DNA of 64,000 nt from a virus: UHGV virus genome UHGV-0289908; one strand, written 5' to 3'. Shown piece by piece: positions 1-64,000 of this stretch. The notes beneath the pieces are model-generated. The model was not told the DNA's origin and searched no databases. It worked only from the letters and a program-made list of their open reading frames with translations. Both the position numbers and the translations under genes were made by a program. Each line of letters starts with the position of its first letter. The stretch's first letter is position 1.

Positions 1-1136
1 GGGTTAGAATCAATTGACGAAAAAGTAAAGGTTATATAATCTACTTTTTTCCCAGCTTCACTTTTATTAGCTATAATAACTGGATTATTTTCATCACTAG
101 AATTTAAAAAGGCACAATCTTTTGTTGTTCCATCTGTATATACAAATCTAAAACGTCCATTCATTACATTTTTTGAATATCCTTTACAAGATAATGTTAT
201 TTGTCCATCATAATCAATATAGACCTTTTTTGATAGCAGTGTTGATGGATTATCATAGTAGTACCCATTTGAATACTGTTCGGTAAAATCAAGAATATTG
301 ACCATATTCTTACCAGTAGTTTGTAAAACAGGCATTCTAACGCTCTGCATACCTTCAAAATAAGGAATGTCTACATTTGTGTAGTCACCAATTAAAATCA
401 TTACATCACTTACATCTATTACCCCAACATTATCATCAATATATAAATTTATCGCTTCTAAATCAATAGGGGTTTGATGACAAACATTAATATAATACTC
501 ACCTGTTGGATGAGAGTTATAGTTTCTTAATGTAGGGTATCTATCGCCAGTAGTAGTGGTGGCTGCATTTTGTTTAAAATGTGCTTTTAGATTACCAGTT
601 ATTCCATTTATTGTGTTTGTTTTTAATTTAAAAGTTATATATGTTCCACTAGGGATAGTATATGGAATTTTACAAGCATACGTTCTTGAACTACCATTAC
701 CAATTGTTGAATCTAATGTTTCATTTCTTTGTCCATTGTTCAAATTCACCAACGTATTACCTTTTAAAATCGCACTTTTAGCCACTCCATCAACTACATT
801 TACATTTTCATAGCCCTCATTGAGTTTTTGCATTGACTTCCCATTTGTCATGCTATTTCTTAAACTTGGTTCTGGTAAAATGTTTTGGTAGGTCTTCCCC
901 TTAATGACCACTTTTGACGATTCTCCGTCTACCACACTAGATGACACATTAACGTCACCCGCTCCTACCTTAAAACTTGTTTCTTCGTGAACAACCGTTG
1001 GTGTTGTTAAATCATTGTCTAAAACTTTTTGTAAGTCATTACCATCTGACAGGATGACACAGTTGGCACTGGTCTCTGGACTTGCTTCAATGGTCTTATC
1101 TCGGTCAGTATATAACTGTATTTTCTTACTTGCCAT
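1..1136 (-). CDS. Tail-module protein (putative distal tail/receptor-binding component). Its 3' end is truncated by the window edge.
   Basis: Open minus-strand frame from ATG at 1134-1136 (MASKKIQLYTDRDK...) with no stop before position 1. RBS GAGGGGTG lies 6 nt upstream. It is last in the fibre gene train and the beta-rich composition fits a structural protein. Confidence 0.5.
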   Translation of the reverse strand, partial: MASKKIQLYTDRDKTIEASPETSANCVILSDGNDLQKVLDNDLTTPTVVHEETSFKVGAGDVNVSSSVVDGESSKVVIKGKTYQNILPEPSLRNSMTNGKSMQKLNEGYENVNVVDGVAKSAILKGNTLVNLNNGQRNETLDSTIGNGSSRTYACKIPYTIPSGTYITFKLKTNTINGITGNLKAHFKQNAATTTTGDRYPTLRNYNSHPTGEYYINVCHQTPIDLEAINLYIDDNVGVIDVSDVMILIGDYTNVDIPYFEGMQSVRMPVLQTTGKNMVNILDFTEQYSNGYYYDNPSTLLSKKVYIDYDGQITLSCKGYSKNVMNGRFRFVYTDGTTKDCAFLNSSDENNPVIIANKSEAGKKVDYITFTFSSIDSN

Positions 1137-1141
1137 ATGTA

Positions 1142-1834
1142 TCACCCCTCAATAATTCTGTAAAATGGCATGTTGTTAATTTGGTCTTGCAGATTAATCG
1201 CTACTTGCTCTTGCATGGCTAGATTCTTCCAAGTTTGAAATTCGTCTGCTCGTGCAGTTTGAGCTTGATTAAAGGCATTGTTAAAATCCTGCGATTGTGA
1301 ATTAAATGCCTGTTCAAACTTTTTTTCAGTGGTACTCACTGCACTGTCCACTCGCTCATTTGCTTGCTCTGCTTTCAATAGAGCGCTTGTAAGATTCGAC
1401 AACTCATTTGAAGATTCAATGGTATCTGCATCATGAATAGAATCTCCTACGTTAATGATAAACAATGGGAAACTTAGTACCGACCCATCATTACCTGTTT
1501 TAACAACCTCACATTCAATACTTGGAGGTAAAGCCAATGCTTGACGTGTAAATGAGAAGTTTACCACTCCTGCGTCTGCGTCTAAGTCATGTCCTTCCAT
1601 CACTACAACCGTACCGTCCTTCTTACGAACATATAAGTCTACACGACTATTGTGTAACTTGACAGGATACAGCATATTCTTGGTTAATGATACTTGCATA
1701 ATACGACTCATGTGGTCTGCTTGCTTAAGCGTAATTGTTTTGGTTGTTCCCGTGTGTAAGTCTAAAACAACCTCAATCATTTCTTTGTCTATTTCTTCTT
1801 CCATGATTGCACGCATTTTATCTCTTAAACTCAT
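1142..1834 (-). CDS. Tail-associated hypothetical protein (N-terminal beta-rich domain, C-terminal Q/N-rich coiled coil); possible baseplate or fibre adaptor
   Basis: 230-aa ORF from the track. Its stop overlaps the RBS of the next gene. Position in the fibre module. Function not recognisable from sequence alone. Confidence 0.45.
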   Translation of the reverse strand: MSLRDKMRAIMEEEIDKEMIEVVLDLHTGTTKTITLKQADHMSRIMQVSLTKNMLYPVKLHNSRVDLYVRKKDGTVVVMEGHDLDADAGVVNFSFTRQALALPPSIECEVVKTGNDGSVLSFPLFIINVGDSIHDADTIESSNELSNLTSALLKAEQANERVDSAVSTTEKKFEQAFNSQSQDFNNAFNQAQTARADEFQTWKNLAMQEQVAINLQDQINNMPFYRIIEG

Positions 1835-1848
1835 TGTAGCACTCCTTT

Positions 1849-2367
1849 CTATTTGTTTTGTAGCTCTTCGATTGCATTGAGTAATAGGTCAATTTGTCGT
1901 TGTTGTTTACGAACAAACTTGCATAGCTCATCAATCTGTTTCTGTGTAGAAGTGTTCGACTCAGTGTCCAAAGAGCGACTAATGGTTTGCACATGTGTTA
2001 ATGCGTCACTCAGCTTTGACCCATCTTCCATAACAATACGACTGCTGTGAATCAACTTGTATCCACGACCATAGTAAGTTACTTCTACAATTTTTGCCCC
2101 TTGCGAATGATGAAAATAAACAACTCCCCCATTATAATCCACATGGTAAGAATCTTCCGTAAGTTTAGAACGGTGGTCTACTTCATGATAAAGTTTCCCC
2201 TCCATGTCAACCACTGACAGTCGATGAAAACTGTCTGGAATCTCATCTAATTGAATGTTAAAATAGACAGGAGATACTTGTTGAACCTCCTGTTTGTGGA
2301 TTGCGATAGGATTGCCATTGACATCTGTATTCCAATTCATTAAATATGGATTGATGTTTGTTAGCAT
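1849..2367 (-). CDS. Short paralogue of the N-terminal anchor domain of the 1312-aa tail-fibre protein, plus a coiled coil
   Basis: 172 aa. Residues 10-120 (NWNTDVNGNPIAIHKQ...VTYYGRGYKLIHSSRIVMEDG) align with residues 25-135 of the ORF at 11916..15854 (QWNRDENGNPISWHIP...VNYYGRGVILISDSRIFHRDG). RBS GGAAGTGA upstream. Confidence 0.6.
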   Translation of the reverse strand: MLTNINPYLMNWNTDVNGNPIAIHKQEVQQVSPVYFNIQLDEIPDSFHRLSVVDMEGKLYHEVDHRSKLTEDSYHVDYNGGVVYFHHSQGAKIVEVTYYGRGYKLIHSSRIVMEDGSKLSDALTHVQTISRSLDTESNTSTQKQIDELCKFVRKQQRQIDLLLNAIEELQNK

Positions 2368-2378
2368 ATAATCACTTC

Positions 2379-2546
2379 CTATTCATTTGTTTGCTGTGGT
2401 TTTTCGAATTTAGCTTTTAACTGGGTAAGCTCTTCTCGTACTTGCTCTAGTTCTGCCTTATATAAATTTTTGTCAATCGTTAATTGAGCAATCTCTTGTG
2501 ATAAAGACTGAATTGTTTTAATTAATACTTGCTCGTTCATGTTCAT
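2379..2546 (-). CDS. Small coiled-coil protein (55 aa), not in the ORF track
   Basis: GGAGG then a 6-nt spacer to ATG at 2546 (MNEQVLIKTIQSLSQEIAQLTIDKNLYKAELEQVREELTQLKAKFEKPQQTNE). It fills the gap between two genes in the same orientation. Confidence 0.4.
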   Translation of the reverse strand: MNMNEQVLIKTIQSLSQEIAQLTIDKNLYKAELEQVREELTQLKAKFEKPQQTNE

Positions 2547-2573
2547 CCTCCTTTTAATTTAAAACAAAGACCC

Positions 2574-2822
2574 TTATTGTTGGGTCTTTGCAAGATATTT
2601 ATTCATGACCTCGTCTGTCCAAACAGACTTTACAATATTCATGTAGTAGTCATCCAAAATTTCTTTTGCATAATCTAAGTATGCGGGATGAGGTTCTAAA
2701 CAACATCCCCAATTATCTTGACCAATTTCCATTCCATCTTTTAGATAGTGTGTGATGACGACCACATTAATGCGACCGTCATCTAATATTTCTAATTTTG
2801 TTTCTTTTTCCTCAGTAAACAT
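2574..2822 (-). CDS. Hypothetical protein (82 aa)
   Basis: ORF from the track. Its stop lies inside a hairpin (AAAGACCC..GGGTCTTT) followed by a T-rich run. No TM segment, so not a holin. Confidence 0.5.
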   Translation of the reverse strand: MFTEEKETKLEILDDGRINVVVITHYLKDGMEIGQDNWGCCLEPHPAYLDYAKEILDDYYMNIVKSVWTDEVMNKYLAKTQQ

Positions 2823-2844
2823 TTTACACTCTCCTTATATTTAT

Positions 2845-5800
2845 TTATCTCCATCTATAAATAGCACTAAAGTTTACGTCAACATTTCCTGTTCCCAAGT
2901 GCACACATTTTAACTGTTGCCAGCCAGAGTTACGAAGGGTGAAGTTTAGAACAATGTGACCTGCCCCACCTTCTACATATCCGTTAATTCCATAGGTTAA
3001 GCCATTCATTGCGTCAGTTACCCCTCCAAAGAATCCGATTGTTACAGGAGGGTAGTTCCATAAGCTCGATACAGGCAATCCCCCGATAGCAACCCCTCCA
3101 GAATGACCTCCTTTTGAAGCGATAACACGACCTTGAACAAAGACTAAATCTCCTAAATACACAGCTTGTCCTACTGCACTTGACGTTGTAAAGTTACCTG
3201 TGTCTGCATATAAGAACGGAGTAAAACTTTGTCGCCAATTATGAGGGACTGTTGCCCCATCATAAGATAGTCTGCTATCATCGTGCATGACAAGAAACTG
3301 ACCTCCTACCCCATTTTTCATAAATGAAGCATTTAAACTGTCATTGCGACCTATTTCTGTATATTGAGATAAATCGTCTCCTCGGGATATTCTTATGCGA
3401 CTTCGAGTACCTGCTGTGTCAATGCGAACATCTACGTCATTGGTTGAGTTAGGGTTGTGCAAATCAATATAACGACCGATTTCTATTGGAAGTGCATAAT
3501 TGGTTTGAAGAAATGAAGCTCCATACACTCCACCCTTACTTGTAATAGCACCTTGTGCAATGATTTCCCCATTGGCTCTAATATGTGTCCCTGCATTCAG
3601 TTCTCCTGTTGTAGACACTAGGTTGTCCATAATTACAGTTCTCAATGTATCTTTCGTATTGCACACCTTGATTTGGTGAGGTTCTACTGTTGCTACGCCT
3701 GTATTTACTTGGTACTCCCCGAGCTTTTCTAGTCTTATTCCTTCAATAGAAGTATGGATTCCTTGTGACCAACTATTGAGTGTTCCGTCATCGTAGCCAG
3801 ATTTTCCATGGAATCCATAACCATCTGCCCAATAGTATCCGTCCATTTTGGGATTATAGTCTGGAGAGGTGGCAAAGACAATATTTTTTGCATACAGCCC
3901 TTCCTTGTCCGCTCTAAATAGAGCGTCATTGGAAGCATTTAAAACAGAGATGTATCCATTACCGTTGGTGCTTCCTCCTGCAACAAAGTTAGTTCCTTTG
4001 AACGTACCAGAGGTAATTGTATCTGCCACGATTGTCCCAGTTGTAATCTTGCTACCATTAATTGTAGTTGACCCACCATTAATGATAGAAACAATACTAT
4101 TTGCACTTAAAACATCCGCATGTAACTTGTTGGCAGTGATTGAACCATCTACAATTAACTCTCCACCTGCCATACGAGTAACTTGAATATTACGAACCTT
4201 TAGTGTTCCACTAAAAGGTGTCCATCCCTCACATTGAATGAACACTCTAAATTTACGAGAAGCGGCAGGTAAGATTACAGAAGATGATACAGTCTTCGTC
4301 TCATTTGTTACCCTATCACTGTATAGATAATGTATAGCCTTGCCAGTGCCATCATAGGCAACAATTCCAATGGCTACCCCACGGTAAGATGAGTCAGTTC
4401 CTCCGTCGGTTGAAGCTCCCATCATAGTGGTTGAGATGTCTCCTTTTAATCTGAACGCTTCTCCACCATTGCAAGTGTAGTAGTCTGAAATATAGCTGTT
4501 TCTGGTGAGAGTACCTTTAACAAACCATTTTCCATCTGCTTCGGCTGACCCCGGTGTAAAACCATATTTTGTAGCGGTATTATCATTTAACTGTGCGTAG
4601 TTGGTGAAGTCTCCAATAGCCAACCTATCGGCAGTAATGCTTTTGGCTTTGATATATTCTCCGTTAATCCAAACCTTACCACCATCTAAGAAGATACCTT
4701 GTGTAGCCCCATTATTAGTTAACTTATTGAAGATATCTGCCTGTGTCTGACCGTTTACCTTGTCTTGAGCAATATTCCCTGCTTCCGTTGAAGTGGTATA
4801 GTCCATTGCTTTGCCCCAGTCGCTTGCTGTGTAGCTTCCCGAAGCTCTGGCAGTTTTACAGATTTTTAAATCTCCCGTACCAGAAAGATTTGTTACCCAT
4901 AAGTCTCCTACCTCATATGGAGTGGTAGGTGTTGAAGTAAACACACGCTTTTTAGACGTTGCTAAGTTTTTAGCATTCTCTGCGTCTGCGTCTGTCAATT
5001 TGACCCAACCCGTTCCAGAATAACGATACGTAACCTTGGTTGATGTATTGTACCAGATGTCTCCAGTATGAGCCGTTTTTAGCTCTGTGGTCGTCCAAGC
5101 AGTTGCAGGGTCGCTAGATTGTGCCCATGTTTCCACTTTTCCATCTACTTGCGTTTGTAGTCCATCAAGTGCGGTGTCAACTTCTTTTTTCAAGTCATTT
5201 GTCAATTTATCCGCATGTTCCTTAGTCTTTGTTGCCACAGAATCCAATATTGCTTGACGCTGTGTATAGTATGCGTTAAATTTAGCATTGAACTCCGAAG
5301 GAGTAATTGTGACGGTTGTTGAGCTTGATAGATTCAATGTTCCCACATATGTTTCTAACGCATTGTACGCACTGATAAAGTTTGTGGTTGAAATACTATA
5401 AACATTTGCTTGATTAATAATTGATGATTTCTCTAGTTTGATTTCTTCCCAGTCACGTAAAACTTGCTGTTTCTCAGAAGCAGTTAACTTACTATCACTT
5501 GCGATTTCATTTAGCTTTGTTGTTGCATTCTGTGCTTCGGTCTTCGCACTGTTCGCAGTGCTTTGAGCCGACTCTGCTACATTCTTTGCACTTTCCACAT
5601 CTGCCATTACATCCTCTGGAGCAGGCGACCAACCAGTCACTCTGTTCCCCTTGACAATAATCATTTCAGATACTGTAATAGAACCAACAAAGTTGTCCAT
5701 TCTAATTTGAAGTCCTGTAAACCCTTTTGTTTCATCGGTTGGGATGGTGACAGTATGGGTAATAGTTCCACCAGTATTTGAAGCAACATTGATGGTAGGA

Positions 5801-8800
5801 GACATAGCCAACCATTGTCCTGCTGTTTCACCCAGTGAGCCTTGAATCGTTCCATTTGTTTGTATTTTGAAAGTTCCTGTTGCTCCTTGGCTTACGCTAA
5901 AAGTAAATCCTGTTGTGACCTCTTCTCCTGCCAATCCTGCATAATGAGCACTTTTATTTACAAACTCGTAAATGCTTGTACATTGGCTTGTCGAGTTAGT
6001 CCCAGTGACGCTTACCTTGTTTGCTGTTCTCGCAAGCAAGTTTCGAGTCCCCACTTCTAGGTCTGCAACATCATATAACTTAGAAACGGTGAGGGTGTCA
6101 CTTACTCCACTAGCGTTTGTATTTAGTTTGAACGTGATTGATGTAATTGAGTCTGTAAATAATGAACTTGTCTTGCTTACCGTTAATACTCCATTACTAA
6201 TAGCCAATCCGTTCTGACCACTGACAACATTCACCCAAGTAGGAGTTCCACTTGATGAATAATTTGTACAATACTGCCAACTAGAATATGAACAGTTTTG
6301 TAATTGAGGTGTTAAAGTAATATTGTCTGGAAAGAATGTGATACCTCCATCTGTTGACTTGAATACTTGACTAGAAGCTAAAATATCTGCTATCTTAGCA
6401 TTTTGTCCTTTACGAGCCTTAGACCAAGAGAATATTTTGTTAAAAGTTTTTCCATCGACAATAACAGGGATGGTAACTGACCCATTTTCTGCTAATGAGC
6501 TACCTGTATTAGCTTGGAATGTTAATTTAGTTCCAGACTTAGTAATTGTCATACCAGAAGGATTTATAATTGTTCCAAAGGTAGGAGTTACAGATGTTGC
6601 TCCTTTGTAAGCAATGACATCACTTGTTGTCGAAACCGCAGTAGCAATACTTCCATCGTTTTCAGTCTGGAATGTATGTGTTTCATTGGTTAAGATAACG
6701 GTGTATGCGTCATCTCCATCTACTCCATCCGTTCCATCTTCCCCCACATATTTTTTCCATGTATAATCACCAAAAGTATTACTATCTGCTTCGGTGAAAT
6801 CAACATATGTTCCGATGTAAGTACCTACTGTTTCTCCATTGTTTGCAGTAAACGTCTTTCCATCATTTGAGTATTTGATGTGAAGATATGAAGTTCTACC
6901 ATCACTACCTTGAGCACCTTGAATACCACGCTCTCCATCTTCTCCCTTAATTTTACTCCAAGTGTATGAAGTGTTTGAAGAAGGAGCTGTTTGAGAGGTT
7001 GTTGAAGCTACCCCCATGTACTCTGTTGTGTCTGTCGGTGTGGTAGTCATTGGGTTACCGTTGGCATTTGCAGAATATCTTACATGGAAGTATGTCGTTA
7101 ATCCATCTTCCCCTTTGACACCTTGAATACCTTGAGCACCTTGAGCCCCAGTGTCTCCCTTCTGTCCTGTGATACATACAGGGTTGGTTGTCGTTGTTTT
7201 TTCATTAGAGTATTTTGTAACAGTGCGACTCCAGATATATTTTCCACTTTCCCAAGTTGGAGAAGTAGTTGTCCATCCACTTGTTGGAGCAGTTGTTGCA
7301 GAACTTGATTTGGCATATTCTACGTCAACAGATGTGATTGATACTCCGTCACTACCATCTGCCCCATCGTTTCCGTCTACTCCGTCATGCCCGTCTCTAC
7401 CTGTGACACATACTGGCGATGTTGTAGTCGTGTTATTGTTTGTATACGTAATAACAGAGCGTGTCCACACATACTTTCCAGACTCTGGTGTTGGGGCAGT
7501 ATCGCTCCATGACCCACCTGTTAAAGTAGTCTGAGAAGTTGAATGGTAGTATTGTTCCTTGATAGAAGATACTCCGACACCTTGTTCTCCCGAAGCTCCG
7601 TCTGAAACTTTTACAACTGTTAACTCATCATATTTGTTTCCAACTGTACAACGAATTGTAACAGATTTTACAGAGCTTGAGTTGAAGATTGTTGAGTTGT
7701 CATGTGGAAGCGTATAATAACTTTGGTTTCCATTTGTTGCGGAAGTGATTGTTGACCAAGCATCCTCTCCTGCACGTCTAAATTCCCAAACATACTTAGG
7801 GCTTGAGAATCCTTGAACCTGTGCTTGAATTTTAATTGAAGACGGAGTAGGTGCTCCTGTAAAGTTGTTAGTATACTTGAATACTTGTTCTCCACTTAGT
7901 GTCACTACCTCTGCATTTGTTCCGCTTTCACCTTGTTTTGAACAAGCCCAACTAAATACTTTGTTAAAAGTTTTTCCATCAATAGTAATTGGAATGATAA
8001 AAGTCCCATCGTCTGCTGTTAAGACTGTTGACTGAGAAACAGCAAAGGTAATGATGTTCCCAGATTTTGAAACGGCAATACCACTAGCACTATTGATTGT
8101 TCCGATTGTAAAGTCGGTACGAGTTGTGCGACCTTGGTACACAGACACCTCAGTTGTATATGTCTTTGATGACATAGGGAGTCTATCATTGAATGTTGGA
8201 ATAACTTGAGCTTCATTTGATAAGAAAACCGAATATGCGTTCTCTAGGTCTTCGATTGCGGGAGTCCAGTCTGTAGCCTTAGTTCCTCGTTCAAGTTTAA
8301 TCATACTAAATCGAATCGAACCTGCGTCTGCCACCGCCATTGAAACCTTGCAGTTATTTGGGTTGATGTCACTTGTCGTTAGCTTGCTTGTTGCTTCGAC
8401 TTTAAACCATTGTCCCACTGGAGAACTTTTTGGAATGTTGTTAACACAGATGTCAGAGAATGTGCTTCCATCTGTATGATAGCAACGTAGATATAATTGG
8501 TTATTATCTTGGTTTAAAGCGACATCCGAGTCAATGTAAATCCATCCAGATAATGTGTATGTGTCTCCTTGTTTAACAGAAGGTAAGACAACGTCCTTTT
8601 GAATTTGTTGACGTGCCGAATTTCCTGTTGTAGTTCTGCGTACACGGTAAGCCTTGTTATTCATATAACCGTCAACAACATTTGCCACAGAGAAACTTCC
8701 TAAGTTCCCTGTAGAGTCTGTTAATAAGTTTGTTCCTCCGATAACGACTCCTTCTACAACCGAGTTTGCATATTCTTTTGTTTTTGTTGCGATTGCGTCA

Positions 8801-10764
8801 AGGATGTTTTGACGTTGAGTATAATATGAATTAAAAGTGGAATTAAAAGTGTCCTTGTTAATATCTGTTGTAATACTAGATGATAGCGATAATCCACTAA
8901 TGTATGTATTTAAAGTGTTATATGCGTTCAGATAGTTTGTCGTTGAAACACCATAAACATTAGCCTGCTTAATGATAGAGTCTTTTTCGACCTTAATCTC
9001 TTCCCAGTCTCGTGAAACCTGTTGCTTTTCTAATGATGTTAATTTGCTGTCCGAAGCCATTTCGTTTAATTTTGCTTGAGCACTGTTGGCTTGAGCAAGA
9101 CCTTCTTGAGCATTCTTTTCCGCTTCTTCTGCCTTGTCAAGAATTTCCAACATGTCATCGTCATAGTCTTCGATAGCCTTTGTCCAGTCTGTAACCTTAG
9201 TTCCATCCTCTAACTGAGCCATAGTCATCCATACAGTAGAAGCTGACATTAGATGGAAGATGACCTGTCCAGAAACATTATTATCTCCTAGTTTAGATAC
9301 ATCAATGACATATCGTTCCCATGACGTTGTAATGTTCACAGTATTCTCATCTTGATATACCCCACCATATCCTAAACGAGCTCGTAACTTTACAGGTGAG
9401 CTTGCCTTTGCATAGAAGCTAAATAGTAGGTTGCGTCCTGCTCCTATTCCTTGAGCGTCTCCCAATACAGAAGTCCAGATAACATCTTGGTCACTTCCTG
9501 TATTGCTTGAAGAAGAGACCACCTTCAAAGTATTTTTATTCATGTATTTTGTACTTGTGTCGATAGAAACAGAGTGGATGTTTCCTCGTGTAGAAATAAG
9601 TGACTTCACCAAATCTTTGCTGAGGTCTGAATATTTTAAGAAGTTGCGTCCACCAACAACAACTCCATCTAAAGCACTGTCAGTATAGTCTTGTGATTGC
9701 TTCTTTGCTTCCTCTGCAACCTTGTTTAAGATTAACTGACGCTCTGTATAGTAATCGTTGAATTTTGCATTAAAAGTTACTGGAGCAATATTTGTATTAG
9801 TCGCAACATCTAAACCTAATGTTTCCACGTATGTGCTTAAAGCATTGTATACTGTATCATAATTAGCTGTACTAATGTTGTATGTCTGAGCCTGTTTATT
9901 GACAGATGGTTTTTCAACTTTAATCTCTTCCCATGTGCGAGAGATTTGTTGTTTCTCAGTAGGAGTCAAAATGTTGTCAGAAGCCATGTCGCTCAACTGC
10001 TTGTTGGCTTCACGTGCGTCTTCAATTCCTTGAAGAGCATTCTTTTCCGCTTCCTCTGCTTTCTCTCTTACGTTTTCAATTTCTTCTGTAATGTCTTCTG
10101 GAGATGGAGTCCAATCAGAAACCTTAGACCCTCTTTCTAATTGTAGGTTAGAAACCCATAACGTTGCACTTCCTTGTACAATTACACGGGCAGTTGCTTC
10201 TACTGTTCCTACTGGGATAGTTTGATTTTCTAATTTTAATTTAGTCCATTTTCCAACAGTTTTCTTGTCTCCATAAACCATGTAGCTCGTAACAAGACCA
10301 CCAAGAGCATTAAAGCATTGCAGTTCTAATGCAACGAAATCATACTCTTTCATTCCGTGTGTTGCAGGTAGGTAGATTTCTGCACTTGCAGAATAGCTTT
10401 CCCCAAACACTACTGGTTGAGGAGTTGGTGTTGCTCCAATTTTCATGGTTGAATCAGTGTTTGAGATTTTATATTTAATTGAGTTATTTGACCCATTTTT
10501 CATTCCTGTGTCAATGGCAGTGCCATCCACAAAAGTAAAATATGAATCTCCATATAGAGCAGTATTGCGTAAGATGTTGCGTCCTCCAATAGTTACTCCA
10601 TTTGTCTCCACCCAACTGCTTCCATTCCAAGTTTTTAACACTGGAGGTTCTACACTCGTGTCTAGCCAAACTTGGTCTGTCACTGGCGACGTGGGTGCAG
10701 TTGGGGAAGAAGTGATGTCATTGAAATCTTTGATAGTGATAAACCCACTTGATAAAATAGCCAT
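2845..10764 (-). CDS. Giant modular tail fibre / receptor-binding protein (2639 aa) with collagen-like Gly-X-Y tracts
   Basis: ORF from the track. N-terminus MAILSSGFITIKDFNDI is shared with the 352-aa ORF. Three tandem ~160-aa modules (residues ~215-375, ~517-680, ~1705-1850), each starting ..G.K..DW.P..ED. Gly-X-Y runs at residues ~1122-1140, 1199-1222, 1274-1290 and 1341-1352. Ig-like modules are shared with the 1312-aa ORF (FSWSKARKGQNAK / FTWNKTRKGQDAKS). Confidence 0.8.
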   Translation of the reverse strand: MAILSSGFITIKDFNDITSSPTAPTSPVTDQVWLDTSVEPPVLKTWNGSSWVETNGVTIGGRNILRNTALYGDSYFTFVDGTAIDTGMKNGSNNSIKYKISNTDSTMKIGATPTPQPVVFGESYSASAEIYLPATHGMKEYDFVALELQCFNALGGLVTSYMVYGDKKTVGKWTKLKLENQTIPVGTVEATARVIVQGSATLWVSNLQLERGSKVSDWTPSPEDITEEIENVREKAEEAEKNALQGIEDAREANKQLSDMASDNILTPTEKQQISRTWEEIKVEKPSVNKQAQTYNISTANYDTVYNALSTYVETLGLDVATNTNIAPVTFNAKFNDYYTERQLILNKVAEEAKKQSQDYTDSALDGVVVGGRNFLKYSDLSKDLVKSLISTRGNIHSVSIDTSTKYMNKNTLKVVSSSSNTGSDQDVIWTSVLGDAQGIGAGRNLLFSFYAKASSPVKLRARLGYGGVYQDENTVNITTSWERYVIDVSKLGDNNVSGQVIFHLMSASTVWMTMAQLEDGTKVTDWTKAIEDYDDDMLEILDKAEEAEKNAQEGLAQANSAQAKLNEMASDSKLTSLEKQQVSRDWEEIKVEKDSIIKQANVYGVSTTNYLNAYNTLNTYISGLSLSSSITTDINKDTFNSTFNSYYTQRQNILDAIATKTKEYANSVVEGVVIGGTNLLTDSTGNLGSFSVANVVDGYMNNKAYRVRRTTTGNSARQQIQKDVVLPSVKQGDTYTLSGWIYIDSDVALNQDNNQLYLRCYHTDGSTFSDICVNNIPKSSPVGQWFKVEATSKLTTSDINPNNCKVSMAVADAGSIRFSMIKLERGTKATDWTPAIEDLENAYSVFLSNEAQVIPTFNDRLPMSSKTYTTEVSVYQGRTTRTDFTIGTINSASGIAVSKSGNIITFAVSQSTVLTADDGTFIIPITIDGKTFNKVFSWACSKQGESGTNAEVVTLSGEQVFKYTNNFTGAPTPSSIKIQAQVQGFSSPKYVWEFRRAGEDAWSTITSATNGNQSYYTLPHDNSTIFNSSSVKSVTIRCTVGNKYDELTVVKVSDGASGEQGVGVSSIKEQYYHSTSQTTLTGGSWSDTAPTPESGKYVWTRSVITYTNNNTTTTSPVCVTGRDGHDGVDGNDGADGSDGVSITSVDVEYAKSSSATTAPTSGWTTTSPTWESGKYIWSRTVTKYSNEKTTTTNPVCITGQKGDTGAQGAQGIQGVKGEDGLTTYFHVRYSANANGNPMTTTPTDTTEYMGVASTTSQTAPSSNTSYTWSKIKGEDGERGIQGAQGSDGRTSYLHIKYSNDGKTFTANNGETVGTYIGTYVDFTEADSNTFGDYTWKKYVGEDGTDGVDGDDAYTVILTNETHTFQTENDGSIATAVSTTSDVIAYKGATSVTPTFGTIINPSGMTITKSGTKLTFQANTGSSLAENGSVTIPVIVDGKTFNKIFSWSKARKGQNAKIADILASSQVFKSTDGGITFFPDNITLTPQLQNCSYSSWQYCTNYSSSGTPTWVNVVSGQNGLAISNGVLTVSKTSSLFTDSITSITFKLNTNASGVSDTLTVSKLYDVADLEVGTRNLLARTANKVSVTGTNSTSQCTSIYEFVNKSAHYAGLAGEEVTTGFTFSVSQGATGTFKIQTNGTIQGSLGETAGQWLAMSPTINVASNTGGTITHTVTIPTDETKGFTGLQIRMDNFVGSITVSEMIIVKGNRVTGWSPAPEDVMADVESAKNVAESAQSTANSAKTEAQNATTKLNEIASDSKLTASEKQQVLRDWEEIKLEKSSIINQANVYSISTTNFISAYNALETYVGTLNLSSSTTVTITPSEFNAKFNAYYTQRQAILDSVATKTKEHADKLTNDLKKEVDTALDGLQTQVDGKVETWAQSSDPATAWTTTELKTAHTGDIWYNTSTKVTYRYSGTGWVKLTDADAENAKNLATSKKRVFTSTPTTPYEVGDLWVTNLSGTGDLKICKTARASGSYTASDWGKAMDYTTSTEAGNIAQDKVNGQTQADIFNKLTNNGATQGIFLDGGKVWINGEYIKAKSITADRLAIGDFTNYAQLNDNTATKYGFTPGSAEADGKWFVKGTLTRNSYISDYYTCNGGEAFRLKGDISTTMMGASTDGGTDSSYRGVAIGIVAYDGTGKAIHYLYSDRVTNETKTVSSSVILPAASRKFRVFIQCEGWTPFSGTLKVRNIQVTRMAGGELIVDGSITANKLHADVLSANSIVSIINGGSTTINGSKITTGTIVADTITSGTFKGTNFVAGGSTNGNGYISVLNASNDALFRADKEGLYAKNIVFATSPDYNPKMDGYYWADGYGFHGKSGYDDGTLNSWSQGIHTSIEGIRLEKLGEYQVNTGVATVEPHQIKVCNTKDTLRTVIMDNLVSTTGELNAGTHIRANGEIIAQGAITSKGGVYGASFLQTNYALPIEIGRYIDLHNPNSTNDVDVRIDTAGTRSRIRISRGDDLSQYTEIGRNDSLNASFMKNGVGGQFLVMHDDSRLSYDGATVPHNWRQSFTPFLYADTGNFTTSSAVGQAVYLGDLVFVQGRVIASKGGHSGGVAIGGLPVSSLWNYPPVTIGFFGGVTDAMNGLTYGINGYVEGGAGHIVLNFTLRNSGWQQLKCVHLGTGNVDVNFSAIYRWR

Positions 10765-10796
10765 ATATTTATCTCTCCTTGTACTTATTTAATAGA

Positions 10797-10826
10797 AAAG
10801 CCGACCCACTACAGGTCGGTCTTTGT
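10797..10826 (-). terminator. Intrinsic terminator between the 352-aa tail gene and the giant fibre gene
   Basis: Minus-strand RNA reads AGACCGACC-tgtagtg-GGTCGGC followed by TTTTCTATT. Confidence 0.55.
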
Positions 10827-10842
10827 ATATAAAATTATTATT

Positions 10843-11901
10843 TTATTTGCTTGAAACATCCACTTTGAAAGTGGCTTTTACATCTACGTCATCTCCTGTG
10901 ATAGAGAATGTTTTTGTAGTCTTGCTCCATGAGCTTTCTAACACTCCATTTTGGTTATATTTGTACCAACGATAGTTGTAAGCTGTTCCTGCCGAATCAA
11001 TTTCTACCCCTGCTTGGAATAAGCGAGCGGTTAATATTGAACTTCCTACCCCATTCTTGAACACATCTCCACCACTTGATTCAACCACTACTTGGATAGG
11101 GTCGCTTTGGTCAGAGATAGTAATAACATCCCAGTAGTACTGATTATATGTTGCAGAAGCTGAGTCAGTATCCTTGATTGAAGCCTTGAATACCCCATAG
11201 CTTGCTACTGCGTTAGGGTAGATTGTGATAGTGTTGGTTGTACATCCCGTGTATAAACCAGAAGTGTCGGCTAACTTCTTCCATCCAATTCCTCCACCTT
11301 GGTCTGTTGAAACAGAAGCGTCCATCATGTACCATTGGTAGGCTACATTAGTTGTATCAATAGTACTCCCTCGCCATAATTCAATTTTTCCAATTAATGA
11401 CGAAACTTCGTTGTTTTTAAATACGCTACCGTTTGGTGTTGTTGCAATCGCATCTGTAATACCGCTACCATTGATTACACGTGATAATGTTACAGACATT
11501 TTGTGTGTTAAAGACAATCCAGTTGTTGAATCTAAGAACACTACATCACAGCGATAATCTTGAGCAGGGATTCCCGCAAGGACGTTCGCCTTGATTGTTA
11601 AGATATGATTCTTAGTTCCGCTTAACCCATATTGAGCATTAGCGGTGATTGCTGATGTAGAACTCCCAATATACCACTTTACAGATTGTACCTCACTGGA
11701 AGCAATTAGGTCTCCTGCATTCCCCGCCTTGAATAACGATGGTGTAAGAACCATGTTTTGTGATGCCCAGTTTGGATTATATGTGTCATTATCTGGGTTG
11801 TACATTTGTGTCTTTGCTAAATTTGTATTGATTATCCCCGTCAACGTGACAGCGTCATTATAATCAATAATGGAAATTTGTCCCGAGCTTAAGATTGCCA
11901 T
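10843..11901 (-). CDS. Tail protein (352 aa) sharing the MAILSSG N-terminus with the giant fibre
   Basis: ORF from the track. MAILSSGQISIIDYNDAV versus MAILSSGFITIKDFNDIT of the 2639-aa protein. Confidence 0.65.
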   Translation of the reverse strand: MAILSSGQISIIDYNDAVTLTGIINTNLAKTQMYNPDNDTYNPNWASQNMVLTPSLFKAGNAGDLIASSEVQSVKWYIGSSTSAITANAQYGLSGTKNHILTIKANVLAGIPAQDYRCDVVFLDSTTGLSLTHKMSVTLSRVINGSGITDAIATTPNGSVFKNNEVSSLIGKIELWRGSTIDTTNVAYQWYMMDASVSTDQGGGIGWKKLADTSGLYTGCTTNTITIYPNAVASYGVFKASIKDTDSASATYNQYYWDVITISDQSDPIQVVVESSGGDVFKNGVGSSILTARLFQAGVEIDSAGTAYNYRWYKYNQNGVLESSWSKTTKTFSITGDDVDVKATFKVDVSSK

Positions 11902-11915
11902 AATATCTCCCCTTA

Positions 11916-14900
11916 TTACGCTAATAGCGATTGTCCATTTTCATCTACAAAATCAACATTGAAAGTTGCTCTTGCTTTTACATCTGCCGATGTGATATCT
12001 ACCGACACACTTCCGATTGCGTGTTGATTATTCCACACTGTGTCTCCAACGTGGTCACTTGATATACGTGTCCAAATGAAGCGAGTTGGGTCAACCTCAT
12101 TTGTTATTTCTTTATCCCAATTATAAAGCCTTACTGATAAGGTGGTGTTGATTGCTCCGTTTTTGAAAATAACTCCATTGCTCGAATGAATTTCAATTCG
12201 ATACATGTTTTTACTTTCTATTTGCTCAATTAGGTCATCAACTTCATTCTTGTTGTATACTTCATCCTTCGTTGGAATATTGGTTGAGTTACCTCCATCT
12301 CCTACTAAGTAGAAGGTGGCTGCTCTGACATGAACATTTCCTTCTGAGTCAATCTTGAAGGTTTCTGTTCCATCGTTGCGGATTGCTTTTAAGTTTCTTG
12401 TGTTAACATATTCCCCATTGATATACACTTTTCCGTCTTGTAAATATATACCCTGTGTTTCGCCATTATTTGTTAACTTGTTAAAAATATCTTCTTGGTT
12501 AAGAGCTTCGACCGCCCCTTGTGCCAAGTTTAGGGCAATATCTGCATTAGCCTGTTGAGCCACTTCGCTATAAACTTTTAAAGTTGCCCCATATGCAGAA
12601 ATTAAAGCATTAATCTCTTCTAACTCGGCTTCTGTCATAATCATGTCTGCGATGGCAGAGCTAATTTTATGAACAAGTTGGTCGTGAGCCGTATCCAATT
12701 CACTCTTAGCCTTTGATAGATTTGTACGAGAAGTTGCTCCCAATTTCGGATGTTCAATAAGCCCTTTGTATTGTCCATCAATATCTAACTTTTCTGTTTC
12801 TAATTGGGTTAGTTTGCTTCTTAAGTTTGTTAAGTTAATCGTTCCGATTAACCCAGACTTAAAATCCCCATTCATGGTTTCTTCCAAGCTGTCTAACGCA
12901 TTAGAAACTTGGTCTACCTCTTTACGAATTTCTTCTTTTGCTTCGTTGACAATAATGCCCGCCTGTGTCTCGGAAATAGATGTCAGTGCGTCACTCATGG
13001 CTTGATATAGAATTGATGATAGTTCATTAAACTCACTCAATGCAGAATGAAATGCTTCGAGGTCTTCTGGGACAATATGCTCAGATAGCATTAATAGCGA
13101 GAACATCTCAGACAACTCTTCAAATTTTAAACTGTATGACTCATATGCTGTTAATAAGGCGACAAGTATTGCTTCATTTGTCAGATAATGGTTGTTAACT
13201 ATGCTTATGTATTGAGCATTGACATCGTTAACCTCTCGTGTCAAACCATCAAACATGGCTGTTATTTTGGCTCGTTCAACTTCATCTAAGATACCGTCTT
13301 TTAATGCGTTATTTACATAAGAGTCTAATTCGTTGACCTGCCCAACAACATCTGTTATTTCTGCACGAACTTCTTCTTTTGCTTGGTTGGTTGACTGCTC
13401 TATTTTATTAACCACATCATCTACTGTTGGTACGTCTACTCCTTCAATAGATAATTGATTTACCTTTAGCGTAAATTGGTCTCCATCATAGTATAACCCT
13501 GCTGAGTTTTTCTCAAATGGATTACCGACCATTAAAGTCCCATCTGTATCTAGCAAGAAAGTGGTCTTATTATTTTGATACCCTGCGACCCCTATGGTTG
13601 TTCCATCGTTTAAAACGTCCTTACCGATTGCGACCCCTGTGATTAAATCGTTTTCTTGGTCATAACTCCCTGCGAATAGCTTAGGGGTTAAAATGAGATT
13701 TCCACGAACATCTGTTTTGGTATCGTTCCATTCTTGTACCCAATCAAGACCATCTGCGTCTTTTGTGACTGAAATCGGAATGGTTTGAATAATCATATAC
13801 CCCTTATATGTGACTGTTAATTGAATATCATTATTCAAAATAGATTCATCAAAAATACTGGCTACAGTTGGGGTGAATGTCTTTTTAGTAGAAGAGCCTT
13901 GAATGTGCCCATTTGCTACCCAGTAGTATGAGACATCGTCCATTACCTCTGTTCCATTTTCATATAGAGTTCCTATGAAAGTGGCACTTGCAGACGGTCT
14001 TGGGTCTCGATTGATTTGACTAAAAGTAAAACTTCTTGTCCCCTCTGTAATGTTTAAGATATAAGATTTTCCATCTGCTCCAGTTACTCCATCACTACCT
14101 TGCTTGGCTTTTGAAATAGTCCATGTTTTTGTGATGGTTATTCCTTCCACTGTAACATTAATATTTGCGATAGCGGTTGAGAAAGAATTATCCATAGACA
14201 GTAGCCTTACGGTATTGTTTGAGAAGGCAATATCACAACCCTCACACTGTCCCTTCGATAAAACTGGAGTGACCTCTTGATTTCCCTTGAAGACCATTAC
14301 ATTGGTTGTCGCCTTTGCAATTTCTGATTCATGAACATATCCGCTGTTGTCGATTGCAACAGTGTGACTTTCGTTGGTTAATACAACGGTAATTGCATCG
14401 TTTCCGTTTGACCCTGCTGCTAATTTGACAAGGGTGATTTCATCCTCATACCCTTCAAGTTCGCATTTAATAGTCACTTCTTTGCGACTTCCCCAGATAT
14501 TGACATCATTGTGTTGGAATGTTAGCTCTGTCCCGTTTTTACCCTCTAGTAAAGTCCATGTTGAGCCATTTTGAACATACCATTTAGGACTACCAGACAA
14601 CCCCACTGCCTTTGCGGAGATTGTTGAACGACTTGGTGATGGAATATCACTGTAGTCACTTGTTTCATATCGGAGAATTTGTCCTCCGACCAATGTTAAA
14701 GATTTAGCGTCCTGTCCTTTGCGGGTTTTATTCCATGTAAACGATTTATTGTAAGCCGAGCCATCAATGGTAACTACAACTAAGCAGCTACCAGATGACG
14801 GAAGAGAAGTTCCTTTTGCACTTGTAAATGTTACTCCTGTTGCTCCCACTTTATAGCGTAATCCTTGTGGAGCACCTTGAACTGATAGAGAGTAGTTAGT

Positions 14901-15854
14901 GTAGTCTATATTGGCTTTTGTCACTGTAATTTCACAATTAACAGTTTCTTCGTTTTCTACCTCTCCTGCACTGTTTGCTTCAAAGCTGTAGAAGGCATTT
15001 GTCATTTCTACTGAGTATTGACTAACACCGTCAAAAACCTTGGTAACTTCCAATTTACGCTGTGCTACCAATCCATCCCCACAATCAATGTTTACTACAG
15101 CACTAGCCTTGATAACATTAATATCTATTGAAGTTAATTTTACACGTTGTCCAACTATTCCAAAAGTACACCCATACTCCTGTTCAATAGATAGTACGGG
15201 AGCAATTTGTTTCGCTCCCTTGTAAACCAATACGTCTGTAAAAATAGACTGCACTTCGGACTTTGATACATCTCCGTCTTCTTTAGCTTTTACAACAAAT
15301 GCTTCACGAGACAGTGTGATAGTGTATCCATAGAATTGGGTTTCTGTAATAAAGTGTTCTAATCGGTCTGCTGTAGCTTCCCCTTGTTCCACTTTCTCGT
15401 CAATTTTTTGCATTGCTTCTACAAGACCACCCGCAGACTCTATCAAGTCTAAAGCGTCTTGACTTCGGTCTAAGATATTATCCCATGTGTCTGTAACATT
15501 CTCTCCGTCTCGGTGAAAGATACGACTATCGGAAATTAAGATGACCCCACGACCATAGTAGTTAACCATGACCATTTTCCCGTGTTGACTTTTATGAAAT
15601 TGTACAATTCCCACTCCATAGTCAACATAGAAATTATCTTCCCCAATATCTTGAACATTAAAAACCTCATGCAACTGGATATTATCCTCTGTAAGAATTT
15701 TAATGCGTTGAAATTGGTCGGGAACTTGTACTAATTGAATTACCCCATGCGTTGGAGAAATCTGTTGCGTTTCAGTTGGAATGTGCCAAGATATTGGGTT
15801 TCCATTCTCATCTCTATTCCATTGCATAATTAAAGAATTGTTATTTAATAGCAT
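11916..15854 (-). CDS. Large tail fibre / baseplate protein (1312 aa from the corrected start)
   Basis: Track ORF 11916..15896. The better start is the ATG at 15854, preceded by AAAGGGGAG (MLLNNNSLIMQWNRDENG). N-terminal anchor domain is paralogous to the 172-aa ORF. Long central coiled coil. Ig-like modules are shared with the giant fibre. Confidence 0.75.
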   Translation of the reverse strand: MLLNNNSLIMQWNRDENGNPISWHIPTETQQISPTHGVIQLVQVPDQFQRIKILTEDNIQLHEVFNVQDIGEDNFYVDYGVGIVQFHKSQHGKMVMVNYYGRGVILISDSRIFHRDGENVTDTWDNILDRSQDALDLIESAGGLVEAMQKIDEKVEQGEATADRLEHFITETQFYGYTITLSREAFVVKAKEDGDVSKSEVQSIFTDVLVYKGAKQIAPVLSIEQEYGCTFGIVGQRVKLTSIDINVIKASAVVNIDCGDGLVAQRKLEVTKVFDGVSQYSVEMTNAFYSFEANSAGEVENEETVNCEITVTKANIDYTNYSLSVQGAPQGLRYKVGATGVTFTSAKGTSLPSSGSCLVVVTIDGSAYNKSFTWNKTRKGQDAKSLTLVGGQILRYETSDYSDIPSPSRSTISAKAVGLSGSPKWYVQNGSTWTLLEGKNGTELTFQHNDVNIWGSRKEVTIKCELEGYEDEITLVKLAAGSNGNDAITVVLTNESHTVAIDNSGYVHESEIAKATTNVMVFKGNQEVTPVLSKGQCEGCDIAFSNNTVRLLSMDNSFSTAIANINVTVEGITITKTWTISKAKQGSDGVTGADGKSYILNITEGTRSFTFSQINRDPRPSASATFIGTLYENGTEVMDDVSYYWVANGHIQGSSTKKTFTPTVASIFDESILNNDIQLTVTYKGYMIIQTIPISVTKDADGLDWVQEWNDTKTDVRGNLILTPKLFAGSYDQENDLITGVAIGKDVLNDGTTIGVAGYQNNKTTFLLDTDGTLMVGNPFEKNSAGLYYDGDQFTLKVNQLSIEGVDVPTVDDVVNKIEQSTNQAKEEVRAEITDVVGQVNELDSYVNNALKDGILDEVERAKITAMFDGLTREVNDVNAQYISIVNNHYLTNEAILVALLTAYESYSLKFEELSEMFSLLMLSEHIVPEDLEAFHSALSEFNELSSILYQAMSDALTSISETQAGIIVNEAKEEIRKEVDQVSNALDSLEETMNGDFKSGLIGTINLTNLRSKLTQLETEKLDIDGQYKGLIEHPKLGATSRTNLSKAKSELDTAHDQLVHKISSAIADMIMTEAELEEINALISAYGATLKVYSEVAQQANADIALNLAQGAVEALNQEDIFNKLTNNGETQGIYLQDGKVYINGEYVNTRNLKAIRNDGTETFKIDSEGNVHVRAATFYLVGDGGNSTNIPTKDEVYNKNEVDDLIEQIESKNMYRIEIHSSNGVIFKNGAINTTLSVRLYNWDKEITNEVDPTRFIWTRISSDHVGDTVWNNQHAIGSVSVDITSADVKARATFNVDFVDENGQSLLA

Positions 15855-15932
15855 TTTGCTCCCCTTTCTACAACAAATAGACATAAGGGACAACACAATG
15901 TTTTGTGCTGTCTATATGTCTATTTGCGTTAA

Positions 15933-18900
15933 TTAAAAACTAACAAATCCACTAATGAATAGTGACATGTTTGCTCTCCCCAGTCCTTCTGGGTTAGAAG
16001 TTGTAGACTGACTTCGTACTTCAATAGTATGTGTTCCTCCATAACTTCCATTTGCGTCTTTTTGAATATATTGAGAAATATCCACATCTCTATCTCCTGT
16101 GACATTCTCTAATACTAAAACTCCATCAACGTAAATGTTGCTTCTCGCTAACTTCTCATATTCATAGATTCCGTGGACAATATCATGTTTGTGACTAGGT
16201 ATTGTCACGTCCACTAAATGAGAATGTCCAGATATGTCAATTTTATGAGAATGGGCAGGGATATTGTAGGTTACACTGTGATTGTGGCTAGGTATTGTTA
16301 CGTCTACTCTATGACTGTGACTTGGAATGTTGACCGACACAGAGTGACTGTGACTTGGGATGTTGACAGAAACCGAATGAGAATGGTTAGGAATAAATAC
16401 AGTATGAGTATGTGACCCCATATGTATATTTCCGTCATCTCCGTTTGCCGAACCACGAGGGGGAGAGGTCGGTCTTGTCCCTAATACGATTGTGCTTGAA
16501 GTGGTAGTTGCTTTTCCTCCTCCACCCCATGCAGAAGTTGGAGTTGCAGTAGCTCCCCCACCGCCATGAGAGGTTGCCGATGAAGACACCGATGGAGCTG
16601 TTGTCGATGATACGGTTTTTGATGTTGCTCCACCATCTTTAGTACTATTTGATATAGCTCCGCTTGTTTGAGCTGTTGTTCCTACAACCTCGGTAGACTT
16701 AACCGTTGCTCCCCTACTGTATGCTCGGAACTTCTCATTTTTAAAAATCAGTCGTGCTTCATCAAGACGTTGCAAACTCTTTGGTAAATAAAAACTTATT
16801 TTGAAAGGGTTTTGATAATCAAATGAGTCTCTTGCTTGAATCGGGAACACTTGGTAAATACCGTCTTCTGATAAAACGAGTTTGTTATTCCCATCTTTGG
16901 AATGTAATCGGAACACTGCTTTGCCATCCTCAATACCCAAGAAGATTCTCTCCTCTTGTTTGGCACTTGGGTCATATACAGAGAGACCATGAGGATTAAT
17001 CTCAAATGTGTTATCCTCGTTTCCGATTTGCATTTTTGCTCCCAAAATCATCTTCCCGATGATGGTCTCTGCCATAATTCCCGAAGAGTCGATTGCCAAC
17101 GTAGATGTTTTCCACTTATCCTGTGTAATTGAGATGAGTCCCGAACCGTAATAGATTTGTTTATTCTCATCTTCTGCATCTGATATATAGATACCTGCTT
17201 CTGAAATATCTATTTTATTGCTTGTGCCTTTTCCTCGAACTACTTGAGCAGCGGCGTCAAGACCCTCTGTCAACAACTTCTCTACTGCCACATTGTTAGA
17301 GGCACTATCCGCCCATGTGTCCTTCCAGAAGTTTGTCATTGTTGTCAACTGCGAAGTCTTTTTACTAATATCCCCAATGGTTTTTATGCTTGTTGCCTTT
17401 GGAGTCTTATTGTTTGTAAACTTCAAGTCCGTTACGCTTCCTTTGACTCCTTCGTTTGGTTTGAAGGTGAAGCCATACAACTGTAATTTTCCTTCGTCAT
17501 CTGTTAGGTCATTATGCTCCACATCTAGGGATAGTTTAATACCCAACTTAATGTGATTGTTCCATGCACCAGATGTTTTAATCTTTGATAGGAATTCATA
17601 TGTTGTAATCGAGAAGTCAATATATACTTTGTTCATGTCTGCAATAACTTCGAGAGCGTGTTGATATAATGAATATGCAAGAGTGTAATATTCGTTGGTG
17701 ATAGAGGATTCAATTAGATAGTCCTCAAGCTCCTCTAAGTCTTGGTCAGAGAATAGTTTTTCTCCATTGTATTCAGCATTTTCCTTTTGAATATCAATTC
17801 CAATTTTCGTCATGTCTGCGAACAAAGAGTCGCTTTTGTCTTTCAATTCTTGAACAGTGTTCATCATTGTTGCGATTTCCTGTTCTAATTGTTCTACGAG
17901 CTCACTTTGCTCCTTTTGTTTTTGAGGTTGGTCTCCCGCCTTAATGTAGGCTGTTAGAATAGCATTTTCTGCTTTAAATCTCCCCTGTAAAGAACTTAAT
18001 TCCCCTTGACGTTTTGTAATCATTTGGTCGTTTTTATTCTTTTCCAATTTAAGGGTTAAGAACTCTACGTTTTTAGCTCCCACAAGTTCATTGTATTTTA
18101 CAAGAGCCTGTGTTAAACTTCGAGACATGATATTATTTGTTATGTAATACGAAAAGTCCTCCACATATTCTGTACCAAGTGGGTTTTCTTCCGCAATGGA
18201 CACATTTGGACTCTCCACATATAGTCGAGTCGTAATGTCTGATAACTTATGGGTCTTTGTGATTTCACTAATTGCATTGTCGTATGACAGAGTGATTCCC
18301 GTGTCTTCTCCATAAGTATCCTTGTCATATACATTTAGTACTTGCTCATAACTGTCAAAAACACAGACACAGTTAAATGCTTCCTCGATTTGAGAAATTA
18401 AAGTTAGCCAAGAACAGCTCACAGCTTCAAAGTAGCGATACTTTGTTGTCAAGTGTTCACTCATAACTCCTGTTTCATATGCTAATTCAATTTTAGGGAA
18501 GAAGACCTTCAATTCATTTACATTCGCAAAACCAAACTTGTATTCCTTTGTTGTGTCGTTTACGAATGTTAAGGTGTATGTCATTCCATAGCGATAGTCT
18601 GAATCAGAAGTGTATCTAGCTTGAATATGTTTTACCCCATATGGAAGATTAACAAATGAGTGAGAGATGGTCTCCTTCTTTTGTAGCAGGTCTCCGTTGT
18701 AGCTTTCCATTTCTGGATAGGTGATAGTGAAGTTTAAAATATTATCTCCAACATCAATTACTTGAGCCTTCTCCCACATTGTTTTTTCTTTTTCAACCTT
18801 TTCGATTGTAAAATCCCAATGTAGCTCAAGAGACTCTGTTTCATTGTATAGTCCCAATTCTTTTCGAGCCATCTCATCCACATGTCCTACCGTGAAATTC

Positions 18901-19349
18901 GTTTGTTGCTCAAACCAGTTAAGCACCCCATCGGATATTTCTACTTTTTCATCATGTGGACGATATAGTTGTCGAGTTGCCCCTTCGGGAATAATAAAGT
19001 TCTTTTTCTCTAGTGTCTTCTCAAACGAGAAGGCGGTTAATGTTTTTACATTTTTATTTTTACTATTGACAACTTTAATATTGTCATCAATAATGAAACG
19101 ACTTAGTCCTCCATTCATGTTCATGATAATCTGCATTTTCCCTCGAACAATTTTATAAAGCTCAAAGTCAATTTCCTTATTCATGTACGTGATTTTTGAA
19201 GGAATCTCAATCGTCATTTGGGTAGGTACTCCACTGCTATAAACAACAGACTGTACATATTCATTAGGGATGATTCCCCACTCTTCATGTCTGTTCTTCA
19301 TAAGAGTAAAAGAGTATTCGTTGTCAAATAGACTGACTGGACGATACAT
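15933..19349 (-). CDS. Tail-associated (Tal-like) distal tail tip protein (1138 aa) with a C-terminal His-rich 11-aa repeat needle
   Basis: Placed immediately after the Dit-like gene. A long N-terminal domain is followed by an S/T/G-rich linker. Seven tandem repeats of the type NIPSHSHSVSV, each carrying an HxH pair, occupy residues ~975-1058 and are encoded by 33-bp DNA repeats at 16170-16425. Confidence 0.65.
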   Translation of the reverse strand: MYRPVSLFDNEYSFTLMKNRHEEWGIIPNEYVQSVVYSSGVPTQMTIEIPSKITYMNKEIDFELYKIVRGKMQIIMNMNGGLSRFIIDDNIKVVNSKNKNVKTLTAFSFEKTLEKKNFIIPEGATRQLYRPHDEKVEISDGVLNWFEQQTNFTVGHVDEMARKELGLYNETESLELHWDFTIEKVEKEKTMWEKAQVIDVGDNILNFTITYPEMESYNGDLLQKKETISHSFVNLPYGVKHIQARYTSDSDYRYGMTYTLTFVNDTTKEYKFGFANVNELKVFFPKIELAYETGVMSEHLTTKYRYFEAVSCSWLTLISQIEEAFNCVCVFDSYEQVLNVYDKDTYGEDTGITLSYDNAISEITKTHKLSDITTRLYVESPNVSIAEENPLGTEYVEDFSYYITNNIMSRSLTQALVKYNELVGAKNVEFLTLKLEKNKNDQMITKRQGELSSLQGRFKAENAILTAYIKAGDQPQKQKEQSELVEQLEQEIATMMNTVQELKDKSDSLFADMTKIGIDIQKENAEYNGEKLFSDQDLEELEDYLIESSITNEYYTLAYSLYQHALEVIADMNKVYIDFSITTYEFLSKIKTSGAWNNHIKLGIKLSLDVEHNDLTDDEGKLQLYGFTFKPNEGVKGSVTDLKFTNNKTPKATSIKTIGDISKKTSQLTTMTNFWKDTWADSASNNVAVEKLLTEGLDAAAQVVRGKGTSNKIDISEAGIYISDAEDENKQIYYGSGLISITQDKWKTSTLAIDSSGIMAETIIGKMILGAKMQIGNEDNTFEINPHGLSVYDPSAKQEERIFLGIEDGKAVFRLHSKDGNNKLVLSEDGIYQVFPIQARDSFDYQNPFKISFYLPKSLQRLDEARLIFKNEKFRAYSRGATVKSTEVVGTTAQTSGAISNSTKDGGATSKTVSSTTAPSVSSSATSHGGGGATATPTSAWGGGGKATTTSSTIVLGTRPTSPPRGSANGDDGNIHMGSHTHTVFIPNHSHSVSVNIPSHSHSVSVNIPSHSHRVDVTIPSHNHSVTYNIPAHSHKIDISGHSHLVDVTIPSHKHDIVHGIYEYEKLARSNIYVDGVLVLENVTGDRDVDISQYIQKDANGSYGGTHTIEVRSQSTTSNPEGLGRANMSLFISGFVSF

Positions 19350-19361
19350 CTAATTCCCCCT

Positions 19362-20147
19362 TTAGTTTTGAATTGCTATTTTGTTTTGGAAGTATATGTC
19401 GATTTCACATTCTCCAGTAACCTTAATGACATTTCGACCATAGCCTAGTCGCAGCCACTTTTTATTGAAATGAGGCTGTAGATTTAAGTTTGGATTATTG
19501 TCGCAAACTATCTGTTTCATTCCTTCGTTGTAGCATGAAACAGTTGTGCCACGTGGTATATTGGTAAAGCTCATTGTCTCTCCCAAAGTCTCATTTCGAA
19601 TAGTAATATCTCCCGTTGTATCTTTATAGAACCATACATCTGGATACACATAATGTTCAACATTGGATTTATTGTAAATTTCAAACTCCCATGATTCTTT
19701 TATCATGGCTCTGTGATGAGCAACAGTTGAATAACTGCACCCACTAGATAATCTCATCTTTAAGGTGATATATCCTGTTCGCTGTGCGAAACGAACGTCT
19801 GACATTTCTGTAAAAAGAGCATAATATAACACGTCTCGATTTTGGTGAGATATAAAAATCTTGTATTCTTCTGGTTTCATCAACCAGTTATTTAAGAAGA
19901 AGATGTCCTCTTCTGTAATTGGTAAAGCCTTATGCTTTGTAGCTTTTATGATATTGATTTCAAAAGTCAATTCATTATATTTAACACCTTGAAAACTCTT
20001 TGCGAAGTTGTTACTATCCTCTTCCTTGATTGTTCGGTTAGTCCCCAACATGGAAGTGTCTTTACTATCTAGCGATACAATGTAGTACCCTAGGTCTTCT
20101 GCATTGATACCATCAAAGGTGAAACCAATATTTCTAAATTGAGCCAT
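19362..20147 (-). CDS. Distal tail protein (Dit-like), 261 aa
   Basis: Size, and position directly after the tape measure and before Tal. RBS AAGGAGGTG. Confidence 0.55.
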   Translation of the reverse strand: MAQFRNIGFTFDGINAEDLGYYIVSLDSKDTSMLGTNRTIKEEDSNNFAKSFQGVKYNELTFEINIIKATKHKALPITEEDIFFLNNWLMKPEEYKIFISHQNRDVLYYALFTEMSDVRFAQRTGYITLKMRLSSGCSYSTVAHHRAMIKESWEFEIYNKSNVEHYVYPDVWFYKDTTGDITIRNETLGETMSFTNIPRGTTVSCYNEGMKQIVCDNNPNLNLQPHFNKKWLRLGYGRNVIKVTGECEIDIYFQNKIAIQN

Positions 20148-20162
20148 ATACCCACCTCCTTA

Positions 20163-20190
20163 TAAAATAAAAGAGGGGATGACCCCCTCT
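20163..20190 (-). terminator. Hairpin plus U-tract overlapping the TMP stop codon
   Basis: Minus-strand RNA reads AGAGGGG-gtcat-CCCCTCT TTTATTTTAT. The RBS of the next gene follows about 10 nt later. Confidence 0.5.
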
Positions 20191-23100
20191 AACGTTTCAT
20201 TAATTCGCTTGCAATTTCTTCGATAAGTTCTTCCTTGGCAGTGCTAATCATTGACTCAAGTTTCGGTAAAACATCCTCTGTAACATTTCCTTGAACCTCT
20301 ACCAGTGACCCAATAGAAATGTCAAGTTTTTGTCCAGTGTTTCCTCCACTGGTTGTCGTTAATGTTGCATTTAAAGTTTCCTCTAGGTTTTTCAATAGTG
20401 TGTTTTGGTCAACTGTAGAAACCCCAACACTTGTGATTCCCATTCCTGCCATTAGCTCTTGAGCAACACGTAGATTCTCAATTAACTCTTCACGCAGTGT
20501 ATTTCCGATTGCGTATAACCCATCTCCCGTTTCATTTAACCAGTCAGTCATAAGAGTATCTAACTGAATAATTTCGTCTCCAATGGTTACGAATCCGTCC
20601 ACTAAAGCCTTGTTCACCAAGTCTGCGATATTCTGAGCGTCTAATGCTTCCTCTAATTCTTGCTCTGCCTTCTCCATCTCTTCGTCAAAACGATTATTAC
20701 CGTTTTCTTTTTCCTTGTCCCTAATCATGTCGTCGATGACTTTTTGTTGGGCTTCGTACTCTTCACGAAGTTGTTGAAGTTTCAACTTCCCTGCCAAGCT
20801 AGTGTCTCGGCTCATGCTGTTGATAGCCTGTTGGATTTCATCGAGCTTTCTTTGCTGTTCTGTTAGCGAGTCTTCCCAGTCTTCTTCATCAAACTGCTTA
20901 TTGTAAGCGTCCTTCTGTTTTTGTAATTCTGTCTTAACAGCTTCTGTACGCTTCTGTAGTTCGTTTTGAATTGCCGAGGTAATATCCTTTTGAATATCTG
21001 TCACCTGTTGTGCCATAGCTTTTTCGGCTTCACGAATTGCAGTTGTATATTCTTCCCACTCTACCTCTAAATCTGGCAATGTGTTTCGAATGATATCGTC
21101 GTACTGCTTGATTAAATCAATCAGTTCCTCTGCTTCGTCAAGGACTTCGTCACGATACTCTCCGACGTAATCGTTGGCAACAACTTTGAATTTATCCATA
21201 AGCTCTTTGTAGTTTGCAACAGTTCCATCGGCATTGAATTCCACACCTTTTTCAGATAGTTTCTTTGCCAATTCTTCTGCTTCCTCTTGAAGCTCTGAGC
21301 TCTGTTGACGTAAAAGGTCTTGCTTCTCTTTCATGAGAGCAATCTCTTCTTCCATCAATCTCACTCGTTCAGAAGCATTTGCATTCTCTTGTTTAGCTTG
21401 ATTTAGGGCTAACTTTTTGTCCACGTCATTAATTAATCCATTGATTTCATAGTATCGGTCTCCAAGTGCTTCGACAAGTTTTAAAGTCTTCTCGTGCTCC
21501 TTGTTGACATCTTCGATTTCTTTGATTAATTGTTCAATGGCGAGTTCAGTTGACGGCAATGAATCATTAGTAAGAGTGGTGTATGCGTCAATGATGTCCA
21601 CAATAGAATTTACGTATGCGATTTGAGCTTCTTTTGCGTCTCCAGACAAACTATTGGCATAGTTTTGCAATTCTTTTAGACGAGAAGAGTAGTTTGTTAA
21701 ATTTCCATCTCCGTCGAAGCTGAATCCTGCTGTGCTAAGAAGGTTCTTGTGGTCTAACATATCATTGCGTTGCTCTAATTGTAGCTTTTTCGTAGCTTCC
21801 AGTTTTTCGTTCAACAGCTTGATTTCTTCCTCATGTAGCTTCTTAGTGGTTGCTACATTGGTTGCCATCTTTTGTAATTGTCGATTCATTTCAAGAGCAT
21901 TATTCACGTCGTCGATAGCGTCGTTTAGCTCATAATATCGGTCAATCACAAGGTCTAAGTCTTCAACGATTTTCTCAGTACTACTACTGCTTGAACTTCC
22001 ACTGCTAGGCTTTGTATTAAGTCCACTAGAACCCAATGAACCACCTTTGTATGTACCTGCACCAGTTCCCTTGAAGGTTGTTTTAATATCAGAGAATAAA
22101 TTGCCCGAATTTAGACTATTGGTTATTCTGTCTAGTTCTCTTAACTGGGCATTTAACTTATTCCATTCTGCCATATCTTTTGCACTAACATTCCCTAAGT
22201 CTTGATACATACCAGCAGACTTATCTATTGCAGTGCTTAATTGTTTTAGGTTGTTTTGGATTTCTTTCTTCTTTGCATTATAGAAACTTGCCCACATTTT
22301 GGCTAATTCCTCTATTGTTCCTGCTTCTGCACCACCTTGCCAATTTAAGAACTCGTTAATAAGTTCACTATCTGCACTTCTGTATCCGTCTTTTTCATTG
22401 ACGTATTGACTGTACATTTTTAACATACTTTGAAGTTTTTGGGCTTCTGTCATATTCTCTGCTTCTGCTAATGAAGTGGCACTACTGTAATCAACGTCTC
22501 GAAGACCACCCTTAGATTCAACATATTGAGCAAAGTCATCGTATTGAATTCCTAGACTTTCTGCTCCTAATGAGATTAACTTGTTCTCAATTGCACGTTG
22601 ATATTGTAGGAAGTTTTCCGAGTTTTTCATTTTCTCATTCCAGAACTCTGCGTCATTTGCAAGAATTTCTTCTTGAGCAGTGCGGTGTACATCCACTTGA
22701 TTCATGACCATTCCATATAAATTATCCATTTCAGAAATCTTGTCATTTAAGAATTCTTGTACGTATGCGGTGTCTTGAATGTGACCTGCCAACTCTGGGT
22801 ATGCTTCAATTAACTGCTCCGCAACGTCTGGAGTATAGTTTTCCATGTCTTTCATTGTTTCTAAGAAGTTCTTTGCTTGTGCTTGTGCCTTCCCCAATTC
22901 AATAGTGGCTTTATCTCCTAACACCCCTAACAGGTCTGATACATTCTCAACTACTCCCTCGTATTGTGGGAATGCTCCTAAGAAACGTTGAACCACTGTT
23001 GCTTGAGCTTCTGCATCTCCTCCGAGCTCTTGAATAGTTCCTCGAATGTCTGAAATAGTGTCAGCATATTTTAATTGTTCATTGCTTAAGTTGCTGAAAG

Positions 23101-26100
23101 TGTTTGTTAAAGCACTGATTTTGTCATCAACTGTCTGTACCGCCTTTGCAGCTTCGGTCTCTCCGCTGACCACTTTATCAACTTCTGTAGCGAACTTTTC
23201 GAAATTTTTAGCATATTCTTCTAGTGAAACCATCTGCTTGTCTGTTTCCCAACCTGCGTCTAACATTGTCTGGACATTTCCATTCCAATCCAACAGGAAT
23301 AGATAGTGTTCTTGGAACGCTTCCTTTTGAGCGGAAAGGATTTCTTTTAATTTGTCAACCGACAGGTTTTGCCCATTGAACACTCCCATGCCATCTACAG
23401 CATTTGCAATAGCCTTCTCCAATTCTTTGATGTTGCTATCGTTGAGATTTAATTGGTTCAAATACCACTCGTTTGTTCCTTTTAAATCTGATTGTTTATC
23501 TAATTCCTTGTCTAATGCTTTTGCATTTTCAAGAGCCTTTTCTTTATTAATTTGTTTAATTAATCCAAGTTGCTCTTGATAGCTTAGATTTTCATTTTCT
23601 AAAATACTTGCGTACTCATTGTCATATCCAATAAGCTCTTGTTTCAAAGTATTGATTTGACTAGATAATTCAGCTTTTTCCTCTTGTGAAGTATTAATAT
23701 CATTATACTTCTTAATCATTTCATCTAACTTGCTAATTGTCTCTTTAATGTTCCCATTTAATCGACTTTGAATATCAGAAGATAGATTTGAAATGTTTTC
23801 CGTTGCTTCTTTTGCACGACCCGCATAGTCGGTGTAATTTTTAAACCCCTCAATTAATTTCCCTATAACAGTCACCACTGCACTGATTGCAATGGACAAT
23901 CCCATAGACATTGCAGCCTGCAAGGCTACAGTCTTCACTGTGGTTGCAACTAATTGAATTTGACTTGCTTTTAATGTAGTATTAAATCCTTGCAATTTAG
24001 CAGTAAGGTAAGATGTGTCTTTCCCCATTGCCTGCAATTTTTGTATCTTTGTAGTAGTGAGGTCAATGTATGTTTTTTGAGTGTCAATAACTTTCTGATA
24101 TTTGGCAGACTGCAACTGTAGCTCAGTAGTCATACTCTTCATTTGAGGTATCATGCCCATGATATTGTCACGTACAAGTTTTCCTGCGTTATTGAAAGAC
24201 AAGAATCCCATAGTTGATGTTGCTATAACGGTTGGTAGTGCCCCAAACTTATCAATCACTGTTGTTACTCCATTGATGGTTCCAGTGAATCCATCAATCA
24301 TAGACTTGAATCCGTCTGTATTGATAAAAGTTTGAAACAGCTCTTGTTGTGCAGACTTTAAGGTGTTTAATTTCCCTTGTAGGCTATCTGCATAGATACC
24401 ATTCATCTCCATTAATGTTCCTTGAGCGTCATAGGCATTGTTAACGAGCCCTAATGCAGTATCATAACTGTCCATCATACCAATGAAGATATCCATTTGG
24501 TTTTTACCTGCTAATTGCTCTGCCATGTAATATTTGGTACTGTCTGATAGGTTTTTCCACTTTCCTCCAAGTTCGTCCATGATGCTACTAAAACTTTTTA
24601 ATTCTCCAGAGTTGGTGTCACGAATCGTGATACCTAACTGTTTTAAGGCTTTTTCACCCTTTGCAAACTCTAATTCAATGCCCTCTGTAGACTCTCCAAG
24701 CTCTTCTAATGCTTGTTTCTGTTGCATTACACGAGCAGTGATAGTACGCATACCACGACCTAGTTTATCGGCAGACTGTCCAGTTGCAACCATGGCATTA
24801 CCCAACTGTCCAACGAACCATTCCATGTCTACTCCTGCGGCTTTCATAGTAGAACCTGCTACCCCGATACCGTTAACTAAACCTTGTAGACCTTCTTGGA
24901 AGTCCATGTCCATATTGGCAGACACTTTAGAAAGAACGTCTCCAAGGTACTCTGTTACCTCTGCTGCGTTTCTTCCCTCTGCGTCTAACATCTGATATGA
25001 GTTGGCAATAGACATGATAGACTTAGTTACGTCTGTCGCCTGCATACCAGAGATGTTCATTAATGCAGTTGATGGAGCTAACTTAGCCATTACTGCTTCG
25101 ATAGTGGTACTGTCGTTGGCGAATGTTTGAGCAATCTTTAATACATCACTAGATACCGCTCCCATTTCTTTTGACATGGTATTCACTTTGTCTAGCATTG
25201 TATTAAACTGGTTCTTCGTTAATGACTCCATGGTCATGCTCATATTGGTAAATGCTTGGTCTACCTCTTTGATATGAGTAATACCTTTTTTTAACTCATT
25301 CCATAGTCGGCGAATAATCATAGCTCCAGAGACATACGTTGCTAAGTATTTAAAACTTTGACCCAATTCTCCAACTGCCGTGCTCGTTTGTTTTAACTTG
25401 TTGGCTTGAATGTTAGAGTTGATTTCTTTCCACTGTAGCTTTAAATCAGAGATTTGACTTCTCACATCTTTCAATGAAGTCCCATTTAATTGTTTTAACT
25501 TCTGTTGGAATTTCTCAACGGCAACTAAATCTTGAGATGTGATGTATTTGCTATTCTTGTTTAAAGAGTTCTTAACGTCAACCCCCATACTCTTCTGAGT
25601 TCTAGCAATTAATTTTTCAACCTCCGCTTGTTCTTTTTGTGAAGCTGTTAATTGTTTTGCTTTAGAAACCTCAATCTGATTTTCTAAGTCTAATTGTTTT
25701 TGTAGTAGAGTGTTTTCGGTTTGTTGAGTCATTAGACCTTTTTGTTCAATTTCAGCCCTCTTCTGAAATACCGCCAAAGACTGTTCTTCCAGTTGCTTTT
25801 CTAAAACAGCTCTTGCATTGTCGTCGTCCCCGATTTGTTCAAGCTGTTTCTTTGTGGCAAGTCTTCGACTATCTAAGGCAATAAGTTCGTCATTTAGAGT
25901 TTTTTGCTCCGCCTTTTGTTGTGCCGCTCTTAACTCTAAGGCTTGAATTTCTTTAAGTTGAGTTATTTGCTCATTTAACTTGTTGTCACTCAGTCCTCCT
26001 CGGTTAATCGCACCTTGAGCACTATTTCGCAATGATGTTGCAACCGCTTTCTTTTTCTCAAGTACCACTAGGTCTTGCTCGTTTGCATTGACCGATTGCA

Positions 26101-26749
26101 TATTATATTTGTGAATAAGCTCTAAAGACTTTTGAAGTTTTGCATAAGCAGATGTTCTTTTCTTGTCGAGCTTTTCTTCCTCTTTTGTAAGAAGTCTTGC
26201 ATTTTCTAGCTTTTGTTTTTCAATGGTAGAGTTTTGAAGACTACTGTTTGTCAGTCCTTTTGCTTTCAGAGCCTTCTCTTTTTCTCGAATAAGTTTCTGA
26301 GTCTCTTTGACTTCACTAGCGATAGACTCTTGTTTTTTCTTTGAAACCGACACACTCTCAGCTTGCAATTTTCCAACTTTTTCATAAAGTTGTCGGATTT
26401 CCTCATAGCGTGCTTTTTGTACTTTTAACGCTTCTGTGGCAATCTTTGTTTGTTCGACCTGCATTGTTCCATCTTCAAGAACCTTATGTTGGACTGTCAT
26501 AATCTGTCCATATTGATTCATTAATTGAGTGGTCATACTGGTCAATTCATTGTTTTTCCCCATCTTGAAAGATTGGTTGACAAATTTATTAAACTCTTTC
26601 GCCATGTCGTCGAAGTTAATTTTTAATCCTCCAACCTCCATGGTTGTTTTCTTACCAATATCATTGACTGCCTTTTGGACATTCCTAATGGATTGTGCTT
26701 GGTCAACTTCAAGCGTCATATTGACACTTAACGGCTTGTTTCCATCCAT
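20189..26749 (-). CDS. Tail tape measure protein (2186 aa)
   Basis: Very long, highly alpha-helical, coiled-coil, Q/K/E-rich protein between the chaperone genes and Dit. This is the classic TMP position and composition. Confidence 0.85.
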   Translation of the reverse strand: MDGNKPLSVNMTLEVDQAQSIRNVQKAVNDIGKKTTMEVGGLKINFDDMAKEFNKFVNQSFKMGKNNELTSMTTQLMNQYGQIMTVQHKVLEDGTMQVEQTKIATEALKVQKARYEEIRQLYEKVGKLQAESVSVSKKKQESIASEVKETQKLIREKEKALKAKGLTNSSLQNSTIEKQKLENARLLTKEEEKLDKKRTSAYAKLQKSLELIHKYNMQSVNANEQDLVVLEKKKAVATSLRNSAQGAINRGGLSDNKLNEQITQLKEIQALELRAAQQKAEQKTLNDELIALDSRRLATKKQLEQIGDDDNARAVLEKQLEEQSLAVFQKRAEIEQKGLMTQQTENTLLQKQLDLENQIEVSKAKQLTASQKEQAEVEKLIARTQKSMGVDVKNSLNKNSKYITSQDLVAVEKFQQKLKQLNGTSLKDVRSQISDLKLQWKEINSNIQANKLKQTSTAVGELGQSFKYLATYVSGAMIIRRLWNELKKGITHIKEVDQAFTNMSMTMESLTKNQFNTMLDKVNTMSKEMGAVSSDVLKIAQTFANDSTTIEAVMAKLAPSTALMNISGMQATDVTKSIMSIANSYQMLDAEGRNAAEVTEYLGDVLSKVSANMDMDFQEGLQGLVNGIGVAGSTMKAAGVDMEWFVGQLGNAMVATGQSADKLGRGMRTITARVMQQKQALEELGESTEGIELEFAKGEKALKQLGITIRDTNSGELKSFSSIMDELGGKWKNLSDSTKYYMAEQLAGKNQMDIFIGMMDSYDTALGLVNNAYDAQGTLMEMNGIYADSLQGKLNTLKSAQQELFQTFINTDGFKSMIDGFTGTINGVTTVIDKFGALPTVIATSTMGFLSFNNAGKLVRDNIMGMIPQMKSMTTELQLQSAKYQKVIDTQKTYIDLTTTKIQKLQAMGKDTSYLTAKLQGFNTTLKASQIQLVATTVKTVALQAAMSMGLSIAISAVVTVIGKLIEGFKNYTDYAGRAKEATENISNLSSDIQSRLNGNIKETISKLDEMIKKYNDINTSQEEKAELSSQINTLKQELIGYDNEYASILENENLSYQEQLGLIKQINKEKALENAKALDKELDKQSDLKGTNEWYLNQLNLNDSNIKELEKAIANAVDGMGVFNGQNLSVDKLKEILSAQKEAFQEHYLFLLDWNGNVQTMLDAGWETDKQMVSLEEYAKNFEKFATEVDKVVSGETEAAKAVQTVDDKISALTNTFSNLSNEQLKYADTISDIRGTIQELGGDAEAQATVVQRFLGAFPQYEGVVENVSDLLGVLGDKATIELGKAQAQAKNFLETMKDMENYTPDVAEQLIEAYPELAGHIQDTAYVQEFLNDKISEMDNLYGMVMNQVDVHRTAQEEILANDAEFWNEKMKNSENFLQYQRAIENKLISLGAESLGIQYDDFAQYVESKGGLRDVDYSSATSLAEAENMTEAQKLQSMLKMYSQYVNEKDGYRSADSELINEFLNWQGGAEAGTIEELAKMWASFYNAKKKEIQNNLKQLSTAIDKSAGMYQDLGNVSAKDMAEWNKLNAQLRELDRITNSLNSGNLFSDIKTTFKGTGAGTYKGGSLGSSGLNTKPSSGSSSSSSTEKIVEDLDLVIDRYYELNDAIDDVNNALEMNRQLQKMATNVATTKKLHEEEIKLLNEKLEATKKLQLEQRNDMLDHKNLLSTAGFSFDGDGNLTNYSSRLKELQNYANSLSGDAKEAQIAYVNSIVDIIDAYTTLTNDSLPSTELAIEQLIKEIEDVNKEHEKTLKLVEALGDRYYEINGLINDVDKKLALNQAKQENANASERVRLMEEEIALMKEKQDLLRQQSSELQEEAEELAKKLSEKGVEFNADGTVANYKELMDKFKVVANDYVGEYRDEVLDEAEELIDLIKQYDDIIRNTLPDLEVEWEEYTTAIREAEKAMAQQVTDIQKDITSAIQNELQKRTEAVKTELQKQKDAYNKQFDEEDWEDSLTEQQRKLDEIQQAINSMSRDTSLAGKLKLQQLREEYEAQQKVIDDMIRDKEKENGNNRFDEEMEKAEQELEEALDAQNIADLVNKALVDGFVTIGDEIIQLDTLMTDWLNETGDGLYAIGNTLREELIENLRVAQELMAGMGITSVGVSTVDQNTLLKNLEETLNATLTTTSGGNTGQKLDISIGSLVEVQGNVTEDVLPKLESMISTAKEELIEEIASELMKR

Positions 26750-26795
26750 GTTTTATCACTTCCTTATCTCGTTTTAGGAGTAACTGCACCGCTAA

Positions 26796-26816
26796 AACTC
26801 CCGAATAATTCGGGAT
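26796..26816 (-). terminator. Intrinsic terminator in the 200-bp gap upstream of the TMP gene
   Basis: Minus-strand RNA reads CATCCCGAA-tta-TTCGGGAG TTTTAG. Confidence 0.45.
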
Positions 26817-26862
26817 GTTTTTTGCGATAAAATCTCGATTTTACAGTATTTTTCTAAAAAAA

Positions 26863-26905
26863 GAGATAAGAAAGCTCTAAAACAAAGCTACCTTATCTCT
26901 CCTTA
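26863..26905 (-). terminator. Second hairpin plus U7 in the same gap
   Basis: Minus-strand RNA reads GAGATAAG-(21 nt)-CTTATCTC TTTTTTTAG. Confidence 0.45.
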
Positions 26906-26947
26906 TGTTTGTGTTCTTTTAACTTCATGTTTTACACCTCTTCAAAT

Positions 26948-27391
26948 TTAGTGTATACTCATTTTAAAATCAACTTTAATCCCATGCTGTGCGAACTTCT
27001 CTGTTATCACTGTTGGGAGCTCTCTGCGTAAAACTTCACGAGTTGCTTCATAAAAATCTCGCTTCATTGGCATGGTAGGTGTTCCATTGACAATCATTAC
27101 ATCAAGGAAATATCCATCTGCTCGACCACTTGGTTCTGTGATGTTTTTGACAGATATCTCAATCGTATTGCCATATACGTCTATTGTCGAATCGAAATTG
27201 GTAGGGTCTGCAAGACCACCTTTCTCATATCTTCGTTCATATCGCTTTGGAACGTAGACATTGTAGACTTCTCTATCAATGACCTCTAACATCGTAGGGA
27301 TAATCTCATCGTCTATAATCTCTTGCATTACCTGTTCCGCACTCTTTTGAATATACTTGAACAGGGCATTGAGATTGTTAAACTTAGGCAT
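26948..27391 (-). CDS. Hypothetical tail-assembly-associated protein (147 aa)
   Basis: ORF from the track. Its ATG overlaps the stop of the upstream gene (TAATG). Confidence 0.5.
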   Translation of the reverse strand: MPKFNNLNALFKYIQKSAEQVMQEIIDDEIIPTMLEVIDREVYNVYVPKRYERRYEKGGLADPTNFDSTIDVYGNTIEISVKNITEPSGRADGYFLDVMIVNGTPTMPMKRDFYEATREVLRRELPTVITEKFAQHGIKVDFKMSIH

Positions 27392-27960
27392 TATTTAACA
27401 CCCAATTCTGCTAATTGAGCTTGAAGCTCTGCAATCTTTGCTTCTTTCTCTGCTCGTGCTTTAGCTTCCATGTCTTCCACAATATCTTTGGCAATCATTT
27501 CAGTTGCATGTGGGTTGGATTGTAGGGTTCGTTGTGTTGCAATAAATGTTTCAAAAATAGACATTAAGATTTTGTCCACCTCAATCTTAATTGCAACAAA
27601 TACATCATTAGGATTTGCGACTACTGATTCAATTAATTCTTTATCTTCTAAGTCGATTTCTAAATCTGTAAACATTACAAATAACTGCATAATTAAATCA
27701 GCTTCTGTAATATTGATACTAACTGCCCCATCTTCGACAACAATGTTATCTTTTAATTTTTCCAACATTGCTTGTTTATCTTCTAAAGTAGCAGAGTACA
27801 CTTTTGTTAAACGGTCTTTATCTGTTGTTTCAATAATAGATTGAAACTCAGATGGGTTGAAGTATTTAATTGCGTCTCCAACAGAATCTTCAATAATTAA
27901 GCATTTAATTTGACGCTCTCCATCGTCTTTACGCATTTTTAGTGATTGTAATTTTGCCAT
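27391..27960 (-). CDS. Putative tail assembly chaperone (acidic, 189 aa)
   Basis: Acidic helical protein sitting between the major tail protein and TMP. This is the typical gpG-like position. Confidence 0.5.
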   Translation of the reverse strand: MAKLQSLKMRKDDGERQIKCLIIEDSVGDAIKYFNPSEFQSIIETTDKDRLTKVYSATLEDKQAMLEKLKDNIVVEDGAVSINITEADLIMQLFVMFTDLEIDLEDKELIESVVANPNDVFVAIKIEVDKILMSIFETFIATQRTLQSNPHATEMIAKDIVEDMEAKARAEKEAKIAELQAQLAELGVK

Positions 27961-28057
27961 TTTTATTCCCCTTTCATTTTCATATCCCTATTTAATCACA
28001 CGAATAGTTGTCATGTGATTAAATAGAGAAGGGTGAGAACACCCTCCTTCTCAACAA

Positions 28058-28951
28058 CTATCCTTGGTTTACAGGAACGTAAGCTAAGAATCCTAAGTTA
28101 TCGTGGTCGCTGTGTTTTAACACTGTGAAGCTAGTTGCGATAGCTGATTCTGATTTTTCTGCTGTTGCTTCATCAGCGAAGTCAGTAGAGAATGAAGCAC
28201 GGTAGAATTTCCATACTTTTTCACATACAACTTTTTGAGCCGCATTTGATTGAGGACGAGTGATAGTGATTGATACGTCACGTCCAGAGCTTGAAGCAGG
28301 GATATCCACTTTTTCAGCTTGAACAGAGTATTTGTAAGAACCAACTAATACAGTATCTCCTTCTTCTGCTCCCTCGGTAATTGTTAATTTTTTACTAGAT
28401 AATGACGCTTCAATAACTTCGCCAGTCTTTTTGTTGTAAACAACTGGAGCTCCACCTACTGGAGTTTGGTCTAAGTCAATAGCCTTTTCTGCTCCCACTC
28501 GGTAGTTTTTAGGGAATGCTTCTAACTCAACAGTAGCAGTCTCTAAAGTTCCACCTAATTTTAACGCTAACCAGTCACGCTTAGCTTGAATGTCAGTAAC
28601 TTCAACAGTGATTTCGCTGTCCCCAACAATTTCTAACCATTGAGTGTTGTCACGACCTGCTCGCACTGGAGTTTTTGTTGCAGTTTTGTTAACGTTTGTT
28701 GACTTTAATGAACCAGAGAACATTTCTAAACCAGTTTCTAAATCTGTTACATGAATCTCTCCGATAGTCATGTCGTATAGTTCTTCTGTTAAGAACTTAT
28801 TTGCTTTTGCCATCGTATTACCTCCTGTTCGTGGTTCTACACTTACGACTTGAGGAGTGTCCTCATTAACCACGAATTGTTCTTCTATTTCTAACTGTGC
28901 CATCATAGGAATGGCACGGTCGTAAGTTGCTCGCTTTTTCTTCTTTGCCAT
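28058..28951 (-). CDS. Major tail protein (297 aa)
   Basis: Position upstream of the chaperone genes. Beta-rich. A strong hairpin terminator lies directly downstream at 27990-28050. Confidence 0.6.
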   Translation of the reverse strand: MAKKKKRATYDRAIPMMAQLEIEEQFVVNEDTPQVVSVEPRTGGNTMAKANKFLTEELYDMTIGEIHVTDLETGLEMFSGSLKSTNVNKTATKTPVRAGRDNTQWLEIVGDSEITVEVTDIQAKRDWLALKLGGTLETATVELEAFPKNYRVGAEKAIDLDQTPVGGAPVVYNKKTGEVIEASLSSKKLTITEGAEEGDTVLVGSYKYSVQAEKVDIPASSSGRDVSITITRPQSNAAQKVVCEKVWKFYRASFSTDFADEATAEKSESAIATSFTVLKHSDHDNLGFLAYVPVNQG

Positions 28952-28952
28952 A

Positions 28953-29714
28953 TTATCCTCCTAATGCCCTTTGTAAGTCTGCGTCGGCTTTCTTGTCTGC
29001 CTTAACAAAGAACTTATCCCATGCGTTTGGATTTGATAATGTTTCCAATGCCTTGTAAGTATTAATATTATCAACCTTTGCTCCCTGTGCTCGATAAGGA
29101 TGGATTGATTCATTGAAGTCAATTCTCTGAAACATCTCATTGTCACAGCGTAGTTGATAGTATGTATAGTCCTTCATTTGAGAAGGTAGGATTTGTTTTT
29201 TGTTGCACACATAGACCAACATGGATTGAAAGTCAAACTCTCCTCCAGACTTATTTCGAACCTTTACTGCTTTGTCGATTAACTTTTGAGTATACTCATC
29301 CTCCACAATCAATGGTTCAAACATTAGGTTTTGACGCATAATAACTTCACGAATTGCGTCATAGTTGTGTTGATTGACAACTCCTGTGTCTTCAATTACA
29401 ACTCCCCAATGACCTCTATCATCCATTTCCAGAGTTGACTTTCGTTTGGTGACAAGTTCAAACATTCTTTCGAAGTTTTTTATTGCCTTGCAGTCAGTGT
29501 CTTGTTTTTCCAAAACCTCTGTTGCGATAATGGATATAACTAATTCAAACAGCTTCATTTTCTTTTGGGGTTTGAGTCGATAATTAATAAAGTTGTAGCC
29601 ATATAATAAATACTTGCTTCCTACTTCATTAAACTCTTCCCAATCAAGAACGCTAATGGGGAATAACTCTATGCCGTCAACTATTTCGCTTTTGCCTAAG
29701 TAGTCTTTAATCAT
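28953..29714 (-). CDS. Head-tail joining / tail completion protein
   Basis: ORF from the track, in the neck module between the capsid and the major tail protein. Overlaps its neighbours. Confidence 0.4.
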   Translation of the reverse strand: MIKDYLGKSEIVDGIELFPISVLDWEEFNEVGSKYLLYGYNFINYRLKPQKKMKLFELVISIIATEVLEKQDTDCKAIKNFERMFELVTKRKSTLEMDDRGHWGVVIEDTGVVNQHNYDAIREVIMRQNLMFEPLIVEDEYTQKLIDKAVKVRNKSGGEFDFQSMLVYVCNKKQILPSQMKDYTYYQLRCDNEMFQRIDFNESIHPYRAQGAKVDNINTYKALETLSNPNAWDKFFVKADKKADADLQRALGG

Positions 29715-30393
29715 ATCGAGATTCCCCGCCTAGTTCATCTTCATCTACATGACCACCTAATACGATTACATAAAATGGGATAGTCATCCCCATGTATCCA
29801 GATGTTCCAACACGTAAATCGGTCACATCTCCTGCAAGATGAATAGTACAATCTCCCGTGAACTCTCGTGCCTCTCCCTCAACAGATTTTTCATCCAAGA
29901 GGTCTACGATTTCGCAGGCGATTGAATTAGCTCGTTCTTCATATAAGCTATCTAATTGGTTGAATTCAATCGGGTAGATAATGTCAATGTTAAAGAAGTG
30001 TTTTCCAACAATATTGTCTACTCCATAACTTAGTCGTCCACTGACCATGTTTGGATTAAACGTGCTTTTATGACAATGAACATAGATACTAACCTGTCTA
30101 TCAGATAATACCTCACCGCTGAAAGCATAGTCGTATAAAATACGCTTGTCAGCAGTTTCGCTTACATTGTCATTGGTAGTGGGGAATCTTAAACTGTCTA
30201 CTAGGTCTGGTTGTTTGACCTTATCCCCATTGTATCCCACCCCTCTATTTAACAAAGGAGTGCGTGTATAGTATCGAGACAGTCGCTTAATCTTTTGCGA
30301 ATTATCAATAAGCTCCATCATGTAGAGCTTAAGTGGGACAATTCGTTTCAGTTTCGCACTTTTCTTCCCCATGTATTTGTTATTTCCATTCAT
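29707..30393 (-). CDS. Head-tail joining protein
   Basis: ORF from the track. Neck module. Confidence 0.4.
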   Translation of the reverse strand: MNGNNKYMGKKSAKLKRIVPLKLYMMELIDNSQKIKRLSRYYTRTPLLNRGVGYNGDKVKQPDLVDSLRFPTTNDNVSETADKRILYDYAFSGEVLSDRQVSIYVHCHKSTFNPNMVSGRLSYGVDNIVGKHFFNIDIIYPIEFNQLDSLYEERANSIACEIVDLLDEKSVEGEAREFTGDCTIHLAGDVTDLRVGTSGYMGMTIPFYVIVLGGHVDEDELGGESRYD

Positions 30394-30403
30394 AAGAATC
30401 CCC

Positions 30404-31294
30404 CTAACAAATCATGATATCTTTTTCATATGCGATTCCTGTTTCATCTGTAGCGGTTAAAGTGACCCATCCTCGCTTTGTCCCTCGCAATTCTACAGAG
30501 GTTTCCGTCACAGATGTAGTTGTTGCAATGCTTGAATCATCAACACTCCAAATCACAGGTTTATCTATTGTGTATGTGCGAGATTCATGAAGTCTAATTC
30601 TCTCGTCTCCAATGATTTCAGAAGGAGTGGCATTTTCAATGGCTTCTTCGTATGCGTTCCATGCAATGTTATTCGCAAAATCGTCCATAGGCATTGCTTC
30701 ATCCCTTTGAGCGACACAAGTTAGCATGTTTGGATAAACTAAGTCGTCTAACTCGGTAATCTTGTATATGTATTTATTTGCGAACATAACACGCTGTCCA
30801 ATGAACATTTTGTCGGTGACTGCATTGCGTTGAATATAAATCTTAGTCTTAGAGTCCAATTCATAAAATTTGTCTTGGTCTAAAATACCCTTTGAACCAT
30901 ATGTTGTAGAGTTTGTATAACAAGGAATAGGGTAGTCCACTCCTCGGAAATTCAATTCTCGATTACATAGGTAGCAGTCTGCTTTTGGCAAAACCACGTC
31001 TGTATTTACCTCTTTGACAATGTAGGTCTTGTCATTGTATAAGATGTATGAACCTGTTTTTGCGGTTGTGTTTGGACGTAATAAAATATACTTCTGTAAT
31101 TCGCTAGTCCCACTTCGGACAATAATGTCAATGTCTCTAGGCTCTTCCCCATCCTCTTTTAAAGTTGCGGGGAAGTAACCTTGAGCCGAAACAAAGTTTC
31201 GATTTATTGTTTTCTTTGCGGTTATTTCTCGGGTTGCGTGCACACTGGCTTCGCTCCCCAACATTCTTTTTTTGTAAAGCTCCAGATAAGACAT
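30404..31294 (-). CDS. Neck/connector protein with a C-terminal Ig-like (Big_2-like) domain
   Basis: ORF from the track. C-terminal ~60 aa (TIDKPVIWSVDDSSIATTTSVTETSVELRGTKRGWVTLTATDETG) resembles bacterial Ig-like domains. Confidence 0.4.
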   Translation of the reverse strand: MSYLELYKKRMLGSEASVHATREITAKKTINRNFVSAQGYFPATLKEDGEEPRDIDIIVRSGTSELQKYILLRPNTTAKTGSYILYNDKTYIVKEVNTDVVLPKADCYLCNRELNFRGVDYPIPCYTNSTTYGSKGILDQDKFYELDSKTKIYIQRNAVTDKMFIGQRVMFANKYIYKITELDDLVYPNMLTCVAQRDEAMPMDDFANNIAWNAYEEAIENATPSEIIGDERIRLHESRTYTIDKPVIWSVDDSSIATTTSVTETSVELRGTKRGWVTLTATDETGIAYEKDIMIC

Positions 31295-31716
31295 TACTCC
31301 TCATCCTCCTCGGGATATGTAAGAGCATAGTCATAATCCGTAACTAGGTTATTGTACTCAATCTCTGAATCATTTTTTAATGCACGCATTTCCGCCAATA
31401 GTCCAGAGTTACTAAAAGTTGTAGTATCCTTTGACGCAAGCTGAGTCTCCAAAAACTCATAGTTGTAAATCTTAGGTGATAACCAGTAAATCATCATTCC
31501 ATGGGCAAGAATGAGGGCTTCTGTATCATTTAATTCACGAGTAAACTCTTGTGTCTCTTTATCGAACTGTACCTTCTTAATAACTCGTGTGCGTGCAAGT
31601 ACCATTCGAACCTTAATTCCTAACTCCAGTTTAAGTTCATCAAGACTATACTCAATGTACTTTGCTTCTGAAAGAAGGTTAAGGAACATATCAATGACAT
31701 CATCAAACGTATTCAT
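31294..31716 (-). CDS. Head-tail adaptor-like protein (140 aa)
   Basis: ORF from the track. Start/stop overlap with the downstream gene. Confidence 0.4.
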   Translation of the reverse strand: MNTFDDVIDMFLNLLSEAKYIEYSLDELKLELGIKVRMVLARTRVIKKVQFDKETQEFTRELNDTEALILAHGMMIYWLSPKIYNYEFLETQLASKDTTTFSNSGLLAEMRALKNDSEIEYNNLVTDYDYALTYPEEDEE

Positions 31717-31751
31717 TAAATCACCCCTCTATAACGAGGGGCAACCCCTCG

Positions 31752-32390
31752 CTAGTAATCAAAGTCTTTGCTTAATAATTCTTCGAATTTACGAATGACC
31801 AAAATATCTCGTAATTCTTTATTTTCTACTTTTTCGTCAATTAAACGTGCCAAAGTTCCTTTGAATCCTTTTGTTAGCTGATTAACGTCTGCTTCAATTT
31901 GGTCTAAAGGCAGAGTAACGAAAGTATCAATGTCTTGAACTCGTTCAATTAGGTCATACATATCTTTTAATCCCATTGCTTCCACTACTTCTGGGTCATC
32001 AATTAACAACCATGGAGTACGTAAGAATTTGTGAGATTGATTATCCATAGTTAAGATTTCATCTACTGTTAAGTATAAGTCGTCCCCTGTGTCTAGCCAC
32101 TTGTGGACTTCACCTGTCTTCTTGTTCTTGAAGATGACACGCTTGTTGCATGAAGTAACACGCACTTCACGGTCTTTTACTTCTTTTGATTTTAACCAAC
32201 GCTTGTCAAATACCACTGGTTGCTCTTCCACTTCCTTCGCTTGTGTAAGCGGAGTTTGTTGTGCTAATAACACTTGTAACTGAGCAATCATTTCTGGTGT
32301 TAATTGACTTAAATCGAATGCAGGTGTTTCCACCGCTTGTGCAGTCTTCTTTGTTGTAGACTTGCGAGTTGTGGTTGTTTTAGTAGTCAT
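31752..32390 (-). CDS. Hypothetical protein (212 aa) with a Thr/Lys-rich N-terminus
   Basis: ORF from the track. Confidence 0.45.
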   Translation of the reverse strand: MTTKTTTTRKSTTKKTAQAVETPAFDLSQLTPEMIAQLQVLLAQQTPLTQAKEVEEQPVVFDKRWLKSKEVKDREVRVTSCNKRVIFKNKKTGEVHKWLDTGDDLYLTVDEILTMDNQSHKFLRTPWLLIDDPEVVEAMGLKDMYDLIERVQDIDTFVTLPLDQIEADVNQLTKGFKGTLARLIDEKVENKELRDILVIRKFEELLSKDFDY

Positions 32391-32584
32391 TAATATCTCC
32401 CCTTAACATCTTTCACAATAAATTCTTTGTTGTGCCAACGTTTTAACATATCTTCAAATTTCTCGTCTCGTTGGAAGACGATTGCTACCTTGGTGTTGTT
32501 CCCAAATCCAATTCCCACTACTTTACACCCATGCTTAACAAAAGTGTCTGCTTGTGGAATGTTAAAAATCTTTACTGTATTCAT
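32390..32584 (-). CDS. Hypothetical protein (64 aa)
   Basis: ORF from the track. Confidence 0.35.
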   Translation of the reverse strand: MNTVKIFNIPQADTFVKHGCKVVGIGFGNNTKVAIVFQRDEKFEDMLKRWHNKEFIVKDVKGRY

Positions 32585-32681
32585 TTTTTAAAAACTCCTT
32601 AAAATCACTTATTAAAATTTTCTACTCATTCATTAGAAAAAGACTAGAGAGTGTTGACTCCCTAGTCTCTGTGTGCTATAA

Positions 32682-33692
32682 TTAAGCTAAAGTGATTTTA
32701 CCAATAGCTTTGTCTAAGATTACAGATACACCCGCTTGGAATGTATAAGTGTATTCCATAGACATGTCATGGTTTTGGTAACCAGAAGTTTCATTGATTA
32801 ATCCAGAAGTTACAGCCATCTTAACTGGTTTAGTGTCTCCTGCGATTAAGTAGATTTCGTCGTTAGACATTAAGAAATCGAATGTTCCTTGTTTATGAAC
32901 TTGTTCTAACTCGATACAACGGTATCCATTCCATAATGAAACGTATCCTTTTTGATTACGTTCATTTTTCATAGCGTCAGAAGCAGGTAAAGCTACTTTC
33001 CCTTGTAATTTGTTTAACGCAATTTTAGTACCTACGAAAGTTACTTCTCCTGCGTCTGCTTCGATGTGAGCACATACTTCTAAGATTTCTGCTTCATCGA
33101 ATGAACCAGATACTGTCCATTGTTCTGGTAAGCGGTTTAATAATGCTTCGAAAGTAGTGTACGAGATTTCACGTAATTTACGGTCAACAGCTTCTTGTAA
33201 TAAGTTTACTAATGTTACGAAGTCGCAACGAGACGCTAAAACACGCTCTAAATATTCATAAACTTTAATACCGAAGTCACGCATTTCAACAGAGAATGAT
33301 TGACCAACGTCGATACGTTGACGTTTTAAGTCGAAGTGGCTACCAGAGAATTCAGCCGCTACTAATTGATGACGTGGTTCTACGTAGAATTCGTTAATGT
33401 CTCCTGCGTCGATAGTTTTTGTTTCTACGAATTGGTCAAAGAATTCGTTTTTGTAAGTCCCTTTAATGATTCCTTCTGTGATTACGTTTTCGATGATTTC
33501 GAATACTTTCACATTTGTTACAGGGTTACGCATAGCTTTACGGAAAGACATTACATCAAATTTAGTCATTCCTAAAACATCTAACATTTCTTGACGAATC
33601 ATTTCGTCACGCTCTGCTTTCGTCTTTGCAGAGAATTGTGTAGGTAAATCATTGTTGTAGTTATCAATGATTAATTTTGCAATTTCATTCAT
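32682..33692 (-). CDS. Major capsid protein (336 aa)
   Basis: Size and position after the portal/scaffold genes. Strong RBS AAGGAGGA. Confidence 0.6.
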   Translation of the reverse strand: MNEIAKLIIDNYNNDLPTQFSAKTKAERDEMIRQEMLDVLGMTKFDVMSFRKAMRNPVTNVKVFEIIENVITEGIIKGTYKNEFFDQFVETKTIDAGDINEFYVEPRHQLVAAEFSGSHFDLKRQRIDVGQSFSVEMRDFGIKVYEYLERVLASRCDFVTLVNLLQEAVDRKLREISYTTFEALLNRLPEQWTVSGSFDEAEILEVCAHIEADAGEVTFVGTKIALNKLQGKVALPASDAMKNERNQKGYVSLWNGYRCIELEQVHKQGTFDFLMSNDEIYLIAGDTKPVKMAVTSGLINETSGYQNHDMSMEYTYTFQAGVSVILDKAIGKITLA

Positions 33693-33739
33693 AAAAATAA
33701 ATCCTCCTTGGGTATGTGTTGGTTAAGACTTAATTGAAA

Positions 33740-34468
33740 TTAGTTATATTTAACTTCAACCATTACCATTTTGTGTGCAACTGGGAATGCAGAGAAGTCG
33801 TCTGCTAATAAAGTTACTGATTGGAATGCGTCACGAACTCCAGTAACTTCTAAGTACATAACATCTGATTCTGGAGCAGAAGCTGTGTATTCATAGTGAG
33901 TTGCTTCATTTACCATTTTGAATTTGTCTCCAACTTTGATTTGGTCTGCACTACGTCCAGTGAAGTAGTCTTGAGATAATTCGAACTCATCATGTAATTC
34001 TAATGGAATAACTGGTACTGCTTTACCTGCACGGTTGCGGAAGATTCCTAATGCGTAATCAGTTTTCTTAGCTTGAGAGTAGTTAATCTCTGGCTTCATT
34101 ACTAACATAGGTTTTACCTTACCTGCAATTAAATCAGTTGTAGGGATTTTCGCTTCACGAATCTCAGTTTCCCCTTCTTTTAATCCTCCAACGAACACTA
34201 ATGCCCCATTTGGCACTTCAACGTTTAATACTGCTGAGTGTAAACGTCCACCAGTGTTTGTCGCTTTAATTTTGCTTGTGTTACAAACTAAATACTTGTT
34301 TGACATGTCTTTACCTCCGTCTGCTTGTGGCTCTACTGTTCTAGCGTAAGTTTTTGCCACTTTTGTTTTCTTTTCTTCTGTTTGAGTTTCTACCTGTTCC
34401 ACTGCAACAACTTCTTCAACAAGAGTTGCCACTGGTTCAGATACTGATTTTTTGCGAGCCATTGACAC
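33740..34468 (-). CDS. Capsid-module protein (scaffold or decoration candidate), 242 aa
   Basis: ORF from the track. Acidic N-terminus followed by a beta-rich domain. Lies directly upstream of the major capsid gene. Confidence 0.4.
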   Translation of the reverse strand: MSMARKKSVSEPVATLVEEVVAVEQVETQTEEKKTKVAKTYARTVEPQADGGKDMSNKYLVCNTSKIKATNTGGRLHSAVLNVEVPNGALVFVGGLKEGETEIREAKIPTTDLIAGKVKPMLVMKPEINYSQAKKTDYALGIFRNRAGKAVPVIPLELHDEFELSQDYFTGRSADQIKVGDKFKMVNEATHYEYTASAPESDVMYLEVTGVRDAFQSVTLLADDFSAFPVAHKMVMVEVKYN

Positions 34469-34474
34469 TCCTCC

Positions 34475-35791
34475 TTATTTGAAGTATTTGTCGAAGCGTC
34501 CTCCATAGTAGCTCTTTGTCTCTGTTGGTGTCGCTCCTACTGCTAACTTAGCAGTTCCTTGTTTTTTAGGCTTGTTTGACATACTAAAGTTTTTCTTCCC
34601 TAAAAGAGCGAATAATTTTAATTCTAAGTCTTCAAGAGAGTATTCACGAGCTTTTTCTCGTAACTCAGCATATCCTTCGTACCCTTCTAAAGCAGTAAAT
34701 TGAGCAAATAATGCTTCCTCTGCTTCATTGCGTCGCTCTGCTAAAACCTCTGCTTCGAAGTCTGCTAATCGTGCATTTTCCTCACGCATAGTTTCTAGTT
34801 CACGAGTTGCATTTGCAAGAGCCATTTCTAACTCTTCAATACGAGCTTGGTAGTCCGCTTCTGGGGCTTCCTCTGCAACTTCCTCAGTTGCTTCATTTTC
34901 CTCAGTAACTTCTTCCACTTCTTCTTCAACCTCGGCAGTCTCTTCTTCTTGTGCTTCAACTTCCTCAGTTTCTTCCTCTGTAGCTTCAAAATCTTCTGAT
35001 TGTTGGTTTTCTTCAACAACTTCTGTTTCTTCTGCTACTTCTGGGTTTTCGTTGTTTTCTTCGAACTCCTCAGTCACCTCAGTTTCTGGAGTGACAGCAG
35101 GCACTTCGTTTTCAACAACTTCGTTATTATCTAATACCTGTGACATGGTTTCACCTCCTAATTCTTCGACTGTGTATTGTTTGAATTTGTTAATCATTTC
35201 TTCGTATAGGTTATTGGCTTCATTTGCCGAGTATCCAATCGTTGCTTTTGCAGACTCGAAACATGGCTCTACCCCCAATAGGCATAGGGCTTGGAATCGT
35301 GCCTTCTTAATATCAAATACTCCGTTGTCGAGCCAATCACCATCCTCAATGGCAATCTCCATTGACTGACCAACATGTTTTTCAAACACTTCATCTAAAA
35401 TTGGATAACGACCTCGCCATAAGTAGGCATAGCAACTTAAATATTTATTCACAGTCATTCCGTCTTTTTCAAGAATATCTTCAAAGAAGAATGGAGTAGT
35501 AGGGTCTACAAATCCATAAGGAATGGTCGTTTGAATCACTTTAAAACCATCGTCTGAAATCTCTAGTTTCCCACCGTGACCTTTGAAGGTCTTATTCTCT
35601 TCGTCAATTTCTCCAATAACAGGAACACCATAAATTGTTTGAGCTAAATCCATTAATACTGGTTCGTCAATTTTAGACCAGTTGCGGTTTTCGCCTTCAT
35701 AGCATACATTGACTTTGACACGCATAAACTCTGGATTGACACGCTCAAAGTTTGTCATAGTCGTATTGAATTTTAACGTCTGTCCTTTCAC
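34475..35791 (-). CDS. Head morphogenesis protein, 438 aa: an N-terminal globular domain plus a highly acidic C-terminal coiled coil (protease/scaffold-like or SPP1 gp7-like)
   Basis: ORF from the track. Residues ~215-320 are more than 50% Glu/Asp/Thr repeats (EETEVVEENQQSEDFEATEEETEEVEAQEEE). Sits between the portal and capsid genes. Confidence 0.4.
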   Translation of the reverse strand: MKGQTLKFNTTMTNFERVNPEFMRVKVNVCYEGENRNWSKIDEPVLMDLAQTIYGVPVIGEIDEENKTFKGHGGKLEISDDGFKVIQTTIPYGFVDPTTPFFFEDILEKDGMTVNKYLSCYAYLWRGRYPILDEVFEKHVGQSMEIAIEDGDWLDNGVFDIKKARFQALCLLGVEPCFESAKATIGYSANEANNLYEEMINKFKQYTVEELGGETMSQVLDNNEVVENEVPAVTPETEVTEEFEENNENPEVAEETEVVEENQQSEDFEATEEETEEVEAQEEETAEVEEEVEEVTEENEATEEVAEEAPEADYQARIEELEMALANATRELETMREENARLADFEAEVLAERRNEAEEALFAQFTALEGYEGYAELREKAREYSLEDLELKLFALLGKKNFSMSNKPKKQGTAKLAVGATPTETKSYYGGRFDKYFK

Positions 35792-35820
35792 TCACACACC
35801 TCCTTTCGAATATGGTCAAA

Positions 35821-35997
35821 TTAAAAAGTCAAGGTGTTTGTTACATTTGCCTTGACTTTTGCATTGCTGAATTTTAACTCTTTTGAGTTTGCAAAAACAT
35901 ATTTGACAGCAGATTCAAGAGGAACTTCACGAATTAATCGGTATCCGCTTTCAATTAGAGCGTCACGGTCAGATTCTGTATATACTTCAATAAACAA
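35821..35997 (-). CDS. Possible small TTG-start ORF (58 aa) in the portal/morphogenesis gap
   Basis: Open frame xFIEVYTESDRDALIESGYRLIREVPLESAVKYVFANSKELKFSNAKVKANVTNTLTF with GAGGG 8 nt upstream. Non-ATG start. Confidence 0.25.
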   Translation of the reverse strand: MFIEVYTESDRDALIESGYRLIREVPLESAVKYVFANSKELKFSNAKVKANVTNTLTF

Positions 35998-36002
35998 AGT
36001 AA

Positions 36003-37556
36003 CTACCCTCTTTCGTTTCCGTCATTTTCACGGGTTGATTCTCCCGTAGCTGACAAGTCTTCGTCTGCTACCTCTGGTCTTCCATCTTTGTCGTCTGTTA
36101 CCTCTCCATCTCCACTTTGAGTGTATGATGAGTTTAATGGAATCCAGTTGTTGTGTAATTCTAGGATATCGTTTTCTAAGAATGTTAATCCACTAATCTC
36201 TAATGGACTGCTTTGCCCAACGACTGCCGCCATTTGCATTTTTGTTGGTAACCCTAAAGTTGCGGCACTGGTTAATTGAGAAATGACTTCCTCTTTGTTA
36301 TATCCTGTCACATCTAATAGTTTGATTTTAAACATTCCATTGAAGCGACGTTTGAATTTACGGTTTAACCAACGCTCTAATGAGCGGTTAAGTTGGAACA
36401 AGATTGCTTCGTCAGTCTTGATAGAGTATTTTGTAGAAGTAGAGTTGTCTCCACCATTAAATAACATGTCTGTAACACCAATGGTATCATAGAAGTTTTG
36501 CACTGCGTCTTTAACTTTATTCTTGTTATTGTTCGCATCACGGAAACTGATATCTTTTACTGGTAATGGAGTAACAAATGTTCCAATGCTCTCATCAATA
36601 GATTGACGAGCCATGTTGTAGAATTGTAAAGCGGTTGACGCTTTAACTTCAAAGTTGTCTGGCTTCTCTGATTTTCCACTCATACGAGGGATTTCAAATG
36701 CTAATAAGCGATAGTTATTTTGTTCCGTGCTTACTTTCTCCAAGTTTTTATAGTCTTGGATATCAACGACATCTAAAGCCGCTGAAACATAGTAAGGGTA
36801 ACAATAAGGTAAATCCTCTTGTAATTTAAAACAGATAGACTTGTCTGACGGAACTTCTTGCCATTGATACAATGAACTGTCAGACTTGTACTTTGTATAT
36901 CCACTGCGGAAGAATGATGGCACAATCGTTTCATACGTGTTTAATAAAGTTTCTTCGTCATCATCGTTGTCGAAGAATGAGAAGTCAAACTCAAAATTGT
37001 AGCAAGCATCCTCTACAGATGAAATACGACAATAGTCTGGGTTTAATTGTTTAATGTAATATGAACTGTTTTTCTCGTCTTCGTACTCAATTCCATAGAA
37101 AACATCTTCTCGGAAGCAAGTTCTCTTGACTTTAACAAATTCATGTGGTATACTTAACATATCGAGATAAGCAACTGCTTTATGATAGTTCTTAGCAATA
37201 TTCTCACGATTCGTTTCAAACTTATCTACTTGAGCAGGAACAATGATGGGGCAATCAATTCCGATACTCGGTAAATAGTTAACAATACGCTTATACATAA
37301 AGCTAGTGTTTTCCAAATAGCGAGATAGTTCTCGAAGTTGTTTTTCATAATCTTGAGGAGAAGACAGATACGAAGTGATTGCGTCTCGGTCATACTCTCC
37401 GACTTTGCTAATGATTGAGTCACTTACTCGTCGGTCGTGGCGAAGTCCAAGATTCATAGACTTCATTGCACGAGCAAATTCCATCATGAACAATTCTTGT
37501 TCGGCTTGTTCTTGAGCCTGTTCTTGAAGAATTTTCTCAGTCATATCAGTAGACAT
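36003..37556 (-). CDS. Portal protein (517 aa)
   Basis: Immediately downstream of the large terminase. Size and the acidic C-terminal tail (GDGEVTDDKDGRPEVADEDL) are typical of siphovirus portals. Confidence 0.65.
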   Translation of the reverse strand: MSTDMTEKILQEQAQEQAEQELFMMEFARAMKSMNLGLRHDRRVSDSIISKVGEYDRDAITSYLSSPQDYEKQLRELSRYLENTSFMYKRIVNYLPSIGIDCPIIVPAQVDKFETNRENIAKNYHKAVAYLDMLSIPHEFVKVKRTCFREDVFYGIEYEDEKNSSYYIKQLNPDYCRISSVEDACYNFEFDFSFFDNDDDEETLLNTYETIVPSFFRSGYTKYKSDSSLYQWQEVPSDKSICFKLQEDLPYCYPYYVSAALDVVDIQDYKNLEKVSTEQNNYRLLAFEIPRMSGKSEKPDNFEVKASTALQFYNMARQSIDESIGTFVTPLPVKDISFRDANNNKNKVKDAVQNFYDTIGVTDMLFNGGDNSTSTKYSIKTDEAILFQLNRSLERWLNRKFKRRFNGMFKIKLLDVTGYNKEEVISQLTSAATLGLPTKMQMAAVVGQSSPLEISGLTFLENDILELHNNWIPLNSSYTQSGDGEVTDDKDGRPEVADEDLSATGESTRENDGNERG

Positions 37557-37570
37557 CTGTCCACCTCCTG

Positions 37571-40500
37571 TTATCTAATCTTAGGGCTAGAGAAGCAGTA
37601 TAGAGAAGCAATGTTAAAGTCTTCTTCCTCTTCTTTTGCCTTATTTTCGTGTGTCATAATATACCAAATCATATAGACAAGTGCCGAGTAACGGTCTTTG
37701 TCAATCGACTTGGAATTACGTTTTACCGTCAGCTTCCCTCCATTTAGCTGTTCAAGACTTAAGTTAGCTATCTCTTCGATAAGTAGCTCTGTCTGAACAT
37801 GAGGGAGCACTGTGCTCTTTAAGAAGTCTTGGTCTGAGTTGGCAACTACGTTCTGGTCTACTTTCTCAAGTAGCTGTAGCGTTCCATTCTCAACTAAGTT
37901 CATAAAGTTAACAATAATGTCAGTATTCAGACCTTGAGCCTGTAAAGCCCAAACACATTTTAATGCTTCTGCTTCGTCTGACTCATGTTCTGTATTGATT
38001 GTGTCGAACGCAATTAACTCTTCACCTGTTATCGGGTCAATGTGAAGTTTCATTATCTCGTCAAGTAGTCCTACGCCTAATCCGTTAATATCTATGACAA
38101 CGGTTACAGCTTTGTATAGCTTCTGTAGTCGCTTAACTGCAATGGCTTGCCCAGTGAAGTTTGTGCCGTTAGGCAGGTTGACAATGTTGACAATCTGAAT
38201 ATGATTAACCTTGTCTTTTTTATCTCGTTTAACCTTACCTACTACAATAGAGGTCTGGTTGTTGTTCGTCTTTGTAGAGCGAGCCACATCGACTCCAATA
38301 TAGTATTCGCTCTTCCCGTCAGACTTTAGCTCTGCCTTTGGAAGAGTTCGGATGTTGAATAGCTTATTTAAGTCGATGATACATGAGTCGGACGAGCCCA
38401 CCCAACGGGATTCGTAGTTAGTTGCGAAGAATGTCGGAGATAGTTTCTCCTTCTTGGCAAGTAACTGTGAACGTGTCTCTCCACGTCCATACTCGCAGGC
38501 AAGCTCCCAAGAGCTACCCAATACAATTTTACCTTTTAACTCTGCCATCTCTTTGACCATTGCTAAACAACGCTCATACTCAGTGTTCTTGAAGTATGCT
38601 GTTGTTAAGAAGTGGATTTGACCATTCATTTCACAAGGGTCTACTTGCGGATTGTAACCAATAGTACGACGAGGTACGTTGACGATTGGTTCAAGGGCAT
38701 CAGAGAAGACGAAGTCGTTAAGTAAGGCAGCCTCTTCCATCATCAAACGATGGCGACGCTTACCCTTACTTGACTGTGCATTGGCAAGAGTGCTGATAGT
38801 ACTTCCACTTGTGAAGTGAATCTCGGCATTATCTTTTGAGAATTGTGGCTTACCTACAATCTCCGCTCCGATAAGAGGGAAGAATCGCACAATCTCACTG
38901 TGTTTCTCTTCAACTAATCCTGCGGCTGCTTGCATGGTCTGAGCCGACATAGATAGGTTGATATTTGGATAGAGAATAGCTGTTACATAGAGTGCTAACA
39001 ACTCTGTAAATGTATTGTGACTAACTAATCCATTTGACACAAATGAATGAGTGTTGTCTAATGACAAGTCATACACATGAGCCTTAGAATCTTTAATGGT
39101 CTTAATCTTTGAATAGAAGTAATTTTCACACTGCAAAGATTTAAAATGCTCACAGTGTTTTGCTTCATGAAAGCGTTCATGATTTAACATTTGGTTTAAT
39201 TTTTTATAAGTGAATAAACCACCTTTGTTTGCCACTTGATATAGAGGATGACTTGATTTATTAACATTCTCCCCTATTGATTCATAGAACTCTCTAATCT
39301 TAGACTGCTGATTTGGAATAATGTCTTTTATGGTTCTTCCTTGATACTCTTTGCAGCGTTGTTCTAACAATTCTTGTTTTCTTTGACAAGAGAATCCTAT
39401 TTCATCTCTGAATTTTAGTATGTTACTTCCCGTGATGGTAATAATGTAAGATTTCGTTTGATACTGTTTGCTTATCTTTGTTCGTCTGTTTGAAATAATT
39501 CCCAAGTTCAACAATAGTGTTTGAACCTGTTTAGACATTTTTTCAGAAGCTGTGCAGAATGAAACAGCTCTGCTCTCCACTCCACCGTCTGTATCAAATA
39601 ATCCTTGCAAACATTTCACCACATATTTTTTCGGTGCTTCTAAAATAATGTTGGGGATAACCTTGGTAAAGGCATCTGACTGCGACAAACCAAGTTGTCT
39701 AAAGTATTCACGAACATATTTGCCGTTGACGACATAATCTATGCCTGTTTTACGCTGTTTAACCTCTACTCCTATGACATTGTTCATAAAAGAGTGGTAG
39801 CGTTCCACCATATCTTGGTCTTTTGATGTAAAGAGGATGATGTTATCTCTTGTCAAGCAGCCATCTCCTAAAAGATAGCCAATTATCAGAGCTAAGTCCT
39901 CAGTTAATTCCGTCGGAGTGTTGCATTTGTTTTTTTCAATTTTCCATTTAGAGTCTCCACCAAAAGAATTTAACCACGAGTGCATATCAAAAGTCAATTT
40001 GGTTCTGCTACCCCAAACATTATCTCCTCGGCTTGTGATTAAATAATCTCCGACATGTAAATCCTCTGTTCGTTTCCAGTCAATATTTCCATCTGTTGTC
40101 ATAACTAGCACGGGGTGGTTTAACGAAGGTTCAATTTCAATACCTTCCTCGGTATATATTTTCTTTGTGTCCTTATATCCACTATACACCCCTGCAATGA
40201 CATTCTCCATCTGTTTATGACGATTGCTCACTGTCATTTGTTTAGGAATTATGTATGTTTCAACATTATCATCTTGATAATTAAAGTACGACCCAATCTC
40301 TTTAACTCCCTCGTTTGTTAAAATTAATGTATCGCCAGATACACATTTTCCATATCCACGTGGGAATACCCCGTAGACAGAAGCGAAACGGACTAGAACA
40401 CGAATGAACACTCGTTGGTCTAAGTCGAGTCGGATACCCCCTGTCTCGGGCGTAATTAGGTCGAGAAAGAGGTCGGGGAAAAAGCGAGCCCACGAAATGA

Positions 40501-40621
40501 ACTCTACCCATTTATCTAAATTCTGTTGAAATTTATCTCCATCTGGGTTAGAATAATATGGTATCCCAGTTTTTGGATTGATTACTTTTTCAATAATCTG
40601 CTTGGCTTCTTCTTTATTCAT
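37571..40621 (-). CDS. Terminase large subunit precursor (1016 aa) containing a 444-aa intein
   Basis: Exteins join to give the P-loop FPRGYGK|TFTELL (Walker A GxGKT). Nuclease-domain-like C-terminal half. 572 aa once the intein is removed. Confidence 0.8.
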   Translation of the reverse strand: MNKEEAKQIIEKVINPKTGIPYYSNPDGDKFQQNLDKWVEFISWARFFPDLFLDLITPETGGIRLDLDQRVFIRVLVRFASVYGVFPRGYGKCVSGDTLILTNEGVKEIGSYFNYQDDNVETYIIPKQMTVSNRHKQMENVIAGVYSGYKDTKKIYTEEGIEIEPSLNHPVLVMTTDGNIDWKRTEDLHVGDYLITSRGDNVWGSRTKLTFDMHSWLNSFGGDSKWKIEKNKCNTPTELTEDLALIIGYLLGDGCLTRDNIILFTSKDQDMVERYHSFMNNVIGVEVKQRKTGIDYVVNGKYVREYFRQLGLSQSDAFTKVIPNIILEAPKKYVVKCLQGLFDTDGGVESRAVSFCTASEKMSKQVQTLLLNLGIISNRRTKISKQYQTKSYIITITGSNILKFRDEIGFSCQRKQELLEQRCKEYQGRTIKDIIPNQQSKIREFYESIGENVNKSSHPLYQVANKGGLFTYKKLNQMLNHERFHEAKHCEHFKSLQCENYFYSKIKTIKDSKAHVYDLSLDNTHSFVSNGLVSHNTFTELLALYVTAILYPNINLSMSAQTMQAAAGLVEEKHSEIVRFFPLIGAEIVGKPQFSKDNAEIHFTSGSTISTLANAQSSKGKRRHRLMMEEAALLNDFVFSDALEPIVNVPRRTIGYNPQVDPCEMNGQIHFLTTAYFKNTEYERCLAMVKEMAELKGKIVLGSSWELACEYGRGETRSQLLAKKEKLSPTFFATNYESRWVGSSDSCIIDLNKLFNIRTLPKAELKSDGKSEYYIGVDVARSTKTNNNQTSIVVGKVKRDKKDKVNHIQIVNIVNLPNGTNFTGQAIAVKRLQKLYKAVTVVIDINGLGVGLLDEIMKLHIDPITGEELIAFDTINTEHESDEAEALKCVWALQAQGLNTDIIVNFMNLVENGTLQLLEKVDQNVVANSDQDFLKSTVLPHVQTELLIEEIANLSLEQLNGGKLTVKRNSKSIDKDRYSALVYMIWYIMTHENKAKEEEEDFNIASLYCFSSPKIR
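39014..40345 (-). mobile_element. Intein with a LAGLIDADG homing-endonuclease domain, inserted in the terminase P-loop
   Basis: Begins Cys (CVSGDTLILTNEG, block A) immediately after GYGK. Ends ..VSHN followed by Thr. LAGLIDADG blocks LLGDGCL and LFDTDGGV. Codon boundaries were verified on the DNA (TGT at 40343-40345, CAC AAT then ACA at 39011-39019). Confidence 0.8.
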
Positions 40622-41592
40622 TATAAGTCCTCACTTTCTGACTCTGTGTCTTGTGAGCGACTATAATCAGCTTTACGTTGTTCTAAGAAGTCATAAATTT
40701 CAGAATATTCGCAGTCTGGCAAGTTTTGCATTTTGCGAATGTAGTTGATATAACACCACAGAGTAAAGTCTACCTTATCCTGTGGTTTCTCAATGAACCG
40801 AGGTAGGATAGGGATAACATCAACCGCCTGTTCAACGGCACGTGTTAATTCTCCGAACCCACTAAGCCCCGATGTTAGGTCGTTCTTAGATAACTGACTC
40901 GGGTTGATACGAGCCGAAGTTGCCTGTTTCTGAGCTGCGTCTGCCCATTTTGACGCTTCTTTAAGGTCTCCTCTAGCAGTTGCAAACTCTTCTTTCACAC
41001 GGAAACGACAATATGTAATTAATGCTTCCGTATGTAGAGCTGTATACTCTGGATAGCTTGCTCGTAACTGATTGTATTTTCGGTCAATGGCAATAAGCTC
41101 TTCATCTGTATAACCGAATCCATAAGTCTCTGTAAACTTATAGCGTCGCTCTGGTGACAATTTGTATACATCTGTACGCTCCACTGCTTTGTCATTCATT
41201 AACTTTTCTTCACTTTCGGTAAACATACTATCATCCCAAGTGAAGTCTCGGTACTGGTGCATGGCAATGTCTTTCCAGTACTTCCCGATGATGGCACGTG
41301 GCTCATCATATTTGTTTGCATTTGTTACAAACACATGGTGAATATAAGGTCTGTCTAGTTGCTGTAATGTGCGTTTTAGATTGTCCATATCAATGGCACT
41401 CTTTTCTTCGTTAAGACACTTTTCAACTACACAAGCCTTACAGTATGGCATAAGCCCAGAAGCGGACTTAAAGCTCTTATAGAACTCTGTAGTACGCTTC
41501 TCAGTATTACATTCTGTGCATGTAATCTTTTTAATCTCTGGCTTTTCTTTTTTGGGCACTTTAATAGTACTTAAATCTTTTTTCCGAGACAT
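40621..41592 (-). CDS. Putative terminase small subunit / zinc-ribbon DNA-binding protein (323 aa)
   Basis: Directly upstream of TerL and overlapping it. N-terminal CxxC-x21-CxxC. Confidence 0.4.
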   Translation of the reverse strand: MSRKKDLSTIKVPKKEKPEIKKITCTECNTEKRTTEFYKSFKSASGLMPYCKACVVEKCLNEEKSAIDMDNLKRTLQQLDRPYIHHVFVTNANKYDEPRAIIGKYWKDIAMHQYRDFTWDDSMFTESEEKLMNDKAVERTDVYKLSPERRYKFTETYGFGYTDEELIAIDRKYNQLRASYPEYTALHTEALITYCRFRVKEEFATARGDLKEASKWADAAQKQATSARINPSQLSKNDLTSGLSGFGELTRAVEQAVDVIPILPRFIEKPQDKVDFTLWCYINYIRKMQNLPDCEYSEIYDFLEQRKADYSRSQDTESESEDL

Positions 41593-41642
41593 GATAGCTC
41601 CTCCTTCTTTAAGGAGCTATAGCCCAACTCGATAACTCCTTA

Positions 41643-42821
41643 CTATTTTAAAATAATTTCGTGCAACACTCGACTGCCATCTGCATAATATACAACAAGT
41701 GTTTGTGATGGGTCGTTATTATAACGTTGTCGGTTGGCGAATGTGTCACTACCACATAAGCAACCGTTAATTACAGTGTTGTAAACGGTTTGGAAGTTGT
41801 GGAAATGTCCTAGGTGGACATAGTCAACGTCCATGTTCAAATATTCAGAGAGATTCTTTACTGCATCTTGAGGTTTCTTGCAGTTGTGCCCATGCTCTAA
41901 TGCAACGACACGACCATTACCCAATGTGTAGACTTCAACTTCTTGGTCTACTCCACTCTTCTCGAACTCCATTCCAGTTCGAGCAGTAACTCCCCATTCA
42001 ATTAAGCGAGTAAAGTTTTCCTCATGTAAATGCTCTTTATAGTTGGCATTGATTCTGTCATGATTCCCTGTAACGCTGTGTAGGCGAATGTGTTCTACAC
42101 TAGGAGCTAGTGCTTCGATTGTTAAGCTGATTAGCTCACAAGCGAAACCAACCTGCTCCACAATGTCCATCTGTTGATAGATGCGTGTTGTCGTATGGAT
42201 TAACCCCGACAAAATGTCTCCACAGATGTCAATATTAAGCGTTTTCACGTTGTGCATTTTACAGTACTTGATTGTTTCTCCAACTAAGTGTTCAACTCGT
42301 TTCGTTGCTATCTCTTGATTGAAGTGATTGTGAGGGGTATCAATCCCTAACCCCAAGTGCCAGTCTGACAAGATTAGGCATGCTTCTACATCGCTGTCCA
42401 CCTTTTTGTGGACAATGTTTAAAGTAGGCTTTGCTTTCATTGCTTCAACAATGGCTTCTGCTAGTGCTTCCCAACGTGCTTCCCAACGTAAACGAGTGTT
42501 AATTTCTCGTTGAACATCTTGAAGTCGAACACGCTCTTTGAATAATTCTCTTTTCTTGGCTTCAATGTCTAACATTAAATCGCTACCCGCACTCTCTGAT
42601 TGTGCGTTTGCAACTAATTGAACCATTTCATCATCTAATTGTTCAAGTAGTGGTTTTACAATGTAGTATGCTTTTCTCCCATTGTCGCTTGAGCAGTCAT
42701 AGTCACAAATGGCTTTAGCCCATTCCGAGTAATCCATGTCATACTCTTTGCGATTGTCTGTGATACGTTTAACATACTGCCATTGTGTTTCATCTGTGCG
42801 TTTTCTTAAAATCTCGCTCAC
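41643..42821 (-). CDS. Calcineurin-like metallophosphoesterase (392 aa)
   Basis: Ordered motifs SDWHLG, DICGD, VTGNHD, LEHGH and GHFH fit the phosphoesterase signature (DxH .. GD .. GNHD/E .. H .. GH .. GxH). Confidence 0.7.
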   Translation of the reverse strand: MSEILRKRTDETQWQYVKRITDNRKEYDMDYSEWAKAICDYDCSSDNGRKAYYIVKPLLEQLDDEMVQLVANAQSESAGSDLMLDIEAKKRELFKERVRLQDVQREINTRLRWEARWEALAEAIVEAMKAKPTLNIVHKKVDSDVEACLILSDWHLGLGIDTPHNHFNQEIATKRVEHLVGETIKYCKMHNVKTLNIDICGDILSGLIHTTTRIYQQMDIVEQVGFACELISLTIEALAPSVEHIRLHSVTGNHDRINANYKEHLHEENFTRLIEWGVTARTGMEFEKSGVDQEVEVYTLGNGRVVALEHGHNCKKPQDAVKNLSEYLNMDVDYVHLGHFHNFQTVYNTVINGCLCGSDTFANRQRYNNDPSQTLVVYYADGSRVLHEIILK

Positions 42822-42839
42822 CTTAAAATCCTCCCAGAA

Positions 42840-43094
42840 TTATTTAGTAATAACTAAGGTTTTCATTGGTTCTCCTAAGCTATCATAGTTGTCAGAAGTA
42901 TAGTCTAATAAAATCTCTTCTACCATGTAGCAGTCGTAACCCATGTTTTCAAAATGCTTATATACTTCGTCCATATCAATATGTACTAAGTCATATAAGT
43001 CGTCCCCCATGAAATGTAACTCTGCACGGTCTTCGCCTTCTTTTAATAATTCTGTTCCTAATTCAATTAATGCTTCGGCAGTATATGCGTCCAT
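42840..43094 (-). CDS. Hypothetical acidic protein (84 aa)
   Basis: ORF from the track. Confidence 0.4.
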   Translation of the reverse strand: MDAYTAEALIELGTELLKEGEDRAELHFMGDDLYDLVHIDMDEVYKHFENMGYDCYMVEEILLDYTSDNYDSLGEPMKTLVITK

Positions 43095-43969
43095 TTAAAA
43101 TCACTCCTCTTAAAATCAAAGTCTCAAAACCATCTACCTTAAAGCAGATAAACAGTTTTGAGACTAGGAAGTCTCTATTGTGCAACACCTTGAGCTTCTT
43201 CTACCCTTAAGGCATTGTCTTATTGGTTTGGACAATCAAGCCCATTTCATGTATACTTCCAAGAAATCAATCTTGAAAGGCTAGTTGACGTTGCGTCTTC
43301 CGTTGAGCTTTATTTATTTTACCATTGTCACGCTCTATGACAACAAAGTGTGACTTGTTCCACTATTCTTTATTTTAAGCTAGTCTTAATGGCATAGACT
43401 AGAATCATTATAGGAAACAATGGGTAGTAACACAAACTTAATCGCCCTACCACCCATCCAAAACACTAGGTTTTATAGTTTACAATGGCTTCAACTTTTA
43501 ATTTGTTCCGACACTAGATAAATGTGAGTTGACAACACAATCGGGATTCTTCCCTCGCCAACATGGAGAACTTGTTCCATTAAGACTATTTCAAGTGTCA
43601 CACAATTACAACATAGCCCTCTGTGAGTAAGCACAAGTAGTGTGGTTATTGTAACTTAACGTGCCTGTGGATAATGACCTAGGACGGCTTGACAGTGGTT
43701 GCGACCCTCGTCTGACAAGTCTTACACTCCCTATGTCCAATAAACAACTACGCTAGCTTAATCGCCCGTAGGTTCTGCGTGTACAGTTAGAACACCTCAC
43801 GACTACAGTAGTTATATTTTCTGTCGCACTCTGCAAGCGACTGTCTAGCCCATATGTCTAGCATTAATGATGACAATAAGACTATGGATTGTCGCTATAC
43901 ACGTAGGTCATCACCCCTACGTATGCTCCCCTCTAGCCAAAAGCATGGTGGTCTAATGACCATGTTAAT

Positions 43970-44046
43970 TGGGGTTTCCTGTTGGATTCGAACCAACGAT
44001 AGCTCGGTTATGAGCCGAGAGCTTTGACCGACTAAGCTAAGGAAAC
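43970..44046 (-). tRNA. tRNA-Met (anticodon CAT; could be an initiator, elongator or lysidine-Ile type), CCA encoded
   Basis: Hand-folded reverse complement: acceptor GTTTCCT/AGGAAAC, D stem GCTT/AAGC, anticodon stem CTCGG/CCGAG with loop CTCATAA, T arm GTTGG-TTCGAAT-CCAAC, then C-CCA. Confidence 0.75.
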
Positions 44047-44424
44047 AAAATAAAAAGAATGACCCTCATGACAGCCACGTGGATAGCAGGAGAAAGAGTT
44101 TCAGCTCCCTTAGCCATTACTCGTGGATTTTTATGTAAGTTTAAAGTATCATCTTTCAGCTTTGTAGTATAAATAGCTTTGAAGTTTCAACTTTCAACTT
44201 TAAACCTTCAACTTTGAGCTTTTCCCATGTATAAGTATTTACCCTTGCTCCGACGACTCTCTGCGTCTAGCCGTAAATCTTCCATTTATCTGTATTGTTC
44301 TATAGATAAGCACTTTTGCCCAATATAAGTAGAAAGTAACGATTTATTAACCCAAAACCGTTGGAAAGGGGAATCTCTCTTTGTGCCACTTCGTCACAAG
44401 GGTCATATTATTTATCTAGTCAAA

Positions 44425-45057
44425 TTAGTCTTCAATTACAATCTTAGTGATTGCATTTGAGACTGTTAAAGCAGTGTCAATCTCTAACTCGAAGTCTAAG
44501 ATTTCTTGCTCACGTTTTTCGATTAAGTCACGTAACCCTAATGGGTCTACTAAATCCCAACCGTTTTTGTCACGATATGACTTTTCAAAAGAAGTGATGA
44601 ACTCATCCCTCTTGTTTGCTAAGTCTCCGCTTGCCATAGCCAACACTTGACGTTGGATATAGTCTTCGACTTTATCGTTCTCACGTGAAACTTTTGTTTC
44701 TGCATTGCGAAGAGCCTGCTTCATGCAAGCTAACACTTGTTTTTCGCTCTCAATGGTACGCTTGCGGTCAATGGCTGTCATCACTGAATAAGTAACTCCT
44801 GCAACCTCAATCATTGTTTGAGCGTTGGATGTCATGATGGCATGTTTTAATTGTTGCTGACGTTTTAATAAAGCGTCCGCAGAGTCCATGATTGTTTTAG
44901 CACGCACTGCAAAGTCTGCTACAGGTTCACGAGTTTCAGAAACTCTGTTCTCAGAATTCTTGCGTGTTCCAATGATACGGAAGTCTGATAATCGTTTGTC
45001 AATACGGCTCTCTAAGGTATTTAACTCGTTTAAAGCTCTTTGAACTGTCATTTCCAT
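44425..45057 (-). CDS. Hypothetical protein (210 aa)
   Basis: ORF from the track. Confidence 0.45.
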   Translation of the reverse strand: MEMTVQRALNELNTLESRIDKRLSDFRIIGTRKNSENRVSETREPVADFAVRAKTIMDSADALLKRQQQLKHAIMTSNAQTMIEVAGVTYSVMTAIDRKRTIESEKQVLACMKQALRNAETKVSRENDKVEDYIQRQVLAMASGDLANKRDEFITSFEKSYRDKNGWDLVDPLGLRDLIEKREQEILDFELEIDTALTVSNAITKIVIED

Positions 45058-45098
45058 ATGTATAACATCCCCTTTAAAATAAGTTTTTAAAATCGTTA

Positions 45099-45172
45099 TG
45101 GTGCTCCTACTCAGAATTGAACTGAGATTTCATCATTACCATTGATGTGTTCTGCCATTGAACTATAAGAGC
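45099..45172 (-). tRNA. tRNA-Thr (anticodon GGT), CCA encoded
   Basis: Reverse complement: acceptor GCTCTTA/TAGGAGC, D stem GTTC/GAAC, anticodon stem CATCA/TGATG with loop ATGGTAA, T arm CTCAG-TTCAATT-CTGAG, then A-CCA. Confidence 0.7.
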
Positions 45173-45218
45173 ATTTGTGGGAGGAATCCCACAGACTTTT
45201 ACCTGCATTCTTCCATTT

Positions 45219-45310
45219 TGGCGGACAGGGTGGAATTCGAATCCACGCACGACTAAAAGCCGTCTAATGCCTTAGCAGGGCACCCTCTTAAGCCACTTGA
45301 GTACCTATCC
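45219..45310 (-). tRNA. tRNA-Ser (anticodon GCT), class II with a long variable arm, CCA encoded
   Basis: Reverse complement: acceptor GGATAGG/CCTGTCC (one G-U pair), anticodon stem GTGCC/GGCAT with loop CTGCTAA, ~20-nt variable arm, T arm GTGGA-TTCGAAT-TCCAC, then G-CCA. Confidence 0.65.
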
Positions 45311-45417
45311 ATTTAGAGGGATGTAACACGCATGCCCATCCCTAGGTGTCGTCCGTAGACTTCCACCGCAATTCATATTTGACATTAAAGTCCTCGTAAG
45401 GGTTCTCTAACTGGTCG

Positions 45418-46524
45418 CTAGTAGTTCATTCCTTCAACAGAATAATTATACTCGTCTAAGAACGTATTCAAGTCATCAAGTGAAGATGGCACTGCCACTG
45501 CTCCACACTTGACCTGTTCCATTGCTTCGTCAACTTTTGTGATGGTATCTTCTGTTAAGTTTGGATTTTCCACTGGTAATCCAACACCATCCGCTTTGAT
45601 ATCCATTACAATCGTTTCTCCACCTTTGAAAGTGTTGTTTGCATGGTTTTCCACATGCTCATATGAAGCTCGTCCTAAATTCTTCATGGCAGATGTCAAG
45701 ATGACCGAACTACCATTGGAAATCAATCCTTCTGAATATTGGTCGATGTCAACTCCAACAATGTAAACGCTATCTCCAGACTCTGCTCGGCTCTTTGCTT
45801 CATTAATAGCTCCAACTCCGACTCCACCTGCTGCTTGCATGATAATGTCTGCTCCTTTATCATACATTGCTCCTGCAATAGCCTTTCCTGCGTCTACATC
45901 TGTGAATGTACCTTGATATAAATAGTCAATCACTTCAACATCTGTTCCGTAGATTGCATTGGCATAAGCCACACCTGCTACAAATCCCCATCCTAATTTT
46001 TGAACCGCAGGAACTTTCATTCCTCCAATGAATCCAACTTTGCCCGTTTGTGATTGTAAAGCTGACGCAACTCCCGTTAAGAAGCCTGCTTCATGTTCTG
46101 TGAAGAATACTGAGACGACATTGTCTCCAACTTCATAGTCCGACCCCACTAATGGAGTTCCATCAATCAATACAAAGTTGATGTCTGGGTAAATGGCTTG
46201 GGCTTGCCCTATGGCTTCTTCAAACTTGAATCCTGCCACAACAATGACCTCATTGCCTGCCATTACCAGATTATCAATGGCATTCATATAGTCTTGAGTT
46301 GACTCTCCGCTTGGTTGGATATATTGAATTTCTACGTTCTCATTATCTGCTTGATATTCCAATATTCCTTCCCAAGTCCCTTGGTTGAATGATTTGTCAT
46401 CAATAGTTCCAGAATCTGTAACCATCCCAACTTTTAATGTTGACTCAGATGGGGCAATCTCTTTTTTGCTACAACCGATTAGTGTGAATGCACACACTGC
46501 CAATAATAGTGTAAACTTTTTCAT
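45418..46524 (-). CDS. BMP-family (PnrA/TmpC/Med-like) nucleoside-binding lipoprotein, 368 aa from the corrected start
   Basis: Track ORF 45418..46569. A strong RBS GAGGAGGAAG lies 8 nt before the ATG at 46524. Signal peptide MKKFTLLLAVCAFTLIGC with lipobox LIGC. N-terminus KVGMVTDSGTIDDKSFNQGTWEGI matches the BMP-family signature. Confidence 0.75.
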   Translation of the reverse strand: MKKFTLLLAVCAFTLIGCSKKEIAPSESTLKVGMVTDSGTIDDKSFNQGTWEGILEYQADNENVEIQYIQPSGESTQDYMNAIDNLVMAGNEVIVVAGFKFEEAIGQAQAIYPDINFVLIDGTPLVGSDYEVGDNVVSVFFTEHEAGFLTGVASALQSQTGKVGFIGGMKVPAVQKLGWGFVAGVAYANAIYGTDVEVIDYLYQGTFTDVDAGKAIAGAMYDKGADIIMQAAGGVGVGAINEAKSRAESGDSVYIVGVDIDQYSEGLISNGSSVILTSAMKNLGRASYEHVENHANNTFKGGETIVMDIKADGVGLPVENPNLTEDTITKVDEAMEQVKCGAVAVPSSLDDLNTFLDEYNYSVEGMNY

Positions 46525-46543
46525 GGGTGTTCTTCCTCCTCGT

Positions 46544-46765
46544 TTACATAAAGCAGTCGTCAGTTGCAACTTCTTCGTCTAAATCTTTCTCAGCTTTTGC
46601 TTGGAATGATAATACTCCGTGTTTGTTATCAGCGTTTGCTAATAAATCTTGGATGAAGCAAACTCCTTCATCTTCTGTTTCGATTGTCATGTCGTCAACA
46701 TTTAAAGTCCCAGTGACTTTGATGGTATGAGTTTCGACAATCTTTTCTTGAATTGATTTTGCCAT
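46544..46765 (-). CDS. Hypothetical acidic protein (73 aa)
   Basis: ORF from the track. Overlaps only the spurious N-terminal extension of the lipoprotein ORF. Confidence 0.4.
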   Translation of the reverse strand: MAKSIQEKIVETHTIKVTGTLNVDDMTIETEDEGVCFIQDLLANADNKHGVLSFQAKAEKDLDEEVATDDCFM

Positions 46766-46785
46766 ATTTAAAATCCTCCTTAAAT

Positions 46786-47079
46786 CTAGTTCATCTTTTT
46801 AAAGCGTTCTGTAATGGTGGCTTTAAGCCCCGTATATGGGGGAGATGTTACTCGTTCGCCATTCAGAATGCGAGTCGCTTCTGGTTTGTTCTGCTTATTG
46901 AAGACTACTAGGTCTCCAAATTTAACTGAGTCATAATCTTCTAATGACTCTAAGATTACTCCCTGCACTGTGTCAATGACAAGTGAGGTTGCTTCTTGAG
47001 AGATGTCTAGTCGTCGTGACAATAAGCGAATGAACTCTTGCTTTGGCATTTTCTTAGGTTTCTTTTTCGCCTTTGGCAC
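46786..47079 (-). CDS. HU/IHF-like histone-like DNA-binding protein with a Lys-rich N-terminal tail (97 aa)
   Basis: Alignable to the HU fold: helix-helix N-terminal half, then ..VKFGDLVVFNKQNKPEATRILNGERVTSPPYTGLKATITERFK matching the GFGxFxV..arm..P motif. The N-terminal MPKAKKKPKKMPK tail is an add-on. Confidence 0.55.
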   Translation of the reverse strand: MPKAKKKPKKMPKQEFIRLLSRRLDISQEATSLVIDTVQGVILESLEDYDSVKFGDLVVFNKQNKPEATRILNGERVTSPPYTGLKATITERFKKMN

Positions 47080-47298
47080 TTAAAATCCTCCTTAAAATTT
47101 ATTTGTATGTCATGTTTGTTAAGTCTAATTAAAAAGAGCGACACTAGGTCGCCCATACATAAAAGGAAAAGAGAGAGAATGAAAAATGAAATGAAACATG
47201 GAGGGCGAGACACTTGTCCCTATATTCCCCTCCACGTAAAGAAAATGGACTAAAATCGCTAGAGCCCAAGTACTTCTTGGGCTCGAGGGCATTTTCTA

Positions 47299-48066
47299 TT
47301 ACTCTACTTTTTCATTTTTTCGGTTTTTTCGTGCTTTTTCTGCACTTACTCTTTTGTGCTCTCGTTGTTTCTCTTTGGTACATTCGGAGCAATATTTGGT
47401 TTTATTCCCCTTTATTATTACTCGCTTACCACACTCTTTGCAGTTGATGACTTTTGCTCCCTTATATGTACAATAATCCACAATAAAGTCTTCAAAAGAA
47501 GTAATTGTCATAGCGGGCTCACCTTCAAAATCAATATAATTAATTTTCATAGCACACTTTCCAGAGCGGACAGAGTTAAACACATACCCCAATTCCTCAA
47601 GTGTCCCAATCATCAGTTCTCGATTTACGGAGTTGCGATTCACTTTAATGTCCTTAAATAACTCGGAAGAGTTCTTTAACACTATCCACTCTCCGTTTCT
47701 TCCCTTGGCTTTATTGTCTATCTTTAATAGTACAAGTAATCCAAAAGCTAGACGCTCCAGTGCTTCATTTTTTAACATTCCGATTGCATTAAGTTCTGTT
47801 TGGGTAATGTGGATTTGTTCTACAGCGTTTAATTTAGAATCCTGTTTTGATTTGATGTCTCGTTTCAACTTCATCTTCCATGCTTTAGAGTTCCCCGTTG
47901 CTTCTTCCATGAATTCCATCATCTTATCCATTACCTCTTCTGGGGATAGTCCTAAGTGATAGAAGTATTTAATTAAAACAGATATCTCAGTAGACGGTTT
48001 GCTACTGAGCTGTTTAGTTTCTAAAATCTGTTCTGCGTATTTTTTCTCATTTGGAATAATTTTCAT
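47299..48066 (-). CDS. Hypothetical protein with a C-terminal zinc ribbon (CKECGKR..CSECTK), 255 aa
   Basis: ORF from the track. Immediately downstream of the RNAP-like gene. Confidence 0.45.
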   Translation of the reverse strand: MKIIPNEKKYAEQILETKQLSSKPSTEISVLIKYFYHLGLSPEEVMDKMMEFMEEATGNSKAWKMKLKRDIKSKQDSKLNAVEQIHITQTELNAIGMLKNEALERLAFGLLVLLKIDNKAKGRNGEWIVLKNSSELFKDIKVNRNSVNRELMIGTLEELGYVFNSVRSGKCAMKINYIDFEGEPAMTITSFEDFIVDYCTYKGAKVINCKECGKRVIIKGNKTKYCSECTKEKQREHKRVSAEKARKNRKNEKVE

Positions 48067-48067
48067 T

Positions 48068-50821
48068 CTACTCTTCCTCCTTGAAATGCTTTGACCGTTT
48101 TGTGTGCATAGTAAATGTCATTCCTTTAAATTCAAATTCCCCTGTTGCTGACTGAATTGGATATGAGATTTGCCCTTGGTTTCTTTTCAGTAAGTTTTTA
48201 ATAATCTGTTCTCCGCACACATTCCATACGACATATTTTGACTTGTTTGAAGAATAACAAATATCAATCATAATATTGCATAAAGTTTCCTCATTGGTGC
48301 ATACTACAAGCAGGTCATTTTTAAATCTCTCTGTTAAGCGATTTTCAATGTCTGCTCGTTCATTTGAGGACATCTTCTGTTTAACCGATGTCTGATAGAA
48401 CTTCTTAAGGTCGTCAATGTACTGCTCGTACAATGCAGCAACCTTCTTAGCCATACTACGTTTGTATTCAACATTAGGCGATTTCAGAATTTCTTTGTCG
48501 AACTCTGTCTTGCGTGTGTCGAGCTTGACTTGCTGAAACACCTCTTCAACGTGCCAACAGATTTTGTTCATCAGACAAGCTGTCTCGTCTATAGGAAGTT
48601 GCTTTTTGAAGAAGTGAAGAGATTTTTCTTCCTCTTCTGTTCTGTCTGTTGACGCAATGATTTCGTCCATTGACTTCTTGAACTTGCGTCGGCAACGAAT
48701 GTTCTCACTCTTCACATAATCCATGTAATCCTTGCGTAGCTTTGGATAGATGTAAGTGAAGAAATATGGTTTTTTATCTGCCACTAATTGACGATTAAAC
48801 TCTTTAAAAGCGACTACCTCTTCCGAGTCTGTGTCCGAAGGCATTAAAGGTTGATAGCTTATCCATGACTTAGGAATCCCACCAGAGGTTTCAATCCCTT
48901 TTGCTACGTCAATACTTTCTTGACTGTGTAGAATGGAAGACATAATTCGATAATCCAACTCTTCCCATTCTGGAGTCCCAAAGTCAAATCTCGCTTGAAT
49001 ACTTTGAATACATGTTGCCTTGTTTGTAATAACTCCAACATTCTCTGTCTTGCTTGCGAGCAATAACTTGTCAGAACGAATGTAGTCTTCTTCTGAACAC
49101 ATTTGCTTTTGAGCACTCTTTTGAAGGCAAATAACTGGCAAGGTGTCTCTTATCCCTTTCATAATGTATTCATTGTTTGTAATGAAAACGGTATCACCAT
49201 CACAGTCCATCCCCGATAGTCTAGGACATGTTGCGTCATAGGCATTTAGAACGTACAGCTCCCCAATGTGCTGATACCATTTTGCCATCTCTTCTGTGCA
49301 AACAATTTCAGCCTTACCAATGTTGTTATGAGAGACCATAGGTGCTCGGAACATCCCAACCTCTGACACTCCTTTGTCCACCCAGAATTTAGAATAAAAT
49401 TGTCCAGATTTTAATAACCCTTTCACTTCCATTCCAAACATGTTCTCTGCCAAACATATAGGGTCAATAGTTACCGTTTGGTAATTTCCTTGTACTTTGA
49501 TTTTCCCAATCTTGGTTTCGTCAATTCGTTTCTTTATCATGTTGTTGATAGATGTTCTAACATAAGGGTCGTTGATTAACTCTGGCTCAATCATAAGAGC
49601 ACTAGCGTAATCATATGTATTGATATCTGTATTTTCAGACATCCCAATTCCTTTTAAGTATGCTAAAGATTTTCTAGGGTCTAGCCCTTTTACCTCAATT
49701 ATCTCATCTATCGTCGGTTGAATAAGAGCATATATCTCTTCATCTGTTAAATCTAAAGACTGAATGAACTGATAGTTGGTATCTCGAACCTCGTCCAATA
49801 CCTTTGGAGTTTGCTTTGTGACACTAAATGTGTATTTGTTTTCTACACAACATCTATGATAGTGCTCCCATGAATCATAACTGTCCCACAACTTGAGCAT
49901 TGAGGTTGTGATTACTAGGTCAACATCATCAACATTCCACTCTTTATCCCAAACATCTACAATGACCTCTTTGTTCGCTTTCTCTTTTGCAAACATCTTA
50001 AAGTCGAACACTAGGGCTACTCCTTTTAAGAAAGAATTCCTAATAATAAAACCGCTCGGAGTGTAATCTAGGTGCAGGTCTTTAGCCCAAACCTTCGCAA
50101 ATTCGGGAGAGATAAAACCAGAGCCGTCGCTCGCATTTAGATTCATTTCATAATCTTCAATAACTCGCTTGTGTGGTCGTCCATCTGTTACTTCTCCTAA
50201 TTCGATAACGCTTGTTTTGAAATTCGTTTCCACATCGTGTACAATACAAACGTTAGGGGTGTCGGTTACTGGGTTACTAGCACTCATTGTTAAGCTACGA
50301 TAGGCACTTAATTTTGCAGGAACAAATTCTTTGTCATTACGACCATTGTCAATGCGTCTTTGTAATTCGTCTAAAATGGTTTCGTCCGCATAGAACACTT
50401 CTCCCTTTTTAATTGAAGCAGGAGTGGATAGGAAACGTTTGTATCGTGTTCCATTTATCACAAATCCTCGGTTAATTAAATCATAGTGTTTTGATTTATC
50501 AATCTTGACACACACAAGATACTTCAAGAACAATATTTTGTCCAACTCTTGTTTCAGCGAAACGTATCTTTTACTATTGGCTTTATTATGCCCTTCCTGT
50601 GTTAAGTGAAAAATCTCTCTTTTGAGTTGTTGAACACGCTCTTCTTCATATCCCGTCTTGGCAATGTCGTCAATACTTCTAATAACATACGAAGAAGCAA
50701 GTCCAACAATCCACCCTTCCTCTAATAGTTCGTCCATTTCAAGTTTTAAAGACATGTTAGAGTCAACAATCTCAGTGCTTGGAATTTTTATAATTTTTCT
50801 TATTGAATATAGGTTGCTCAC
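48068..50821 (-). CDS. Single-chain two-barrel (YonO/QDE-1-like) RNA polymerase homologue (917 aa)
   Basis: Beta-prime-type DPBB signature: FRAPMVSH at residues 491-498, then 40 residues later MDCDGD (DxDGD) at 538-543, compared with NRAPTLHR...NADFDGD of multisubunit beta-prime. An upstream beta-type barrel candidate RNSFLKGV (residues 261-268) compares with RHGNKGV. Confidence 0.6.
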   Translation of the reverse strand: MSNLYSIRKIIKIPSTEIVDSNMSLKLEMDELLEEGWIVGLASSYVIRSIDDIAKTGYEEERVQQLKREIFHLTQEGHNKANSKRYVSLKQELDKILFLKYLVCVKIDKSKHYDLINRGFVINGTRYKRFLSTPASIKKGEVFYADETILDELQRRIDNGRNDKEFVPAKLSAYRSLTMSASNPVTDTPNVCIVHDVETNFKTSVIELGEVTDGRPHKRVIEDYEMNLNASDGSGFISPEFAKVWAKDLHLDYTPSGFIIRNSFLKGVALVFDFKMFAKEKANKEVIVDVWDKEWNVDDVDLVITTSMLKLWDSYDSWEHYHRCCVENKYTFSVTKQTPKVLDEVRDTNYQFIQSLDLTDEEIYALIQPTIDEIIEVKGLDPRKSLAYLKGIGMSENTDINTYDYASALMIEPELINDPYVRTSINNMIKKRIDETKIGKIKVQGNYQTVTIDPICLAENMFGMEVKGLLKSGQFYSKFWVDKGVSEVGMFRAPMVSHNNIGKAEIVCTEEMAKWYQHIGELYVLNAYDATCPRLSGMDCDGDTVFITNNEYIMKGIRDTLPVICLQKSAQKQMCSEEDYIRSDKLLLASKTENVGVITNKATCIQSIQARFDFGTPEWEELDYRIMSSILHSQESIDVAKGIETSGGIPKSWISYQPLMPSDTDSEEVVAFKEFNRQLVADKKPYFFTYIYPKLRKDYMDYVKSENIRCRRKFKKSMDEIIASTDRTEEEEKSLHFFKKQLPIDETACLMNKICWHVEEVFQQVKLDTRKTEFDKEILKSPNVEYKRSMAKKVAALYEQYIDDLKKFYQTSVKQKMSSNERADIENRLTERFKNDLLVVCTNEETLCNIMIDICYSSNKSKYVVWNVCGEQIIKNLLKRNQGQISYPIQSATGEFEFKGMTFTMHTKRSKHFKEEE

Positions 50822-51645
50822 TATTTTTTCATCTCCTTTTTCACTCTCTCTTGTACTCCATTTGCCTTTTGATAATACCGCTGTGCCTGTTCTTTGAATT
50901 TGGAAGGAGATTGCTTTTTACGAGAATGAGGTTGACGCTTCTCAAGAAGTCTCATGCAATAACTCGACACATCTTCAATCTCGTTGTTAACAAACTCTTT
51001 TTTCAATGACTCTGCACGGTCGCTTATCAAAGCATTTAAGCATGAACACCATTCGGTGGCGAAGAGCTGTCCTTGATTAAGGATTAAGATACGCTCACTT
51101 ACGTGTTCAACGATTCTTTTGAGCTCTGCTTTTGCAGTACTTGGAATCAAAGGGTCAATCTGTGTTATCATGGTTTTAATCTCCTTATGTCCTAATTGTT
51201 CCTTGTTCGATTCCTCAATCATTCGTTTTATTTCACACAGTCCTATAAACAACTGTAATTGTCGTCGTATGTCTTTTTCGATTTGATTTTGGGTTCTTCG
51301 CTCTTCTGAAACTGAATGGTTGTTTCCTCCAAGTTGAACATTATAGCCCTTGTTGTTGTTGGTTGAGTCGTAATACTCTATCCAGAATTTTTCCTTTTCG
51401 TTTAATTCCGCAACTGTTAGTCCACGGTCAATTATTTCAACAATGAAGTTTTCCGCTCCGTATTTTCTAATGGAGTTTGCTAGGTATAGGTTTACTTTTG
51501 GAGAATTTGCGATTCTCTCCACTCCCACTCCTTTCCCACAATATCTTTTATTGAAGGTCTTTTGGGTTTGTCCTATGTACACTTTTCCGTTTACTTGATT
51601 TGTAACCTTGTATATAATCATGGTTTCCGTTTCAAGTGCTTTCAT
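50821..51645 (-). CDS. GIY-YIG homing endonuclease (about 274 aa from the corrected start)
   Basis: Track ORF 50821..51714. The likely start is the ATG at 51645, after AAGGAG. Motif MIIYKVTNQVNGKVYIGQT...NKRY...YGAENFIVEII...N matches the GIY-YIG catalytic core. The C-terminal half is helical (a likely DNA-binding module). Confidence 0.7.
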   Translation of the reverse strand: MKALETETMIIYKVTNQVNGKVYIGQTQKTFNKRYCGKGVGVERIANSPKVNLYLANSIRKYGAENFIVEIIDRGLTVAELNEKEKFWIEYYDSTNNNKGYNVQLGGNNHSVSEERRTQNQIEKDIRRQLQLFIGLCEIKRMIEESNKEQLGHKEIKTMITQIDPLIPSTAKAELKRIVEHVSERILILNQGQLFATEWCSCLNALISDRAESLKKEFVNNEIEDVSSYCMRLLEKRQPHSRKKQSPSKFKEQAQRYYQKANGVQERVKKEMKK

Positions 51646-51662
51646 CTCTCTACTCCTTTGTC

Positions 51663-51917
51663 TTATCCAATAAAAATAATTTTCACTTCTTCTCCTGTAA
51701 TACGACAGTAACAATCTGCTACTCGACCCGAATCACGGATGAAATCAACAATCGACTCTGTTAATTCTTCAACGTATTCAATCTTGTCTTTTTTTTCGTC
51801 CCCAAATCCTAAGAAGCGGTTCGGGGTAAAATACATACAACCATACCCCACTCTCGTTTGTACCTTGAACTCTTTTCCTACCATGGACGCTAAAACCATA
51901 CTGTCTAGCTTAGTCAT
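51663..51917 (-). CDS. Hypothetical protein (84 aa)
   Basis: ORF from the track. Confidence 0.4.
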   Translation of the reverse strand: MTKLDSMVLASMVGKEFKVQTRVGYGCMYFTPNRFLGFGDEKKDKIEYVEELTESIVDFIRDSGRVADCYCRITGEEVKIIFIG

Positions 51918-52037
51918 AAATATAAACCTCCTTTTGTCTTGTTTGTATTGGGAGAAACTTCCAGTTCACCCCTATACTTATATTATAACTTGATTGGTGT
52001 TTTTTATCAATTCGTTTTATAATATTTAAGCGAAAGA

Positions 52038-52838
52038 CTAAGCTCTTTCAGTGTTCTCAATAATGCTAACCGAGATTGCTCGAAGGTCTCCCTCAAACAC
52101 TCGTGCTACCACTTGATAAAACTCCCAAGTCATGTCCATATGCGAACAAATGTATTCCATACGATTGGTGTTTGACTTTACCTCTCCACGCTCAATGGCT
52201 CTTCGTAAACGGATATCAACATTCATGTGGTGAGCTAAGTCAAACTCCTTGTAAGCAAGGGCATAGCGTCCTTGATATCCACCACGTGCTCCGAAACGGA
52301 TGATTTGATTAATGCGTTGACGTAGTTCTGGTTTTGGTGAGTCTTGCGTTAATCCCATAATGATTTGCTTTTGATGTTCAATCTCTTTCATTTGGGTTTC
52401 AATTTTGACATTCTGTTGCTGAATGATAGCATCTTTCTTATTCAGTGTTTGTTGGGCAATCATAAGAGCCTTAGCCATAATGGTTGCTTCATCATCTTCT
52501 TGAGCTACAGGGATGTAACCACCTGTCGTGCGAATTTGCTTTAGGATTTTCTTAACTTCTTTCTTGAATGCCTTAGCGATTGGTTTACGTGATTGCATAA
52601 GAACTTCATACAATCCATCTTCGGTTAAGAACCAAGCTCTTTGCTTTCCTCCAAGGGTACAAACATTGTTTGTAACCTTTTCTTCTTCATCAACTTTACG
52701 CAACATTGTTGAAACATCACTGTGTTCAATCCATTCTGCCACATCTTTTGCTAGGAACAATGGAGCTTCCTTAGTCCCATACATTTTAAATTCTTTTTCG
52801 AGCACTACCTGCTCATGCACTACTGTTAATGCTGTCAT
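52038..52838 (-). CDS. Bro-N / KilA-C-like antirepressor-family protein (266 aa)
   Basis: N-terminal ~110 aa resemble Bro-N domains (FLAKDVAEWIEHS...WFLTEDGLYEVLMQSRKPIAKAFKKEV), followed by a coiled coil and a C-terminal domain. Confidence 0.5.
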   Translation of the reverse strand: MTALTVVHEQVVLEKEFKMYGTKEAPLFLAKDVAEWIEHSDVSTMLRKVDEEEKVTNNVCTLGGKQRAWFLTEDGLYEVLMQSRKPIAKAFKKEVKKILKQIRTTGGYIPVAQEDDEATIMAKALMIAQQTLNKKDAIIQQQNVKIETQMKEIEHQKQIIMGLTQDSPKPELRQRINQIIRFGARGGYQGRYALAYKEFDLAHHMNVDIRLRRAIERGEVKSNTNRMEYICSHMDMTWEFYQVVARVFEGDLRAISVSIIENTERA

Positions 52839-53057
52839 TTCATTCTTTCTCCTTTATGTATTTTTCAGACATGCCCTCAGAAGCCATATAAGGCGATTTA
52901 AGAAGGCTAAGTATAACGATGATTAATTTATCGACCGAAACGCTATCTCTTCTCAGAGAGCCTTAAAATGCGTCTCAGAGGTATTCTAGAGTTGCAAAAC
53001 TCCGTATTTGAAGTTCTCATCGACATATTTGATTATAGCATTATTTGTCACTATTTG

Positions 53058-54128
53058 TCAAGAGGTTTTTCGTTCTTTTAATTTTTCTTTTATTTTGGGT
53101 TCAAGATGGGTTTTTTGAGAGACATCTCCACAGGCTCTAAAAAGGACTTTCCCATCTTCTTTCCACTTTTTTGAGAGAATGCTCCGACTCGCTCTGTCCT
53201 TGTACCCTAACAAGGGCTTATCCTTTTCTACTTTCGATTGTTTGCGAGCAAATGTTTGTTCATTACTGGTTCGAGAGATGGCATTGATTCTGGAAGTCAA
53301 TGAGTCAATGGTAATTCCCAATTCTTGTTGTTGTTGATAACGTTCTTTTACCATTTCTTCATATCCTTCACTGATGGCTATTTCGTAACACTTGTAATAG
53401 AAACGAATTCCAATTTCCTTAAGACCTTCATTCACATTTCGGATATATTCTCCCCAACGTCCATCTGCAATAATGGCACTTTCCCCGCTACGTAAATCGT
53501 ACCCCATGTGTTTCATAGCACCGTGACGAACATTGATGATATTTGCCAAATCTCCCCCAGTTGCTTCATGGTACTCTCCTTGAGTATCACAGAAGACAAT
53601 GATATCCCGTTTAATTAAACGACCTTGACTTTCCATTCTTTTAAACATCGTTTGAATTCTGTCGTCAGCTTTATCATAAGTTCTTTCAAAGAAATATCGA
53701 GTGGCAATAGAAGAAGTACCCAATAACTTCTCTGTGATGTCTTGATTCTTATAGCAAATGTTAAAGTTGTGATTTACATAGCCCAAGGATTGAAATAGAT
53801 TGAGCTTCGTGATTCGTAACACCCTAGAATTCCCGTTAACCTGTTCAGCATTGGCTAATAGGTTAATCATGACTTCCTCGGATAAGTCCTGTAATTCAGA
53901 CCTACGGGTTCTAACAACAGGAGTTGCTTCACCAGTAACTTCGGTAATGATGTATTTATGACCTGCACGTGTCCATTTGCAATATTGCTCCAATGTTTTC
54001 ATTTGTGCTTTCCAACTGTCGCTTCCACCTTTGTAGATTGTCCATCCCATAATAGCACAAATCTCTTTATAGTTCTTAAATTCACGTCCGACCCAAAGTT
54101 CGGATTTATTAACCTTGTACTTACTCAT
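53058..54128 (-). CDS. Hypothetical protein (356 aa), first gene of the leftward gene train
   Basis: ORF from the track, downstream of the leftward promoter at 54273-54301. Confidence 0.5.
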   Translation of the reverse strand: MSKYKVNKSELWVGREFKNYKEICAIMGWTIYKGGSDSWKAQMKTLEQYCKWTRAGHKYIITEVTGEATPVVRTRRSELQDLSEEVMINLLANAEQVNGNSRVLRITKLNLFQSLGYVNHNFNICYKNQDITEKLLGTSSIATRYFFERTYDKADDRIQTMFKRMESQGRLIKRDIIVFCDTQGEYHEATGGDLANIINVRHGAMKHMGYDLRSGESAIIADGRWGEYIRNVNEGLKEIGIRFYYKCYEIAISEGYEEMVKERYQQQQELGITIDSLTSRINAISRTSNEQTFARKQSKVEKDKPLLGYKDRASRSILSKKWKEDGKVLFRACGDVSQKTHLEPKIKEKLKERKTS

Positions 54129-54142
54129 AAATGTACCCCTTT

Positions 54143-54180
54143 CTATGTTTCAAAAAAAGCCCCTATATTAACCCCCCTAA
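54143..54180 (-). promoter_or_regulatory. Leader hairpin plus U-tract (attenuator-like) between the leftward promoter and the first gene
   Basis: Minus-strand RNA reads CTATATTA-GGGGGGT-TAATATAG GGGCTTTTTT. Confidence 0.4.
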
Positions 54181-54272
54181 TATAGTTATTATATTATATA
54201 TTTAGGGGTTTTAAACAGGGGTATTTTTTTTGTTTCAGCTCTGACATCAGTTCGTCAAAACTCGACTTCCTT

Positions 54273-54301
54273 ATTTTATAATATTTAAGCACAGTTGTCA
54301 A
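54273..54301 (-). promoter_or_regulatory. Leftward sigma-A-type promoter
   Basis: On the minus strand: TTGACA (54301-54296), 17 nt, TAAAAT (54278-54273). Confidence 0.5.
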
Positions 54302-54774
54302 TAGTTTTTCGGTACAAAGTTTAACAACTTCGTACCTCACACATCCAAGCTCCGTCACTTCGTTCCTACCTTGTCTGTGGTTATTGACCATGAAATGAAG
54401 TATTATGACCCGTCCGAACTGTGAGGGACGAACAGTTTGGCGGTAAGGTCACAATACGAATGGAATGAGTATTGTGACCGCAAAATCTTTTTATCAATAA
54501 AATTTTTTATTTACCGACATTTTATTGTAATGGGTATGAGCCTTAATATAGGACGATTTAAGAAGGGGTTATTTAGGGTATGGTTAATTTTATATGGGGA
54601 TGTGTAACGTTGCTTAGAAAGGCTTATATTGCGTTATAGGGGTATTGTGAGCCATCTATATAATGATGAATGTGATATATGGGTATGGGGACAAATATAG
54701 AATATGGGGTATTTATACGGAAACACACCCCCTCCCCTTTCCATATATAGAAAATGGTGTTTTTCAATTTTTCA

Positions 54775-54870
54775 CGTTTTTGAGCTATTTTTACGCATTT
54801 TTAACGTTTTTTGCTTAAAATTTGCTATTTTTTGTCGTTTTTCAGTGTTTTTTGTCGTTTTTTGCAAAAT
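54775..54870. repeat. Phased T5-6 tracts at 10-11-bp periodicity (intrinsically bent DNA)
   Basis: cacgttttt gagctattttt acgcattttt aacgtttttt gcttaaaattt gctatttttt gtcgttttt cagtgtttttt gtcgtttttt. Confidence 0.6.
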
Positions 54871-55299
54871 CAAGGTATAGGAAATGGGCTATTTTGACGG
54901 TATTTGGTCAAAATATAGCGACAAGAGGTAAAAAAGTGACCAAAATTGAGTCTGAAACAACGGATTTATCGGGATTTTGTATGAATTGCCCTATATAAAG
55001 GTTGAGATTTGAGGATGATTGTTCCATTTAGAAGGGCTGATTTTGGGGTAAATTAATGGAAATCTCAACCGTTTTAGGATAGTCTGTGGAGCTCCTTATG
55101 CTCTGAGTGGCATGAGAGACTATAGTCCGTAGTTGTCTTTGGACTATTCGGGAGTTTCTTGAGAATAGGTAGAAATACCAGTGGGAGACGAGGAAGTTCT
55201 GGAGATGGATATTCTCTTGAGTTCTTCGGTAGAGACTCGATATCTTTTGTGATTAAAATGGGCAAAAGTATTGATGGCAGTAGTGTTTGGAGGTCTTTT

Positions 55300-55440
55300 G
55301 CAGGGGTTAGAGGGAGCTAGAGGGAGAGGTGAATCTGGAGCGGGAGAGCTGAATGATGTGAGTGGGAAGAGCTTGAGAGGGAGAGGTTTGAGGGGGAAGT
55401 GGTGTGGAAGAGGTGTGGAATGAGCCGTGTGGGAATGGAA
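55300..55440 (+). repeat. Polypurine (GA-rich) tract with multiple G3-5 runs
   Basis: About 140 bp that are roughly 80% purine on the plus strand (gagggagctagagggagaggtgaatctggagcgggagag...gagggggaagtgg). Confidence 0.6.
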
Positions 55441-55704
55441 CAGATACCCGAGTCTGTTCGCATTTTTCGACCTTTTTCGACGTAAACCGACCCCCCTGTA
55501 AGCGTTTTCCAATGACCTATAATGTAGCTTATGAGTCCCCCAATGTGTTCAAATTGTGTCTTTTTTCTGGTTCGACAGGATTCGACATTTTCCCCAATTA
55601 TTCGACATCACTATAAAAGGTATAGCCCAAACTATACCTTTTAGGTAAAACGTTATAACCTTTTTATCGTTCAACCTGTCTATACATGTTGATGAAACAC
55701 ACAA

Positions 55705-55960
55705 ATACTAAACTTTTCCCTTACTATCACTAAACACGACCCACGACCCCCAAAAAGTTTACCTATATTAAACAAAAAGTTTACCCACACTAAACCACAC
55801 AAATATTAAACTTTAGGTTTAAAAATATTAAACCACAAAATTACTAAACAAAAAGTTTAAAATCACTAAACACCCTTATGTTTAGTCACACTAAACACAA
55901 GTTTAAAAATACTAAACATGACCTAGTTTATAAATACTAAACCAATGTTTATAAATACTA
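55705..55960. repeat. ACTAAAC iteron array (about 10 copies) interleaved with AAGTTTA repeats
   Basis: aaatACTAAACtttt, tcACTAAACacg, cacACTAAACcac, attACTAAACaaaa, tcACTAAACaccc, gtttagtcacACTAAACac, aatACTAAACatg, aatACTAAACcaatg, aatACTAAACtcaag. Confidence 0.6.
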
Positions 55961-55968
55961 AACTCAAG

Positions 55969-56012
55969 TTATCCACAAGCTACCCACTTATCCACAACCA
56001 ACCTGTGGATAA
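55969..56012. promoter_or_regulatory. Cluster of three DnaA boxes (TTATCCACA, TTATCCACA, and TGTGGATAA inverted); candidate replication origin
   Basis: Exact 9-mers at 55969-55977, 55988-55996 and 56004-56012, directly following the iteron array and preceding an AT-rich stretch. Confidence 0.6.
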
Positions 56013-56379
56013 CTACAAGCACAAACGCCGATAAAAGTCAAGTAAAAACTTAATTAAATTTTTCACAATGAAACCGTTTTCCTGCAATGCACACTTTTGC
56101 CTATTTGTCAACCCCCTTAAATTACCCCATGTAACCGCTTTATTTCAGCTTTTAAGGGGGGTCGGGTATAATAACCCTCAGAGCGTCTTAAAACGAAAAA
56201 CAGGAATTTCGACACGATTCGACACGCTAAAACGCTTACAATTTTTCTCATGTTGAAATTTGTCGAATTTTGTCACCGACCTTACTTCGTGAAATACTTC
56301 ACAAATCGAACGTGTTCGGTTATGTCCAACTTGTGTTCGAGTTTGTGAAATAATTAATAATGACACACCCGACCCTGTG

Positions 56380-56423
56380 GTATACGTGCGTGCGTGCGTG
56401 CGTACACGTGCGTACACGTATGT
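56380..56423. repeat. Perfect 44-bp alternating purine-pyrimidine tract ((CG/TG)n), Z-DNA-prone
   Basis: gtatacgtgcgtgcgtgcgtgcgtacacgtgcgtacacgtatgt, with strict R-Y alternation checked base by base. Confidence 0.6.
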
Positions 56424-56487
56424 CCATATATAGACACGACCTCAAAAGTTTGTGAAATATTTAATTTAAAAGAACACAAAATGAACA

Positions 56488-56516
56488 CAACTTCACCCCG
56501 TGACCGTGGTAATATA
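56488..56516 (+). promoter_or_regulatory. Rightward promoter P0 (extended -10 TGgTAATAT, weak -35), followed by the conserved ATAAGTGTGCTnAGG start region
   Basis: -10 at 56510-56515. The transcript begins with a GUGCUGAGGGGCAC hairpin. Confidence 0.4.
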
Positions 56517-56604
56517 TAAGTGTGCTGAGGGGCACGGGTTGAGCCCCGACACAATTCGACAAATTATGTCGAAAATAAAAAATTAAATTTTTTTCGAAAA
56601 ACTG

Positions 56605-56633
56605 TTGACGGTAAAATCAACATGTGATAATAT
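56605..56633 (+). promoter_or_regulatory. Rightward promoter PA: TTGACG, 17 nt, TGaTAATAT. The -35 lies inside the palindrome TGTTGAC-N7-TCAACA.
   Basis: -35 at 56605-56610, -10 at 56628-56633, extended TG at 56625-56626. Confidence 0.6.
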
Positions 56634-56639
56634 ATAAGT

Positions 56640-56860
56640 GTGCTAAGGCACAGCATTCAGAATAGGCGTAGAAATTAAAGCCCGCATGTACTTTACGGGA
56701 AACACAAGACGTAAAGGTTGAAGTTAAAAACTCATAGCTAGGCTATGGCACTGGGGAATAATCGCCCCAGGTGAACTGATAGGCTGATAAGTTGGTTCAG
56801 ATTGACGTTCTTTAGTTCGGGGGTTGAAATTCTGAAAAACGAAAAAAATTTTTTAAAAAA
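56640..56860 (+). ncRNA. Candidate structured non-coding transcript downstream of PA (GC-enriched, many local hairpins)
   Basis: No ORF. Hairpins GCCCGCATGTACTTTACGGGAAAC, CATAGCTAGGCTATGG, CTGGGGAATAATCGCCCCAGG and GTTCGGGGGTTGAAATTCTGAA, ending in an A/T run before the next promoter. Confidence 0.3.
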
Positions 56861-56864
56861 ACTG

Positions 56865-56893
56865 TTGACTTCAAAATCAACAGGTGATATACT
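56865..56893 (+). promoter_or_regulatory. Rightward promoter PB: TTGACT, 17 nt, TGaTATACT. The -35 lies in the palindrome TGTTGACttcaaaaTCAACA.
   Basis: -35 at 56865-56870, -10 at 56888-56893. Confidence 0.55.
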
Positions 56894-57263
56894 TGATTTG
56901 TGTTGGTGAGTGTCCTAAGCAACTCGGAGGTCTAGGTGAAACCCCTCATTTGGGATATAGTGAATCGCACAGGGTCATTTCCCCGCGTGGTCACGGTTCT
57001 TTGAAAACATTATACAAAATCATAACGGGATAACCCGCAAGTCGCACGGGATAAGTAGCGAGACCCTAACATTAGAGTCGGATGGGCGAAAAAAGAGGGG
57101 CGATAATAGAGAGTAGTATAGCATAGTGGATTGAGTGATTGAACAGGTGCTAAGGCGGGCGAACGTTTGAAGCCGTTAGAGACTACCCGACCGCACACGT
57201 CACGAATACGGCAACATCCACAGGGACGACCAAAAAATCAAAAATCAAAAAGGACGTGATAAT

Positions 57264-58019
57264 ATGGAAACAATCAAATTTACTCGTAAAAAACAATTCT
57301 TAACATTTTTAAATGAAACGGTATCTACAAAATGTGACGAAATTCGACATCTAGAGTCTATTGTAGACAAAAAGTTTATTGAAACGGTTGGTTACCGATT
57401 AGGAATTGAGTACACTGAACAATACTCTTATGAGGCGATTTTCGCTGGATATGAGGGAGAAAAAGCAATCATCAATAATATCCAACGTTCTACCTTATGG
57501 GATATGTCATATCATGCCAATGGTTTAATGGCAAAAATGAATGAACAAATTGAATACTTGCAATTTGCTATTGAACACGGTAAAAAATTCGCAACTTATG
57601 GCGATTGTATTAAAGCATGGCATGAATTTAAAGATAACGGGACAATTCCGACAGAAATCGACACGGAAAAAGTCGAAAAAGCGGAATCATTTGATGACAA
57701 AACTTGTAAAAATCAAGTAGAATTTTTAAATGTGGTGCAAAAAGATTTACAAAACCACTCAAATCGACAAGCACGAAAAAAGCAACTTAACGAAGAAACG
57801 ATAAAAAACGACACGGAAAATGTGGAAAATGTAGAAAAAACAGAAGAAACAACACCATGTAAAAATTGTAAAACATGTGCAAATTGTTTCCACTGTGAGT
57901 TAGATGGGGAATATGGAGAATGTAAAAATAGGTCGTGCATAGTGAGGAGAAAAGATAGCTGTTCACTGTTCATGTATAAACTTGAGTCAAGCTCCCCAAC
58001 GGGTCACACTAAAACGTAA
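57264..58019 (+). CDS. Early protein (251 aa) with a C-terminal Cys-rich cluster (9 Cys in 35 aa)
   Basis: ORF from the track. The roughly 370-nt GC-rich leader runs from PB. Confidence 0.55.
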   Translation: METIKFTRKKQFLTFLNETVSTKCDEIRHLESIVDKKFIETVGYRLGIEYTEQYSYEAIFAGYEGEKAIINNIQRSTLWDMSYHANGLMAKMNEQIEYLQFAIEHGKKFATYGDCIKAWHEFKDNGTIPTEIDTEKVEKAESFDDKTCKNQVEFLNVVQKDLQNHSNRQARKKQLNEETIKNDTENVENVEKTEETTPCKNCKTCANCFHCELDGEYGECKNRSCIVRRKDSCSLFMYKLESSSPTGHTKT

Positions 58020-58084
58020 AAAATTAGTGTGACCACTGGAGGGCTTGACCCTGTAAAAATCAAAAAAAATTGGAGGAAATTAAA

Positions 58085-58351
58085 ATGCAAAAATATTATG
58101 TTACTATGAACGATACTTTTATGAGTGGATGGGGTTGTGCTGATGGAAAAATTAACAAATTAATCTTTGAATGTGATTCATACCATGAAGCGGAAATTGT
58201 AGCGGATAATGCTCGCTACCGTGGGGATATGAAATACATCAACATCAATCACAATAAACCACGATATAGCGGTACACGCTATCTAGTGCAGGAAAAAACA
58301 AAAACGGACTACCCGAATTGGTATGAGAAAAATTATTTCTATAAACACTAA
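58085..58351 (+). CDS. Hypothetical early protein (88 aa)
   Basis: ATG at 58085, 7 nt after GGAGG within TTGGAGGAAATTAAAATG. The track start at 58070 is a TTG lying inside the RBS. Confidence 0.55.
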   Translation: MQKYYVTMNDTFMSGWGCADGKINKLIFECDSYHEAEIVADNARYRGDMKYININHNKPRYSGTRYLVQEKTKTDYPNWYEKNYFYKH

Positions 58352-58468
58352 AAAATAGTCGTGTGGGCGACTTAAAAAAGGCACTTAAGCCCACAGCGTC
58401 CACCCGTTGCGGGTGGGGTGTGCACTTGAAAAAAGTGTGTAAAATATGAATTTTATGGAGGTATTACA

Positions 58469-58690
58469 ATGACTTATATTGTGAAATTTATCAATGCGAA
58501 AAAAGAAAATCCATGCGGTAGCGAGTGGACACGAATTATTAAAGATTTAAAAACAATTCGAGGGGTTGAAAATCGCATTACACGTGGGGTTAAACCTGTT
58601 GGAGCTGTCGGTTATAATATCTATCAAACGGCAAATATTTATGATGAAAAAAGTTATAGATTAATGCAAAAAGTTTATTTCACTAATTAG
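58469..58690 (+). CDS. Hypothetical early protein (73 aa)
   Basis: RBS GGAGG 8 nt upstream. Confidence 0.55.
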   Translation: MTYIVKFINAKKENPCGSEWTRIIKDLKTIRGVENRITRGVKPVGAVGYNIYQTANIYDEKSYRLMQKVYFTN

Positions 58691-58751
58691 TAGTAACACA
58701 AGACACAAAAAAATTTGTGTCCTGTATAGTGCTAATTAATAGCATGAAAAA
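58688..58751 (+). repeat. Repeated intergenic element, copy 1 (TAGTAGTAAC..GACACAAAAAAATTTGTGTC..TGCTAATTAATAGCA..GAAAAA)
   Basis: Near-identical to copy 2 at 59275-59337. Contains two hairpins. Confidence 0.6.
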
Positions 58752-58773
58752 TAAAAAATTGGAGGAAATTAAA

Positions 58774-59277
58774 ATGTTTACTATGGAAATTATCAACTAC
58801 ACAACTGATGAGGTTTATTATTTTGAGCGTTGGAGTGAAATCGAAGGAAAATTAGAGGAATTACAAGCTACTCACCCAACCCACGAAATTGGAGTATCAC
58901 ACTTTACAATATTTGGGGTGGAAATTCCATATACTAAGGAAAATGTAGAATTTATCAACTCACACGACGGCGAAGAAATTGAAGCGGTTATTACATACTA
59001 TACCAACGAATACGGTGTAGTCCCTATGGTAGAATTGCAAGACGTGGCGGACTATATGGAAAATAGAGCATGTGTGACCTATTATTTAGGGGACGACGAA
59101 ATCGAAGCGTTCGAAAATTATTGTGATGAGTTGGGAATGTTTAAGGATGTACCCGAACACGTGACACGATATATTGACTATGAAAAAATGTTGCGTGACT
59201 ATAAATTTGACGGTATGGGGGTTTACCGCTTATCATATGACCACCCGACACAATATCGCTATATGTTCTGTAATTAG
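58774..59277 (+). CDS. Hypothetical early protein (167 aa)
   Basis: ATG at 58774 after TTGGAGGAAATTAAAATG, which is identical to the RBS context of the 58085 gene. The track ORF is N-terminally extended. Confidence 0.55.
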   Translation: MFTMEIINYTTDEVYYFERWSEIEGKLEELQATHPTHEIGVSHFTIFGVEIPYTKENVEFINSHDGEEIEAVITYYTNEYGVVPMVELQDVADYMENRACVTYYLGDDEIEAFENYCDELGMFKDVPEHVTRYIDYEKMLRDYKFDGMGVYRLSYDHPTQYRYMFCN

Positions 59278-59337
59278 TAGTAACGCAAGACACAAAAAAA
59301 TTTGTGTCTTGAATAGTGCTAATTATAGCATGAAAAA
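59275..59337 (+). repeat. Repeated intergenic element, copy 2
   Basis: TAGTAGTAACgCAAGACACAAAAAAATTTGTGTCttGaATAGTGCTAATTATAGCATGAAAAAA. Confidence 0.6.
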
Positions 59338-59362
59338 ATATAAAAATATTGGAGGTTATCCT

Positions 59363-59440
59363 ATGAAAAGTTTAAACTATTTTATGTTTGGACTGATTAC
59401 CGTTTGGGTCGGTTGTAGTATTATTGTTACAGTTTTCTAA
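59363..59440 (+). CDS. 25-aa hydrophobic micropeptide (MKSLNYFMFGLITVWVGCSIIVTVF)
   Basis: RBS TTGGAGG 7 nt upstream. Single predicted TM helix. The track shows only an overlapping out-of-context 88-aa ORF. Confidence 0.4.
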   Translation: MKSLNYFMFGLITVWVGCSIIVTVF

Positions 59441-59499
59441 TTAAAAAAATATAAAATTGTGATTTTATTCACATATGCACACACTGGAGGATAAAAAAA

Positions 59500-59685
59500 A
59501 TGTTAGTAATTAAAATCATTGACACACTATCAAATATCATTACGGAAATTTTTTACATGGTCGCATGTGGCTTATATATGGCATGGCAATATCGAGCCCT
59601 TATATTTGCTTGTGGAATTGTTGCGACGGTGTTCTTTTTAGGATTATATGGGTACTGTTTACGAATTGAAGGAATTTTATTTTAA
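59500..59685 (+). CDS. Small membrane protein (61 aa, two hydrophobic segments)
   Basis: RBS CTGGAGGA upstream. Confidence 0.5.
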   Translation: MLVIKIIDTLSNIITEIFYMVACGLYMAWQYRALIFACGIVATVFFLGLYGYCLRIEGILF

Positions 59686-59692
59686 AAATATG

Positions 59693-59721
59693 TTGACAGT
59701 AAAATCAACATATGATAATAT
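59693..59721 (+). promoter_or_regulatory. Promoter PC: TTGACA, 17 nt, TGaTAATAT. The -35 lies in the palindrome TGTTGACagtaaaaTCAACA.
   Basis: -35 at 59693-59698, -10 at 59716-59721. Followed by ATAAGTGTCAAC. Confidence 0.55.
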
Positions 59722-59756
59722 AATAAGTGTCAACAACTTAAGGAGGTCATTAACTT

Positions 59757-59969
59757 ATGAATTTTAATAGAACATATTGCGGAAAAAAATTTAGTATTAC
59801 CATTGAATTGCCTTATGACGAGGGAAATTGCGGATATATTAAAGTAGAAAATCATCCTTTAGAAAATTTTGAATATTGGGAATCATTCACGTGGTATCCA
59901 TTCATTGAGACATTGGACGAACGTCTACAGGATGTTGAGGAAGAAATTAAAGAGTTTTTACCTAATTAG
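59757..59969 (+). CDS. Hypothetical early protein (70 aa)
   Basis: RBS AAGGAGG upstream. Confidence 0.55.
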   Translation: MNFNRTYCGKKFSITIELPYDEGNCGYIKVENHPLENFEYWESFTWYPFIETLDERLQDVEEEIKEFLPN

Positions 59970-60056
59970 TGTCATTTAAAAGGTATTAAAAAATAATACC
60001 TTTACTAATGCTACTAATAGCATGAAAAAAAAATAAAAAACTGGAGGAATTGAAAA

Positions 60057-60290
60057 ATGGTAGTATCTTTAAAAACTGTAATTAGAATCATGAATGAAAT
60101 TGAAAAGATGGAAAATTTAGACGGGGATAGTTTAGAGTATGCAACAGACATTGAGCAGGAAAATCGTTACATAATACGAGCTTATGACCCTAACACAAAT
60201 AGGACTTTATACGTGTACATTAGCAAGCCGAAAAATCGCTATACATACGAATATAAATTTGTAGACGGTGAAAATTTTAATCAATATTAA
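60057..60290 (+). CDS. Hypothetical early protein (77 aa)
   Basis: RBS CTGGAGGAATTGAAAAATG. Confidence 0.55.
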   Translation: MVVSLKTVIRIMNEIEKMENLDGDSLEYATDIEQENRYIIRAYDPNTNRTLYVYISKPKNRYTYEYKFVDGENFNQY

Positions 60291-60364
60291 TATTATTATA
60301 CCATGTGACCTATTTAAAATAGGTCGTATGAATATTGACATGATATGTCAAGTTAAAAAATGTG

Positions 60365-60393
60365 TTGACATTGAAAACAACATGTGGTAATAT
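60365..60393 (+). promoter_or_regulatory. Promoter PE: TTGACA, 17 nt, TGgTAATAT. It is preceded at 60335-60350 by the palindrome TTGACATgaTATGTCAA.
   Basis: -35 at 60365-60370, -10 at 60388-60393. Confidence 0.55.
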
Positions 60394-60429
60394 TTAAGTA
60401 TCGAAAAAATAATTTGGAGGAATTAATTT

Positions 60430-61053
60430 ATGAAAACTTTAGACGTGAAAAATTTATTTGTGGGAACTATGGATAATGAAACGGTTGTGACTTTAAACAT
60501 TAAACAGGTAGAATCTAATGGGGTGTATACGCTAGACGCACACTATTGTCAATCAGTAATCGAGCACGAAAAAATTTATGATGTTGAGAGTGAGCTGACC
60601 TCATTCATTGACAACGCTCGCTATGATAACAACTCTATGCGTGTGGTATTTGATTGGTTATATGACTATGATTGTGCCCTATCCGATTTAGCTTACAACA
60701 TTGCGTCGGAGTGCGAAGGTGATGTATACAAGACAAGGGAAATTCTTGAAGCAATGGACATTTATTGCGACCACGATTCATATGAGGAGGAAGCTATTGC
60801 AACAACAGAATGTAACGGGAAAAAATTCTACCTAATCGAGCAAGATAGTGAGGTCGCACCGTTTGATGGTACGAATGTATGGGGGACAAAATTAGCATAT
60901 CCCGTATTTATTCAACTATTCGCATTGATTGAGGTATACAACCACAAATACTATAGTGAATCACTTGCGGAGGAAATTAAACTAGCGGTTGAAAAATGCA
61001 ATGCAAATTTACAGGAACATTTTGAAGCCTTCATCCAACACATTGAACAATAA
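60430..61053 (+). CDS. Highly acidic early protein (207 aa); DNA-mimic / anti-restriction candidate
   Basis: ORF from the track. Very high Asp/Glu content throughout. RBS TTGGAGG. Confidence 0.5.
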   Translation: MKTLDVKNLFVGTMDNETVVTLNIKQVESNGVYTLDAHYCQSVIEHEKIYDVESELTSFIDNARYDNNSMRVVFDWLYDYDCALSDLAYNIASECEGDVYKTREILEAMDIYCDHDSYEEEAIATTECNGKKFYLIEQDSEVAPFDGTNVWGTKLAYPVFIQLFALIEVYNHKYYSESLAEEIKLAVEKCNANLQEHFEAFIQHIEQ

Positions 61054-61147
61054 TAGCTTGTGACACTATACCATATGTCCTATAGGTCATATAGGACATA
61101 TGAATATTGACACAAGTCAATGAAATAAAACTTATTGGAGGAATATT

Positions 61148-61570
61148 ATGATTAAAAACATAACTACAACATACGGAAAATTTGAATTGCGAGCGATTCA
61201 CGCTCAAGAAAAAAATGCACCGTGGGAAGATGGAAAAGATAGAACACACTGTCACTATATTATCCGTGTAAAGGATGTAGAGACAAAAAAATTCTTTGTG
61301 TTCGATTATTGGACATCATTAGCAAACCCAATTATCAATAGCAACGTGGAAATTTTAAAAGCCTTCGAATTATTTTTAGATGATTGTTTGATTGCTACTG
61401 ATACCGTGGAAAATTTCATCTATCGTAACGAATTTAAGTCAGAAAAGGAAGCACGTCGAATCTATGCAACATGTACTCGCTCACTAAGAAAAATGCAACG
61501 ACTATATGATGAGTCTATTGTAGATTTGGCGAACAACTTAAGTACTCATATTAATAATTTAACGGTTTAA
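61148..61570 (+). CDS. Hypothetical early protein (140 aa)
   Basis: RBS TTGGAGG. Upstream lie the TTGACAcaaGTCAA palindrome and a 13-bp inverted repeat. Confidence 0.55.
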   Translation: MIKNITTTYGKFELRAIHAQEKNAPWEDGKDRTHCHYIIRVKDVETKKFFVFDYWTSLANPIINSNVEILKAFELFLDDCLIATDTVENFIYRNEFKSEKEARRIYATCTRSLRKMQRLYDESIVDLANNLSTHINNLTV

Positions 61571-61632
61571 TACATAAGGGGACAACAGTCCCCACCCTAT
61601 CAATACTTATGAAAAATTTGGAGGTTTGTCAC

Positions 61633-61884
61633 ATGAAAAAAATTAAAATTCTATGCACTGTTGGATTATTGTCTGCACTGACCTTAATTGTTGGGTGCTC
61701 GAATCAAGAGACAGTGCACGATAGATTTGCATTAGGAAAAAACAATAGCCCCGTTACTGTTTGGTTAGAAAAAGGGGACGCTATCGAACGCAATGGGAAA
61801 CTCATCTTTTCAGCGACGGAAAGCACTGAGGTCGAGCTGATTGTTTATGGAAATTATAAAATTTTTACCCCAAACAAAAAATAA
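61633..61884 (+). CDS. Small lipoprotein (83 aa), a superinfection-exclusion-type candidate
   Basis: ATG at 61633 after GGAGG, then MKKIKILCTVGLLSALTLIVGCSNQ (signal peptide plus lipobox LIVGC). Confidence 0.5.
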   Translation: MKKIKILCTVGLLSALTLIVGCSNQETVHDRFALGKNNSPVTVWLEKGDAIERNGKLIFSATESTEVELIVYGNYKIFTPNKK

Positions 61885-61888
61885 AGTG

Positions 61889-61917
61889 TTGACTTTGTGG
61901 TCAATGTATGATAATAT
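61889..61917 (+). promoter_or_regulatory. Promoter PG: TTGACT, 17 nt, TGaTAATAT, with the palindrome TTGACtttgtgGTCAA
   Basis: -35 at 61889-61894, -10 at 61912-61917. Confidence 0.55.
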
Positions 61918-62011
61918 AAGAGTATAGTTTTAATCAGTCTACAACGATTGTTGTAGATTGAATTAAGACTGATAGTCTGAAAAATTCGAAAATACTGGAG
62001 GAATTAAAATT

Positions 62012-62311
62012 ATGACAACATTATTAACTATCAAGGATTTAAACTTAGGTGAGGAAAAAAAAATTCAAGAGATTGCCAGTAAGTTGGATTGGTCGGTGGA
62101 AAGTGTATTGGAGTGTGATGATTTTCACACGGAAAATTCAGCTCTTGATATGTTAGAATGGATTTATGAGGGCGACGGTGCTAACACGGTGTTATATGCA
62201 CTTGATGAAGCAAAAGTGATTGACCCTACTCTATCATTGCTTGAAAATTTATTGTTGAATCAAGAATCAGTGTTTAGCATTGATGGAGGGTACTTATTCT
62301 TTTATATCTAA
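62012..62311 (+). CDS. Hypothetical early protein (99 aa)
   Basis: RBS CTGGAGGAATTAAAATTATG. Confidence 0.55.
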   Translation: MTTLLTIKDLNLGEEKKIQEIASKLDWSVESVLECDDFHTENSALDMLEWIYEGDGANTVLYALDEAKVIDPTLSLLENLLLNQESVFSIDGGYLFFYI

Positions 62312-62401
62312 TCATTGTCTTAACTCAGTCTACAATCTCGATTGTAGATTGTATTAAGGCTATGAGCCTGTGAAATCTAAAATGAAAAGGTGGAAATTAA
62401 A

Positions 62402-62704
62402 ATGAAAGAAAAAATAATTGATTTTGGAAATTTATTAAATGAATTAAAAAAAGAAAGAGTAAAAATTGTATTTGTAAAAAACAGAGGTATTTTTTTAGAA
62501 GATAGTGAAAGCAATTTATACATAATAGAACTAAAAAAACATGGCTCATGTCTTGATAGGTTAATAGAAAAACGTGAAAAGGTTAAATTTTATATGCTAG
62601 ATAAAAACCTAAGTAAAAATATTAAAGATTGGGAAAAAGAGGTTTGGTCTTTAGGTGATGTTGAAGATTTTATGAAAAAATGTAAATTAATTAATAGTAA
62701 ATAA
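62402..62704 (+). CDS. Hypothetical protein (100 aa)
   Basis: ATG after AAAGGTGGAAATTAAAATG. The track start is a GTG inside the RBS. Confidence 0.5.
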   Translation: MKEKIIDFGNLLNELKKERVKIVFVKNRGIFLEDSESNLYIIELKKHGSCLDRLIEKREKVKFYMLDKNLSKNIKDWEKEVWSLGDVEDFMKKCKLINSK

Positions 62705-62741
62705 AATTGGAATTTGATTGAATTGAAAGGTGGAAATTGAA

Positions 62742-62882
62742 ATGGAAAACTTAGAAAAACTTAACAAATTACTTTCTTTATTGGAGCATAACATACGACA
62801 CCATGAAACACGTGGTGATTACAAATATTATGAAAAGTTGGAAGAAATTAAAGATGAAATCAGAGAATTAGTTAGTAAATAA
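62742..62882 (+). CDS. Small protein (46 aa), not in the ORF track
   Basis: GAAAGGTGGAAATTGAAATG context. Sequence MENLEKLNKLLSLLEHNIRHHETRGDYKYYEKLEEIKDEIRELVSK. Confidence 0.4.
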   Translation: MENLEKLNKLLSLLEHNIRHHETRGDYKYYEKLEEIKDEIRELVSK

Positions 62883-62918
62883 AAATCATGCTTTAAATCA
62901 AAAATGGAGGTAGAAAAA

Positions 62919-63095
62919 ATGTGGGCAATGGCAATTTCAGATTACACAAGTAAACGAACAGGTGAAGTGTGGGTCACAGAGGGCAAACAATACAAGGTCA
63001 TAAAGAAACACTCAAACACGAACGAATACACCATTAGAAACGACAATAATAAAATATGTGTAGTCCCACAGGAGATATTTACCGTTGTAAGATAG
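62919..63095 (+). CDS. Hypothetical protein (58 aa)
   Basis: ATG at 62919 after ATGGAGG. The track start is that RBS-internal ATG. Confidence 0.5.
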   Translation: MWAMAISDYTSKRTGEVWVTEGKQYKVIKKHSNTNEYTIRNDNNKICVVPQEIFTVVR

Positions 63096-63136
63096 TACTG
63101 ATGAAGTTAATTGCATATTGAAGGGTGGAAAACTAT

Positions 63137-63331
63137 ATGGCACTACAATGTTTCTTTACAAAAGAGCAACTTGAAAAAATGGATAATCGAGAACTATTAT
63201 TCGAGTACAGAACAATCATTCAAGAGGTTGAAGAGTACAAAGGAAGATTGAAAAATATTGACACTATGATGAAGTTGGTTGACTATAGACAATTAATAGG
63301 CGAGTTAATTCTTGAGCGTATGGATAAATAA
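63137..63331 (+). CDS. Hypothetical protein (64 aa)
   Basis: ATG after AAGGGTGGAAAACTAT. Confidence 0.5.
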   Translation: MALQCFFTKEQLEKMDNRELLFEYRTIIQEVEEYKGRLKNIDTMMKLVDYRQLIGELILERMDK

Positions 63332-63362
63332 TAACAGGAAAATTTGAAAGGTGGAAATTAAA

Positions 63363-63599
63363 ATGATTAAAGAAATTTTTGAAGGATTCATTCTTCCTCA
63401 ACTAGACGAACAATTAAACAGTGAGTGGTTAAATGAAGAACAGTATGAATATTTAGTTAGCAAGAGCGAGCTACTTGCGACACGCATGCAAGAGTTTTAT
63501 AAACACTATGAGAAAAATTCTATTGAACTTGAATCAGATGTCGAATTAGAGTATTTAGATAATTTATTCACAGAAGTTTTAAATACTAAAATAAATTAG
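63363..63599 (+). CDS. Hypothetical protein (78 aa)
   Basis: ATG after GAAAGGTGGAAATTAAAATG. Confidence 0.5.
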   Translation: MIKEIFEGFILPQLDEQLNSEWLNEEQYEYLVSKSELLATRMQEFYKHYEKNSIELESDVELEYLDNLFTEVLNTKIN

Positions 63600-63626
63600 A
63601 GCTTAAAAGTTTTGGAGGTTGGGCAC

Positions 63627-64000
63627 ATGAAAAAATTACAAAGATACACTAGCACTGACACAGGAATTAGTCGTTACTCTAATAGTGAGTACCTTATCAG
63701 TTGGGACGGCTCGAAGATAGTAGTCCTTCATCGACCCACAGGAGAAAAAATGCACGTATTTGTATCCAATGCAAACAAGATTGAAGCATTCGCAACACAT
63801 CCTTTCACTGGGGATGAATTCAAGTTGGAAATTCCTAATAAGGATATCAAAGAAGCGTGCCTTGAGATGGCGGCAGAAATTACAGAGTACTTGAAAAATC
63901 TAACTAATGCAAAATTAACCCCACTGAGTGGATTTAGTAGATACATGGTAAATACAGAGGGGAAAATCTTCAAGATTGTGTCAGAAGGATTGAGAGAGGT
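63627..64000 (+). CDS. Hypothetical protein, 3'-truncated by the window edge (weak NUMOD4-like GFSRYMVNTEGKIFKI motif)
   Basis: ATG at 63627 after TTTGGAGG. The frame stays open to the window end. The opposite-strand track ORF 63728..63973 is probably spurious. Confidence 0.45.
   Translation, partial: MKKLQRYTSTDTGISRYSNSEYLISWDGSKIVVLHRPTGEKMHVFVSNANKIEAFATHPFTGDEFKLEIPNKDIKEACLEMAAEITEYLKNLTNAKLTPLSGFSRYMVNTEGKIFKIVSEGLRE

Follow-up and report, generated by a model that had tools for sequence, protein, structure and literature searches.

Promoter-proximal boxA elements are known from several control regions. In rRNA operons, tandem strong promoters, P1 and P2, with A/T-rich UP elements are followed by an untranslated leader with a boxB hairpin, boxA, and boxC, which works with a Nus-factor antitermination complex. 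A hairpin precedes boxA, the two being separated by 3 to 12 nt in real rrn leaders; boxB is not strictly required in these systems. Phage lambda carries a promoter-proximal boxA and hairpin (nutL and nutR, with the N protein) in the leader of its first early gene, in the order boxA, then boxB. Phage T7 has three host-polymerase promoters, A1, A2, and A3, spaced about 120 to 130 nt apart and followed by a boxA and the first early gene, the latter about 175 nt from A3; its first early operon includes an anti-restriction function, a polymerase encoded by the phage transcribes the later genes, and there is an RNase III site, R0.3. Outside these systems, functional boxA elements occur in 5′ UTRs, the consensus in gamma-proteobacteria being GYTCTTTAANA (PMC5725501), and CRISPR arrays give rise to long untranslated RNAs that boxA shields against Rho (PMC7665894).

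Here we describe a candidate locus of this kind in the virus genome UHGV-0289908, of which a stretch of 64,000 nt (the window) was analyzed. The interval 56640-57263 lies directly upstream of the first early gene, gene 1 (Table 1), and was compared with the leaders of 12 related contigs, which fall into three types (T1, T1′, and T2) with non-homologous sequences after boxA. In our preferred reading, the interval serves a Bacillus-type phage as the untranslated leader of its first early operon, with an rrn-type boxA as a candidate Nus-factor loading site; we put the probability of this reading at roughly 0.55. By analogy with rRNA operons, lambda, and T7, such a leader is a known kind of control region. 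The promoters and transcripts discussed below are predictions from the DNA sequence.

Table 1. Features predicted in and around the gene 1 leader (window coordinates)
Feature	Coordinates	Strand	Remarks
Possible third upstream promoter P0	56507..56515	+	Extended -10 TGgTAATAT, poor -35
UP-element-like A/T tract of PA	56573..56601	+	Read from sequence; same tract upstream of every family promoter
Promoter PA	56605..56633	+	TTGACG, 17-bp spacer, TG-extended TAATAT; dyad CTGTTGA/TCAACA over -35 and spacer
5′-terminal hairpin of PA transcript	56640..56651	+	GUGCUAAGGCAC; from fold
Window-specific insert between PA and PB	56663..56835	+	173 nt; flanked by ATTC(A/T)GAA
UP-like A/T tract of PB	56841..56861	+	Near-consensus, GAAAAAAATTTTTTAAAAAAA; conserved in L002, L003
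Promoter PB	56865..56893	+	TTGACT, 17-bp spacer, TG-extended TATACT; dyad CTGTTGAC..TCAACAG; aligned with relatives
Two small 5′ hairpins of PB leader	56902..56956	+	56902-56923 and 56941-56956
Long imperfect hairpin, boxB-like position	56960..56994	+	Ends 1 nt before boxA; same order as rrn leaders
boxA	56996..57008	+	GTTCTTTGAAAAC; identical to Bacillota rRNA-operon boxA
Non-coding 3′ block of T1 leader	57021..57230	+	210 nt; includes ACGGGATAA repeats at 57025 and 57046
A-rich tract of variable length, then Shine-Dalgarno	57231..57263	+	Shine-Dalgarno AAAGGACGTGAT (57249-57260)
Gene 1, first early gene	57264..58019	+	251 aa, no family match; served by this leader

The two promoters that an earlier note on this DNA had placed ahead of gene 1 look real, judging from their sigma-A-type motifs, the existence of further family members, and their conserved positions. 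PA and PB match the sigma-A consensus at 9 and 10 of 12 positions, respectively, both with the TG extension, and each reads as a sigma-A (sigma-70-type) promoter with an UP element; transcription from PB is predicted to start near 56900. A 45-nt architecture is common to PA, PB, and promoters at 59693, 60365, and 61889, so that five or more sigma-A-type early promoters of almost the same sequence make up one family. All of them combine TTGAC and a TG-extended -10, separated by 17 bp, with a UP-like A/T tract; the 21-nt core of the family occurs 5 times against an expectation of 0.16. Related phages have promoters of the same family at equivalent positions, and sequence comparison finds PA kept in L185 and L189. 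As for P0, it shares its opening 25 nt with PA (56506-56530 and 56624-56648, 92% identical), and its equivalent in L004 and L012 has a full TTGACG -35.

According to the earlier note, PA and PB give rise to two discrete transcripts of about 220 and 370 nt. This does not hold up, as intrinsic terminator prediction finds no plus-strand terminator-like site in 56400-63400 and hence none after either segment. Because no such terminator lies between PA, PB, and 57264, the two RNAs are best regarded as nested leaders running into gene 1, and PA and PB are most likely tandem promoters that give nested 5′ ends of one mRNA, with leaders of ~625 and ~365 nt. Leaders of this length contrast with those elsewhere in the window (~30 nt for the promoters at 59693 and 60365, ~90 nt for that at 61889), and a gene 1 leader of 357 to 531 nt is found in 12 of 12 related phage contigs. 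The outcome comes near the case that the earlier note had set against its own proposal, a long 5′ UTR of the gene at 57264, but this UTR carries a recognizable signal and a highly conserved block.

The stretch specific to the PA RNA consists mostly of the 173-nt insert, for which no homolog was found in any of the related loci. At the corresponding position, L185 and L189 have nothing, and L002, L003, L004, and L012 have ~75 nt with two small hairpins. Within the insert, a hairpin at 56681-56699 is followed by AAGACGTAAA (56706-56715), a core common to L002-type relatives, and by further hairpins at 56733-56747, 56751-56770 (the example given in the earlier note), and 56773-56798; a partial boxA-like GTTCTTTAG lies at 56807-56815. 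The PA-PB spacer would appear to be a dispensable, variable insert. The 5′ ends of the two RNAs have counterparts in relatives: the first 26 transcribed nt of the PA RNA have 96% identity to L185 and L189, and the first 65 nt of the PB leader are ~82% identical in L005 and L007, with 97.6% and 86.7% pairing in helices 1 and 2 of the PB leader by pair counts. These 5′-terminal hairpins probably stabilize the RNA.

The boxA of the PB leader is the only exact copy of GTTCTTTGAAAAC in the 64-kb window, and GTTCTWTGAHAA has one match in each of nine matching related loci, always in the gene 1 leader. It is also the only block invariant across the non-homologous leader types; even in L182, where a 95-nt deletion has removed the whole 5′ part, GTTCTTCGAAAAC is retained. 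The element lies on the plus strand, 97 nt after the predicted PB start (96 to 125 nt from the start in relatives) and 268 nt before the ATG. With one additional base, the 13-mer becomes GTTCTTTGAAAACT, a 14-mer that serves as an rrn signature. Its 82 matches in public genomes include 29 at rRNA operons, 16 of them upstream of 16S (45 to 217 nt from its 5′ end) and 13 in the 16S-23S spacer, with about 10 more at contig ends in Bacillota; the copies upstream of 16S and in spacers come from Bacillus, Paenibacillus, Neobacillus, Mycoplasma, and other genomes. Compared with the gamma-proteobacterial GYTCTTTAANA, GTTCTTTGAAAAC differs at 1 of 11 positions; a Bacillus-type host is presumed for this phage from its known relatives, which are all of that type. 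In the searched literature, the only papers found on the Bacillota boxA sequence concern PCR primers for mycoplasma spacers.

Directly before boxA, the hairpin at 56960-56994 has 95.8% of cells paired (RNAalifold, pair counts), and three of its pairs are altered on both sides between T1 and T1′, that is, in two lineages only. All leader types have a hairpin ending 1 to 2 nt before boxA, those of the T2 leaders being different ones. A leader-trailer helix like that of rRNA processing, between 56969-56994 and 58029-58054, was considered and rejected, since complementarity is found only with T1 (z of about -3 versus -0.3 to -1.5); the trailer 58029-58054 is conserved whether the phage has a T1 or a T2 leader, and it forms a covarying local hairpin of its own.

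Taken together, these features suggest the following course of events. Host sigma-A RNA polymerase would transcribe the leader from the tandem strong promoters PA and PB, and possibly P0, each with its UP-like tract. The hairpin and, right behind it, an exact boxA of the host rRNA-operon type would appear in the RNA some 97 nt from the PB start; NusB/S10 would bind this boxA and, with NusA and NusG, render the elongating polymerase resistant to termination, chiefly by Rho. Transcription could thereby survive an unusually long untranslated leader and go on into the early genes. Antitermination through boxA is, we infer, the most likely mechanism. Several observations speak against it. Over the next 6.5 kb, prediction gives no intrinsic terminator, so that any benefit of boxA would have to concern Rho or the elongation rate. 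The 13-mer contains a partial palindrome and may instead be a site in DNA; the covariation of the hairpin comes from two lineages only; and boxA accounts for only ~50 of the 365 nt, leaving the length of the leader and the conservation of its 3′ block unaccounted for.

All plus-strand frames in 56640-57263 are interrupted by stops and include no credible ORF, in agreement with the earlier note, which had called the interval ORF-free. The sole long open frame, on the minus strand at 57010-57198, does not evolve in a protein-like manner: homologs differ at 0 synonymous and 6 to 7 non-synonymous sites, L003 has a frameshift, and no PHROG match was found. A short plus-strand frame might still encode a leader peptide, from a GTG at 56937 to a TGA at 57003 (22 aa), as the GTG follows a Shine-Dalgarno GGAGG by 6 nt and the frame stops at the TGA of boxA, where a TTG frame in L002, read from its sequence, likewise terminates. 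However, a 1-nt deletion in L003, L185, and L189 shortens this frame to 7 or 8 codons, and the Shine-Dalgarno sequence is absent in L005 and L007. On these grounds, the leader peptide and the minus-strand ORF were rejected, and we consider a hidden small protein of either kind exceedingly improbable. The GGAGG at 56926-56930 may be an RNA stabilizer.

Both segments had further been described as GC-enriched and dense in hairpins. The first claim holds for the PB leader, which has 47.3% GC (49.1% without the A-rich tail) compared with 38.1% for the window and ranks in the top 0.2% of 316-nt windows, but not for the PA segment, which at 39.8% is average. The second finds no excess over chance in the PB leader, with minimum free energy (MFE) z-scores of +1.22 for the whole, +0.57 for the 5′ part, and +0.31 for the 3′ part; the PA segment reaches a modest -2.59 versus shuffles. 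The quoted motifs themselves are present (CTGGGGAATAATCGCCCCAGG at 56751, ACGGGATAA at 57025 and 57046, and a 40-mer at 57027). No Rfam 15 covariance model matches the interval at its gathering score, and a search of the relatives' leaders gave no match at E values of up to 10. At this permissive threshold, only two sub-threshold matches overlap the interval, STnc430 (56787-56894; 26.2 bits versus a gathering score of 47; E = 0.46) and DUF2693 (56819-56892; 15.9 bits versus 81.3; E = 9.5), located in each case over the PB promoter and its A/T tract. The substitutions in the 3′ block do not covary.

The possibility remains to be weighed that one or both segments are free-standing functional ncRNAs, such as an sRNA, an RNAP-binding RNA, a riboswitch-like element, or a processed stable RNA. 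This would suit the strong promoters without an ORF, the GC-rich PB leader, the conservation of its 3′ block at 97 to 99% beside a gene at 71 to 80% identity, and the somewhat better than shuffled folding of the PA segment; the operon also employs RNA devices, there being a Pistol ribozyme at 58357-58423. An independent sRNA gene would, however, have its own terminator or other 3′ end signal, and none was found on the plus strand, although the promoters are present. Neither the Rfam searches nor the positive z-scores of the PB leader point to such an RNA, the PA insert is missing from relatives, and the PB leader is conserved only within type T1, without covariation, its place being taken by non-homologous cassettes in other phages. 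We therefore regard free-standing ncRNAs as improbable. The earlier note had offered ncRNAs or regulatory leaders; what stands is the regulatory leader, with a PB leader of conserved length and a hairpin and boxA in all variants.

A highly conserved part of the leader lies downstream of this signal. From boxA to 57225, the sequence is 96.8 to 98.7% identical to L003, L184, L185, and L189, whereas the adjacent gene 1 is only 71 to 80% identical in L184, L185, and L189. No conserved ORF is found in the 3′ block, its MFE z-score is +0.31 on the plus strand and +0.02 on the minus strand, and its composition is strand-asymmetric (G 99, C 73). T1′ and T2 leaders have non-homologous blocks of similar length in its place. 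Only the hairpin and boxA are common to all three types; among the 3′ parts, the only shared motif is the 12-mer TAAGGCGGGCGA, at the edge of the null distribution.

One way to read this conservation is that the 3′ block and the invariant 13-mer act as DNA, whether as sites close to the origin that a phage or host protein binds or as a signal for recombination or packaging, with transcription being incidental. The non-coding stretch belongs to a 3.1-kb ORF-poor region (54129-57263) that also has iterons and three DnaA boxes, 0.9 kb from the leader; the block is almost perfectly conserved with no RNA-structure signal on either strand; the 13-mer, read from its sequence, is partly dyad-symmetric; and the promoters contain operator-like dyads. 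Yet the 13-mer is the rrn boxA, always on the transcribed strand and at a fixed distance from the start, and both the G-over-C asymmetry and the unrelated sequence of similar length in other phages argue against a DNA site, the latter being a better fit to a role in transcript length or as RNA. A DNA-level function thus seems unlikely.

Alternatively, the leader may be a plain long 5′ UTR that provides spacing only, its conservation reflecting recent lateral exchange of a promoter-leader module and the boxA match being a relic. The mosaicism is clear: L184 joins an L004-type promoter to a T1 leader, L002 has a T2 leader despite an 81% identical protein, identity drops sharply at the edges of the leader modules, and the inter-promoter spacer differs by 0, ~75, or 173 nt. 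Against this, long leaders occur in all of the relatives, and three leader types that are unrelated in other respects have an invariant boxA, which persists despite the deletion in L182; by our own calculation, the chance expectation of the boxA 12-mer in a 400-nt leader is ~1e-4. We consider it improbable that spacing is all there is to this leader.

With some hesitation, we also suggest that 57021-57230 and its T1′ and T2 counterparts might be functional RNA cassettes that can stand in for one another at the head of the early operon and belong to a kind not yet described, an idea that is more doubtful than probable. Possible roles include an anti-defense or host-takeover RNA, or a protein-dependent scaffold working with the boxA-loaded Nus complex. 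If the cassette reading is true, selection on the RNA, rather than recent transfer, would explain the well-conserved block beside the divergent gene. A separate proposal is that an abundant boxA leader RNA is a decoy titrating host NusB/S10 away from rRNA operons, or that the variable 3′ cassettes are anti-defense RNAs. Tandem, very strong promoters do stand at the very start of the early region, adjoining an ArdA-like anti-restriction gene in the same operon, and the cassette polymorphism resembles that of anti-defense loci. This proposal is purely inferential, however; there is no repeat array, Rfam gives no similarity to CRISPR repeats or antitoxin RNAs, and one boxA per transcript makes a weak sponge, all of which leaves it very unlikely.

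Wider searches gave little to compare with. At the nucleotide level, the region has no match among phage records, searched in near and distant modes, or among plasmid records. No useful relative came out of IMG/VR with gene 1, the 88-aa gene, the 356-aa gene, or the RNA polymerase as the query. The gene 1 alignment and a 29-nt T1 motif had no match in JGI metagenomes, nor did three leader motifs in IMG/VR. Scanning IMG/VR for a promoter followed after 100 to 130 nt by boxA returned mostly chance matches inside genes; the few that were leader-like had no rRNA nearby.

Returning to the untranslated leader with a candidate Nus-loading boxA, we find that it shares with rRNA operons the tandem promoters with UP-like tracts, the untranslated leader, the order of hairpin and boxA, and a boxA identical to the copies upstream of 16S and in 16S-23S spacers of Bacillota. 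It differs in driving a protein-coding operon and in the distance of boxA from the start (97 to 125 nt); no boxC of the rRNA-operon type was identified in the leader, and a helix between leader and trailer around gene 1 finds no support when the leader types are compared. The likeness to T7 extends from the host-polymerase promoters followed by boxA, where T7 has an exact GYTCTTTAANA 63 nt after A3, to an anti-restriction function in the first early operon (here ArdA-like) and a phage-encoded polymerase. Unlike T7, this phage presumably has a host of another phylum, and its polymerase is YonO-like and unrelated; its leader is 365 nt long and has the extra conserved 210-nt block; and R0.3 has no identified counterpart in it, a long hairpin following gene 1 instead. 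As in lambda, the first early gene has a leader with a promoter-proximal boxA and a hairpin; the gene 1 product has an invariant basic N-terminus, KFTRKKQ. The order of hairpin and boxA is nevertheless the reverse of that in lambda, and the hairpin sequence varies between leader types, unlike the N-terminus of gene 1. An N-like protein was not identified here, the structure model of gene 1 being all-helical and of low confidence (pLDDT 54.8), too poor for a structure search for an N-like antiterminator. Finally, as in 5′ UTRs and before CRISPR arrays (PMC5725501, PMC7665894), a single boxA lies early in an unusually long untranslated transcript; those examples are chromosomal and mostly proteobacterial, whereas this one belongs to a phage with a Bacillota-type host and has a G at boxA position 8.

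The conserved 3′ block provides a defined candidate for a new leader function, and boxA with its hairpin offers a cheap signature by which to find where host-transcribed early operons begin in uncultured Firmicute phages. The searched literature yielded no account of boxA-dependent control in Bacillota phages. Should the boxA prove functional, the locus would be an independent parallel to the A1-A3/boxA layout of T7, the role of which has, to our knowledge, hardly been studied, and this group of phages would be copying the control logic of host rRNA operons, tandem UP-element promoters with a Nus-loading leader, for its early genes.

The window comes from a phage in which minus-strand genes fill 1-54128 and short plus-strand genes begin at 57264, the two blocks being separated by a 3.1-kb ORF-poor region. 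The interval 56640-57263, the leader ahead of gene 1 (the first early gene), forms the right-hand fifth of that region. Protein and DNA similarities point to an affinity with phages of Bacillus and related Bacillota, and the YonO-like polymerase is ~37% identical to its homolog in Clostridium phage c-st. An origin-like block (55695-56012) shares the intergenic region with the early promoters, as does an alternating purine-pyrimidine tract, which may be Z-DNA-prone or a piece of the origin or regulatory region. This tract is the source of spurious mir-297 matches; a longer alternation in related locus L005 (about 1990-2115) gives stronger spurious miRNA matches. Repeats of TTCGACAnnATTCGACA may be a protein-binding site.

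Features of the leader region and its genomic setting
Feature	Position	Strand	Details
PA promoter	56605-56633	+	TTGACG, 17 bp, TAATAT; TG extension; long A/T tract upstream
PB promoter	56865-56893	+	TTGACT, 17 bp, TATACT; TG extension; long A/T tract upstream
Promoter dyads	56602-56623, 56862-56883, 59690-59710, 60362-60382, 61886-61906		TGTTGAC-N7/8-TCAACA
boxA	56996-57008	+	
Gene 1	57264-58019	+	251 aa
ACTAAAC/GTTTA iterons	55695-55963		Part of origin-like block
Three perfect DnaA boxes	55969, 55988, 56004		TTATCCACA (first two), TGTGGATAA (third); 3' of iterons
Purine-pyrimidine tract	56380-56421		GTGCGTGCGTGCGTGCGTACACGTGCGTACACGT
TTCGACAnnATTCGACA, four copies	55571, 56208, 56545, 57647		Three of four intergenic
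Pistol self-cleaving ribozyme	58357-58423	+	Rfam RF02679; 60.8 bits, gathering score 34.5
ArdA-like anti-restriction gene	58774-59277	+	Within early operon
6A RNA match	43298-43348	-	42.5 bits, threshold 41.2
tRNA genes (Met, Thr, Ser)	43970-45310	-	Inside minus-strand gene block
YonO-like single-subunit RNA polymerase	48068-50821	-	917 aa; homologs in SPbeta-like and c-st-like phages
GIY-YIG homing-endonuclease-like gene	50821-51714	-	Adjoins polymerase gene
Bro-N/anti-repressor-like gene	52038-52838	-	

Judged by sequence, the tandem sigma-A-type promoters PA and PB could hardly be better. They share 84% identity over a common 45 nt, and the 21-nt core of their family has five copies in the window where 0.16 would be expected, with the other members at 59693, 60365, and 61889; the same family is found at matching places in related phages. 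Whereas the promoters at 59693 and 60365 have a ribosome-binding site and ATG within ~30 nt downstream, and that at 61889 within ~90 nt, PA and PB have none so close. Every early promoter, relatives included, bears a dyad over the -35 element and spacer, and ahead of the dyad lies a UP-like A/T tract close to consensus. The dyad looks like a putative operator of some regulator; together with a T-run on the minus strand, it scores as an intrinsic terminator.

The earlier note had described two ORF-free, GC-enriched, hairpin-dense transcripts of about 220 and 370 nt. Indeed, the interval holds no credible ORF, and the quoted motifs are present in the window. The sole long open frame (minus strand, 57010-57198) has no PHROG match, differs from its homologs only by non-synonymous changes, and is frameshifted in L003. 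GC enrichment holds for the PB leader (47-49% versus 38.1%, top 0.2% of windows) but not for the PA segment (39.8%). Hairpins are no denser than chance in the PB leader, whose folding energies are ordinary (z = +1.22, +0.57, and +0.31); that of the PA segment is only mildly low (z = -2.59). Two separate transcripts are not borne out, as no plus-strand terminator-like site was found across 56400-63400, and the PA and PB RNAs are therefore probably nested 5' extensions of the gene 1 mRNA.

Searches of public phage, plasmid, IMG/VR, and JGI collections turned up no similar sequence. Gene 1 homologs form 12 clusters in a large protein collection (45-87% identity), whose contigs gave 12 informative loci (L-numbers). 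Synteny is conserved: a minus-strand 356-aa gene and ~3 kb devoid of genes lead up to two or three promoters in tandem and then gene 1. The leader after the last promoter measures 357-531 nt in every related locus. There are three leader types: T1 (the window, L003, L013, L184, L185, L188, L189, and L182 with its 5' part deleted), T1' (L005-L009, the first 65 nt common to T1), and T2 (L002, L004, L012, and L181). Leader type is reshuffled relative to the adjoining gene and promoter: L002 has a T2 leader despite a gene 1 protein 81% identical, L185 has a T1 leader though its gene 1 protein is only 42-47% identical, and L184 joins an L004-type promoter to a T1 leader.

The first 26 nt of the PA RNA form a 5'-terminal hairpin, GUGCUAAGGCAC, also found in L185 and L189, where the A/T tract of the next promoter follows directly. 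Relative to that arrangement, the window has 173 nt inserted at 56663-56835. Copies of an imperfect 8-nt direct repeat, ATTC(A/T)GAA, lie on either side of the insert, which contains GGTTGAA(G/A)TT twice (56716 and 56822); the flanking and internal repeats suggest that the stretch between the tandem promoters is a hotspot at which sequence was inserted or duplicated. The example hairpin of the earlier note (56751-56770) falls within this window-specific insert. L002, L003, L004, and L012 have a different, ~75-nt spacer, in which the motif AAGACGTAAG accompanies two small hairpins; window positions 56681-56715 also have a CCCG...CGGG hairpin and AAGACGTAAA. Because its length varies (0, ~75, or 173 nt), the PA-PB spacer appears dispensable and is not a conserved ncRNA gene.

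Alignment of all leader types reveals a sole invariant block, GTTCTTTGAAAAC (variants GTTCTATGACAA, GTTCTTTGATAA, and GTTCTTTGACAA), which we take to be the boxA of Gram-positive rRNA operons; downstream of it, T1, T1', and T2 share no homology. The element occurs once in the 64-kb window and once per locus in nine matching related loci, always within the gene 1 leader and 96-125 nt from the inferred transcription start. L182 has lost 95 nt upstream of boxA and retains GTTCTTCGAAAAC. An exact-match scan for GTTCTTTGAAAACT, with one genome per species, served as an rrn check and gave 82 matches in 80 analysed loci, 16 of them 45-217 nt upstream of a 16S 5' end and 13 in a 16S-23S spacer; about 10 more lie at Bacillota contig ends in typical leader context, and the remainder look like chance matches in unrelated phyla. 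The window boxA is one position off GYTCTTTAANA, the gamma-proteobacterial consensus (PMC5725501).

In every leader type, boxA comes 1-2 nt after the end of a hairpin. Between T1 and T1', the two lineages compared, the inner sequence of the hairpin is swapped with pairing retained: 95.8% of cells are paired, against ≤54% in slid controls, and three pairs differ on both sides. T2 leaders have their own hairpins ahead of boxA. In genuine rrn leaders from the scan, 3-12 nt separate a hairpin from boxA. A 22-aa leader peptide whose frame stops at the boxA TGA was rejected: L003, L185, and L189 lack 1 nt, which shortens that frame, and the SD is missing in L005 and L007. The same layout was seen in IMG/VR contigs L019, L052, and L053, from an unrelated phage family: a sigma-A-type promoter (in L019 a minus-strand one, near 4133 when numbered along the reverse complement), GTTCTTTGACAA ~105 nt on, ~270 nt more leader, and the first ORF. 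Long early leaders bearing boxA may thus be commoner among Firmicute phages than this group alone.

One feature is truly puzzling. The T1 block 57021-57230, which is non-coding, has 96.8-98.7% identity in L003, L184, L185, and L189, although the adjacent gene 1 has just 71-80% nucleotide identity in L184, L185, and L189. It has no Rfam match, neither strand folds better than shuffles, and its few substitutions show no covariation. The block could be an RNA under constraint other than secondary structure, a DNA site, or the result of recent recombinational spread.

A leader-trailer helix around gene 1, in the style of an rRNA-processing stem, was rejected: complementarity exists in T1 only, even though T2 phages conserve the trailer, which also makes its own covarying hairpin. 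Gene 1 as an N-like protein was also set aside, the structure model being too poor for a test. A long imperfect hairpin (57985-58048, plus strand) spans the gene 1 stop codon, with arms that covary in relatives (GGTCACACTAA/TTAGTGTGACC to GGTGACGCTAT/ATAGCGTCATC) and no T-run after it; RNase III cleavage or other processing is a possible role. The Pistol ribozyme, between early genes 58085-58351 and 58469-58690, is kept at the equivalent place in L002, L004, and L012.

What we observe are promoter-like sequences, no terminators, a long leader that is conserved, and, on the sense strand, a hairpin followed by an exact boxA of the rrn type. The function with the best support is antitermination that depends on this boxA, in a leader placed after tandem early promoters. 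The interpretation proposed earlier is supported in part, for its regulatory leader and not for its sRNAs. Long untranslated RNA is a Rho target. The boxA RNA would recruit NusB/S10, which with NusA/NusG would let host RNA polymerase withstand termination, above all by Rho; such a role would account for the confinement of boxA to the long-leader promoter. Against antitermination, no intrinsic terminators are predicted downstream. Elsewhere, boxA protects rRNA and long CRISPR transcripts by antitermination of this kind (PMC7665894) and is functional in 5' UTRs (PMC5725501).

Tandem UP-element promoters with a boxA leader are the design of rRNA operons, and tandem promoters with a boxA leader that of the T7 left end, which this phage appears to share. 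In T7 (NC_001604), host promoters A1, A2, and A3 are annotated at 498, 626, and 750, an exact GYTCTTTAANA lies at 813-823, and gene 0.3 starts at 925. The likeness to T7 extends to an anti-restriction gene in the early operon, here ArdA-like, and would extend to a phage polymerase taking over the later genes.
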